Source of the DNA: Lingula anatina
Lineage: Eukaryota > Animalia > Brachiopoda
DNA: 64,000 nucleotides
Reading direction: 5' to 3'
Assembly: GCA_051362555.1 (NCBI GenBank)
Contig: CM120644.1
Coordinates: forward strand, 7,200,954-7,264,953
The notes under the pieces were generated by a model. It was not told the origin of the DNA and searched no databases. It was given only the letters and a program-made list of their open reading frames with translations. The position numbers and the translations under genes were made by a program. Positions 1 through 64,000 of this stretch are shown one piece after another (the first letter of the stretch is position 1; every line of letters starts with the position of its first letter).

Positions 1-284
1 GTTGATTTTTTGACAAGTACATTTTGCCAAAAAAACATTTTTGGGACCTAATTTCTTCTTCTTGTAAAAAGGGTCTCTAATTTTGGTTAAGAAGCGGGCC
101 TTAGAGGGCTTTGAGCAACGGGCCCCTGGTTTGCTATTTATAGGCCTACAACTTCCCAGCAACCACATTTCTACCAAATAGGCCATTGTATATATAGGCC
201 TATAGAAAGTCAGGTGATTAGGCATAGGCAGATACTCATCTTAACATTTTTCTCAAAATTTTTCAAAGTGTGTTAAAATGTGCC

Positions 285-445
285 TGTTTGGCGCAATTTG
301 AAATATTACATTTTTCTTTCAAATTGCGTTGAGTCTGTCCACGATTTTAACGCAATTTGAAATATTTTTTCACATCGCGTTGACTTTGTCCCATTTTTGA
401 CGCGATTTGAAAATTTTTTTCAAATTGCGTAATTTTTTCAAAGTG
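285..445. repeat. Degenerate repeat of about 49 bp downstream of CYP gene A
   Basis: Recurrent CGCAATTTGAAATATT / TTCAAATTGCGT units. Confidence 0.6.
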
Positions 446-490
446 GGTTGTAACAGACGTTTTTAAACCAATCTTGGGTCAACTTATGAT

Positions 491-3400
491 CTAGTGCCAT
501 GGTTTTGCACAAACACGTGCGCACGGCGCCAAGTACATGGGTCCCGGGGCTCCTACCAGATCTGGAAGCGCTTCTCCATCCGGAACACGGAAAGAGAACC
601 CCTAAAGTAAGGCCGTAAAGACGAGAAACAACTCTTGCCGCGCAAGCACTTCTCCTGGGCAGGATCGTGGCCCTAGAAAGACAAAATACGATCCGCTATA
701 TGTACATGCACTAGTAAATAAGTTGATATATTTACAGTACTTGCCTTGCTGCATGCTCTATATGTACCCCTGTAGTATACATGTACGTATGTCATATACC
801 CCTGTAATACGAAATACCCGACAGCTTGGTATCACAGCTGTTCTGTATCAAAGTTATAAAACTAAAAAGTCACTCGATGCAGACCCTCACCAAGACAGCT
901 CAGTTCTCATTTTTCTAGATAATTAATTAATTTCTGGCCTAAAAATTAAACCCGCCACCCCCCCCCCACCCCCCAACACTTACGATAAATACGGAAGTAG
1001 ACTTAACTGCATGAAAACGCTGTATGAAAATTATATTTCAAAATACAAATAAAAGTTTTATAAGCAAATATAAAGCAGAATGTTGAAATAAGGAGAACGC
1101 ATCCATACCCACAGAAAATGGAATAAACTGCTCGATTTTCTTTAATCTTCCACATTCGTCCAGAAATCTCTCGGGTTGGAATGCATGTGGGTTGCCCCAA
1201 AGTTCGTTGTTCATGAAGATGGACCAGTGATTTGCCAAAATGGTTGTTCCTTTGGGTATGAGGTGTCCATTGGCTGTGACGTCATTTGTGGCTTTGTGAG
1301 GTAGCGAAAACGGCGAGATGTAATTGCAACGCTGTATCTCCATTAATGTTGCACAGGTGAAGGGCAGTTTTGGCCTATCGGCAAGAGCAGGTCGACGTTC
1401 CTGTCCAACCATTTCGTCTATTTCTGCTTGGATTTTGGAAATGGCGTCTCGGTTGGACAATAAAAACAACATTCCCCATGTCATTGTAAGTGAAGTTGTC
1501 TCAGAACCGGCAAAATATAAGCTTCGACAGTTCGTTGCCGTGTCGTCTTCACTGAACAGCAACTGACAGTCCGGACCTCGCAAATTGGACTTGTGGAGAA
1601 AAGCGTCAGCAAGACCACGTGTTGCGTTTGCCCTGTAACCTGTTCTGTTGTGTGCCATCATCCGATTGAAATTATTTGCAAAGGTTCTCCATGCGTTTCT
1701 CCCGCGTTTGCATTGCGGTAAAAACCCGAGAAACGGAAAACAGTTTTCGATGGATGCTTGTGCGCTGAGATCGAGTGCGTTGTGGAAGGAGTCTATCAAA
1801 CCTATGAAATCTGGGTCGTCATAGTCCTGCCTTTTTCCAAACAAAATGGCACCTATTATGTTTGATGCCAGGGCACTTATTAGACAACTAAAGTCAAAAG
1901 GCTCACCGTTTTTGTCTTTTATATGTTGTACGAGAGCATCAATTTCCTTCTGAGTGTGAAACTCGATGTCGGCCTTTGACAGATACTTCATGGCGAATTC
2001 TTTTTGTGTTCTCTGTGTTTGACTGGCATCACTCCACAAGATACCTAGCACAACAAATAACCAAATTATAGGTGCCATGAAATTTTCTTCAAACAAGTTA
2101 AAGTCACCATTATCACTGTAGTTCAATATTTTGTTTCGATAATACATATTTTGTCTAAAGAAAAAAGGAAAATGCGCATTTTTTAAAGATTATTTTTACC
2201 CTCATTGCACCTCATTGCATTTGTTAAAGGCTGGGTCACACTGCGCTTGCCACCTTTTGGCAACCTCTTTGCAACCACAAAATCTGGTGGTCGCTTGCGA
2301 TCACTTTGCGACCTTATTTGCATATTTTGATCGGCAAGCAGTTGCTAACCGGTTGCAACAAGGTTACAGTATGGTATCTGCAACCTCTTACAGACAATCT
2401 TCAAGTCAGAGGTTACCAGTCGCACACCGTTAGGCGAGCGATAAACAACCTGTCAGCAACCACTTGGAGACTGAAAACCGGTTGCAGGACTGTAGCGATC
2501 GCTTGCCAACTGGTAGCAGCAAGGTTGCACAGACTATATATATTTTATAAGTTGTGACGATAGCTACCTTCTCGTAAATTTCCCTCTCGGATGACAACAG
2601 AGGGAATATTTTAAACATTATTATACAACGATTGGATCCGTTCCGTAGCAGCTTCAAATGATTTAATATTTTGAATATTAAAGTATGATTCTGCTATGAG
2701 ATTCTGTTATAACGTCACAGTCGATTTCTGTACTACCAATATTGTCAAACTTACAATAATAAATAAGAAATATATTTGTACTATATATTGGCATTTATAT
2801 CAAACCAGTGGTGTAATAAAACACATATTTGGATGTTTTTTCAGCCTTATTAATGTAATAATAGGCATGCATAGTTTTTTTTTCAATACTTGGTATCTTT
2901 GAGGTCGCAAGGCCTGTGCAGTTACGGTCACACTGAACATAAAACCTCCTTGCGACTTGCAACTGTCACCGGTTGCAGAAAGGTGGGCGACAAGTTGCAA
3001 CAACTCGCAAAGTGGTCTCCAAATGAACGCTGGGTTACTATCCGGTCGCACCGGTTTTCGGTGCAGCACCGAAAACCTCCTGGCGACCGAAAAGCCTAGT
3101 TGTGGTATCCAACCGGTTGCTAAAAGGTCGCCGACTGCTTAGCAACTGATTTGCGACCGATTGTGTGGTTTTCCCTTTGTCTTTGTAGCCCCAAGCGTTA
3201 CACTTACAATACAACATCTTTAAATAGTGAAGGATCCTGCGCGTCATCAATTTGTTTCCGTCCTTGTGGTACGAATTCTAAGTACTGGGAGGAAGTTAAT
3301 TTGTATTTATTTGACCTTCTTTATATTGGTGACACTGTTTTACTGTTATAAAAATGCCTGACAATTAAATTTATTGTAAAAAGTATGAATCAAACTTTGC

Positions 3401-5220
3401 TATTTACTTTTTTCTCTGCGCCCGCCTATTTGCTTAATTTTTCTTCCATTGTGACTTGGCAAATTATGACTTGGCAAATTAAAAAGTAAGATATTTCCGG
3501 CTGCTTTAGTCATTAAAAATGTTTCCAGTAGATTTGACAACAATAGTTGTCAAAAATTAGCCATGATATAGGAATGGATAAAAAGATAACAGTTTATCGT
3601 TTACATTGTGATAATCATTATTGATTGTTTTGGCACTTTATTTGATTTGTTTTTAAAGTCTTTCAATTGTTGGTTATAGAAAAACCTTAAAAAAAATCAA
3701 CTAATTCTTCTACCTCTTTAATAGTAAATTTAGGCTCCCTGTCTCCTCCGCGTTCATCATCTTTCGGTTGATCCTCTTCGTGGGAAGCAGAGTCTGTGTT
3801 GGAACTTTGTGAAGAACTTTCTTCACGGGCATTTGCTTTCTCAAAATACATTCTGGCCACCCTTCCCACGCTGTTGGATGACATACTGAGTACTGAAGAC
3901 ACGGGCTCAGCGGCTTCTATTTACAACACTTTTAGTCAAGTATGGTGGCTGATAGGGACTCATACATTTATTTATTTTATTGAAAAAAAATACTTATGAA
4001 AACCTTCTAAATAAATTTAAAAGGATGACAACAAATACAATCTACGTTTTAATTGAGAAATAACGATTTTTGTCAAGGTATTTAGAAAGCCTTAATGGCA
4101 TGATATAAATGAAAAATATATTTATATATTTAGTGGCCACCATCCTACGCTTATTTTATCACGGTTGCTTGCGACCTTCTCGCGACATGTTTTCGAGTGC
4201 ATGCGAGCTGTAAGAAACCTGTTAGAGACCAAGCGACTAAAGACCGTTAATCGACCATGAAGTTTCAACTGCAACCTCCTTGCGACCTGCTGCCCACTGC
4301 TTGCAACCGGTTAGTAACCTGTTTGCAACTAAGCGACTAAAGACCGTCAATCGACCGTGCAGTTACAGGTGGTATGCGACTGGTTTTAGTCTGGTTACAG
4401 CGACCTACTGGCAACCAAGAGGAGACCTATAGGCAACCTCTCAGTTACCAATCGTTTTCATTATCAGTCGCACTGGTTGTCGGTGCCAAAAAAATGGCCT
4501 TCGTGTGTCAACGATCGCAGGCGACCTGTTTGCAACCTAATGCGACCACTTTAAAACCTAGGGCAACCTCCTTGCGACTGAGGTTGCAAAGAGGTTGCCA
4601 AAAGGTTGCAAGCGCAGTGTGACCCAGCCTTAACATGTTGATGCTAAACGAATATGCAACTAAAGCTTGTTTTTTTCAATGCAAGGATCGCATGAGGAAG
4701 GGTAAAAAAAGGAGAAAGGGTATTAATTGGCATTATTCACAGCATTCATGAGGTAGATGATGAGAAGACACAGTCGGCGCAATAAGTTGGAATAGAAGGA
4801 ATTACGTTTAATTTACAAAACAATGTTTTAATGAGCTGGGAGCTAGTGACCAGTTCACGTGATACACTCACCTCTTCCGCCTAGATATCTCAAAGTTGAC
4901 ATACGTGCTCTGCCCGAGCAATCTGCTCCTTTCTTCTGAAACACTTCTCGAATAGCTTCATAGCCATTCAGTATAACCGCAGTTTTGGTCCCCATTCTCA
5001 CGCTGAATACGTTGCCATACCTTTTAGCCCATTGCATCATGGTGAACTGAGGGTCTCTCCCAAGAAATGGGAGAACCCCGACCACTGGGAGACCCCATGG
5101 ACCCGGAGGAAGGTTTTTACTGTCGCGTTGCCACCAAAGAAGGAGGAACAGAATAAGCATCGCCGTCGCAAGCATCATAGAGATACTTGATGTATCAAAG
5201 GGAATTACATTGAGTAACAT
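491..5220 (-). pseudogene. Cytochrome P450 clan 2 (CYP2-like) gene A; exons 5220-4872, 2044-1109, 672-491; in-frame TAG at 604-602
   Basis: N-terminal anchor + PPGPWGLP, I-helix AGSETT, ExxR (MEIQR), PERF, heme motif FSVG|PRSCPGE across a GT-AG intron. Last exon reads ...TALL*GFSFRVP... with 36 further paralog-like codons to the natural TAG at 493-491. Confidence 0.85.
2228..4630. mobile_element. Non-autonomous PIF/Harbinger-like DNA transposon in intron 1 of CYP gene A
   Basis: Long TIRs AGGCTGGGTCACACTGCGCTTGC.../...GCAAGCGCAGTGTGACCCAGCCT, TAA TSD on both sides, subterminal GCAACC/GCGACC-rich repeats, decayed coding remnants inside. Confidence 0.88.
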
Positions 5221-6041
5221 TTTTTAAGTTACTGGCAAGTGTTAACTGTCAGTATAAAGACCAATTGCTCAGTAGTGTATGATATGGTCACCTATATATA
5301 CCTGCACAAGGTACACGCATGTGAAATTAACGGTCTCTTTTTATAGCCTCCACGACGTAGAGATATTTAACCCCATAAGGACACAGCCTCTTGAGGTGAA
5401 CACCACCCATGACATGTATTTGCCCATTTATATCAGTAGACGGATGACATACGCACACCCGCCAGTCGGCCAGTGACCCGCAGCACGGCCTCACGAGGTC
5501 AGGAGACCCAGTTTGAAGTCATGAGCCCGTTGTACAAACGTTTGTGATTTTCTGGTTCAGCTGGGATTCGGTATGTGTAGGCATGCATGATCATCAGGAT
5601 ATGCTGATTACATTTAGAACACAAATTTCGTTCTCGGATTTCAGACCGAATTATTTGGTGTTACATGTGTTTTGTGGATCAATCTGTGGGCATGATTCAC
5701 TGGTCTGCATGCACCATTACAGCCAATTTCTTACTTATGTGAACAGACCTATTAGACTAGTACTTTTTCCATAAGGCACTAGTAGCCTAAAACTGACAGT
5801 TTGAACCAGAAAACGGAAAAGGTTTAAAGAGAAGGTGAGCCTTAAAATGTTTTCTACAGGTACATAGTCCCAGCTGATGACCATTTTAACTTATAGCCTA
5901 TAGGTACTGGTAAATAATAAGCAAGCAGCCAGTAGACGTATCGTTAAATGGTCAAACGCTCCTTTTGACTGACGAGGACGTATTTATTTGAAGAATGAAA
6001 CGATGCCCCCATTTCTACTTTATATCTACGCCCATTCATCC

Positions 6042-6148
6042 CACCCTGAGCTTCAGAGATAATTTGACACTAACCTCTTCATCGTGACACGATGAAGATA
6101 GGCTATAGTGAAGAGGTTAGTGTCAAGTTATCTCTGAAGCTCAGGGTG
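6042..6148. mobile_element. 107-bp palindromic MITE with 8-bp TSD (hAT- or P-type)
   Basis: TIR CACCCTGAGCTTCAGAGATAA.TTGACACTAACCTCTTCA; TSD ATTCATCC at 6034-6041 and 6149-6156; absent from the paralogous block near 10110. Confidence 0.88.
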
Positions 6149-6280
6149 ATTCATCCACTTCATTCAGATAAAGTTACTGCCATAATATGTGACTTTTTTA
6201 AAGCAGTCTAGGCTGTAACTTGCCTCTCGACTGCTTTTTGGCGGATGTATTTAAAAAAAACAAGACGGGGTATTCATATT

Positions 6281-6564
6281 CAGGGCCGTAGCCTGAGCAA
6301 AATGCCAGGGGGGGGCAGTAAGTGGACACGATGGGGCGAAGCCCCCGAGGGGGGAGGGTGTGGGAGGGGTTGTCCCCCTCCCACGGTGTGGAAAATTTTT
6401 AAAAACTATATGTATAATACTGCATTCTGGTGCATTTTAACTGTTATTTATTGCTCAATCAGAAGTAAAAAATTGTGGGTTCATTTTGCCATTTTGCCAT
6501 ATTTGCACCTCAAATCCCAGGGGGGGCAGCTGCCCCCCCTGCCCCCCCGGAGGCTACGGCCCTG
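6281..6564. mobile_element. MITE, CAGG..GTAGC family, 5-bp TSD (ATATT)
   Basis: CAGGGCCGTAGCCT...AGGCTACGGCCCTG termini, G/C-run subterminal blocks, ATATT on both flanks. Confidence 0.8.
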
Positions 6565-6971
6565 ATATTTTGCGGCACGAGGCGAGGTTGCTTTCGAGAA
6601 AGAAAGTCAACAGGCCTCTACTGATTGTTGTAGGACCTAATGGATGTGAAATATACATGACAGAGCCATTGCCCGAGGAATATGTGCTTTGTTTGAAGGG
6701 GGTGGGGTCAGATGTTGAGAGCCTACAACACATGTTCAGTGTTATCTAGGTCAACCACTTATCTAGATGAATGGAAAGTTGGGTTGTCCGATGGACTGGA
6801 GAAAGGAAACAATATTTAAAATTCTATAATGATCCAACAAATATACATATTTATTATTTCTGTGATGTAATTTTCCACCTTTCATACCTATCTCTCACAT
6901 ATGGGTACATAAACACAGTTCACGGTCTTGTATAATGTAAACAAATTCTTAGTCTACTATTGCAAAACGTT

Positions 6972-7620
6972 GTTGTCAAGTCGATCACTACACCGGCTTT
7001 TTATGCAAAAGGTAATTTGCTGGGACCCAGGAGGGCCTGCATTCGTTTTCGCGCCTTCCCGATCACGTGGTCAGCTTGTATCCGTGGGGAGGTGACATGC
7101 CTCGTCCGGGATTCGAACTCGTGACTACTCGTCATTCGTTACCATAGTAGATGATATGTGGGGATGTTTTTTAGCAGCCGTGCACGCTACCGATTGCGCC
7201 GTGAGTGACCCGCCCACCCTCCGTAGGTACGAGTTTCCTCTTATAGTAACCAAACAAAATTTTTAGAAATGATCTCAGGAATAAAAAGAACGATGGACGT
7301 TCTAGTATTCGAACCCTCGTAGCAGTGTTTCGCGATGTACGAGGTAGCAGAGTTACCACGGAGCCGCGGAAGCTTTGTTGGAAGTTTTCAGATCAAATGC
7401 AATCTTTCTACCTTGTTATGAAGAGGGCCAGTTTGGATGCATATGTCAATGTCCCAAATAAAAATCGATAGCACTTAAGCCAAAAAATTCCATTTCATCC
7501 CGAACAGCCCCAGTCCCCGAACATCCTCTTATCATTGAACGCTGAAGTACATGTAGTTGATGTACACGAGACCTTGTTTAAGAAGCCGACACAAAGCGTT
7601 CCTAGATAGATACATTCCCA
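6972..7620 (-). repeat. tRNA-derived composite repeat, copy 1
   Basis: Near-identical to 8625-9612; two tRNA-like modules with A/B-box-like motifs on the minus strand (GGCGCAATCGGTAGCG...GAGTTCGAATCCC and GGCTCCGTGGTAA...GGGTTCGAATAC). Confidence 0.75.
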
Positions 7621-7844
7621 TTTTTACAATGACTTTCTTTTGAGCTGAGATTTAGTTTGGTATAGCCTATGACGTGAAATAGCACAAAGGGACGATTTAA
7701 GTGTTAGCAAGCACCAAAGAAGAGGGAGTCATTAGTAAACGTTCAAATGTGTTAAATCTTTTGCACTTGCCATTCCAGCAATATTGCAACGATGTGAATT
7801 TTGAGAAAAAAGTTTTTGGCAGACAATGCCGCCGAAAGGATACT

Positions 7845-8096
7845 TTTGTCTGTTAGCAACATTACAGAAAAAGTTTTAGACCGATTTTGATGAAATTTTC
7901 AGGAAATGTCAGAAGTGGACCAAGGAACAGATGATTAGTTTTTGGTGGTGATCAGGATCAATTATCAATCAATAATCAATAATCAAAAATCCAAAAACTA
8001 AATCATTATAGAATGAAAATTTAGGGGTGAAACGGCTTTGGGTGGAGACTTTGCTGCCTTGGCAGAGGTCTGCGCTCTCGGAAAGATTTTCTAGTT
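7845..8096 (+). mobile_element. Partial non-autonomous Helentron/HINE-like element
   Basis: GTCTGTTAGCAACATT...GATTTTGATGAAATTTTCAGGA...TTTTGGTGGTGATC...GCCTTGGCAGAGGTCTGCGCTCTC...TTTCTAGTT; same family as 55229-55660. Class assigned from recalled structure only. Confidence 0.55.
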
Positions 8097-8624
8097 TCAG
8101 ATGCTTTTATTTTCACTTTGGTTTACAACGAGATTGTAACGTCTGACTTCACCTGTGACGTTATAGAGCACGACGATAGATAAAGCGGTTCACACTATAT
8201 GGCAGTTTTGGTTTTGAGTAGTCTTTGCCATTTCTAATGGCCACTGTGGAGTTGCCCCGGGTACTGTAAGACAATACGAACTTTCTTGATGAGCAAGGCC
8301 CGGGAGGAGCCGAGGGTATCAAAAACAACAAAATGGTAGATCGGTTGAAGCGATAGCGGTGTCGTAACTTTCGAAAAGATAAGAAAAATTATCTTGCTGA
8401 TAATGTCTCCGAGACGACAGCACTCTCTGATGAAAGGGCAGTATGACGAGAATGGCGCCATGCCGGTTTAGCTATTGGCTCAATTCAAATTTGATCTGTT
8501 GCGTAGCTGGTAAAGGATAGAGATCAGGGACCATTCCCGCCTAAGCATCATTTTAAGAAACATTAAATAAAGTGTAAAAAAGTGCTACTGACGCGGCAGA
8601 CTTTATGATAACAACCAGCAAAAA

Positions 8625-9612
8625 GTTGTCAAGTCGATCACTATACCGGTTTTTTTATGCAAAAGGTAATTTGCTGGGACCCAGGAGGGACTGCATTCGT
8701 TTTCGGGCCTTCCCGATCACGTGGTCAGCTTGTATCCGTGGGGAGGTGACATGCCTCGTCCGGGATTCGAACTCGTGACTACTCGTCACTCGTTACCATG
8801 GTAGATGATGTGTGTGGATGTTTTTTTTAGCAGCCATGCACGCTACCGATTGCGCCGTAAGTGACCCGCCCCCTTCCGTAGGTACGAGTTCCCTCTTATA
8901 GTAACCAAACAAAATTTTTAGAAATGATTTCCAGCAACAAAAAGAACAATGGACGTTCTTGTATTCGAACCCGCGTAGCAGTGTCTCGCGAAGTACGAGG
9001 CAGCCGAGTTACCACGGAGCCGCGGAAGCTTCGTTGGAAGTTTTCAGATCAAATGCAATCTTTCTACCTTGTTATGAAGAGGGCCAGTTTGGATGGCTAT
9101 GTCAATGTCCCAAATAAAAATCGATAGCCCTAAAATTTTATTTCATCCCGAACAGCGCCAGTGCCCGAACATCCTAGCAGCCGTGCACGTTACCGATTGC
9201 GCCGTGAGTCACCCTCCCACCCTCCGTAGGTACGAGTTCCCTCTAACAAAATTTTTAGAAATGATTTCCAGCAACAAAAAGAGCTATGGACGTTCTAGTA
9301 TTCGAACCCGCGTAGCAGTGTCTCGCGAAGTATGAGGCAGCAGAGTTACCACGGAGCCGCGGAAGCTTTGTTGGAAGGTTTCAGATCAAATGCAATCTTT
9401 CTACCTTGTTATGAAGAGGCCAGTTTGGATGCATATGTCAATGTCCCAAATAAAAATCGATAACACTTAAGCCAAAAAATTCCATTTCATCCCGAACAGC
9501 GCCAGTTCCCGAACATCCTCTTATCATTGAACGCTGAAGTACATGTAGATGATGTACACGAGACCTTGTTTAAGAAGCCGACACAAAGCGTTCCTAGATA
9601 GATACATTCCCA
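8625..9612 (-). repeat. tRNA-derived composite repeat, copy 2, with an internal tandem duplication of roughly 340 bp
   Basis: Same ends as copy 1 (GTTGTCAAGTCGATCAC...GATACATTCCCA); the segment starting AGCAGCC at about 8829 recurs at about 9176. Confidence 0.75.
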
Positions 9613-11138
9613 AGCGTACCTGGCGGGGAATAACCTCATTAATCGAGGTATTTAACTATTCTGCATTGTGTCAGTCGCACTTTCTCGGTTGCTGCTGAGT
9701 GCTAATCTTTGACAAAGGTTCCTGCAGGCGCAGGAATGCCCAATCCTGTTTTGAACCAGTTGGAATTTTATAATTTAAATTAGCCTGTTTGTCATGGTAG
9801 ATTTCAACTGATTAACTGGTTGGAACTTAACTGATTTAGTCGGTTAATTTACCTACCGATCGTTAATCAGTTACATCAACATGATTGTTAGTTGGACACA
9901 TATTGAACAGTTGAATCGGTTGGTTTAAACCATTTTTCCCCAGTTTTTTAACCGAAGTGTTTTTAGAGTGTACTCACAGCATATAGGTTAATAACACGCA
10001 AGCAGCCAGTTGATATTTCGCTTTAAGGTAAGACGCTCCTTTGACTAGGGAGGACGCATTTATTTGAGGAAGTGAACGAAGACCCCATTTCAACTATATC
10101 TCTCAGCCCAACCACCCGCTTCATTTAGATATAGTTACTGTTGTTATAAATGACGGTTGTTTTTGATGCAGTTTAGGCAGAAACTCTCCCATTGGCCGAT
10201 TTTTGGCGGATTTTCAAATAAATATACGTGTATGGAGATATCTACGTAGGCTATTAATATTCCTAGGCATCTGCAGCACCTTTTGCAGGTCTACTCAAAA
10301 TATCTACATTACTTCTAGTAATAAATTCTACTGGATGTGATGTAAACATGACAGAGCCATTGGCTGAGAAATATATGCTTTGAAAGGGGTGGGTGGGTGG
10401 GGCAGATGTCGAGGGACTACAGCACATGTTCAGTGGAATTTAAGGCCTGTGGCACTCATCTAGCTAGATGAAGGGAAAGTTGAGTTCGTCTGATGAACTG
10501 GAGAAAGGAAACGCCAATTACATTTTATAAAGATCCAACAAATACATGTATATTTTTTCACATCTTTCGGGTCACTGCCAATTCTTCCTCCGCACTCCGC
10601 ACACACATACGCACACACACATATACCCGAACAATGTAAAAAAGTTCATCATTGCATGTACTTGTATATTTCGCCAAATTATGGTAAAAATAGCTCATAC
10701 ACAAGAGGTATCTGGTCCCCTTGTTAATTAAGTTACAGATGAATATGATGTGTATACGCCATGTACGGTATATAAGCAAGCTACCGGTCTAACTATATAT
10801 CTTGAAATGCGTTTTATACACTGTACCTATAGCTATGTGTAATGTGTAATTACAATAAATACTGGTACGTAGTATCATTTGCAAGTAATGAGGGACATGC
10901 AACCTCCCCAGTCCTTTTCTCAAATACAATTTAGAAGCAAAAAAGAGTACAATGTGTTTTCCCGCGTGATAAATTAACTCTATATTTCATTTACAGAATT
11001 CGTTTCAGCATGCAAAGTAGCCTAATGTGGAATTCTTTAATTACACAACACAATAAGGGTCATAAAATTGAAGACAAGCATACTAAAATACTGAAATTAA
11101 AGGCAAAATCCGGATCGATTTGGGATTTGTATAACTTG

Positions 11139-13654
11139 TTAAGTTCTCGGCCGGGCACACACGGTGAACTTCGGTGGCACGTACACAGAGCCGGTGGTAC
11201 CAACTGGGGCCGGAAGCACCTCTCCATCGGGCACCTGGAACGTGAAAGTGTGCACCAAGGCTGTGAGGATCAGGAACATCTCCGGTTTGGCCAGACTCTC
11301 TCCTGGACAGGAACGCTTGCCTTGAAAAAAAGAAATGGATTCGTTATTTTCAGTTATTCAGTAGTTGTTGAAATGTGTTCAATAGTGTTTAAGAGCGCAT
11401 TCTCAACGAATTAAGCCAGGCTTTACAAAGCCGGTGACCTAAAAATGGCGGACGTACATGAAAGAAAAACCGCCTAATCTTTTAATAGTCTCTCCGCCTC
11501 CCCACACGTTGTCCCTGCGGGGTACAGTAATTAAATCTCGTCTCCGTTCGCCATGCGGAAGCTACCTGAGAAATATTAAGTGCGCATGCTCATCAGTTAA
11601 ACTCGTGGTGAAGAAAGCATGGCGGCTGAAGGCGATCGAAGGAAAAAAGCTCTTCTGTTCTATTGTCTTTGAAAACAGAGACGAAAAAGGAATAATTTGG
11701 CCCGTAGAGCAGCAATGAATCGACTATCTACGGAGATAATATCACCAGAGATATTCACGGAAATATTAATGTTCGGAGCCGAGATTTAATTACTGTATCC
11801 CGCAGGGACGACGTGTGGGGAGGCGTGTGAGAGGCGGAGAGACTATTAAAAGATCAGGCGGTTTTTCTTTCATGTACGTCCGCCATTTTTAGGTCACCGG
11901 CTTTGTAAAGCCTGGCTTAATTCGTTGAGAATGCGCTCTAACATTACTAATTCTGTGCTATCACTTACATTATGCTATTATCACCGTTGTGGCATATGGC
12001 ATGAAGAATGCGTTAATGTGTCAAACAATGTTTGAATTGAATTGCAGCGATTGAGGTCTGAATAAAGAACGGGTTTATTTAATTGAAGGATTCCTTAAGT
12101 ATGATAAGAAAAGAAGCCAACAAGTTTTAAAATAAACATTTTACAACCATGTCTTGCTCCGACAGTGACATAAACAGTTCAATACCTAACGAAAATGGTA
12201 TAAATCCTTCGACTTTTTTCACGTTGCCACAGTCGTCCATAAACCTCATTGGTGGAAAATCGTGAGGATTGGACCAAATCCTTTCGTTCATGAATATTGA
12301 CCAGTAGTTTGCCATAAGTTGAGTTCCCTTGGGTATCAAGTAACCATGAACTCTGATGTCCTGTGTAGCTTTGTGGGGAGCCGAGAACGGTGTTATGTTA
12401 TTACAGCGCTGTATCTCCATTAGGGTAGCGCAAGTGAAGGGAAGCTTTGGTCTGTCTTCAAGTGTTGGGCGACGTGATTTCCCCACAACTTCATCCAACT
12501 CTGATTGGAGCTTCTTGCATACGTCTGGATAAGACAACAAGAAAAGCATCCCCCATGTCAAAGCCGTCGACGTCGTTTCCGATCCAGTAACGTACAATGT
12601 TTGACAATTAGCTTTGAGGTCTTCAGTGTCAAACAGCGACTTTGAGTTCTGGTCGTTCTCGTTTGTTTGGTGCATCATTGTATCAATAAGGCCTCGTGTT
12701 GCCAATGGGTTGTAACCCATTTTGTGCTTTTCCAGAATTCGGTTAACGGCTTCTGCGAAAGCTTCCCAGGCAATTGACAATTTTCGACACTGAGGCAAAA
12801 ACCACAGAAACGGGAGAAAGTTCTGGACGGAGGCTTGACTACTTAATTTGGCTGCGTTGTGATAAGCATTTATTAACGCTTGGAAGTCAGGATCGTCATA
12901 TTCCTGTCTGCTACCAAACAATATGGTCCCTATGACGTTGGATGTGGAAGCACTTACAGCATTGTTGAAATCGAACGGTTGTCCGCTTTTGTGTCTTATG
13001 TATTGGATAAGGGCGTCGATTTCATCTTCTGTGTGCTTTTCCACGTCAAGCTTTGACAGATATTTAATGATAAACTCTCGCTGGCGTTTAAACCCCTTGC
13101 TGTAATCAGCGCACAATATACCTGTAAGATACCAAAATTGCCTTTTCATATATTACGTCTATGGTACAATGTCTTCTGTTGAGAATTTACCTATAACATT
13201 GTATTTTGTCCCTTTTTTCCATTGTAAATCACACTCTCTGTGTCGCCTGTGGATTAATTTTTTTCTTTGAAACCATACGAGATACAAATATCTATAACCT
13301 ACCTTTTCCGCGTAGAAAATCAAAAGTCAGAAGATGCGGCCTGCCAGAAGACAATGCTCCCTTTCTCTGAAACACATCTCGGATAGCTTCATAACCATTC
13401 AACATAACGATTGTTCTGGTTCCCATTTTGACGGTGAATATGTTGCCATACTTTTTAGCCCACTCCATTAAGGTAAGCTGTGGATCCTTCCGAAGAAAGG
13501 GGAGAACGCCTAAAACTGGCACCCCCCATGGTCCCGGGGGCAGGTACACACTCTTGCTGTCCTTCACCAAAATTAGGAAAAGCACCACCAAAAGAAGGCA
13601 TAATAATAGAGTTGTATCTACTAGCTGGCCAACTTGCGTTTCGAGCAAGGCCAT
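11139..13654 (-). CDS. Cytochrome P450 clan 2 gene B, intact; exons 13654-13303, 13121-12186, 11320-11139
   Basis: PPGP, VTGSETT, MEIQR, FSLG|KRSCPGE; phase-1 GT-AG introns at the same positions as the paralogs; no stops seen. Confidence 0.93.
11393..11938. mobile_element. Tourist-like (PIF/Harbinger) MITE, 546 bp, in intron 2 of CYP gene B
   Basis: Near-perfect TIRs of about 140 bp (GAGCGCATTCTCAACGAATTAAGCCAGG...), TAA TSD; the site is empty in gene D intron 2. Confidence 0.92.
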
Positions 13655-14718
13655 TTTGAAAATTACTGCAGCAGCTGCGACCTAAATATTGTCCGTTATC
13701 GGTCGTGTCTGTTTAGTTTTCGGTTTATCGTGTGACATGTACATAACCTTGACACCACGTCGCTGAGACAAGGTACTCAATACGTTCATTAAAGATGCAG
13801 TTTTGAAAAGCCAGTCAAAAGTCGGCTACAGTAAAGTCAAGTCGGCTCTGGGTTCTTTATACCACGCCCCACTTTGCTTAGAAGGTTTTTTTTTAATTTT
13901 TTATGGCATGCTTTTGGTCGTGAATGAACGAGTACGTGAATGCTGTAAACGTTCCCACCTTTCATAAGAAAATATAGTTCAGCTACCGTATGGGACGCTG
14001 AAAGCTACCAGTAGCACACGAACTACAGTGTATACCTTTTACTACAACCTTGCTTCAGCCCATACATGCTGCCTGTCAAGCGGGTATATATATATATATA
14101 GACAGGAGGTTCCGTTTATAAAGAACTAGCTTGTCCCCGGACAGGGTCGATTAACCCACGGCTTCCCACTCTGGAGGATGACACTCTAACGACAAGAAAT
14201 CCAGTCAGTTGTCAGTGGTGATTATATAACAACCACTTTGCTAAGGTAGTGCCACTGTTTGTTTTTAACCAAAATAATTATATTTTCATTCTTGTTGAGG
14301 AAAAAAGAACAGCATGATTCGTTCTGTATGCATTTTATTGATTATTTGTATTGTACTGGAAACCGTTGTAAAGGTAGTAAAAGGGGCCTATTTGTGTTTT
14401 TACCCAATTTATCCTTTTTTATCTTCTTGTTATGGGAGATGAGACCTTCATGACGCACTTTTAATGAGTTTGTTGAAAAATGTTTTTGCGCTTGGAAATG
14501 TGATACCATGTAAGCAGTGCTTAAAACTTTTCTGACACCCTTTGTTGATTCTTTGGAATTATTGGCTAAATCTGATTAATATTGAAATTAAATCCAAACC
14601 ACAATGACCATTTATGTAACACAGAAATATAATATGTAAAGAAAAGGTGATGCTGACATGTTTGAATAATGTTAAGAGCAAACCCCTAATAGTCCTTCGT
14701 GTAAGTTTTATAATCGTA

Positions 14719-16532
14719 TTAGTATTTTGGTCGGGCACACACGGCGAACTTCGGCGACATGTACACAGCGCCAGTGATACCAACTGGGGCCGGAAGCACC
14801 TCTCCATCTGGCACGTGGAACGTGAAAGCGTGCACCAAGGTTGTGAGGATCAGAAACATCTCCGGTCTGGCAAGACTCTCTCCTGGGCAGGAACGCTTGC
14901 CTTGAAAACAATAAGGATATTTTCAGTTCTTCGAATGTGTTTTACAACTAATTTTGCACTTACATGAGACTATTATCAATATTATGGCATGTTTTCAAAT
15001 CATCAGCACATGACATACAAAATGCAAAAATATAACCAACAATACTTGCATTAATTTGCATCAACTTATTTTTGAATAAAAGAACGGGGTTTATTTTATT
15101 GTAAAGATGCTTATGATAAGTATGACAACAAAATTAGCCGTTATTTATTAATTTTAATTTTACACAAATACATTTCTCCGGAAATGGACAATAACAGTTC
15201 AAATACCTAACGAAAATGGTATAAATCCTTCGACTTTTTTCACATTGCCACGGTCGTCAATAAACCTCATCGGTTGAAAGTCGTATGGATTGGGCCAAAC
15301 TGTTTCGTTCATGAATATTGACCAGTAGTTTGCCATAAGTTGAGTCCCCTTGGGTATCAAGTAACCATGAACTCTGATGTCCTGTGTAGCTTTGTGAGGA
15401 ACCGAGAACGGTGATGTGTTATTACAACGCTGGATTTCCATTAGGGTAGCGCAAGTGAAGGGAAGATTTGGCCTGTCATCAAGTGTTGGGCGACGTGATT
15501 TCCCCACGACTTCATCCAACTCTGATTGAAGCTTGTTGCAGACATCTGGATAAGACAACAAGAACAGCATCCCCCATGTCAAAACTGCCGCGACCCTTTC
15601 CGAACCGCTGGCATACAAAGTTTGACAATTACCTTTGACATCATCGAAGTCGAACAATGACCCTTCATTCAAATCGTTCATGTTTATTTGATGCATCATA
15701 GCATCAGTAAGCCCTCGTGTTGCCAATGGCCTGTAACCCTTTTTATGCTTTTCCAGAATTCGGTTAACGGCTTCTGCGAAAGCTTCCCAGGCAATTGACA
15801 ATTTTCTGCACTGAGGCAAAAACCACAGAAACGGAAGAAAGTTCTGGATGGAGGCTTGGCTACTTAGTTTGATCGCGTGGTGGTAGGCATTAATTAACGC
15901 TTGGAAGTCTGGGTCGTCGTATTCCTGTCTGCTGCCAAACAATATGGCCCCTATGATGTTAGATGTGGAAGCACTAACAGCACTGTTGAAGTCGAACGGT
16001 TGTCCGTTTTTGTGCCTTATGTATTGAATAAGAGCGTCGACTTCATCTTCAATGTGCTTTTCCACGTCAAGCTTTGACAAATATTTTATGATAAACTCTC
16101 GCTGTCGTTTAAATGCCTTGTTGTAATCAGCGCATAATATACCTGGAAGATATATAATAATATATATTGATCTCTGTTCAATCATTACGCCTGATCATTC
16201 TGGAACTGTGTTTGATCTGAGGCCATAAAGAGGTTTGATTAAGTCCATAGGTACAGAATGTTTTAGAAGGACTGTCTTGAAATTGTTGGGGAGACATAAT
16301 GAGGGGAAAGAGAAGTGAAAAAGAGAAAAATATCCAGAACACCTCAGAGACGAGCAATTCTACATAGAACGTATGTAAATTAAAGGAATGTCTACCTCTA
16401 CAGTAATATATTGTTGACATGACACTTTCTGTCTTGTCTGTGTTTATTTATTTATTTATTTTAATTTATTATTATCATTATTATTTTTTATTTTATTTTA
16501 TTATTATTTTATTTTATTATTATTATTATTAT

Positions 16533-16573
<41 letters not shown>

Positions 16574-16957
16574 ACACCATAAAGTCAAATTTCTCTGTAA
16601 CCTACCTTTCCCACGGAGAAACCCAAAGGCCGGAAGATGCGGCCTGCCAGAAGATGAGGCTCCCTGTCTCTGAAACACATCTCGGATAGCTTCATAACCG
16701 TTCAATATAACCGTTGTTGTGGTTCCCATTTTGACGGTGAAAATGTTGCCATACTTCTTGGCCCATTTCATCATAGTCAGCTGGGGATCTTTGTCGAGGA
16801 GGGGTAAGACGCCGACAACCGGGAAACCCCACGGGCCAGGAGGGAGGTTGAATCGATCTCGCTGCCTTGCAAGCAAAAGGAGTAAAAGAAATGCCACCGT
16901 GCACAGTACTATTGACATATCAAGAAAATCGCCGTATGATGCTCTCATCGAAGCCAT
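14719..16957 (-). CDS. Cytochrome P450 clan 2 gene C, intact, atypical I-helix (ASGSERVA); exons 16957-16606, 16142-15207, 14900-14719
   Basis: Same exon lengths as gene B (352/936/182 nt), heme motif FSLG|KRSCPGE, ExxR present. Confidence 0.93.
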
Positions 16958-18072
16958 TGCGAAACTGGTATGCGTACCCGTATACGTACAAACATATTAT
17001 GCAGCCATAACATTACGTGACTTGCGTGATGATCGAAATGACGGTAGTCTAATTTTGGATACCTTTGTGTTGCATTGTATACACTTGAAAACATTATGGC
17101 GGTTATAACTATCATGTGATTTTTTTTTTACTTGTCTTCAATGCATTGTAGAGTCGTCTGTTATACAGGTATGCTTATGACTACCAGTATGTGTCTACGT
17201 AACAAAAATAAGCTGCATAGATCAGTTAATATTAACCGAATACCCTGTAGTACAATGTACACAGTCCTTCATGAACCCCGTAGAAAAGGGCCCACTAAGA
17301 GGAAATAATTCTTTAGTTTATAAAATTATGAAAAAGAAAATCAGTAAATTCTTACTAATCTGCATTTATTGATAGTACATATGATTAGTAATGTGCCTTT
17401 TTAACAACTAGAATATTATTGTATAAAAACATTTAACGCTTTCAGAAATAATCAGAAATATATATTAAAATACATATACCAAAATATGATTTTTTCTATA
17501 TACCTTTTACTGCAACCTTGCTTCAGCCCATATTTGCTGCGTGTCAAGCGAGTATATATAGACAGCAGGATAACACTATGACCACATGAAATCAGTTGTC
17601 AGTTGTCAGTGGTGATCATATAACAAGCACCTTGCTAATGTAGTGCCACTGTTTGCTTTTCACCATAAATAGTCATATTTGCATTCTCGCTAAGGAAAAA
17701 AAGAGAACTGCATGTTTCGCTTTGAATGCGTTTTCTTGATTTTTTGCATTGTGCTGGAAACCGTTGTAAATTTATGTTATTGTCATGGGACCTGACGCAC
17801 TTTGAATGAGTTTGATTAAATTTTTTTTGCGCCTGGGAACGTGATACCATGTAAACAGTATTGAAAATTTTTCTGTCACTCTTTGTTCATTCTTTGAAAT
17901 TGTTGGCCAAATCTGATTGATATTGAAATTAGATCCAAATTACAACTACCCTTTATTTAACTCAGGAAAATAATGTTTAATAAAAAGTTGACACAAAACA
18001 TGTATGCTTTTACGACCACTTCCGATATAAATAAGGTTAAGAAGAAACCCCTAATAGTCCTTCATGTAACTT

Positions 18073-20399
18073 TTAGTATCTTGGTCGGGCACACACGCTG
18101 AACTTTGGTGGCACGTACACAGAGCCGGTGGTACCAACTGGGGCCGGAAGCACCTCTCCATGGGGCACGTGGAACGTGAAAGTGTGCACCAAGGCTGTGA
18201 GGATCAGGAACATCTCCGGTCTGGCCAGACTCTCTCCTGGACAGGAACGCTTGCCTTAAAAACAGTAAGGATATAGGTATTTTAGGTTCTTCAATAGTGA
18301 TTTACAATACTAATTTTGTACTAGCACCTACATGAGATTCTTCATCGTTGTGGTATGTTTTCAAAATTTTCGGCAAATTACAAAATAATGCATTGATATA
18401 TCAAACAATGCTTGCATTAAATTGCAGCGATTAAGGTCTAAATAAAGAACGGAGTTTATTTAATCATAGATCTATATGATGAGTATGATAACAAAAGTAG
18501 CCGACAATTCTTTAATATATAAAATTTTACAACCATGTCTTGCTCCGACAGTGACATAAACAGTTCAATACCTAACGAAAATGGTATAAATCCTTCGACA
18601 TTTTTCACGTTTCCACAGTCATCCATAAATCTCATCGGTTGAAAGTCATGAGGATTGGGCCAAACCGGGCCAACGTCCATGAATACTGACCAGTAGTTTG
18701 CCATTAGTTGAGACCCCTTGGGTATCAAGTAGCCATGAACTCTGATGTCCTGTGTAGCTTTGTGGGGAGCCGAGAACGGTATTATGTTATTACAACGCTA
18801 TATTTCCATGAGGCTAGCGCAAGCGAAGGGAAGGTTTGGTCTGTCTTCAAGTGTTGGGCGACGTGATTTCCCCACGACTTTATCCAACTCTGATTGGAGC
18901 TTCTAGCAGATGTCTGAATAAGACAATAGGAAGAGCATGCCCCATGTGAAAGCCGTCGACGTCGTTTCCGATCCAGTAACGTACAGTGTTTGACAATTAG
19001 CTTTGAGGTCTTCAGTGTCAAACAGCGAATTTTCATTCTGCTCCTTCCCGTTTATTTGGTGTATAATTGCATCAATAAGCCCTCGTGTTGCCAATGGGTT
19101 GTAACCCATTTTGTGCTTTTCCAGAATTCGGTTAACGGCTTCTGCGAAAGCTTCCCAGGCAATTGCCAATTTTCGGCACTGAGGCAAAAACCACAGAAAC
19201 GGAAGAAAGTTCTGGATGGAGGCTTCGCTACACAATTTGACTGCGTTGTGGTAGGCATTTATTAGCGCTTGGAAGTCTGGATCGACGTATTCCTGTCTGC
19301 TACCAAACAATATGGCCCCTATGATGTTAGATGTGGAAGCACTAACAGCACTGTTAAAGTCGAACGGTTGTCCGTTTTTGTGCCTTATGTATTGGATAAG
19401 GGCGTCGACTTCATCTTCAATGTGCTTTTCCACGTCAACCTTTGATAAATATTTTATGATAAACTCTCGCTGTCGTTTTAACCCATTGCTGTAATCAGCG
19501 CATAATATACCTAGAAGATAAGACATAACTCTACAAATAAAAAAGGAAGACTGTTTGGTCGAAATTGTATTTGAATTAATGTTTTTGTATTGCGTTGAAA
19601 GGGAAAACGCTCGATTTCATGTTCATCTAAATGCGTATTTTGTTTCTTTTCGAAAGCATAATACCTGGTCATATTGATCACTTTTCAATAATAACATCTG
19701 ATGCATATGGTTCTGGAACTGTGTTTAGTTTGATCTGAGGTCGTAAAGAGGTGTAATTAAGCCTATAGCTAGAGAGTATTTCAGAGAGACTGACTTGAAA
19801 TTGTACGGGAAACATAAATGAGAAGAGAGAGAGAGAGGCGAGAATTAAAGAGAAAAAAGGAGACCCAGAAAACCCTAGCTTTACGGGGTTTCTTGGTATA
19901 GCCCCTCTCTCATAGGTGCTTCCTTCCACAGCGAAGAACAATTTGACATAGAACCTAGCTATAAATAATATTCATCTCTACAGGAATATCTTGTAAGCAT
20001 GACTCCTTTTTCAGACACCATAAATGTTAATAATCTCTATAACCTACCTTTCCCACGGAGAAACCCGAAACTCGGAATATGCGGCCTGCCAGAAGACAAG
20101 GCTCCCTGTTTCTGAAACACATCTCGAATAGCTTCATAACCGTTCAATATAACCGTTGTTGTGGTTCCCATTTTGACGGTGAAAATGTTGCCATACTTCT
20201 TGGCCCATTTCATCATTGTCAGCTGGGGATCTTTGTCGAGGAGGGGTAAAACGCCGACAACAGGGAAACCCCATGGACCAGGAGGGAGGTTAAAACGATC
20301 TCGTTGTCTTGCAAGCCAAAGGAGTAAAAGAAATGCCACCGTGCACAGCACTACTGATATATCAAGAAAATCGCTGTATGATGCCTTCACTGAAGCCAT
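18073..20399 (-). pseudogene. Cytochrome P450 clan 2 gene D with in-frame TAG at 18905-18903; exons 20399-20048, 19510-18572, 18254-18073
   Basis: TGC TAG AAG CTC where gene B has TGC AAG AAG CTC; the frame continues intact after the stop (one extra codon, MDVGPVW), with splice sites and heme motif preserved. Confidence 0.87.
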
Positions 20400-20708
20400 C
20401 TTGTGACTGGTATGCTAGCTTATATACATACAGACATATAACACAGCTACAACGTTACGTGACTTGCGTGATGATCGAAATGACGGTAGTCTAATTTTGG
20501 AAACCTTTGTGTTGCATTGTACAATTGAATACACTATGGGATTTTTTCTCGTCTTCAATACATTTCTGAGTCGACTGCAATATGCGTTTGGCTACCAGTG
20601 CGTGTCTATATAACAAAAATCAGCTGCGTAGACTACGTTATATTAACCGAGTACCCTGTAGTACGTACACAGTCCTTCATGAACCCCTCAGCAAAGGGCC
20701 CACTAACA

Positions 20709-20918
20709 CCCCATTCCCAGAGATTAGATCGATCCAACTAGATCGACCTAACTCCCTGGGGGTTCACGCTAAATAGCTGTCAGCCGAGCGGGCACGAAAG
20801 TTAATTACCCCTTTACAGCTTGTAGTAGGAGGGACGAAAATTTAACCCGGATTATCTGACAGTAATCTAGTGAGATTCCCCACGGGGACCGATCGATCTA
20901 AAATCTATGAGAATGCGC
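20709..20918. mobile_element. MITE (CCCATTCCCAGA family) upstream of CYP gene D
   Basis: Homologous to 40391-40593; absent from the paralogous upstream region of gene C near 17298. Confidence 0.75.
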
Positions 20919-21599
20919 TTATCAAATTATGAAAGAGAAATTCAGTAAATTTATTCTTACCAATCTGCATTTATTGGTAGTACATATGCTTGGTAATGTG
21001 CCTTTTTAACAATTAGGATATAGCTGTAGGCCTACATGTATAGGAACATTTTACACTTTTTAACAATCTTATATATATATAATGTGTGTGTGTGTCTGTT
21101 ATAGTATTATTAGTATTATTTCTCTCAATAAGTTAAATTAATAATAGGCCTACATAAACGTAAGTTAAATAGAAGTTTTCTGAGCACAGCAGCAGAATAC
21201 AACTGTCACCGGAATTTTTTTTAAACAAAGCTGAATGCATTTTTGTCTGCATATTTAAATACACAAATTAAATACCTGAGAGTAAATTATTTAGGTGATA
21301 AAACAAACAAGAATTTTTAGCACGAAACCCAAAGCCATTGTTATTAGACAGAACGAATCAGTAGCCCATCGTATGTGTACCTATTACTGCTTCGCCGATT
21401 CTTCTTTTTTCAGATATAATATATAATTCCTCAATCGGAACAAGCTTACTCTTCAAATATCAAATTCCACCAGACGTTCAAATAAGATTCTAGACACAAA
21501 CGATACAAAAGATGCAGATTCCACTAATTCACGTGAGGATTTGCCACTGAAATTGTGAATAGCCTGACATGGAGTTTATATTGGCCTCAGGTCCCGTTT

Positions 21600-21609
21600 C
21601 CGCCATCTT
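21600..21609 (+). promoter_or_regulatory. YY1-type motif CCGCCATCTT at the probable STK16 promoter/TSS
   Basis: Exact CCGCCATNTT about 310 nt upstream of the STK16 ATG, in a CpG-containing patch. Confidence 0.5.
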
Positions 21610-21911
21610 TTGGTCTGTGGTGACACGTCTCCATAAGTGAGCTAGCTGTATATTTGGTCAAGTTGGCATTTACACGTACGTCTGTAAACATTAGGGCTAT
21701 TTTCGCCGGTTCACTTCTGATTTCCATCATTTGATGCTACACACGAAACTCTTTGTCACCTAAGACTAAAAGTGGAATATGTGAAAGGCCAAATTTATGT
21801 CTAAATGTTCCTTTTATTAATCAAATCATTTCCGTATGTAGAGATGTAATTCCTGCCATTAACGATTGACTTCCCGCTACAGCTGTGCAATATATTGGAA
21901 GAATATCACTG

Positions 21912-24900
21912 ATGAATGCTTATGGACTAAGTATACTGTTGAAGATGGGATGCGTCTGTGGGAAGGAATCCATAAGGATCAACAATGAGAAATATTTTGT
22001 AAGGTCAAGGCTTGGTGAAGGGTAAGTGGAAGGAAAATATATTTAACTTAGAATGATTTACAGCTAAGAAAGGATTACACATACTAGTACATGTACAAAT
22101 GTGTGGTTTACTATAATAGTAATTTCATTTTTATCATTAATTTGGTGTGTGTGTGTGGAAGGGGGGGAGGTAATTAGTCATTTTATGCATGCTTTTGTTT
22201 TAAAATATTTGATGAAAATGTCCATTTAATCAGAAAATTGTTAGCTTTTAAGAAAATCATCTGTGCTTGAACTTAATGATCTGATTGCTTCCTCCATTTT
22301 CAATGAAAAGATTAGAAGAAAATGTTGCTGGTGGTAGAAATCGAAGAAAAGAAGGAATAAATGTACTAGATATGTTGTGACTATACTGTATCGCTAAGCA
22401 TTTTTGGTATACTCCAGTTGTATTTTTATCCATAAGGCTAGGTCATGTTAGAGACAACAGTTAGAGACAAAATATTTATTATTTCAAGAAGCCAGGAAAG
22501 GTAATACTACAGTACATGCAGGAATGCAGATTGAGGCCCGTATGATTAGACAGGGGTGTCTCAATAGTCCGAAGGTTCATTGGTCCGAAGGTTCATTGGT
22601 CCGAAAAGTGGTAACATTTTTATCGATTTTTTAATCAAGGGTTCATTGGTCCAAAGGTTCTATAGTGAACATTCGGACCAATGAACCTTCGGACTATTGA
22701 ACCTTCGGACTATCGCTACGGCCCCGATTTGACTTACATACAGGTTAGGGTTACTTCAAAGGTATCAGAATAAGTAATGGCCAGTGTATATGGGAAATGA
22801 CCTACGCCTCCATGCTATATGTGACACAGCAGCACATTTTTTATTCCCTCCATATTCCAGGGGGTTCAGCGTAGTGGATCTGGTGGAACACACCAGAAGT
22901 CACAGAAAATTTGCACTCAAGCGTATCCAGTGTCACTCCAAGGAAGATGAGAGAGATGCCATGAGAGAGGTGGAGATCTGCCAAGATATCAGCCACCCCA
23001 ATATCATCAAGGTTGAGGACCACATGCTGGTGCCTGTACAGCCTGTGAGTGCCAGCTCTGCAAGGAGTGAATTGTTGGTGTTGTTGCCATTCTTTAGGGT
23101 AAGACTGTGAACAATATTTATAAGGTATTTGCCTATTTTGAGTGCTGTTATGCCCCTTGGCTCTTGATTTATGGATTTCCACCTAATAGCGGCTGCCAGC
23201 ACTGGTGGCTCATATGAGAAAAATATTGTTGTGACACAAATATTTTTTTACACTTTCACTTTAAGAAATGGGCCTAAATATCCCTTACTCAAAATTAATT
23301 TTCTTTGTGAGGCTAGGTACAACTTCCATATGCCCCAATTAAAAACTGACAGTAATCTCAAATTGACTGTCCTCGTGTAAGACAGAGAGTCCTAAAGGCA
23401 GCTTCCCACTTGCCTGGCTAGTGTCTTGATTTATGTGCATGATCTCATTTTGAAATAACTGTACTATAGTAATTTTCTGTCCTGTGCTCGATATTCCAGA
23501 CATTTAATCTCTAGGTAATTGTACCCATGCTTGTTTTATGCTGTTCCAGAGAGGGACCTTACAAGATGAGATAGAGAGGATGGAGAGGAAACATGAACAC
23601 ATTCCAGAGAGCAGGATAATCAAGTTATTTACTGATATATGTGAAGCTGTGAGAGTTCTCCATCACCACCAGCCTCACCCTATAGCACATAGGTAAATCT
23701 AACACTGCCACATCTAACACAATGCCACACCTAACACACTATCACATCCAACACAGTGTGAGAGTTCTTCATCACCACCAGCCTCTTCCTATAACACATA
23801 GGTAAATCTAATTCACTAGTTACATCTAACACATTGTCACAACCAGCACACTCTGAGAGTTGTCCATCCACCGGCAGACTTGCCCTACAGCACACGGGTA
23901 AATCTAATGCTGTCACATCCAACAAAATGCTATAGATCTACCTAACAGACTGTCACTACCTACAACACTGATGTTATAACTACGGTAACTATAGTGACTG
24001 TATAATTCAATGATGAGTGAGAATCCAGTTCAACTGAAAAGATCAAATGAAAAATGTAAATTAATGAGTGAAAGTGTATTAAATGAAGTAATCACGTTCT
24101 TAACAATTATGTATTATCTTGTGTTGAGTAAATGAAAAGAGAAAGAAAAAAATGTTTTGATTAAGAAAAGTTTGTCCACAGGCCGCAGTTGTCACTTGCA
24201 GTATACATGTATTATATAAAAGTACAGTATGAAAATGGCCTAAGTACAAAAAAAAAAAAAAAAAACTAAAAAAAGTATAGACAGAAAAAAACCATTTGAT
24301 TTTTACGAAAAAGTTAGTTTGGCATATTTTGTCACAGAGATCTGAAACCAGGCAATCTCATGCTGGCAGATGATGGCACAGTGGTACTGATGGATTTTGG
24401 ATCTGCTGCCAAAGCAAGGGTAGAAATAAATGGGCACTCTCAGGCATTAGCACTCCAGGTATGTTACTACCATAGGCTTAGGGACCATTCCCAGACCCTG
24501 TCGTACTGTGGATCAATCTACATGTATCTCCGAGGGGATTCTCACTAAATTGCAATCAATTTAAGTGTAATAGATGTCTGGCATGCCTACTGAAGCTGCT
24601 AGAAGGTAATTAATTTTTGTTTAGCAGCTTCAGTAGGCATGCCAGACATCTACGCTGCTTAAGCTGAAAGCAATTTTGTGAGAAAACCCTAGGAGATGGA
24701 TTGATCCTGTTAGATGGATCTAGGTATGGGAACCAAGTCTTTCACATTTGTAAGTCCTTTAATAACTTAAGGTTTTCTGAGAATTTTCTAAGTGTTGCAG
24801 GTTTTTTTAAAATTTCATTTGCTGTATTTCAGTACCCAGTCTCACATTATCTAAAAAGTATGTCTCTAGCCAGCAATTTTAAAAGGGGGTGTGGAGCTCT

Positions 24901-27226
24901 TTAAAAAATTAACCTTCTTCTCTATCTAGTTGACCTAAGTTGAAAAACGGCACAGAACATATATCAAGTTATAATTCAGAGCCAGGCCTGTAGCTGGCAA
25001 TTTTTTGAGGAGGGTGGTGGTGGTGAAGGGCAGGTTCTCAAAGTATGGTCTTTTTATCATGAAACTTTATATACCTGATTCTTATTTTACCTAAACTGGG
25101 CCCTTTCCTTGCAAAAAGGATGGTTTGTTCACCCCCCACCCCCCAAGCTACAGCTTGAGAGCGGACTTTTTCCAACCAAAGAGTCAGTTCCTTAGACCCC
25201 CCCCCCCCCCCCACAAAAAAAAAAAAAAAAAAAATCTTAAATGAAGAATACTATGTACAACAATTAAGGTGCAGGGAGATATAGTCAAATTCCAGCAGAG
25301 TTCAATCTCTATTCATAATTTTGAACATTGTTGTAGTTAGTTTGTTTCCCCCCCTATATTTTGTTAATTCAGAAACATGATAATTAAATTAGTGAACTTA
25401 ATAAGAGACTGGTGTTAAGTACCTTGCAGGTTCTTTTTTTTTTTTGTATGATTGTCCATTTTGTTGCAAGATCAGGCTGCTGAAAGAAGTTTATTCTGTT
25501 CCAGGACTTGGCTGCAGAGAGATGCTCCATGCCTTACAGAGCCCCAGAACTGTTTAACATTCCCAGCTATTCCACTATTGATGAAAAGACAGATATATGG
25601 GTGAGAATCATGTTTTAGCAATGAAAGAAGAAATAAGGTTCATTGCAACTAATGCACCATAGGCCCCATTCAGAATGGATGTTCTGAGTACTTATCAAAA
25701 GCAATGCTGCCGATTCCCGTTTCCACCAAACCTTTAAATGGATTAAATTTCTGCTCCAAGGTTTTGATCTGTGGTCAGCCACATTTAATTGGCAGATCAG
25801 TAAGTACTCAAATCGTCAATTCTGAATGGGGCCACAGAGGCTGTGATAAAGTACATGAAATGAATCCCAGATTGCTACATGAATTCATGTCTTTTGACAA
25901 AAAAGTAAAAAGAAAAGCTACAAGAGAAATATATATGGGCTCTGTTTCAGTCCCTGGGCTGTGTATTCTATACACTACTGTATGCAAGCTCTGTTGTCTA
26001 TATTTCAGTCCTTGGGCTGTGTACTCTTTACAGTATTGTATGTGAGTTCTGTTGTCAATATTTCAGTCCCTGGGCTGTGTACTTTATACTGTACTGTATG
26101 TGAGCTCTGTTGTCAATATTTCAGTCCCTGGGCTGTGTACTCTATACTGTACTGTATGTGAGTTCTGTTGTGAATATTTAAGTCCCTGGGCTGTGTACTC
26201 TTTACAGTATTGTATGTGAGTTCTGTTGTCAATATTTCAGTCCCTGGGCTGTGTACTTTATACTGTACTGTATGTGAGCTCTGTTGTCAATATTTCAGTC
26301 CCTGGGCTGTGTAATCTATACTGTACTGTATGTGAGTTCTTTTGTGAATATTTCAGTCCCTGGGCTGTGTACTCTATACTGTACTGTATGTGAGTTCTTT
26401 TGTGAATATTTCAGTCCTTGGGCTGTGTACTCTATACTGTACTGTATGTGAGTTCTTTTGTGAATATTTCAGTCCCTGGGCTGTGTACTCTATGCCTTGG
26501 CATACCTGAAGTCTCCATTTGATGATGTGTACCAGAGAGGGGACAGTATTGCACTGGCCGTGGGCTCTGGCAATATCAGGTTTCCACAAGATGAAACGTG
26601 AGTTAAAGTAGTAATAACCGTGCAACAAATCATTATATGTGAAGTAGTGCACTGTCGGATCTTACATGATGTCACACCCAGCACACTGTCCCACCTATCA
26701 CAATGTCACAGCCATCTCACAGTCACACCTATCACATTTTCACAATTATTGCAATGTCACACCCAGTTCAATGTCACACCTATCACACTGTCACACCTAT
26801 CAGACTGTCACACCTATCGCACTTTCAAATTAATTACAATGTTACACCCAGCACACTGTCACACCTATCACAATGTCACACCCAACACACTGTCACACCT
26901 ATTACAGATATCACATTATCACATCTATCATAATGTCACACCTAGCACAATGTCATACTTATCACACTTTCACACTTATTACAATGTCACACCCAGCACA
27001 GTGTCACACCTATCACAGCTATTACACTGTGATACCATATAAAATGCCACATCTTGCATACTCACACCAGACACCTGACTCTGCCCTTGAATGTTTCAGA
27101 TATTCCCAGGAACTGAGAGACCTGATACTATTCATGTTACAAGTAGAACACACAGAGAGACCAAACATTGAAACTGTTATAGCCAGGCTGGAGGCTCTGA
27201 GGAATGTGCTGGAGAATAGGATATGA
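21912..27226 (+). CDS. STK16: Serine/threonine kinase 16 (NAK family); exons 21912-22021, 22861-23098, 23550-23692, 24338-24458, 25505-25600, 26473-26597, 27100-27226
   Basis: MGCVC N-terminal acylation-type motif, LGEGGFS, ALKRIQCH, HR|DLKPGN, MDFGS, QDLAAERCSMPYRAPELF, TDIW|SLGC, GDSIALAV; consistent GT-AG phases. Confidence 0.95.
22553..22725. mobile_element. MITE with inverted arrays of a 15-bp repeat (GTCCGAAGGTTCATT)
   Basis: Direct repeats on the left are mirrored as AATGAACCTTCGGAC on the right; GGGG...CCCC ends. Confidence 0.7.
24481..24734. mobile_element. Palindromic MITE in STK16 intron 4
   Basis: Perfect internal inverted repeat TAGATGTCTGGCATGCCTACTGAAGCTGCTA / TAGCAGCTTCAGTAGGCATGCCAGACATCTA; termini related to the CCCATTCCCAGA family. 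Confidence 0.7.
24983..25157. mobile_element. MITE, CAGG..GTAGC family, 5-bp TSD (AGAGC)
   Basis: CAGGCCTGTAGCT...AGCTACAGCTTG, AGAGC on both flanks. Confidence 0.75.
25662..25833. mobile_element. Short MITE in STK16 intron 5
   Basis: TIR GGCCCCATTCAGAAT / ATTCTGAATGGGGCC. Confidence 0.7.
25945..26493 (+). repeat. 58-bp minisatellite made of the STK16 exon 6 splice acceptor plus exon start (10 acceptor copies)
   Basis: AG|TCC(C/T)TGGGCTGTGTA starts at 25951, 26009, 26067, 26125, 26183, 26241, 26299, 26357, 26415 and 26473. Confidence 0.95.
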
Positions 27227-27510
27227 GGCTTCAGGCTTACAGATGTGTACACCCAACACATTGTCACACCTAACACACTGTCACACTCAATACACTGGCA
27301 CACCTAACACACTGTCACATCTAACACACTGGTCAAACCTAACATAATTTCACACTCAACACACTGGCACACCTAACACACTGTCATATCTAACATATAG
27401 TCACAACCAGTCCAATATCACAACCAACATACTGTCACACCTAACACATTTACACATAACAATCTCACCTCTAACACACCACACCTAACCCAACATTACA
27501 CCAAACACAC
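26660..27510. repeat. Degenerate (ACACACTGTCACACCTA)-type minisatellite flanking STK16 exon 7; also present at about 23700-23970
   Basis: Recurrent TGTCACACC/ACACACTG units of about 18 bp; source of the spurious His/Thr-rich ORFs. Confidence 0.85.
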
Positions 27511-29236
27511 TGTTTCAACTATCAGCCTGACAAATCTATTATTGTTGTTGTGTTTTACTTACTGTTATTCTGAAGTTGTTGATAGTTGTTAAATCCAACA
27601 CGATCACCAGGAAAGAACATGTAAAGGTTACAGGTTTTAATGGAGTGCATGATTGGACTTATACACAGAGAGGTTTCGTGTAGATTGCCTGATTTGTGCA
27701 AAAGGTATTGTGGGTGATATATTTCAGTGGTCTTTCATTACATGTATTTGACGTGTGATTTGGGTAGGATTTTTAACTTATATGGGTGCTATCAGGGATA
27801 TGCCCTCCAAATGAACAATTCTTTTAATGAAAGTTATCGGACTTAATAAAATGCACAGAGCTTCAAAAATTATGTAGGCATGTTCTTGTTTGTCTTGACT
27901 GGCACAAATCTGCTTCCATGTAGTCCTTTAAGCATATGTGTGTAGTAAGCAAATTTTATTTGCTATAACCGATGCCAGCATATAGAAATTGCAACGCAAA
28001 GTTATTTGTTGTGTAATATGCAGGACAAGTAATGATTCAGTTGAAAGTGTACCAGACTAGAACTTGAATGCCAATAAATGAAAACATTTCTTTGCTTTTG
28101 TAAACCAATTTTCATCACTTTAGAGAGAATATGTATTAAAGTAGAAAAAAGTATCAGAAACAAAATATTATGATGTAAAGACATGTTTATTTATTCCAAA
28201 TATTCAAGCGAGCAACAAAATTTCCAGTTTAATTATGGGAAATGAAAGTCCCAAGAAATTGATATGTGAACATGTGTTTTACCTTTTTATCACACAAAAA
28301 TTACTCCTCCCTCCCTTCCTTTGTACAGCTTTCAATTTCAAAAATGTGGAAGCAAGTAAAAATATTAGAATGTTAGTAACGTAGACATACTTCTTGAAAG
28401 TACTTTTTCAATCCTCAAAAATATTATTTTACAGTGCTTTGAACATAAGCATGCAAGCAATTTTTTCAGAGGATTAATTTCTAAATTGGTTTTCTGTAAA
28501 ATGGTTCTCTTCTTTTACATTAATGACTTTAATTAAAAATTAAAGGGATAATAAGTCTTCGTTTTGGCCAAAAAATGAATTTTCTTGAAGTAAACAACAA
28601 TTTTCCCATACTTACCAATGGTTAATGAATCCATTTTTACGTTCAAAGTTAGTCCCTGTTTTTTTTCTAAAAAGTTTGTTTTGTTTTTTGTTATAATTAT
28701 AGATTATTACAGAGTATAGCCATCAATGGAGGTCACGCAGTCTAAAGACAAGCTCAGATATCAAAATAATAGCTATAACTGCTGTTTTTGTGGTAAAAAA
28801 AAGAATATATTATATTTCTGTGAGTTGTTCACAATGTTTTTATTGTGAAATATAGATCTCATACGAATAGTTATTATCCCTTTAAAGAAATACAAAGTGA
28901 ATTGTTTTAAAATCATGTCATAGTTTATGAAAGTTCAATACATAGTCAATAGAAATTGAAAAGTAAACATCGAAATTATGTAAATAGTTTTTCAACATTC
29001 GTAAGCGTGTAACATTCAATATACATGAAGCTTACACATATGGTTAAAAAGACCCCCTCCCCATTGTGTTCCCACAATTTGAATTAATTCCTTTCAGTAT
29101 CTTGATACAAGGTACCTGCAGTACTGCATTCTTCGTAAGCAAGATGCAAGATGCATGCACACAAAAGGAATTTCATAATTGTGAATGGGGCTATAATACT
29201 GTTTGGCAATAAAACAACTCCTCAAAATTTAACATC

Positions 29237-32200
29237 TTAAAAATGTTCTTTCACATATCCTTGGTTCACGTAGACATTCTCCGATGTCGGAACCTTGGAG
29301 TTCCCGTCCTCGTCTTGTGTTTCCAGTCTAATGGCAACTTGCTCAAGGGAATCATTCGTCTGCTGCAAGTCCTGGAGGACTTGGTCCAAGTTTGCAACTG
29401 CATCGGACCTGTCACCCCTAGCGAATTTAGCGCCCTTTTTGTGTTTGTCCACTTTCGCATACAGGTCTTTTGGCGGGGGACGATTTCCTCGACCATTCTG
29501 ACGGCTGGAATTCGTGGCGGATTCTTTGGGCACCTGCCCTGCTTTTCCGTCTTTGGTACTCTTTTGTTGTTGACCGGGGACGGTATCGGAGCTTCCAGAC
29601 GAAGTAGTACGTGGCTGAACGTGGTCGTGAGGGGCAAGCTCATCTTTCAAAAGGGGGCTTGGCGCATCATCGGTAGCTCCCGTCTTGGACCAATTGATCA
29701 AAGAACGTGGGACATCATATGTGTTGTGTGGCGGTTCTTTATTTCCCGCAGAACGAGGGGCGTCATCTTTGCCGCTAGTGAGTTTCTTTAGGGTAGCATC
29801 TGGTAGAAAATACGTGTATGTGTCGTTCTCCAATGTGTCTGCAAAGGAGTTACCATTTGTCAACATTTGTCTGTGTTGGTCTTGAGCCGTTGGTTCCTTG
29901 GTACCATTGGCAGTTTGCTTTGCCTTTGACATTTGATCTGGCCCGGCTTTGTCCACCCCGCGTGTTTGACCGCTGGTCACGCCCTTGTTAACGGTGGACA
30001 CTGGAGCCATATACAGGGGGTTCGCAACATCGGGCATCATTCCAGATTCCTGTGGTGTTGAAACATTGTCCACCTCTGTTGGTTCCCTTAACGTGTGATC
30101 TATATAAATACACAAATAAAAAGAATAAACACTTGCTGGTGTATCATAAATCATTTTATATTTAATTTCCTGTGACTCCACATGAAATGAAAACTTAAAT
30201 AAGTTTGATATAAGATAAATCGAGGGGAAACAAGAAGACAACTGATAAAAAGAGAAGCAATCCGAAATTCAAGTTGAAAAAGAAAATTAACAGACAGTGG
30301 GCAGTAAGACCACTGACGAAAACAGGTGATTTAAAGCAAAGACAAACATGAACAAACGGGAAGCGCAGGCTGCACAAGAACCATGAGAGAATTCATTAAT
30401 GAAACAAGTCATGAATGGATACAAGTATACCTGGAAACGTGTCACTCTGTATCTCACAGCCGTCGTATATATCGTTAGCGTGCATAAAAACTGGCTCCAT
30501 ATCTACGTCGTGCTTGTTGTTGTATTTGACGGCTGGTTCTGAACTGGGGTTGTCACTCTTGGATCTTTTTGCTCGGCGGCATCTAGTTTTAAAAAGATGT
30601 CCATTAATTAAGAGATCGTAAGATGAAATGTTATTGTTAGAGGAGAACATTTTTTTCAGCTCGGATAAAGGCATAAAATGCGCGTTGAACCTTAACATAC
30701 AATGAAATCGATTTTCCTGGAAATATTGAACCCCCCTACCCCCTATATCATCACCTCACACCATAACCTGTTATTTATATCTATACACGGTATGTAAGTT
30801 GTTACTTTTTCGGCAACTAGTTTATAAATGAAAAAGAATTTAAATGATGGTATTGTAAGATTTAGAAATTCAAAACTCGACAAGAGATTCTCAACGGTTT
30901 GGAGAGTATATGAGTAAAACTGAATAAAACAAGTCATAGGCCTACATGTACATGCGAAACGTCTCATCAAAGTGACTATTCCTTCCATTAAAATACATGT
31001 AGCAAAAAGTTCTTATAATATGTATATAGAACTTATACTGCATATAATGAATATTAACAGTGACTTACATTGTGTATTTCATACCATGAAAATATCTATA
31101 GTGACAATAAAATCTGGTGTTCATTTGATCTTTTCCCCGTTTATTCTACTTCAGTTTTTTTCTAAATTTTAGCCCTTACCTGTACCACATCACGACGGCT
31201 ATAACAATTCCGATCAAAACCAATAAACCAACTGATACTGCTACTGGCACCACGTAATCTGCAATAGTAATGGATTTGAAATTCATTAGTCATATAAAAT
31301 TGTAAAGTAATACATATGCTGTACAAACACCAGAAGACGCTACTCCAAATCGCTGAAATGCCTTAAAATAGCTTCATGGTGTTGGTAGCTGCGTGATATA
31401 TTTAGGTTTCTATCTCATTTTGTTCACAGAATAACATCCGCCCCTTAATTGTTGAATACTGAAGTCCCATTATAATCATTCTTCTCGGTGCGCGTTTTTA
31501 CATGTAGGCTCAACGGTACTTAAAGACTCGAACCTGAACTGTTTTCCTGGCGGTTTGCAAACGGCTCTGCGCTATGGCTTCCAAACCTCACCTTTGCCCC
31601 GTGGCCCACAAATACAAGGTATTTTTATATGATCAAATGTTTTGCCTCTTCACATTAAATTTACGGCGACTACCCACCTTTGGATCCCTCTGTGTGGATT
31701 TGCCGGTCTTTCGCGTTTTGAGGAGTGGGCAAATCGGTGGTGTGAGTAACTTGAGTCATAAATGACGTCAATACAGATTTTGAAGACATCACTGTGCGAG
31801 TAGGTTTTATAGACCTTTTTCATCTTTTCCGGAAATGGAAATTGCATTGTGGGTAGGGGAGCCCTGCTATGTCGAAACACTTACAGCGGTGCTAAAGACC
31901 ATGGCTGAGTTAACGTGCTTTTTGTCCCGCTGCTACAATAATAGTAAGCGATATCGACACATGAGGTTTAATAAGTTCCCAACAAACCCGTTAGAATGAA
32001 AAATATGGTATAAACAAAGGAAAATATAGCAGGTTTGGATCAAAAGCAGGGCACCGCGTTTGCGCTGAACATTTCGAAAGCGGGAAGAAAAACTATAATA
32101 TTAGGAGATCAACGTGCTTTAATAAAAAACAGAAATGCTTAGTTAATCAACGGATATAACGAACTATCGGCAAATAGAACTCGGGGGTAAACAATGCGAG

Positions 32201-34823
32201 AAAAAAAAAAACATTATAAAGATCTGAAGAAAAAATTGAAAAATAGGCCGGGGCCTAAAAATAAATAAAAAACTTCAAGCGTGAGATTATGGAAAAAGAA
32301 AGTAAAAGCTGTGAAGTTTTACACGGGGATTCTACTTACAAAAAATTCAAGACTTTTTGTGTAACAACAAAGAGAAAGTTTTGTATGTAATATCCTTTTT
32401 GTGTGTGATTTATTGATAAGTGATCATTTTAAATGTAGTAGGCTTATCACAGGTTTTAGTCTCTCATAACCCTTAGTAGGGTGGGTTCTATTTTTTTTTA
32501 ACGTGAGACGTTAATAAAATTTTTATTATAATGTATCCAGTCCCATATACGTTAATACTTATTTGTACAAACGGGGCTCATACTATCAAGATCAACAGAG
32601 ACACACGAAGAAGAAAGTACATCGGCTCTTGTTGAACGCGTTATCAGCAAAATAAATAGTTATTTATTTCTGAACTCAATGACAAGAGAATTGGAAAATT
32701 CAATGAGCATATATTTAAAAAAAAAAAAAATGCAGGAAAGCCTTTCTGTATGCTACACGTACATAATACATGTATGGTAAATACAAAATGGATAATAAAA
32801 ATAATCTAACAACGTATTTGTAAAGTAATACAAATATGCTTAGTATTAAAGTATGCCTACGTATATTTAACTGTCTTAGATAGTTGAAAAGTTTAAAATG
32901 TGTGGAAAACACTTTATTTGAATGATTTTATTGTCTTTGATTGAAAACGATGAAAATACGCACGAAAACATTAAAAAATCAAATAATTTGGCTTCTTGCA
33001 ATATTTCTGTTTTTGCCTGACGGTTTTGGTTCAGTTTGACAAAATTTTCTACTTGTCAGACCGAAAGTCCGACATTTTTTACCTGTCGTAAATTTTGTAC
33101 ATATACTAGAGTAAGACACGGTAAACTTTAATTATCTTCTGGGAAAGACTCAAGAATTCCTGTCTCACCTATTTAACACTTAAAATTAGAAGGTTTTAAT
33201 TACAGAGGAAAGGTCGTAGTTGTGGCCGCCCCCCTTACCGAACAATTGAACAAGTAACACCTGATGCCTTATCAGGTACCAAACGATTTAATCAGTTCAC
33301 CGACGAACGAGCTGCGTGTCAGTTTTACCTGTATACACAGTTGGTACGAGTCAAACAATTCATTTTATCACTTCAAAAATCTCTTAAGACATCCTTCAAA
33401 CAAGACATAAAAATCGTAAAGAATTGACACTGCCTTAAATGAGGTGATATCGCCACAGCTTGCATATATACATGCAATATTGTGAAGACGTAGGCCTACG
33501 CACCTGTCCACACTCTTGAAAGCTGTGAACGAGTCTACTGGCTATTTTGATTTTATATATAAAAAATAACGAGTCTCTTTCGCATATCTTTATTATCGGA
33601 AGCATTTAAAAGAACTCTGAAGCTTTAGTTTATCAACACTATTGAAAGTGCAGCCAAGGCTCGGACGCTTAGGTGAAGTCTAGTTGTACAGCGCATCGTA
33701 TTTAAACTGAGAAAGAAAACATTTAATTGCTTGATTCTCCGTCCAAATAGCTGTTTCTTGCCTACAGTTTAAGCATTTCTGTGCTTCAGCCACCTTTTCA
33801 GTTTGACAGAAAGCAGTGCACGCTTCATACGACCTTTTTACATGCGCACCTTGTACATAATCTACACCTAGCATTGCCATGCTGGAAACAGCAGAGGACC
33901 ACCATGACCCCTGTGGCGCGCGTTTCCTGTCATGCGCACTTCGTATTTCCGCAAAAGATGAAAAAGGTCTATAGCGTCATTGTTTTTTGTGGGTGACGTA
34001 GAAAGTGGTGATATATCAGATAGTGTGCTGCCACTTGTATCACTTGAAAAAGAAGTACCTGGTGATGGCTGCCCAACCGAAGTACTGTGTTCACTAAAGC
34101 TGGGGGACGACGTTACACTTTTGGGAGAGCCCCTCTTCCCTGTTGTAATGGCTCGACTAAACCCTGACAGTGTCGACATCTGGTGTTGGGACGAGGTAGA
34201 GCACCACGTTGTCGTGCCATAGTCTGGGAGAGAACAGATAATGAACAACTTTTTGCCGGAATCAAAGTTTTTTGTAAGTTTTCCTTGTGTCGTGTGTGTC
34301 TGCGTGGTGCCAAGGGCTCAGTTTCTATCTTTTCGTTTTGGCAATGCATGCATGTGTCAAATAGTCAGTTTATCTTTTTTAAACATGTGTACTGTTCTTA
34401 TTGCGGAATAATATCTAGCAGTTAATAATTCAAGTGCCTGAGAGAGAGAGAGAGAGAGAGAGCGAGAGCGAGCTCATTTTGTACAATAGTACATAAGTGC
34501 ATACATGTATCAACCCACCCGATTTAAGGAAACACCACGGCACGTTTTTGTTTTTGCATTCAGAAGTAGTGCAGGGATTCCAACAGCAGCCCTCATTTTC
34601 GCAGGTCATCTTTGTCAACTTGGCATGAACTTTGTTTATACAGTCCTCTTTGCCCGCATTCATAACCTGGCATCCAGTGTCATCTGTGAAAATGCATATA
34701 CCTTTTGTAGGATTATATAATTGGTTTAGAACTGAAAATTTACTGAAGAAAATATATTTCGGGTGGTATAATCTGTGGACTTGATCCCCCTGGAGTAGTA
34801 GATCGATTTCTTTTCCCCTTTGC

Positions 34824-34863
<40 letters not shown>

Positions 34864-35932
34864 ATTTTAGTAGTCTTGGTCAACAGTCGAAACGAACTGA
34901 AACGATACTACATTGTACAATTTGAGAATAATTACTGGTTATGTCAGACAAAATTTAAAGCCGTATGATATACAAAATAACCTAGTATCTTAGCTAGAGA
35001 CAACAAGTGTTAAACAGATCAACGCCCTCTCAGTTCCAAAGAGAGCGTGCCTCCATCTGAGGTTCCCCTTTCTTGGGAAAGCTCGGATTTTAACCGACAT
35101 ATGGGTTAACGCATGTCCATACACCGTACTAATACTACAATATATGGTAAAAAGATCTGTTGGTTTCACCTTTCTATTCCATGTTAAGTAATCAGGAGAA
35201 GAATAAAATGTATAAAGATGAGCTCAATTGTTGTTAAACGTTTGCCGTACTGGCGTTAGTTTGGATTACGTTGAGAGCTGTAATGCCTGTTTAATGATGC
35301 CCAGATGACAATGTTTTGACAGCCTTTCGACAAATTTCTTGGTACATTCTGTACTTGATATATCAGTTTTTCTTATCTAACTATCCACCTTTGACCGGTC
35401 AAAAATACGTAGTTTTGCGTGACTCGATCACTGGAAAACACTTACCTGTTGGCTCCAGATTGTGGAAGCAGAAATGATTACCGTTTGTTTCATTATAACA
35501 ACAACCGATCTCAACACAGCTTGTAGAGTTTTCATTTTTGCCGCATTCCTGTCTGGGCTCACCATTGTTACAGACATCTAAAATACAATTGATTGAGCAT
35601 AAAATAAAATTTAAATGATTCCTAAATGGAAAAAATAATTTTTATTTATTTTTTTTTTTTAATTGTCGCTGATGCAGTAAGTTTATTTGTTTAATAGAAC
35701 TACCGGTATTGTATTAATATGCATAACAATGACAAGTGTTGACTGCATATTGCACGCTTCCTTATATAGCATTCTTTCTTCGAAATAATATTACAAAGCC
35801 GAAACCATGAATTCAGATTCTGTTGGAATTCATGCAGCATGAATGCAAACCAGTATACTAACCCTGTCCGTGTAAGGTTGGTATCTTGAGGAGTATCAGC
35901 AGAAGGAAAATGCTGGCTGAAGATGACGCCAT
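29237..35932 (-). CDS. Type I membrane protein: signal peptide, two trefoil (P-type) domains, S/T-rich stalk (interrupted by a TIR element), TM helix, long Tyr-motif tail; exons 35932-35863, 35577-35446, 34683-34519, 34223-[insert]-31678, 31258-31180, 30582-30431, 30099-29237
   Basis: Signal MASSSASIFLLLILLKIPTLHGQ; trefoil patterns CNNGEPRQECG..SCVEIGCCY..FCF and CQV..EDC..TCENEGCCW..PWCF in phase 1-1 exons; TM VVPVAVSVGLLVLIGIVIAVVMWY; exon phases join consistently once the insert is removed. Confidence 0.82.
31811..33970. mobile_element. 2.16-kb non-autonomous TIR DNA transposon inserted in the stalk exon of the trefoil receptor
   Basis: TIRs AGACCTTTTTCATCTTTT(C)CGGAAAT / ATTTCCG(C)AAAAGATGAAAAAGGTCT, flanked by AT on both sides (equivalently TATA); removing it restores the reading frame. 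Confidence 0.88.
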
Positions 35933-36171
35933 GTTGGATTTCTGTGGTTCCCACACCTTTGAGGCCAGACGCACATGTTATCAACTCTTCTGCTCGTGAC
36001 TTTCACTCACAGACATCTTCCAAACATGTCAACGCTTTTGAATTCCAGAGGAGGAGTGGGGCATCTCACAACAGTAAGATTTTATAAATGGGCGAGCTGT
36101 CATATCTGGATAGTTTTTACACGTTTTAAACCAAATTATGGAATTTTTCACACGGTAGCTTTACATGATAA

Positions 36172-36204
<33 letters not shown>

Positions 36205-37251
36205 CACTGTTCTTACGCGTTCCTTAAAACAAATAGCAATATAAATCAAGGTATTTACTGAATTCGCTGAGATGGTCCCAAAAACGACCGAGATAGCGGT
36301 TGGACGTATCCGCATTATCCGCGGCTATCTGCTCCTAACCTTCACTTATTGTGATAGTGAAGCCGAGCAATATCTTAAAGTGCTAGATATATGGACTATG
36401 GATCTTAGATATAATCTGATAAGAAGGGAATGCTGCACTGCACTGATGATTTGGCTGAAATAGTGCTTATTTCATTTAAAGCTTTGACAGGGGACGCAAA
36501 TTTTCTAGACATTTTTGGGAGATACAGGTGCGTATTAAATTTCATTTTTAAATTATGTCATTTTATATGTACACTTTAAATTTTCTACATTATTTCACCT
36601 CCAACGACTACAAGTAAGTTTATTATTGTTTTTAAAATGCTAAATAATTGAAAAATAAGCCTGTTTAATGCTGATCTCCATACTGAGACTCAAGAGAAAG
36701 AGAAGACGCGTGTACTAAAATAATGCACTCCAAATAGCTTTATACAAAATTTGAAAGCTATACATTATTACATTTTCAAAAATGTTGTTACATATAAGAT
36801 ATAAAGCTTTACAAGCTCATGTAGTCTACACGTAAATCCCGAATCAAGTTCGCATCATTAAACCAAAAATCTCATCCGCTATATATATATACATGTACAC
36901 ATCTTAAGTTAGATACAGGATTTAATATAGTTTCGTTTTAAAGCCTGTACTTTCGGCAACGTTATTGATTGTCAGCCAAGGCAAGAGAGTAAATGGGACC
37001 AACTTCCACTTCCTTGATCATGTCGAGGTACAAGTTCACTGTTTTTTCGAGTGTGCAATGATATAGAATATCAATTAAATTCTACATGTAAAGATTAATC
37101 CCCTCATTATTCATTGTTGCCGACTCTTATGCTTATATCCAACACCAGATTAATGGCAAGGAGCAGAAAATTAAAGCTAATCAGAAAAACATGATTGAAA
37201 ATCGATAAGGGAAATAGAGGGGTTTACATTGGCCCATAGACTGCCGCTTTT

Positions 37252-37975
37252 TTAACATGTCAGAGGCTCATAAATCTCCGCGTTAGCCGTGTGGACACTG
37301 GAAAGAACATTCTGGTACTCCGACGGCTCCCTCTCCAATGTTTGGTACGGTCCAGTTTGTCCATCGACCGTCGTGTTGATTTCTTGAAGTGCCGGGGACA
37401 TATTGTGATTGGCCTCCTCAGTGGACATTCTACCTTGCCGTTTGTTTAAACCTCGGAATAGAACGAGAACAAGAATGGCAAGGGCTAAAATAGCCAGTAT
37501 GCAAATGATTCCTAGGCCTAACGCTGCATATACGTCATTGGGTTTACTGTTGTTTTGGCGTAGGTTTCTTGAAAGTTACTCTTAGAGTTCTCAGTATTGA
37601 CAGACTTGGTTGTCAATACCTGTGGTTTAGTTACTCGACCGTTGAGCCCTTTTCCAACTGTAGTGACGTAAGCGGGTTGCGCAGTCTGCTGCGCGCAGTC
37701 ATTAATATCCAACGAGACGTCTTTCAGGGTACAATCATCGACGGGGAAGCGGGTGATGCCCATTCCCTTAAATTCCATGGGGCTGTAACATATGGCCTGG
37801 TCGGTGTCAACGTCCATGTCACCAATTCTGACAACACGCACCCAAGCCACCTCACAGTCACAATGAAATGGGTTCTTGCCAATACGCAGTCTTCGCAAAC
37901 GAATTAGAGGTAATATGGTGCATTTGCCCAGACTTCTAAGCTGGTTGCCCTCCAAGTACAGAGTTTCCAGATTGT
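37252..37975 (-). pseudogene. 5'-truncated, frameshifted LRR / LRR-CT single-pass receptor
   Basis: LETLYLEGNQL, LRRLRIGKNPFHCDCEVAWV..CYSPMEFKG, T-rich stalk. A 1-nt frameshift near 37527 leads into AALGLGIICILAILALAILVLVLF (TM) and a tail with YQTL, YQNV, YEPL ending at TAA 37254-37252. Confidence 0.8.
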
Positions 37976-38561
37976 TTTCGTATTTAATATAGAGAAATTC
38001 AACATGAAGTAGTGTGTAGATTTTAATTTCCCTTACACTTTCCAACCCGGAACTTATTTCAATATGCCTACCCGTCGACTCAGAAATCACAAATTAATTG
38101 TCATCAAGTCAGACTAGTACTGGGTGATTTGAACCCTCACTCTGAGATATAATGATCTTATATTTATCAAAATAAAACAGATCTGTAAGATGCTTTCGTG
38201 CTACTTTTAAGTCTTAAAAACCACACCCACATAGTACTTGTTTAATGTGAAGTCAAAATAAATTTTACTCTCAACGGGAATAAATAAACATTACACAGTA
38301 TATTACTAAATTTTTATCTTTAATATTATCTAATTTTTTTAAAAATCTTGATATAGAGTCTTGAAACGTTGAGCTCTATGGGGAGGACACCTACCTCGAG
38401 ACCAGTGGACAACTTGGTCAACCGATTGTACTTTGACAATATTCCAGAACAATGTTAATCTCACCACCTCATTTACATTCGGTTGTACATTGATCTAATA
38501 GGCATTACATGTATGTCACATGCGAAAGGGTACGGAAACTTGTACCATAAATAGAACACTC

Positions 38562-38770
38562 AGGCTCCATTCACAATACAACCAAAGTTGATCCGCGGAC
38601 CTACAGATCCGTAGATCAAATATGGTCGACCCACTTGAAAGCTTACCGCGAAATCCCCTTGGGGAACCTATTCACTGTCTATTAGGGTATAATGCGACAA
38701 GCTTTCGAGGTCAGCCATATTTGATCCTCGGATCTGTAAGTCCGCGGATCAACTTTTTCTGAATCCAACC
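38562..38770. mobile_element. Palindromic MITE (GATCCGCGGA family)
   Basis: AAAGTTGATCCGCGGAC.TACAGATCCG..GATCAAATATGG is mirrored at the right end; related to 39458-39648. Confidence 0.7.
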
Positions 38771-39457
38771 TTAGAGGGGTGAAAACTCATTTCCTCATTA
38801 TGAGGTTCCTGGTACTTCATATCACATATAGACAGCAGAAACACACGTGGTTCTTACTTCCTGTAGCTTTACCCCTGTATGTTGTATAAATGACGTGTAT
38901 GGCAACAGTGTTTTGGTTGTTGATACAATGTATATTTAGTCCCTTTGTTATTGCGTTTTATAGAGATAATAGACAGCACCAGAGCTTCCCCACAGAAGGT
39001 GGTGCCCCCTTTCTCAAACAATCTTTTTCCTTTATATTTAACCCCCGTCGTCTTTCAAAATTTTATAGAAAAAAATGAGGGTTAATGATAGAATGGGAAT
39101 GAAGGTTGTAACCGCAACGTCGGTCAGTTGCTAAATATAAGTTACAAATTATCGGAGTTATTCAGATTTCTCATTCTTATTCAACTGGATGACAAACAAG
39201 ATTCACTCAGTAAAACGTCTGAAGATTTAATCTTGTGGTTCAGCAGCTAGCCTAGGCAGGTAAGAGGAGTATTGAAAGGGCAAAAGTGATAGGATTTTTT
39301 AACGTGAACTTAATATATACTGGTTTATTATTTTGGTGCCTATAATGTAACAGCTATACTTACAGTTCCGACTGCGAATATAGCAAAATACTATGTTTCT
39401 GACCGCAATACTAGTGCTATGGATGATAAGAAAGAACTAAAGTACAATTACAGCAAT

Positions 39458-39648
39458 GGGCGCATTCACGGGCAGGTGATCCTCGAACTAACTAGCCCGC
39501 GGATCATATACGTGACGCACTTGACAATAGATTAATGCCTCCCACCGTCCCTGCAGGGACAGAGCAATTAAATTTCGGCATGCTTTCAAGTGGGTCGCAC
39601 CATATTTGATCCGCGGACTAGTTAGTCAACTGGTTATGAAAGCGGCCC
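39458..39648. mobile_element. MITE (GATCCGCGGA family) with apparent 2-bp AT TSD
   Basis: GGGCGCATTCA...TGAAAGCGGCCC; the paralogous site near 41268 reads CAATATCG without the insert. Confidence 0.75.
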
Positions 39649-40390
39649 ATATCGCGTTGACATCCATTCACTTTCTCCGAAGTCTATCTGAAAATAAACA
39701 TTGATGTATATCTACATGTACGCGTCTCTATGTACACCATTAAAAACACCCACGGCTCACTTTAGCACCCTCGAAGCGGACGGAAGAGATGAACCCATGT
39801 TAGGCTACATGTACAACATACGTAACATGTGTCTGTTTACGGTGTAGCTACCGGTAGTTTAAGCTGTTATTGAAGGTATGTAGGTTACTCGCCGTAAAGC
39901 ATTTTTATTTTTGTGAGAAAAGTATGGTTTAGACATCAAAAGTATGGTTTAGACAATAACTTGCATCTGAAGTCTTTATTTGACGAACAAAAGACATTTA
40001 ATTGCACCAAGTGGTGCTTTACCCACCGCTTTTACCCACCATTATTTTTCATACTCACTTTTGTTCAGTCAGAGTGTAACCTTACTCTCTACCCGAGCGG
40101 CAGATTGATTTTTCACAGATATTCACAGATATGTCTCTAGATAAATAGACATTCATTTCGCCGTTTCATCCGTTTTACCCTATATAATCTGCCACCCTGG
40201 TAGAAGGTAGGGTATCCGCCTGAAATTGGAAACGATAACCTGTGCCACTATGCCGATTTTAGTGTGCATCGAAAGGCTTGCCAAATCGGTTCATTAGTAA
40301 TCTCAGCATCCGTGCTTTATTTCATGGGCACGTTTGGGAGGAAGAAAGCCAATTAAGATATGCAGTTACTTGGTTCACACATTATTTTAA

Positions 40391-40593
40391 GGGTGCATTC
40401 CCAGAGATTTAGATTTAAATCGACCTAATTCCTGGGGGTTCACGCTAAATTGCCGTCAGCCGTGCGCGCACATTGGTTAATTACCCCCTTACAGCTTTTA
40501 GTAGGCGGGACAGACGCTTAAGCCGGCTAAGCTGACAGTAATCTAGTGAGACTCCCCACAGGGATAGATCGATCTAAAATCTATGGCAATGGG
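40391..40593. mobile_element. MITE (CCCATTCCCAGA family), second copy
   Basis: Colinear similarity to 20709-20918; imperfect TIRs. Confidence 0.72.
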
Positions 40594-41081
40594 ATACTTT
40601 GTGTAAAAGAGACAAAATGCCAGAATCACCAACGAACTCATAGCACATCCTCCTTATGACGCATTACCTAGAGGAGTTCAAGGGACGAAAGTTAATCAGC
40701 TTCTCATCATGACCAAGGTTTCGGGTCTTCTAATCCCGCTGTGTGTAACACACTTACATATAGACGGCAAATACATAAGTTGGTAATTACTTCCCGTAGC
40801 TTTGTATTAAACAATTGACACATTTGGGAATAGTGTTTTGGGTGCAAACTGATGCGTCAGTTTTTTCACTGCAGAGTATCATACATAGGCAGGTACATTG
40901 GATACAGAAAGTACCGTGCGGATCGAGCCCCCCCCAACCCCATCTTTTCTACCACTGTTTGTATATTTACAACGGTACCCCCATATTTTCCAAAATTCAA
41001 TATAAAACTAGGATTAGATAAAGAATTGGAAGTCCCTTGATTTAATATCGTGGTTTAGCAGCCTTAGCCTCAATTATGTTA

Positions 41082-41104
41082 CAGGCCCGTAGCTAGCCAA
41101 TTCA

Positions 41105-41135
<31 letters not shown>

Positions 41136-41144
41136 ACGGGCCTG
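41082..41144. mobile_element. Collapsed MITE, CAGG..GTAGC family, 5-bp TSD (TGTTA)
   Basis: CAGGCCCGTA...TACGGGCCTG around a poly-T run, TGTTA on both flanks. Confidence 0.75.
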
Positions 41145-41792
41145 TGTTATTAATATATTCTTTGGGTACCGATACTATGTTACTACCTCACTCGCAGTTC
41201 GGATCACGAGCATAGTTCTGCTAACTGGTGCTACTGATGATATGACAGTACTGAAGTACAATTATAACAATATCGCATCGACATTCATTCAGTTCTTCTC
41301 CGAACTCTATCTGAAAACAAACACTGACGCATATCTTTGTGTACTCATGGTCGAATACCAACAACACCGTTAAAGTCACTAACGTGATCACTTAAGCATC
41401 CTAGAAGAGGACAGAAAAGATGCTTGGCTACATGTATAGTGTGCCAGTGGTTAGTTTAAGCTTTTATTAAAGATAGATTCTTTGTCGTGGGGCATGCATT
41501 TTACTTTAACGTAGCTTGAGAAAACCAAGCAAGGAACGTCTGAAGATTTTATTCGAACCGGACGTACAAAAGACGTCGAGTGCATTAAAGGCTTCCTCTT
41601 ATCACGACTCGGATCAGTCACGTGGTACCTGAATCAGAAAAATATACGCTAATATATTAGACTGGTGAAAATACGGACGTAGCTATGCTTAAGAGAGACA
41701 TTTTATTGTTTATATTGCTATTTCATAGTGGTAAGTATACGCACTGAAGCTTATCCTAAAATAAATGGGAGTTTCAGTGGATGAGAGGCGAC

Positions 41793-41823
<31 letters not shown>

Positions 41824-43147
41824 TGTGCGCGCGAGCGAGCGTGAGTGCGTGAGCGGGACTGTAAGTGGGCACAGGCATTCAGCGTGTGTGCGATAAGGGC
41901 TTCTGACTGACAACGCGTTTATCATCTTTCAGGTTTAAAAACATATCTCAATGTATGAAAGTAACACAATTGCCGGTAGATCAAGGGATATATTGTCTCC
42001 ATTTTTGAATTCAATTTTTCAATAATTTCATGTTTATCACATCGTGTATAAGATCGAAAAACTCGTGACATGCAATTATACACGTTTCAACACTGATGTC
42101 GTCCTTGGCTCATTCTTAAAATGTATGTTAGATGTTAGAGCCTTATCAGTAGGGCACGGCTTGTATAAACAGATGCACAACTAGAGTTTATAACTGAATA
42201 TGACGTGTAGTCTAGCTGTTTTAATTCCAAGGGACGAAATACAAAACGAACATCAAACTTTTACCGGCTTGACATTAAAAATTCATGGTTGCTTAAACAC
42301 TCGCTCGCTCTCTTTCTCTTTCTCTCTCTCTCTCGCTCTCGCACGCACGCACGCACACACACACACACACACACACACAGAACTTCTTTTTTCTATTTCG
42401 TTGTAAAAATACACATCACCCATGTGCGCGAGCAAATGTATAAATACAACTTTACATGCGTGTATAGTGCTGGGGTGTCGCATGTAGCAAGAAACATGTC
42501 TTCTAGGAAAAGCACCAAAGGTTACACGATATTTATTTGTCCCTGGGTTAATAATTAACCAATCCCTGCCAAGGTAATAGACTAGCTTATAGTTACTGTT
42601 TAAGGATACTGTAAGCACTGTGTATTATCATCCAGGTACCGAAAATGAGTGTTTTTCTGCCCCCAATTATTCAAAACAATAACCCCTTCGAAAATATAAG
42701 AAATTGGCGTTTATATTTCTCGTTGCTATGTATAGGATATATAAATGACGCCATTAAATTGGTGTTAAAGCGATGTTCGTGAGTTTTCAGGTAAAGAAGA
42801 AATTCAAGAAACCAATTTTACCATTTTTACCCAAAAATCGCAATTATGACGTCACTCGTATGATTAAATCTGCGTAAATGTTTATTAATTTAGTCAATGA
42901 GCACTAAAGATATCTGTTATCCTAATGTATGTATGAAAGGCAGTAAATAAGGAGTATTAGACAAACGCTTTCAGTATCCTGAGTTTTTATGGACGTAATA
43001 GAAAAATTATAAGAAATGAGACGAGGCATGCATTTAAGAAGATGTCTACAATTTGTTATTTTAAATGCGGAGGACACGGCAAGCAATTTCAACGGTTTCG
43101 CAGGTTGTAAACGTTTATCTTTACTCTACTTTACTTTCTATTTACAG

Positions 43148-45340
43148 TGGGAGTAGGCGGAAGTAGCGTTACACTAAGTACGCCCAACGCTACAATAAAT
43201 CAAACCACCACAGGAGGCGAAGCTACAACAACAAACACATCCACACTGCCATTCAGCAGTACCTCCAGGCAAACTTCATCTCAACCTCAATCGAAAGACA
43301 CAGCCCCTGGAAGAGCCACAACCTTGCAAGCGGATATGACGTCACCTAGAAACATGACGTCACCAGGGTTCACGCGTTCTTTTGGACCCATAAATGGACC
43401 TCCCGGTAACATGTCAATTCACAGTGCCTAGCGGGGAACAGCATTATTTGCAAAATATGAAAATTTGGTGGGATTCAGTTGGTGTTGAAGTGGATGAATA
43501 ATGCAACTTTATGCTTCCTCATTTCCCCCTTTTTTAAATAAAAATTGGCAGCACTTTTTAGTCCATGAAGTACAGTATTGTTTCATTAACTTTCCAGGGC
43601 AAATAACAGCTCATGCGTAAAGAATTACATTTCTCTGTGATGATTAATTTTTTTATTTAGTTCTACCTTTACGATCTTTATACAACTTTGGTGCAACCCT
43701 GTAACATCCTCAGCTTAAGCATGGTGTTAGTCAGAAACTTCAACAAGGGAATTTATTGCAAATGGCATTCTTCTAGATCTAAATAGAATACTGTCTATTT
43801 CAACTGAACCTGTTCAACTTCGGGCTTTGATGAACTAAATGAAATAATTGCAATCGGTGGATAGGGGAGACCGGGGCTAGTTGGTCCCCTTATCAATTAA
43901 TGACAAAGTAAATATGGGGTAAAAGAATTGATCACATCATTTTGTAAAGTGACCGTATCCAATAGTGATAAGAAAGCGTCGGCAGTGAGTCCAAATGAAA
44001 TAATTTAGCATCTTAGCATATTAAAGAGATTTAATGGGGGGGGGGGGCAACTTACCCTGGGGTCCAGCTAGCCCCTGTCTCCCCTACTGGCTTAACTGGG
44101 TGCTTGTAAATATAGTGTCATGCGTCGTCTCTTCAGAATAGGGGGGACTAACTAGGGGTAACTCCTCTATTGCACTGACAGCTGACATTGTTTACTTTTC
44201 CAGAAGATGACTGCAGCGGTCACGTGGCTGGCATCATAACGACATCCCTCCTCGCCGTCGCCTTTGCAGTGGTAGCGGCTGTCTTTGCACTGAAGTAAGC
44301 TTTGACACAATTATTTCATGCCAGTGTAGAACTTGTAGGACACTTATATGTGAGCTTGTGTTCTGCACTAACTTTGATCTTTAAATTGAGTTATTTTTGT
44401 ACAATTCGAGGAGCACAAACGTCCTCCAAGCACAAATGAAAAAGTTTAATTACATTTTTTTTTTGTAACTTTTCTTCAATTTGTGACATAGGCTACTACA
44501 TGTAGTGCAGTGCACACATTTCAAGCGGTCACTCAGATAAGTTAACAAAATGCTCATCATGTTGATGAACCATCTTTCAAAAAAAAAAAGACATTTGTAA
44601 AAAGATCCATAATTCTCACTACATCTTTCTTAAATATAAATATAGTAGAATGTAGTTCTGTCCAAAGTATCCATAGGCCTATTTATATAGGTTCGTATAG
44701 GACGTCCTATAGAAAATTGGCCCAAAGTCCTATGGACATACATATCGGACGTCCGACAGAATTCTTAAAGAGTCCCATAGACTCCTATAGCATTTCTGTA
44801 AGGTATAAATGTTATTTATATGCCGACCTTTATTTTCAAAAATTCAGGTGGCGACAGGCAGTACAGCACGGTGGTCAGACACCCCCGCCCCCCATCGAAA
44901 AACCGTTCAGTTTATCCATCGGAAAATCCGTAAACGCAGGCACGACTATCAACACAAGTGGTGTGAACTATGAGGTATTACCCAACGGCAGCTCAAAAGA
45001 TGGCCCTGTTGCTTACGTCAACATGGCAAATGGCGGCCATGAACAGCCTGCAGATGGCGCTAATTATAGTAGCGCAAATGAAGTTGTAAACGACACCAAT
45101 GCGTCGGATGATGACCCGATATATATCTCAGTTAAAGAGCAGGGTGATCGACAAATAAACTTCAAGGACTACGCCGACGCTAGGAGAGATTTTTACGCGA
45201 ATTCAGGGCAGAGACATGAAAGTATTGGACCGGAAGACGTATATGAGAACGCTTCTGAAATGTCGCGCGGAGCTGATTTATATGGGAACACTTTTGATTA
45301 CAGTGAAAACGAGAAAACTGAATACCTGCAAGTATTTTGA
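43148..45340 (+). CDS. Mucin-stalk single-pass membrane protein with Tyr-rich tail (transmembrane-adaptor-like); exons 43148-43405, 44204-44294, 44848-45340; 5' exon(s) not identified
   Basis: S/T-rich phase 1-1 exon, TM exon VAGIITTSLLAVAFAVVAAVFAL, last exon with 10 tyrosines; splice phases consistent. Confidence 0.75.
43864..44084. mobile_element. Tc1/mariner-superfamily-type MITE, TA TSD
   Basis: TA|GGGGAGACCGGGGCTAGTTGG ... CCAGCTAGCCCCTGTCTCCCC|TA. Confidence 0.78.
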
Positions 45341-45791
45341 ATTAATCGTTTTAAATAATTTTCTTACAATCTATTATTTTAATATTTAGATGAGTGTATA
45401 TTTTTATCTGATATGTTGATGAAAGAACTTGACGATGTATGCACTAAGTACATGCCATCCGTGTAATAGCAATAAAGAATGCTTATTCTGCAAATTGCTT
45501 GCTGAGTTTCATTTGTGTTTACGGATGGAATACTTTTTATGTAAGGAATTTGATGAACAAGCAGTTAGGCATGTACGTATTATAATTAAGTTACATAAAT
45601 TCTTTGAGAACAATATTCAGCTGAAGAAAATTATTTTGACAATTATCTTTGTCATTTAATCAGTGAATGCAGCAAAGATCATTTATATAATATAATATCA
45701 CGACTTTTATTTGATAAATTTGGAAAAGTAATTTTTTTGCAAAACAAGTAGCTTAACTTCTTTGAGTAACAAGTAGGACGTCAGCATTAGT

Positions 45792-48700
45792 TTATAAGGG
45801 TGCCTTGGACTCTGAGCCCAAAACTGTATATTTAGTGAAGTCTTTAGAGCCAGTAGACGGTTTTTTCCTCCAGATAGGGCTGCATCCATTATTGCTTTGA
45901 CTAGTTATCACAGACTGACTGACAGTTTGGTCTTCACGAGGACTTAAATCCCCAAGTAATGGCACTTTGGTTTCCTGGTCGTTGTTTAATTCTTCGCCTG
46001 CCGGTAACGCGAAGGCTTCATGTGTTGAGCACGTGGGAGAATCACGTGACGGTAAGGTGTTTTCGTTGAGAGTCGGGCTTGTGGTCATATCACGTGCTGA
46101 CTGCGTGACAGAATGGGTACTCCTGTGAAGTGATTCGCCATTCTCTTCGCTGATGTTATGAATGTTGGTTTTTGAGTCTGGAGCACCTCCAATTTCCTCC
46201 TGTATCGCGTCATCCCTGAGAGGCGCCGATGACCCGTATCTGTATGTGACCTTTTCACGGCAGTTACAGCTGTCAGTGTAATTTGCGGAACACAGAGAAC
46301 AGTGACGTAACGTAATTGCGCTACCCACAGACTGATGACGTTGGCCAAATGTTTGTTCTGACTGTCCGCCATATGATTGGTTCCTGAAGCTCAGCGCTGT
46401 GGACATCGTTCCAATGGTGCTTCTGCGAGACTCTCGTCTGACCTTATGACGCTGAGCTGATTGCCGAAGTTGCCCAATAACCTTAAAGAATAAGTTATTA
46501 TGATTTTCAATTTTTATGTAAATTTTGGGAAAAAAATCTTACACAGGTTGTAAAACGTGAAAAGTATACAGTTTGAACATGAGGGTCACAGTGTTTGTTT
46601 TTATACCTACTATTATTGCCCTGTTTCTCTTTAAATTATCGAGATATTTTAGCAGAAGTCACAAACAAAATTTCAAAAGACACTGTACATTGTGCTATGA
46701 ATTTAAAGATGTGTTATATGGAGTAGGTAACCATGTAGGCCTATTACTGAATGGAAATTTCACATCTTACCTCCCCATTAAAAAAGCAGAAGATAAGTGC
46801 CACCAGAAACCCCTAAAACATACAAATATATCTGTTCAAAATATAGCAGAATACAGCAGCATGACCAAAACTCTATAAAGAATACTAATTAAATACTGAT
46901 AAACTATAGGTCTAACAAAAGCATTTATGAAAAGCAGCTGGTCTGATCTTTTTAAACAAAACTTTTAATCTGCTTTGTTCATAGATAAACCATTATTTGT
47001 CCACTTTGAATTAAACCAAAGCCTCCGCATTAGTGCCAAAAACCACTTTGTTAAAATGGCTGAACAGACAAAATTTTCCGTCTTAAAATTTAGAACGACT
47101 TTCATTGTCCAAGTCAGTTTAGCCAAGGTCCTTAACCATACCAAATGCCACCGTTCGCCCTCTAAAATCCCAAATATTTTCAGGTCCCTTCACCGTGCCC
47201 CGAACCCCACGCCAAGAGGGGTGGGGGGTCGGATTCGCATCCACGGACCCCCCCCCCCCCCTTTCAAATACCAAATATTCATGGATTCGCCCGTGTTTAC
47301 CTGAGTATTGGCGAGAACTGCCGACAGTATTTCGTACCAACTAAAGTCTACATTCTTTTCCTGAGGTCGGTAAATGATAGCTAAGAGCTGCAGTCCAAAT
47401 AATGGCACCAGAACAAAAGTGGCCTTCAACCCGCGCCTGGAATACAGGGATTTAGTAGATGATTATGATTTTTTTTTTCGGATATTTTATATCAGCTGGC
47501 GTCTGAATGAACATGTTTTCCTACTAAGATTTCATACCTGGAATATTAAACGTATGAAAGACAATGTGTCGAAGAAAGATTTGTTGTCTTGGAGCGATCT
47601 TTCTGTGGGATAATATGCACAAGGGTGGATTTGTGTGTATGCTATCTCCACTCGGCAAATTTGGCCTCACCCTTTGTAAAGCGGTTGACAATAATAAGCA
47701 CTTTGTTCAATGAAATAGTACAAAAGTAGCCGAGTGACTTGATATAAACTAGATAAACTACAATAGTTTACTTATTAATATCGTGAGTGCAAAAGGCTTA
47801 AATGCGGCGTCAGCGATAAATAAAATGTGAGAACAAACTCGTGTCAGGTGAGATCGCTGACGGGAATGTGTTAGGTGAGACGACTTACCTCATATCACAA
47901 TACAACCCCATTGTGCTTGTTAAAACCAGGGAATTATACCGTAGACGATATACTTCCATGTTGAAACAACACACTATACATTTAATATTATCCGAAGCTT
48001 ACCTGTAATTACTGGGCTCGTTAGGATGCCGCTGAAGTTGTGTGAGTAGAATACGTAGAATGTTGCACAAAAAGAACAAATTCATCTGAAAATATAAAAT
48101 ATTGATTTTGCATAATCCACCTCTGAATCAAGCAAGGCCAATATAAAAGTGATCTTGAAGAAAATGATTGTGTTATGGTTTGATTTTTGATACTGAGCAG
48201 ATCAAAATGGCCAGGATTTCATTACCAATTTTGTTTTAGATTTTGACAAAAGTCAAAGACATTGTTAGCAACAGTCGCCATACTAGCATCTAGTATTAGT
48301 TCAATAACACTTTTGATATAAACAATATACAAAATTATCAAGAGGCTGAAAACGTCATCACGCAATAAAACATCCCGTATGCCCAATGTTATAACATTGA
48401 ATCATTTTAATAGCCAAAGTATCGAGTTATTTCCCAGTAACAGCACAAAGGCACATCAAACATTCATCACTTTCCTGTGCTCGGTAACAGCTGTGAGAGC
48501 ATATGTATGTTATCGTTGAAAATTCAGCATTTAGTTGTAGACGGGTTTCATATTTTATTGCGTAATAACTACTCATTTATGATATCGTACATCACACTAA
48601 ATGGTGTCTGAAATTTGAGGTACACTCAAAATTTTGTTCTGAGATAATAAAAATGATAATTTGCCATTATGTACACTTCATATCGACCGATAGATTAAAT

Positions 48701-51700
48701 TATTCCTACGAGCACTTATACAGTATTTGACACATGCCAAGAATGTAGTAAACTGATAGAGAGGGAAATCGAAGAATGTATTGAAATGAAGGCTCTGTTA
48801 CTCTTTTTTCTTTATCTGATACACCGTTATCTGATAAAGGCGAATTTAGAAGGATACATGATCATGCATGTAGGCTTCGAATCAGCTGTTCTTTTATTAT
48901 TATAATTTTTTATTTTCTATCTGGTTTACCTGCAGACACCTAGCTAGAAACAGGCCCTTTTTTCAATGTAATTTTGTTTGCTCGCCATCCCGGCCCATCC
49001 CAACCCTATACCAAAATACTGCAATGATGTCACGTCACGCGCTTTACTTTTTTTTTCAAGTCTCGTCGTCTCACGCGAGATGTAAGATACTGAATGTGTG
49101 ATGTGATTCCTCGTGTGACGGAACGAGATATCGCAAGAGGCGTGCATGTATCATAAAACTGTTCCCAGATGCCTCTGATACAGATCTATAGTATGAGCTT
49201 TACTTACAACCAAACTGAGCAAATTAGGTGTGTATATAATCCACTCGAACCCTGCCATATTAGGTACCCAGCATCTAAAAAGAACAAAAAATAATAGTAA
49301 TAAATGTGTATATTTGACACAAGACGAATATGTCATACAGGAACATGTATGCTATTTTAACAAAAACAGTCCAAATCTTCTTAATAGCCATCAAATTGAA
49401 AAAAAAATAAGTTGATTCAAATAAACGTGAATCATTTATCCACAGCTGCATTAGATGAAACTGAATGTTGCGTTTTCATCCATACTGACGACATACACTT
49501 ATAGTTGTATATGTCGCATTTTTAAATTTACATGTGTACCAGTAGTTGAAATACGATTTTTCTGAATGATACAAAATGACTGCATACAGTAAACATACTC
49601 TCTATTCTCCTTACTGGATGCCTTAATCAAGCTATACACTGCGACTGGAAGGAGTGGGAAACCTGTAAAAACAACGGAAAATATTCGTGACCAACCATGA
49701 TTAAACTTATGCGATATTAAAAGTAAATATAAGAAAGCAGCCGGGTTTTCTCAATTCTGAAAGCAAAACTTTCCGAACAGATAGCCTACTAGTGGAGTCT
49801 TTATAAGTACGTGCGCATGCGTGCGTGCGCTCGCGCGTGTATAATTATAATTGTCTGCGATAAAATTGCAAAGCTAAGACCAACAGATAACAAAGTATCG
49901 AAACAACAAAATGATCACTGTTGAGATAATTTGAATAGATTTACATGTACAAGTATAAATAAATAGTTTTCAGTTATGTATATACATGTATGTGTACGTT
50001 GAAAATCTGCTGAATCGTTTTCTCTTCATATGTTCGATGTCAGGTTAAAGTTACTGTACCAGACACACGACCCAGCCTACTGGATATATCCATCACATAC
50101 ATACCCCAGCCTACTGGATATATCCACCACATACATACCCCAGCCTACTGGATATATCCACCATATCTTCTTAGGGGTTTGGAATGTTCGAACGATTAGT
50201 CTGTGCAGGTAAAACCCTTCCAGAAACATCCACGTGTAATTCGTCATACGAATATAACGGGTCAACATGTAGAGAATCTTACAGCCGATCTGAAATTAAT
50301 TCTTTGCATGTTCAAATTTGCACATGGACATAGGGTTTGGATATGATACAAAATAAAATGGAGGATTAGTGCTATAAATATCACTTACAAATAAAAGGCA
50401 GAATACGTTTTCTAATTTTTAATTTGATAAACTTGCAACCCTACATGTGTATCATAACTAATGAATCGAATGTAGCCCCCCCCCCCCCCCCCCCCCCCCC
50501 CATTGTACAACAACGGATACCAGTAAAATAATCTTGTTAACGGTTATACATATTTGAATTAGGATTCTTTTTCAGTAAAGACTTCAGAATTACTGTTCCA
50601 AACAAATACAATTAAGTATTAGTTGAAGATAACTCACGTGGTTCTTATATATAATAGATGTCTCTTTACTGTGTGACAGCCGGTCCAGGAACACCACGGA
50701 GTCCAGTATAATGTATATGATGCCCGTTAGAATGAAGGAGATGAACAGGTTGACGTGAATCTGGACACGATGCTGGGTAGAAAGCTGTCTGTTAAACACA
50801 CAAAAGTACAGTGTGACGCATGTGATATTGTGTTAGTTGAGATGTGTCCATTGTGTGGATTGCGTCGGTTGAGCCAATCTAGGATGTAAACTAGGCGCGA
50901 CAGGTTGAGACCTGCCTGGCAGATATATGCGAATATGTGGCCAGTAAAATGATGTATGCGAAACTATGTTGGTAAATATTATGCGTTGAATTGACGTTGG
51001 TGAGTCATTGTGGTAGATCAAACAACTAGGACAAGGATAATGCATTGGTTGCTTCAGTGTGTTAAGCGTGTTATTGTTTTATCCTAAAAATTCCAACGGT
51101 TATCCCACACTTTGTACAAATTACTAGTGCCTGTCTCAAATTAACAACATCAAAGAAACATCAAAATCATACCCTTCAAATTACGAGCAGTACAATTTAT
51201 TCTGATCTCCCATTTGCAACAAATGACTTAAATAGGACACAAAACAATTGAATGCTTTGGAATTAAGCCAGACTTACTTAAAGGACAGGAAGATGATGAC
51301 AGCAGGCACCAAGGCAACGATACCCACAGCATTGCAGGCTATCCTTACATAGATTGTGTCTCTCTTCGCCTGGAATTACATATAGTACACCGCAGCGTGA
51401 AGTTAAATTGGTAAGATACGTGGTAATGCTAAAAACCAATATATATAATAAAATTATATAAAATAAAGGGATGGCAAAAAAAAAAGTTTTATTTCAGACA
51501 TTTGTTGTTTTCGACAATAATATAAGAACATATTTCAAATGCCTAAACTGTACTGATGAACTCCCCCGTGTTTGGAAATATACCAGAACAAAAAATAAAT
51601 AAATAAATAAATAAATAAATAAAAATAAAAACAACCAATGGAATTTATACCAGTAGAATGTCTGAGCTGCATCACAAATGGGCTTCTAAACAAGACTGCA

Positions 51701-54700
51701 TACGACGTAAGCAATACTACACACGTGATGGTTTATTTACAGGTAATACGACATTTATCTCTCTGTTTTAACAAATTCTTACGTACCTTGTACATGTCAT
51801 AACTTTTTCTATGATAATCGACATTTTACCTCCATCACTACAGATACTGACCCCGATGGTGATACAGCTAGAGTAATTGGTCCACTCTTGGTTAGTGTCA
51901 TTGCTGCGCCACCAGGTTCCCTTGTCTGTGCATGTTTTGGTTGCAAGTTCTGCAAAACGATGGGTACCAGTATTTTTTTCGTTAAAATATATCTTTTCTG
52001 ACTATCAAATACTGGTACAGCATAAAATTAACAAATCCAATGGGGCATTGTTTTTCTTTATTTGACTATAAAATTTTTACGTCGAACCAGATCAGATTAA
52101 ATAATTTTTTAGTTTTTATGTTTGTTGATTTTTTGTTAGAATGGCAACCAAATCTATTTTTTATTTCTTGTTATTTTATTTTTAAAGAAACCCGGTACTT
52201 CTTTTCAGAGCCCTTGATATAGTGCAGATTTTGGAAAGAAGGAACGCGGCGTACTCACTATGGATTTTCGATTAATTATGGTATTTATTACACAAAATAT
52301 TTCATTATTTTAGTGTCATTTTAGAAATAAGTAAAATATAAAAGTAAGAAATCTATTTCTGTTACCGGTATTTTTGGTATCACGTGGTTATGCTGACGTC
52401 ATAGTCTCACCTGATGTACTCACATGTTCCACAAAACCTGGACACGCCATTGAACCACGTGATCCAGCCCTGACGTCACTATCCCAGCATAGCCACCCAT
52501 CCCACGTGTAAGGGCAGTAACCTTCTCGCGTCTGAACTGACACCTGCTTTAACTTATCACAGCATTTGGCGGCCTCCTGGCAACATTGTCGCCACCTATC
52601 GCATTGTTCCCAGCTCTCCAACGAAGAACAAATCAAACTTGTCTTAGTTTTGTTTTCAATATCAGCTAGGATTGCTTTTGTAACGTTCGCCGAAAATATA
52701 GATCCATTGATAAGAGTATCTTTATAAATGAGATAAGGTCCTCCAGGCAGGAGTATCGCGTTGTCCTCATACAGAAAACCAAAGCAATCTGCACATGCGA
52801 TTTTGTTGAAGACATCGGGTGGAAAATACTGGCTACTTCTATGACGACACAGTGGCGTCGCCGTCGTATTCTGAGAGTTTGAAGTGCGGATCTGAAATAT
52901 AAATTTAAAGAAAAGGCCTATTTAACAAGATTTTAATCACTTATGTGAAACGCAAAAAAGTAAAATTACGAAGTACACATGCAGGTCTACAACGGTATAC
53001 CGTTTAACCGACATAGCACACTGGTAGAAAAGACTCATCGATTTTTTTTAAGTTCGCAAATTAACAATATGTACCATATAAAAACAATGCTAAAAAGATA
53101 ATATCACTTTGACATGCTATAATTTTATTGTTTGGCAGATTCGGTCGCCGGTCCCTTTGTTATTCTCAATCTAATGCTTCCTGGAAAGACAAATCGCGTA
53201 GAAATAGTTGACGTATATGTTAGTGTGTTATTATGGAAACAAAAAAATTAAAGCACAATCATTAAGTAACAGCAAGAAACGACATTGGTTTTTACGTTGA
53301 AACAGCGTTAGTGCCTTTTAAATGTCCACATAAATGAGTTTATCATGAGTACAAACCACTGGTGTTTGAGGTATGCTGTAGGCCTACCTTAAAGTCACTC
53401 ACGTTCGCAAGAAATGCTTTATTGCAAGCAAAGGATGAATGGAGGACACATGTATTGCTAAGGGCATACTTAATAAACATCCCATCGTGTTAACTCTGAT
53501 TGTCGTAATGTACATGCAGTCTCTGCAGCGTTATATAACGTCACGCCTTCAGTCTCTTTGATAATTATGTCCCTTAGTGGTAATGTTACTGAACGAAAAC
53601 ATTAACTACGTAAAAGCCTCAAGGCACGTGTAGCCATGCTTCACCAGACCGTTAATGTTTTTATGTTACATTTCAGTAATGGCTCTGGTGTAAACACGCG
53701 ACATCCACAGCGTGTGGCCGGCAGAGATACAGTTCCTGGTCTTTGAGTAATGTATTATGCAACGCACGACTAGGCACTGAATCTCAACAGTCGGCTTCAG
53801 AATTGAAGACTGTATTATCAACGGATGTTCTGTCTGACAAGGTGCTGAGTGGAAGGTTTCCTTGCACGAACAGGTCTAATTTACACAGTTGGTTTACTGT
53901 TTTTATTTAACGCATATTTTTTTTACTTGAGCATTTTGTCGATGCGCTGTCTTTTTCTTTCTTTCTTTCTTTTTCCTTTTTCTTTGATTTATTCATTTAT
54001 CAATCTAGATAATGGTTATCTTTTATTTATTTATTTATTTATTTATTTATTTGCAAGTTCCAAACTATTTTTTTTATTTTATTCATTTCCTGTTTATTTC
54101 TTTTTGTTTTCCTTTTTCACTGAGGTTTCTCCAGAGTCACCATAGTGTTTTTGGAGTAAATACTTGTTTTCGTAAATACCATGTTTGTTCCAGTAGCATT
54201 TTAATAAAATAAGTTTTCAACCTGGCTTCAATGCGTTCAACAGAAGCCACGTATTAGCTGACAGGAAGGCAAGCTTCCAAGACACAAGTCAATTTACTGA
54301 TGTAAGTGTTAAAAAAATCGTGTAAAAAAGCCAAAAGCACCAACCACAACATATGGTTGCATTTTTTCCAAGCACATGGTGTATTATGACATTTTGTACG
54401 CCGAATAAATTGAGTCCAACAACATGTAAAATACAGTTGTGTTCGGTCTGCTAATGACTTTGGTTCGAGTGCTATTGTTTTTGCAGTTTTGAATTAACTG
54501 CAAAGGTTTTTTATTCACTGAAATGCTAATTAAAATTTATCTCTACTCTCGTTTCCGTTCTTCATCAATCACATATGATAATGGCAATTGAATGACGCAG
54601 AACTCATTGAATCTTTCCAATGAAACCTTTTTCACTATTTCAATTTGCAGATACTTGAGTTTCAATATGGCATTACAAGACCTAGGTAATCGGCTATGGT

Positions 54701-57468
54701 GATTTAATAAAATTGAGCAATCTCCTGGAGAATAATACTTGGTATCACGGATAGAATGATCTCTCTTTGACACTGATTTAGATTAATTCCACGGATAATT
54801 TCGCCATTTCACTGGCATAACATGGACAGTACTCTATCTGAACAGCTGATTTAGCGGAAAGTGCATTACCCAGTTAACAGTAAAACATGAAATTAATATG
54901 ATTATTAGAATAATAGATACGTCTTCATCACGTAATTCTAATATAAAAATATCAGTATTAAGGGAAGACATTTCCCAAGTGAAATGCAAAACAATGAAAC
55001 TTCAAACCATCGAACTAATTTTGCAGGAGTATTTCACAGTTATTTTTTCAACACAATTGTTGGTCAAGTCGTGCATTTGGTTTGACGACAAAATAAATGA
55101 AACTGAGAACACTGGTTCTTTTATGATTGGTTACATCTTTAGGCATTTCTCATATCGCTAATTACATTGCAAAATGAACAGCGGCACAACTTTTGCACGA
55201 ATCAAGAAAGATTAGCTGTTTTATATTAGTCTACGCCAAGGGGGGTTGCTTTTGGTTCCGTTTGTACGTTTGCCTGTCTGTCTGTTTGTCTGCTAGCAAC
55301 ATTGTGGGCGGATTTTGATGTACTTTTCGGACTCTGACCAAGTAACATTAGATTAGATGTTGGTGGTAATTAATGAGTTAATTAATGAAGTCAGTGTGTC
55401 TTTTCCCAGCATTATGAGAAATTTTATGGAAATATTTTGATGAAATTTTCAGGATACGTGTAGGTCAGGAAGGGATTAGCTTTTGGTAGTGATGATTACT
55501 GGATCTATTTATTATTAATACGTTTCTTATTTAATTTGTTAGTAATTGAATTAAATTAGTAGAACTGAGCTAAGAGTCAAATAATAAAATAATAAATTGA
55601 CAATAATGAGACATAATCTGCCTTTCTGGAGGTCTGCAATCTCTGAGTGCGTTTCTAACTGTGGATAAATTGCGTATTGAATGTAAATGACAGAGAAACA
55701 AAAAAAAACTCAAAGTTTTTTTCGACGAACCCATGTTTATAACACATTGAAAACATATATTACGACTGTTTTAACAGTTAAAACATGCATTCCTGCGATA
55801 AAGCTACATCCAGGCAATCTCGGTTTTATAAAACAAAAAACATTTATCACATGGCTCCTCTGCTCGCAGAAACATTCTCCCTAACAATCCATAGCGGTGA
55901 TTTGTTTGCATTTGATTATGTAAGCGAAGCTCTGCATTGGGTCTACATCTACAATTGCCATTTTCCTTCAATTAAGCGCACTAATGGCACACAGCTAATA
56001 AAAATCCGGTGTCTGTTTGTGAAAATGATTGATCGAAAGACCAAAAAAGTTAGCAAATTAAGATACAGGCGGCGTGCACTCAAAAACTTGTCGTTTTATA
56101 TGCGGTAACAGTATTAAATTGGGATAAGAAAACATGTTGAAATGATTTAGGCGGTAAAGTTCCTATTTGCATACATAGTGCCTGAAGATTATTTCTATAC
56201 ATATACTGGCACTGTGTGTTTCATGCATTTAAAAAAGACACCTAAAAGAAATTACTGTTATCGACAAAAATACCGTTGATTCCATCTAGGACCCACTAAA
56301 CACTTGTTAATTGGGTCCTAGATTTCCTCGAAATAAAATCAAAAGAGCGTGACAAAAGAAAAACAAAAAGAGGCTAGAACGCAGAAGGGATATTTCAATA
56401 CATGCAAAATGCTTAAATGCAAAAGTACCTTTGAATTGGCTGGTAGGCTTCCATGTTATCTTTTTGGATTATCGATATCGCAGAATATATGAAAACCACC
56501 CCAATACCAATTTCAGAAACAACACCTTTAAAGCAAGGAATCAGTACAAGTGGCAAACCTATTCCGAAAGCCGTAATAGGCTTAGAACCTGGTGATCTCC
56601 GCGGTGATTTTCGATCAATAGAAAAAATATAAGTGCATGTGCTGATTCTTTGCTAACGTTGAGGTTATAGGCTTTATTATTAAATCAAGTGAAGGAGTCT
56701 GATATGATGTCCAACTTTTCTGTAATATCTCTGTGGAGATACACCCATTTATATTCCCTTTCTATAAGATTTATCTAAAGCGTGACAGATACATGTACTG
56801 AAGTCCTTCTAATGATTCTATGTACTTTTACCAATACATGAAGACCTAGTTTTGTTAATGTAAACGTTATAAAATTATAAAATTTCGGTTAAATTTAGTA
56901 AAAGGTATCCTTTTTCTTGGAGGGGAGGGTGTAACATTCAGCTGTAGATTCGGGTGTGAGTGTGTGATTTGTGTGTGGGGGGTGGTGGGGGGGGGGAGAG
57001 GAAAAGGGGGACTAAGATTCCCAAACACCCACTCCTCACTTGAAAAAATTAAGGTACCAGAGCTATTTTCTGTGTTAATAAAATCAACCGATAGGGACAA
57101 AAGATAGCTTTATAGGTGCTACATGTATCATAATATTATTCATTGTCATAGTGTCTTCGTAAACCTGCAGATAAAATGATTTAATTATACTAAGTGTCTT
57201 AATGATGTTATTTGATGTTGAACCCCTTTTCCATTCCACCTCAAGCTTATGCATCAAACTGATTATTGACGTTTGCTAAAGGTGTGCACCCATGCGTGAA
57301 TCAAAGGACGTGACAGATTAAAGGCAACTTTTTATCAAATAATAAATTCATACTAGAACGTATATTTTTTCAATAATCATGTCCACTGGTTCGGGCGACC
57401 TTAATCCGTTCTATAATCAGGACACCAAATATATATGTACGACCAATCAATCAGCGTCGTGAACTGGG

Positions 57469-57505
<37 letters not shown>

Positions 57506-57561
57506 TCACTGACCTTCAGCAGAAGTATAGAAACCAGTATCATCCGTAAGGCAGCAATCAT
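45792..57561 (-). CDS. Class B (secretin-family) GPCR, calcitonin/CGRP/DH31-receptor-like; exons 57561-57514, 52891-52411, 51949-51852, 51369-51278, 50788-50638, 50289-50139, 49662-49599, 49274-49208, 48085-48003, 47436-47301, 46812-46771, 46481-45792
   Basis: Hormone-binding domain CPYTWDGWLCW..CP..C...GTW..WTNYSSC; RVQIHVNLF; NYTWMFLEGFYLH; GW|GFP; KATFVLVPLFGLQ; Q|GFLVALIFCFFNGE|V; GT-AG phases consistent. The first (signal peptide) exon is less certain. Confidence 0.92.
50070..50163 (-). repeat. 34-bp tandem repeat spanning a GPCR splice donor (3 copies)
   Basis: Unit CCCAGCCTACTGGATATATCCA(C/T)CACATACATAC = minus-strand TGGATATATCCAGTAGGCTGGG|GTATGTATG. Confidence 0.92.
55229..55660 (+). 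mobile_element. Non-autonomous Helentron/HINE-like element in GPCR intron 1
   Basis: 5' CTACGCCAAGG, (GTCT)n microsatellite, duplicated core, 3' GCCTTTCTGGAGGTCTGCAATCTCTGAGTGCGTTTCTAA; shares motifs with 7845-8096. Confidence 0.55.
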
Positions 57562-60515
57562 GACCCCGGCCTCAACATTGTTGAAGTATCCCAAGTGCGA
57601 CTTTGAATTCGGAAGTTTCTTTCTACGCCAAATGTCCCACAGCAAGCTGAAAATAATAAGCGTTATTGTGAATTCTTCGTGTCAGGTCAATAGCCCTGTA
57701 CACGTCCACCGTTAATTAACAGCAATCTTTACCATTGTCCGGGGCATCGCGTCGATTAAGAAAAGACAACTGTGTAATATTACATCCATGTTCACCTCGA
57801 AGCTATTGCCTGTCAATACAGAGTGTGCACACAAGACATCTTTAGCTCGCCTTCTAAATCAATCTAAGCATCCACAAAACACATCGAATTTTACTTGATT
57901 GAACCTCACCGGCTTGCAGATATTAGCAATAGTGGACCTGTAGTACGATAACTCCCAAGGCAGCCGGTAGCCGTGAACGATAAATGAGAATTTTCATCTC
58001 AGAATTTTTCAAAAACTTGCACAATAAATACTAAATAATGACATCTCCGTTTTTGAGTTTAAGAGGCCGCATTTATAGTCAGTCGGAAAAAAACATCCAT
58101 TTGATCTATTGAGAAGAGATCTGAGAGATCAGAAGTGGAAGTGGCCAGAGTACAAAAATTATTTTCGTTTGAACCCCATTTACCCCTATCTCCTCTCAAC
58201 ATCTCCTTCAACCCCTGAAAGGTATTACCGGATAGAGACGTGTCAAAGGCAGTATGTTTCCTGAATATCATTTATTGTTCTCGACCGCACTTATACATGT
58301 ATATTTGAAAGATGGCACTTTTTATCTTTGTGCCACAAATCCCTACAAACGCCAGTGAGCAAAATAAACCTGTTAATCAACTGTCTCTATACAGAAGACA
58401 GTCAAAATTAACCTTTTTAACAAAATAAGCAGGATTTCTTTTTCTCATTATCCTCACACTCTCCTCATAGAAGCTTAAAGTCATCTCCACCTAACGCTAT
58501 ACGGATTTCTCTGACTTGTGACAGCTCCTTGTCTTCTTTTCTAATTTTCATTTCAACTCCATACTTCCTTTCATGTCACGCGTGATTACACTGTAATTTC
58601 ACGGTCTTCGAGCGAATAAAGTAGACAACTACATAAAAGCCGCGTTCATGCCTGGTTCTAAAATGCACCGAGATTCGACTAAAATGCGTCGCTTGATATC
58701 ACTTCTTTTAAAATCCGTGTTTTGATTGGCAGAGCTGTAGTGCGATGGGCGGGGCGTCAGGGGGATTCCGTTGCTCTTGTTGTAATGCCAAATGGTTTCA
58801 TTCTTTTGACTTCCTTTGGTCCACAATTATGTGTTAACGTGGCTTTAGTTTGTTTTCCAGTTGTACCAGTAGTTGCAGTCAGGGAAACTAGGCACCAACA
58901 TATGATATATAACTACACTGTAGCAATGTATTGACACAAAGTGATCCACAGTTATATTCCTCGTTGATGTGTTCGGTCCATAAAACATCCCGCATCGGAA
59001 TATTCTATAGACTAGGCCTACTAGTACACAGAGAGAATAAAATGAACGAAACACTGCGTTTAATAACTGTTCAGTACATTTTATATCTCCATAGTTTATA
59101 TCATTACAGAGCTAACATTGTGAAATTTCTTTCAGAATTATGTCAATTTATGTGTCTTTTGACAACTGCTATAGTCTCAAAGCTGTTATACTCTCAAAGT
59201 TTCATTTGCCTAAGTGGCTGCCACTATTCCCAATAAAACATCTATACATCACTGTATCACGAATTTGCTTACAATTGAATATATTTCACAAACGCCTTAA
59301 TCATTATTTTTATAATCCACTTTGGTCTCAGGCAGAACTTAGTCTCTTGAAGATGGAAAGCAAGGACACATTTCGTTAATATTTGCGCCTCTAGTTTTTA
59401 GAATGTTTTTCATTTTCTGTTTTCTATACTGTCGTTCAGTTCTTTGAATAAAATAAATTACCAAACAGTGGCTTGTTTAACTGGACCATCGTAAACTGGG
59501 AACGAACAAGAATCTGTAAAAACCTGGATGAAAATCCAAGTTGTAATTACTGAGGCAGAAAGAGTGTGACTAAACACGTGATTATGAAACTGCAACAATT
59601 CAATTTTCTGGTCACATGCCGCGTTCAATTGTAGTGACAACCTAATATCCCTCCAAGTTGAATTCTCAAAATAAAACGCTCTCTTTTGAACTTTCAAATC
59701 TTCTTACTAAATGGTTCATGACGACGCAGTCTCATCAATGAATTGCAACAGTCTGCATCTCTTTGACAGGCATCGATCATTTGTCAATTAGGCCTACCTT
59801 TTATCCTCATTATAACTAGCCACCAAGCTCAGCAGCCCCAGACAGCTTTCAGAGTCGCCAAATAAGATTTGATAAAGACGTAAAAGAAAGAATCAATGAT
59901 CAAACACAGAAATCTGCTTCAAAGCTTCGTAGCCTATTGGATAAAACCGTACGCTGGCAAAGAAACGCTATCTTGGACCACGTCGAGGACGGATTTTAAG
60001 AAGACGCTTAATTGACGTACACCTCCAACTGTGTTATTTTTCTGACTTTCCGCCTACCGTCCTTTGTATAGGGATTCTCAAAGACATTACAGAGGCATTA
60101 CCGGTACTTATATGTGAGTGGCAATCAAGCAATTCCATCTGACGTTATACACAAAAAACATTGTAGTACTAATCTTTAGAAAGCCCCATATTTACAAATC
60201 AGATTCATATCTTGCACAAGTACGAAATGCAGTCTTATTCATTTTAGGTTCATTATAGCCAAACAAAACTACGCGTCAGTACCAATACTTATATTTCAAT
60301 CAGCGCAATTAGTTTTAACACAGTTAGTGCGTCACAATCAGTAAAGGGACCGTGGTTTCAAAATGTATAATCGATTAACTGACAAGGACATCAGACTCCA
60401 ATACACAATTTTGAATCCAATGTAGGAAAAAACACATTATCTGAAATTAAATAATACATCAAAAAACAATGGATTCGACCGCGATAAAAATATTTCGTAT
60501 TTCTTTTGAACTCAC

Positions 60516-60890
60516 CTTTGCTGCATACAGTTTTAATAAAATTCTACGGAGCAATACCACCTACTAACATTCTATGCACAGCAGGTCTTTTTTCTCAACA
60601 CTTTTTTTCTAAACACTTTTTTCTCTGCTACATGTATTAAAATATCCAAATCGTAGAAACACTCAGTACCTTTTTATCTGAAGATGAATATTTACTAAAC
60701 GTAGTTTAGCTCTAGTTTCTTCTTCCCGTTCTCAAGTTACTCTTCCTATGCTTCCAGCATTTTACAGCTCTTAAATACCAGTAAGTGGTGACGTAAGAAC
60801 GGGAAACGTTCACGCGTGAATCAAATAGAGCGGATAGTAATCGGTCCAGCTGCAGTCCTTCCGCTTCAACGAGGACCGTATAGTGACTCA
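60516..60890 (-). promoter_or_regulatory. Candidate GPCR promoter and non-coding first exon
   Basis: Strong donor AAG|GTGAGT at 60516/60515, TATTTAA on the minus strand at about 60777-60771, CRE-like TGACGTAA at 60789 and AP-1 TGACTCA at 60884. The exon holding the ATG starts at an acceptor (about 57646), so an upstream exon is needed. Confidence 0.3.
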
Positions 60891-61302
60891 GGGTTAGGAT
60901 TGTTGGCTTCTTATGGTCTCGTTCCGTTCGTCCAACATTGGCCGCTTCTGCAATAAGTACTTCAATCTACAACGGACTCGATCCTAATGACGCAGCCAGT
61001 GTCATGATATTTTGCTGTTTTTATATCCCCTCTGTTATATGTGGCGCTACTCACATATTACCTCAAAGCCAATGACTCCAGCTAAATGCATATTGTGCAC
61101 GGGATTGGTAGAAGATTTCTGCTTGGATGGTGACTAGCTAACTCCAAAAACCAAGTGGAACGCTTAAAAAACCTGCCTAAAACTGGTCTCCATTTTCAAC
61201 ATAGAATAAACGTTAATACAGTGGTAAATACATTAATACAGTGTGATGTATTCACGGGCTTGATTACAATCCACAGAACCCACATGATTGAAATTGATTT
61301 AC

Positions 61303-61527
61303 GGTCCCATTCCCATAGACACCATCGGTCAACGTAGATCGATCCAGCTCTGCAGGGACTCTCGCTGAGTGCAAACCACTTAACTGATTGCCACGCCTCG
61401 TTTTGTCTCCAACGTACTCGTGTTAACACCATCTTTTCTGTATTCTAGTCAAATCCAGGAGGCGTGTCATTCTTTCCAACTGATTGCACTCAGCGAGAGT
61501 CCCCGCACGTCTATGGGAATTGGGTCT
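61303..61527. mobile_element. MITE (CCCATTCCCATAGAC ends)
   Basis: TTCCCATAGAC/GTCTATGGGAA and GGGACTCTCGCTGAGTGCAA/TTGCACTCAGCGAGAGTCCC inverted pairs. Confidence 0.7.
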
Positions 61528-63427
61528 ACTTGGGGACAGTGTGAACGGGATCCTTGATAACGTTCTGATAGTGCCATAGTTTGTTAAGTAGTGGATTTTC
61601 AACAGCCTCATTACAAGTGCGTCTAATCTGTCTCCAAGCGTTCGCAGTGGATTCTACCTAGCAATGCTTAACAGCTAGCTGAGATAAGATTTACGTGAAA
61701 TTCCATAACGGCCTTCAAGGAAAATATTGTGAAATAATTCATTTATCAATCTGAGCGCCCATTCTTCGTATTCCTTGACTTGAGACGGCAATAATCTGCG
61801 AATCAGAGTGAACGTGATTCTGACGGTGATGATATGAAGTTTGAAAATGATATCGGTAATTTTAAGAACTTTGATTGAGACAATGGCATTGGGAGGCAAT
61901 AGTACGCATAGATTCACCACATGCTATTGACCTCTGTTAAGATTACCCCGCATTCCTGAAAGAAGTTTTAAATGTAAAGTATTATGTACTAAAATAATAA
62001 ATTTTGTACGTAGATTATCTTGGTCTGGCCAGAGAAAGTGAACTGTGTTCTGTTCGTAGTCAGACACTTGCCTTATCCCAAAACGAACATTTACGACGAC
62101 GTGCACATAAAAATTGCCATTATTTTTACATTCTTTCATCTACACACTGTAAACACAAGATATCGAGCGGCTCTGAAACGGTATTTCTACTTATGTATTA
62201 ATCTTTATTGGGTGAGAGAAAGTGATTTGTACTATGTTGGCGGGAGAAAGCACGCGCGGTTCTCAGATGTTACCACGCGCCGTGAAAGTATATCCCGAGA
62301 AACGTGGCGTTATTGCCCATAATTATTCCAGAATTAGATATACAGTAATATATGAGAGCAATAAACACCTCAAAGGACAAAGGCAACTTTCGATGAATTT
62401 GTTGAACTTTTACTTAAAATGATTTATTATCAACAAAGGCACCTTGCCTGTTCATAATGACCAAACAACTTGATAACAGGACCTAGCTTTCAAAACTTAT
62501 AGATACTTCTATTCAAATGCAAGGCAAAGAAACTTCTTTGCTGTACTTGTATAACTGTCCAATTTCAAATGGATACCATGACAAATTCCATTAGAAAATG
62601 CAAAAAACACAAATTAATACTTGAATGATATTACTATCTGAAAATGAGATAAGTATCTGCGGATACAACTTTGTATTACTTAAAAAATCACATATATAGT
62701 GTGTGTTTAGATAACTAGCTAGTATTACGTTCTTGGGGCTGCTTCAGCGTTTAAGCTATGACATAACACCATGAAATTTTAAGATGTTTCAATTAAAGGT
62801 TACGCACAGAAGGTTCTGAACGCTGTACAAATCTTAGAAGTGAATAGTACGTAGAATACGTGGCGTACCTTACTAATTTATTCAGATAGATTATAAAGAG
62901 CGCCTCACATTATTTTTACCTAAGCATGGTCTAAATATAACTGTTTTCACTACCAGTTTGGAAGTAGAAGCATGTTTGCAAGGGCAACTGATCAGAATAA
63001 CCTATGACCGAACCATTTGAAAAATAACTGTTATAGCCGTGCAACTTACTGTAGCATCCTCGTTACATACACTGTAATCGGGGACCTACAACTTTTGATC
63101 TACTTCCAGAACAAACATTTCGGTTTCGCTGGGTTGTTTAATAGTTTCTCCCAGTGAAACCTCTCTAAGGACAAGACCAGATTACAGAAAGAGACCCCAA
63201 TGAGATATCAAGTCTTAATGACTCAGAGAACTGGACACCGCGGGTCGCATTTTGATCATTTTTTTTTTTTCTAATTTTAAGTTGCAAACGCGAACAACAT
63301 GGAAAAACATAAACAATGAGAAATGTCAGGACCTGCCAAGCATTACGGATAAGCTCATAATTTGCCTGCGCGGAAAGGTCGTCGGCGTGCTTGGCCGATT
63401 TGTCAAGATAATAGGCCTAATGCTTGC

Positions 63428-63459
<32 letters not shown>

Positions 63460-64000
63460 GAGAGATTGGGGTCTTTAATGTGAAATATTTCAGATAGTAG
63501 AATTTATACTGCACAGTGCCACATGATTATAATTTTTCGTGTGATAATTGGATGATACAGTGTAAGCCTGCTACTATTATAATCCTTTTTTATACTAAGG
63601 GAAAGATGTTCTAAAAAAAAAAAGAACACTAGCTGTGGTATCTTAAATGGATCCGTTTCCAATTTCTTCTTGCCGATAAAAGAGTTTAGATTCCTTGAAT
63701 ATTAGAATTTTGAGAACATTCCATTAATATTGCACAGCTAGGTTCTACATCTAACCTTACCAATGACTTCCCTTACCACAGTTAAAGAATAATAAATGTT
63801 GTAAAAAGGAATATACATGTAGGTTGATATACTGTACTAGGTACTTCAATATGCTCTGTTAGATAGCACAGACAAAATCGCCCAAAAATTGAAGCCTCAC
63901 ACTTTTTTTAAATGCACAGACCAAACACAAGTATACAGATATATATATAGAATTTGAAAACATCGGTGAACTTGGTGAACCTTGAATTATTTTCATTGAG

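What the first reader, a model, noticed from the sequence alone, without database searches (positions are those of the whole stretch)
25945..26597. Nine decoy copies of the STK16 exon 6 acceptor, most forming an in-frame 33-nt micro-exon
Seen: the 58-bp unit is tatttcag|TCCCTGGGCTGTGTACTCTATACTGTACTGTAT|gtgag(t/c).... It contains the true acceptor, the first 7 codons of exon 6 (SLGCVLY), 4 new codons (TVLY) and a consensus-like donor (copy 1 has gcaagc instead). Only the tenth copy continues into kinase sequence. Units 2-3 and 5-6 share diagnostic variants, suggesting a 174-bp higher-order duplication. Known: 25 nt is below the usual spliceosomal intron minimum, so adjacent units could not both be included. 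Inference: the spliceosome must skip nine upstream near-identical acceptors, or it may include micro-exons that add 11 residues at kinase helix F. The array could act as a copy-number-tunable splicing element or a cradle for new exons.
Basis: partly seen in the sequence, partly recalled or inferred. Interest (0 to 1): 0.8.

Follow-up and report, generated by a model that had tools for sequence, protein, structure and literature searches.

The report
Silent decoy splice acceptors in STK16
In a brachiopod kinase gene, a 58-base repeat has stacked nine look-alike exon starts in front of the real one, yet the RNA reads examined all splice to the real one, so this is likely a harmless repeat of varying length, of a kind known from human genes.

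Summary
The array is real: 9.5 copies of a 58-bp unit (92% identity) reiterate the acceptor and first 21 nt of coding exon 6 of Lingula anatina STK16. Eight of nine upstream copies are followed by a GTGAG donor-like site, giving in-frame 33-nt pseudo-exons. It is not an assembly artefact. Contigs of 3 of 4 DNA runs laid hold it (the fourth does not cover it). Depth suggests about 3 units in one run and 8–12 in another. In four RNA runs (three studies), all 36 listed reads entering exon 6 from upstream come straight from exon 5, and none lies on unit 9. The RefSeq protein lacks the insert, and 120 of 120 aligned STK16 proteins have no indel there. Best reading: a boundary-spanning minisatellite whose decoys are spliced out, likely because only the last acceptor opens a full-length exon. 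It is an acceptor-side, multi-copy relative of human F7 IVS7 and CBS 844ins68. Rare or tissue-restricted inclusion (up to about 8–11%) and NMD-hidden products are not excluded; the RNA donors were not genotyped. The scan noted such arrays before in an annelid and a sea urchin. Two more boundary-spanning repeats lie in this window.

The parts
21912..27226 (+). STK16 coding span, 7 coding exons: 21912-22021, 22861-23098, 23550-23692, 24338-24458, 25505-25600, 26473-26597, 27100-27226 (960 nt = 319 aa + stop)
   Evidence: tblastn of P0001 (Lingula anatina STK16, XP_013389730.1) on the window, one residue different; splice sites read
25505..25600 (+). Coding exon 5; donor TGG|GTGAGA; its end is what RNA reads carry before exon 6
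   Evidence: loose-end consensus
25945..26493 (+). 58-bp tandem array, 9.5 copies: 21 nt of exon start + 12 nt + 25-nt spacer (donor-like start, acceptor end)
   Evidence: held by DNA contigs of X1, X3, X7
25951..25983 (+). Unit 1 pseudo-exon (most diverged, 7 of 58 bases from the consensus), followed by GC, not GT
26009..26447 (+). Units 2-9: eight 33-nt in-frame pseudo-exons (starts 26009, 26067, 26125, 26183, 26241, 26299, 26357, 26415), each AG|33 nt|GTGAG, 25 nt apart
   Evidence: no RNA depth on unit 9 in 4 of 4 runs
26013..26360 (+). 174-bp higher-order duplication (26013-26186 against 26187-26360, 3 differences)
26473..26597 (+). True coding exon 6 (125 nt), acceptor TTTCAG at 26467-26472, donor AAC|GTGAGT
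   Evidence: 36 loose ends matching exon 5; joints from 26596/26597 into exon 7 in all four runs
27100..27226 (+). Coding part of the last exon
23648..23907 (+). Second boundary repeat in the same gene: last 45 nt of exon 3 plus its donor GTAAATCTAA in three copies (100%, 93%, 60%), out of frame if used
   Evidence: (family D7); not tested with RNA

Best explanation
The array is a minisatellite, likely variable in copy number, that copied the intron 5 acceptor and the first 21 bases of STK16 exon 6, and in the RNA examined it is removed with intron 5, likely because only the last acceptor opens a normal-sized exon. Shown: the array, its presence in three DNA runs with different unit types, and direct exon 5 to exon 6 splicing in 36 of 36 listed reads. 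Inferred: growth by slippage or unequal crossing-over (one 174-bp step is visible); copy number from contig depth; and the selection rule. The decoy sites look as strong as the true ones, so context probably decides. The last acceptor is followed by a 125-nt exon with purine-rich words and its donor. Each decoy is followed after only 33 nt by a donor, too short for ordinary exon definition, and has only 25 nt back to the previous donor-like site. The embedded donor may also keep decoys from pairing with the true exon 6 donor (untested). The array would then be close to neutral.
For:: loose ends before 26472 in 10+13+3+10 reads (X10, X11, X13, X16; three studies) have the exon 5 end as consensus, agreement 0.98-1; depth is 0 at 26415-26470 in 4 of 4 runs; no joint from 26447. 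0 of 36 gives a 95% upper bound of 8%, or 11% without the diverged X16. P0001 has no insert and its cluster has one member. D234-F252 is 19 residues in 120 of 120 aligned STK16 proteins, with D234, W236, C240 and P251 invariant; array contigs in X1, X3 and X7; word-depth sums give about 2.7-3.0 units in X3, 8-12 in X1 and at least 4-7 in X7; X3 lacks the variants of window units 7-9 and has another unit type after unit 1. Decoy and true sites are alike in U1 matches (5-6 against 6), pyrimidines (10-13 against 12 of 17) and predicted accessibility. The unit 8 pseudo-exon has 0 GAR words and exon 6 has 4. Two more boundary repeats in 64 kb point to a general mutational process. Precedents: distal acceptor used in CBS 844ins68; silent pseudo-donors in F7, LMNB2 and PDGF.
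Against: The RNA donors were not genotyped for the array: no intronic reads covered it, X10 and X11 carry other alleles at 27102 and 27148, and X16 differs at about 8 of 125 exon 6 bases. Only 36 junction reads, tissues unknown. The stretch laid held only unit 9, so one or two reads from units 1, 2 or 5 (under 92% like unit 9) could go unlisted, and 3 loose-end rows were not shown. Nine of 45 reads covering 26487 have no listed loose end (about what reads starting near the exon start would give, my estimate). Read-through products from all nine decoys have early stops 75-494 nt before the next junction and could be hidden by NMD. In two known donor-side arrays (6-16, CBS IVS13) the nearest pseudo-sites are used. 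The perfect donor motif and the kept frame are a coincidence of roughly 1-2%. The exon-definition step was not tested.
Confidence: 0.8

Rival explanations
1. Regulated micro-exon: in some tissue or stage (for example neural) one 33-nt unit is included, adding 11 residues at the end of helix F, and more copies give more inclusion.
For: Nine of nine units are in frame and stop-free, eight with GTGAG donors as good as the true one. Inclusion would keep DIWSLGCVLY and a Tyr four residues later. Repeats at exon-intron boundaries can create alternative splicing (PMC2812944 abstract). Tissues of the RNA runs are unknown.
Against: 0 of 36 reads and no depth on unit 9; no isoform in the P0001 cluster; no indel in this segment in 120 of 120 homologs, inside or at the end of a predicted core helix 232-247. 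Neural microexons have a lengthened branchpoint-to-acceptor region (PMC12871342 passages), whereas units 2-9 have a donor-like site 25 nt upstream. Unit types differ between samples, so no single unit looks conserved.
Confidence: 0.1
2. Hidden leak: decoy acceptors are used with read-through to the true donor, the products carry early stops and are destroyed by NMD, so long arrays lower STK16 output.
For: All nine read-through forms have a stop 75-494 nt upstream of the exon 6/7 junction, which meets the usual NMD rule (recalled). Exon sizes of 183-299 nt for units 7-9 are ordinary.
Against: No read on the array in four runs. Exon 6 alleles appear in near-even shares in RNA (26514 T in 9 of 18 and 14 of 24 reads; 26526 A in 3 of 6), but these alleles are not phased with array length and the runs may be pools, so this is weak.
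Confidence: 0.08
3. Assembly artefact.
Against: Array contigs at several times flank depth in three DNA runs from three studies; X1 reproduces the window's unit 1 to unit 2 variant and gives 8-12 units; units differ by substitutions shared in patterns, without indels.
Confidence: 0.01

Closest known systems
Human CBS c.844_845ins68 (PMC7490669, PMC2630376, PMC1802585; passages read)
   Same: Tandem duplication across an acceptor (52 nt of intron 7 + 16 nt of exon 8); polymorphic; the distal site is favoured and the mRNA is normal.
   Different: One extra copy, not nine. Selection there is ascribed to G runs between the two sites. No donor-flanked in-frame pseudo-exon per unit is described in the passages read.
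Human F7 IVS7 37-bp VNTR, and the LMNB2, PDGF, CBS IVS13 and 6-16 minisatellites listed with it (PMC1557585; abstract and passages)
   Same: Minisatellite whose unit spans an exon-intron boundary; multi-copy (F7 alleles have 5-9 repeats); identical pseudo-sites stay silent in F7, LMNB2 and PDGF.
   Different: All are donor-side, where the first site wins. Here the acceptor is reiterated, the last site wins, and each unit carries both an acceptor and a donor.
Internal tandem repeats at exon-intron boundaries in primate paralogs (PMC2812944; parts 1-2 of 6 read)
   Same: Minisatellite expansion at exon-intron boundaries; repeats may be kept or spliced out.
   Different: Those cases lie in recent paralogs and have transcript support for changed structure. 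Here no changed transcript was seen, and no second STK16 above 57% identity was listed beside P0001.
Neural microexons (PMC12871342; passages)
   Same: Very short in-frame exon-like pieces with both splice sites.
   Different: Those are 3-27 nt, conserved, included in RNA, with extended branchpoint-to-acceptor regions. These are 33 nt, differ between samples and were not seen in RNA.

Membership tests
Boundary-spanning minisatellite with reiterated pseudo-splice sites (F7 IVS7 / CBS kind) | Repeat unit spans an authentic exon-intron boundary | tested here: met
   Unit holds the acceptor and first 21 nt of exon 6
Boundary-spanning minisatellite with reiterated pseudo-splice sites (F7 IVS7 / CBS kind) | Pseudo-sites identical or nearly identical to the authentic site | tested here: met
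   Acceptors of units 8, 9 and 10 are identical over 24 nt
Boundary-spanning minisatellite with reiterated pseudo-splice sites (F7 IVS7 / CBS kind) | Copy number varies between individuals | tested here: met
   About 3 units (X3) against 8-12 (X1) by word-depth sums, with different unit variants. Rough; not from spanning reads.
Boundary-spanning minisatellite with reiterated pseudo-splice sites (F7 IVS7 / CBS kind) | Authentic site used wholly or mainly | tested here: met
   36 of 36 listed junction reads; RNA donors not genotyped
Boundary-spanning minisatellite with reiterated pseudo-splice sites (F7 IVS7 / CBS kind) | Pseudo-sites are functional when the authentic site is removed (shown for F7) | not testable with these tools
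   Needs a minigene
Regulated microexon | Included in mRNA | tested here: not met
   0 of 36 reads; no depth on unit 9; tissues unknown, upper bound 8-11%
Regulated microexon | Short, frame-preserving, flanked by AG and GT | tested here: met
   33 nt, 8 of 9 with GT; longer than the 3-27 nt of PMC12871342
Regulated microexon | Conserved across species | tested here: inconclusive
   No insert in 120 aligned proteins, but no other brachiopod was named among them, and the diverged DNA run X19 did not cover the site
Mutually exclusive tandem exon array (Dscam or tropomyosin kind; features recalled) | Each copy can replace the others as a full alternative exon, one per transcript | tested here: not met
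   Copies hold 7 of 42 codons of exon 6 and none appeared in RNA
STK16 (NAK family kinase) | Full-length similarity to STK16 above other NAK kinases | tested here: met
   P0001 named STK16; best PDB hit 2BUJ STK16 E=8e-76 against AAK1 2e-41

The most novel reading that the evidence does not exclude
The array is an exon nursery with a dosage dial: in a tissue not sampled here one 33-nt unit is spliced in at a rate set by copy number, giving an STK16 with 11 extra residues at helix F, while the donor inside each unit shields the gene from out-of-frame use of the decoys and so lets the array grow.
Probability: 0.07. Interest if true: 0.65.

Novelty: new variant of a known kind. Interest (0 to 1): 0.3.

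Why it matters
As biology of this gene it is probably minor: the kinase mRNA looks normal. Its use is as a natural test case. Known multi-copy boundary minisatellites in the papers I read are donor-side, and F7 was used to work out how one of several identical donors is chosen. This locus offers the mirror experiment for acceptors: ten near-identical sites, alleles of about 3 to 10 units, and a donor inside each unit that can be removed in a minigene to ask whether exon length or the embedded donor silences the decoys. Three boundary-spanning repeats in one 64-kb window also suggest that such repeats may be common in this genome, which would matter for gene annotation and for ideas on how new exons start.

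Tried and rejected
No indexed RNA holder was listed; this is no evidence either way, and raw-read runs were laid instead. X19, laid as a possible outgroup, covered only 26538 onwards and says nothing on the array, so the ancestral acceptor is unknown. I therefore could not decide whether the 12 extra bases are old intron (a -37..+21 duplication) or a local copy of the preceding 12 bases (9 of 12 match). RNA structure masking the decoys: rejected as the main cause; mean predicted unpairing is 0.38-0.59 for decoys and 0.57 for the true acceptor. Weaker decoy sites: rejected (simple counts, no trained splice model). A branch-point motif scan was uninformative: 4 of 9 decoys, not the true site, and 3 of 5 other acceptors matched. 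A gene on another frame or strand across the array: three ORFs had no Pfam match. Recursive splicing: rejected, the acceptors are not followed by GT. The protein with the insert was not folded. Lievers 2001 is not held. Ten paper searches listed no paper on this locus or on a multi-copy acceptor-side array; the library lacks most subscription journals, so this does not show that none is in print. No supplements were read. The scan's notes had nothing on this genome or protein.

Full report
1. Observation. The window holds a tandem array at 25945-26493: period 58, 9.5 copies, 92% matches, no indels. Exon-like starts fall at 25951+58k. Nine give stop-free 11-codon pieces and the tenth, at 26473, runs on as kinase. 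Eight pieces are followed by GTGAG(T/C) and unit 1 by GCAAGC; 25 nt separate a donor-like site from the next acceptor. Units 2/5 differ at one base and 3/6 at none, and two adjacent 174-bp blocks differ at three.

2. The gene. Exon 6 finds P0001, STK16 of the brachiopod Lingula anatina (XP_013389730.1, 319 aa), at 98%. It maps to seven coding exons from 21912 to 27226 with one residue different. The best solved relative is STK16, 2BUJ. P0001 has no insert and is alone in its cluster. In an alignment of the 120 best of 972 homologs, D234-F252 is 19 residues in 120 of 120. An AlphaFold2 model (pLDDT 90.8) has one helix from 232 to 247; this is helix F by the usual kinase naming (recalled). A micro-exon would keep DIWSLGCVLY and add 11 residues before the invariant P251.

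3. RNA. Four raw RNA runs of the nine listed, from three studies, were laid on 26415-27250, which holds unit 9, exon 6 and exon 7 (6-25% of each run was read). Loose ends before 26472 number 10 (X10), 13 (X11), 3 (X13) and 10 (X16), each with the end of exon 5 as consensus. Depth at 26415-26470 is 0 in all four runs and no joint from 26447 is listed. Zero of 36 bounds inclusion at 8% (95%), or 11% without X16. Limits: tissues are unknown. Pieces from units 1, 2 and 5 are under 92% like unit 9, so one or two such reads per run could be unlisted, and three loose-end rows were cut. Nine of the 45 reads covering 26487 have no listed loose end, about what reads starting near the exon start would give (my estimate). 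The RNA donors carry other alleles and were not genotyped for the array.

4. DNA. Contigs of four of the DNA runs listed, from four studies, were laid on 26415-26668. X1, X3 and X7 hold the array as short contigs of raised depth; X19 covers only 26538 onwards. X1 matches the window in exon 6 and in the unit after unit 1, and may be the window's own source, so it is not independent. X3 has all four contigs listed. It has another unit type after unit 1, lacks the variants of window units 7-9, and sums to 2.7-3.0 units. X1 sums to 8-12 units (8 of 12 contigs listed, the rest inferred from bins) and X7 to at least 4-7 (8 of 20 listed). The tool warns that summed depth is no copy number, so these are rough; the difference in unit types does not depend on depth. 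The array goes with three different exon 6 haplotypes. RNA run X13 carries the X3-type bases (26526 A in 3 of 6 reads), and X10 and X11 carry the window-type bases at 26514 and 26547 in about half of their reads. It is therefore likely, not shown, that these RNA donors carry an array.

5. How it most likely works. Shown: the array exists, differs between samples, and is skipped in the RNA seen. Inferred: it grew by slippage or unequal crossing-over, and the last acceptor wins by exon definition. The decoy sites are not weaker by simple counts and are not hidden by predicted structure. What differs is downstream: 125 nt with four GAR words and a donor, against 33 nt with none in unit 8. Very short exons fit exon definition poorly, and true neural microexons have a lengthened branchpoint-to-acceptor region (PMC12871342, passages), which a 25-nt spacer with a donor-like site at its start does not obviously give. 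Use of a decoy with read-through would bring an early stop in 9 of 9 cases, so such products may be lost to NMD and are not excluded. The embedded donor and kept frame are a coincidence of about 1-2% (times one in three). That is notable but weak after selection among many repeats, and it could reflect survival of the least harmful units.

6. Comparison. Human CBS 844ins68 duplicates 52 nt of intron and 16 nt of exon, and the distal site is favoured, helped by G runs (PMC7490669, PMC2630376, PMC1802585; passages). F7 IVS7 is a 5-9-copy donor-side VNTR with silent pseudo-sites. The same paper lists LMNB2 and PDGF as silent, and 6-16 and CBS IVS13 as using two pseudo-sites (PMC1557585, abstract and passages). 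PMC2812944 (parts 1-2 of 6) shows that boundary repeats can change splicing in primate paralogs. PMC3265369 and PMC10078293 were seen only as search listings. The array meets the four testable features of the boundary-minisatellite kind. It fails the inclusion test for a microexon and the whole-exon test for a mutually exclusive array. What differs from the papers read is the combination: acceptor side, many copies, and a donor in every unit. Ten searches found no paper on it, within a limited library. The scan's own notes list similar acceptor arrays in an annelid and a sea urchin (unchecked AI notes).

7. Surroundings. The same gene has three copies of the end of exon 3 with its donor, and a secretin-family receptor exon at about 50139 has its last 28 nt and donor in three copies. 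Three cases in 64 kb make a general repeat process more plausible than a device special to this kinase. Whether this exceeds chance was not tested.

8. Verdict. Observation confirmed; interpretation partly supported. A real, likely length-variable and likely neutral array of silent decoy acceptors; new variant of a known kind; interest 0.3. The bold reading, copy-number-tuned micro-exon inclusion in an unsampled tissue, has about 7% probability.

Noticed in passing
window 23648-23907 (+): The last 45 nt of STK16 exon 3 and its donor occur three times (100%, 93%, 60%), spaced 109 and 96 nt by 17-bp repeat units; use of copy 2 or 3 would shift the frame.
   Followed up: partly
window 50058-50166 (-): A 34-bp repeat copies the last 28 nt and the GTATGT donor of an exon of a secretin-family receptor (Pfam 7tm_2) three times; the third donor has decayed. 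A hormone-receptor domain hit lies at 52391-52921 (-), below its curated cut-off.
   Followed up: partly
window 23693-23852, 26639-27060, 27249-27513 (+): A degenerate 17-bp minisatellite sits in STK16 introns 3 and 6 and in the transcribed 3' region, where RNA reads show other alleles.
   Followed up: no
window 1041-20414 (-): Tandem cluster of about four cytochrome P450 genes with large middle exons; the match of the copy nearest STK16 is split over two ORFs (18459-18797 and 18906-19616).
   Followed up: no
window 34433-34879 (-): Trefoil (P-type) domain match, E=1.8e-6.
   Followed up: no
window 8828-9519 (+): Tandem duplication with a period of about 340 bp at 89-96% identity; not examined.
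   Followed up: no
window 26473-27250, runs X16, X19, X7: Runs under the same species label differ strongly: X16 at about 8 of 125 exon 6 bases, X19 holds almost none of the window's words, and X7 has a second contig whose intron 6 loose end resembles X19's. This may reflect diverged lineages under one name.
   Followed up: no
window 21860-21911 (+): An acceptor-like CTACAG 30 nt before the STK16 start codon suggests a non-coding first exon further upstream.
   Followed up: no
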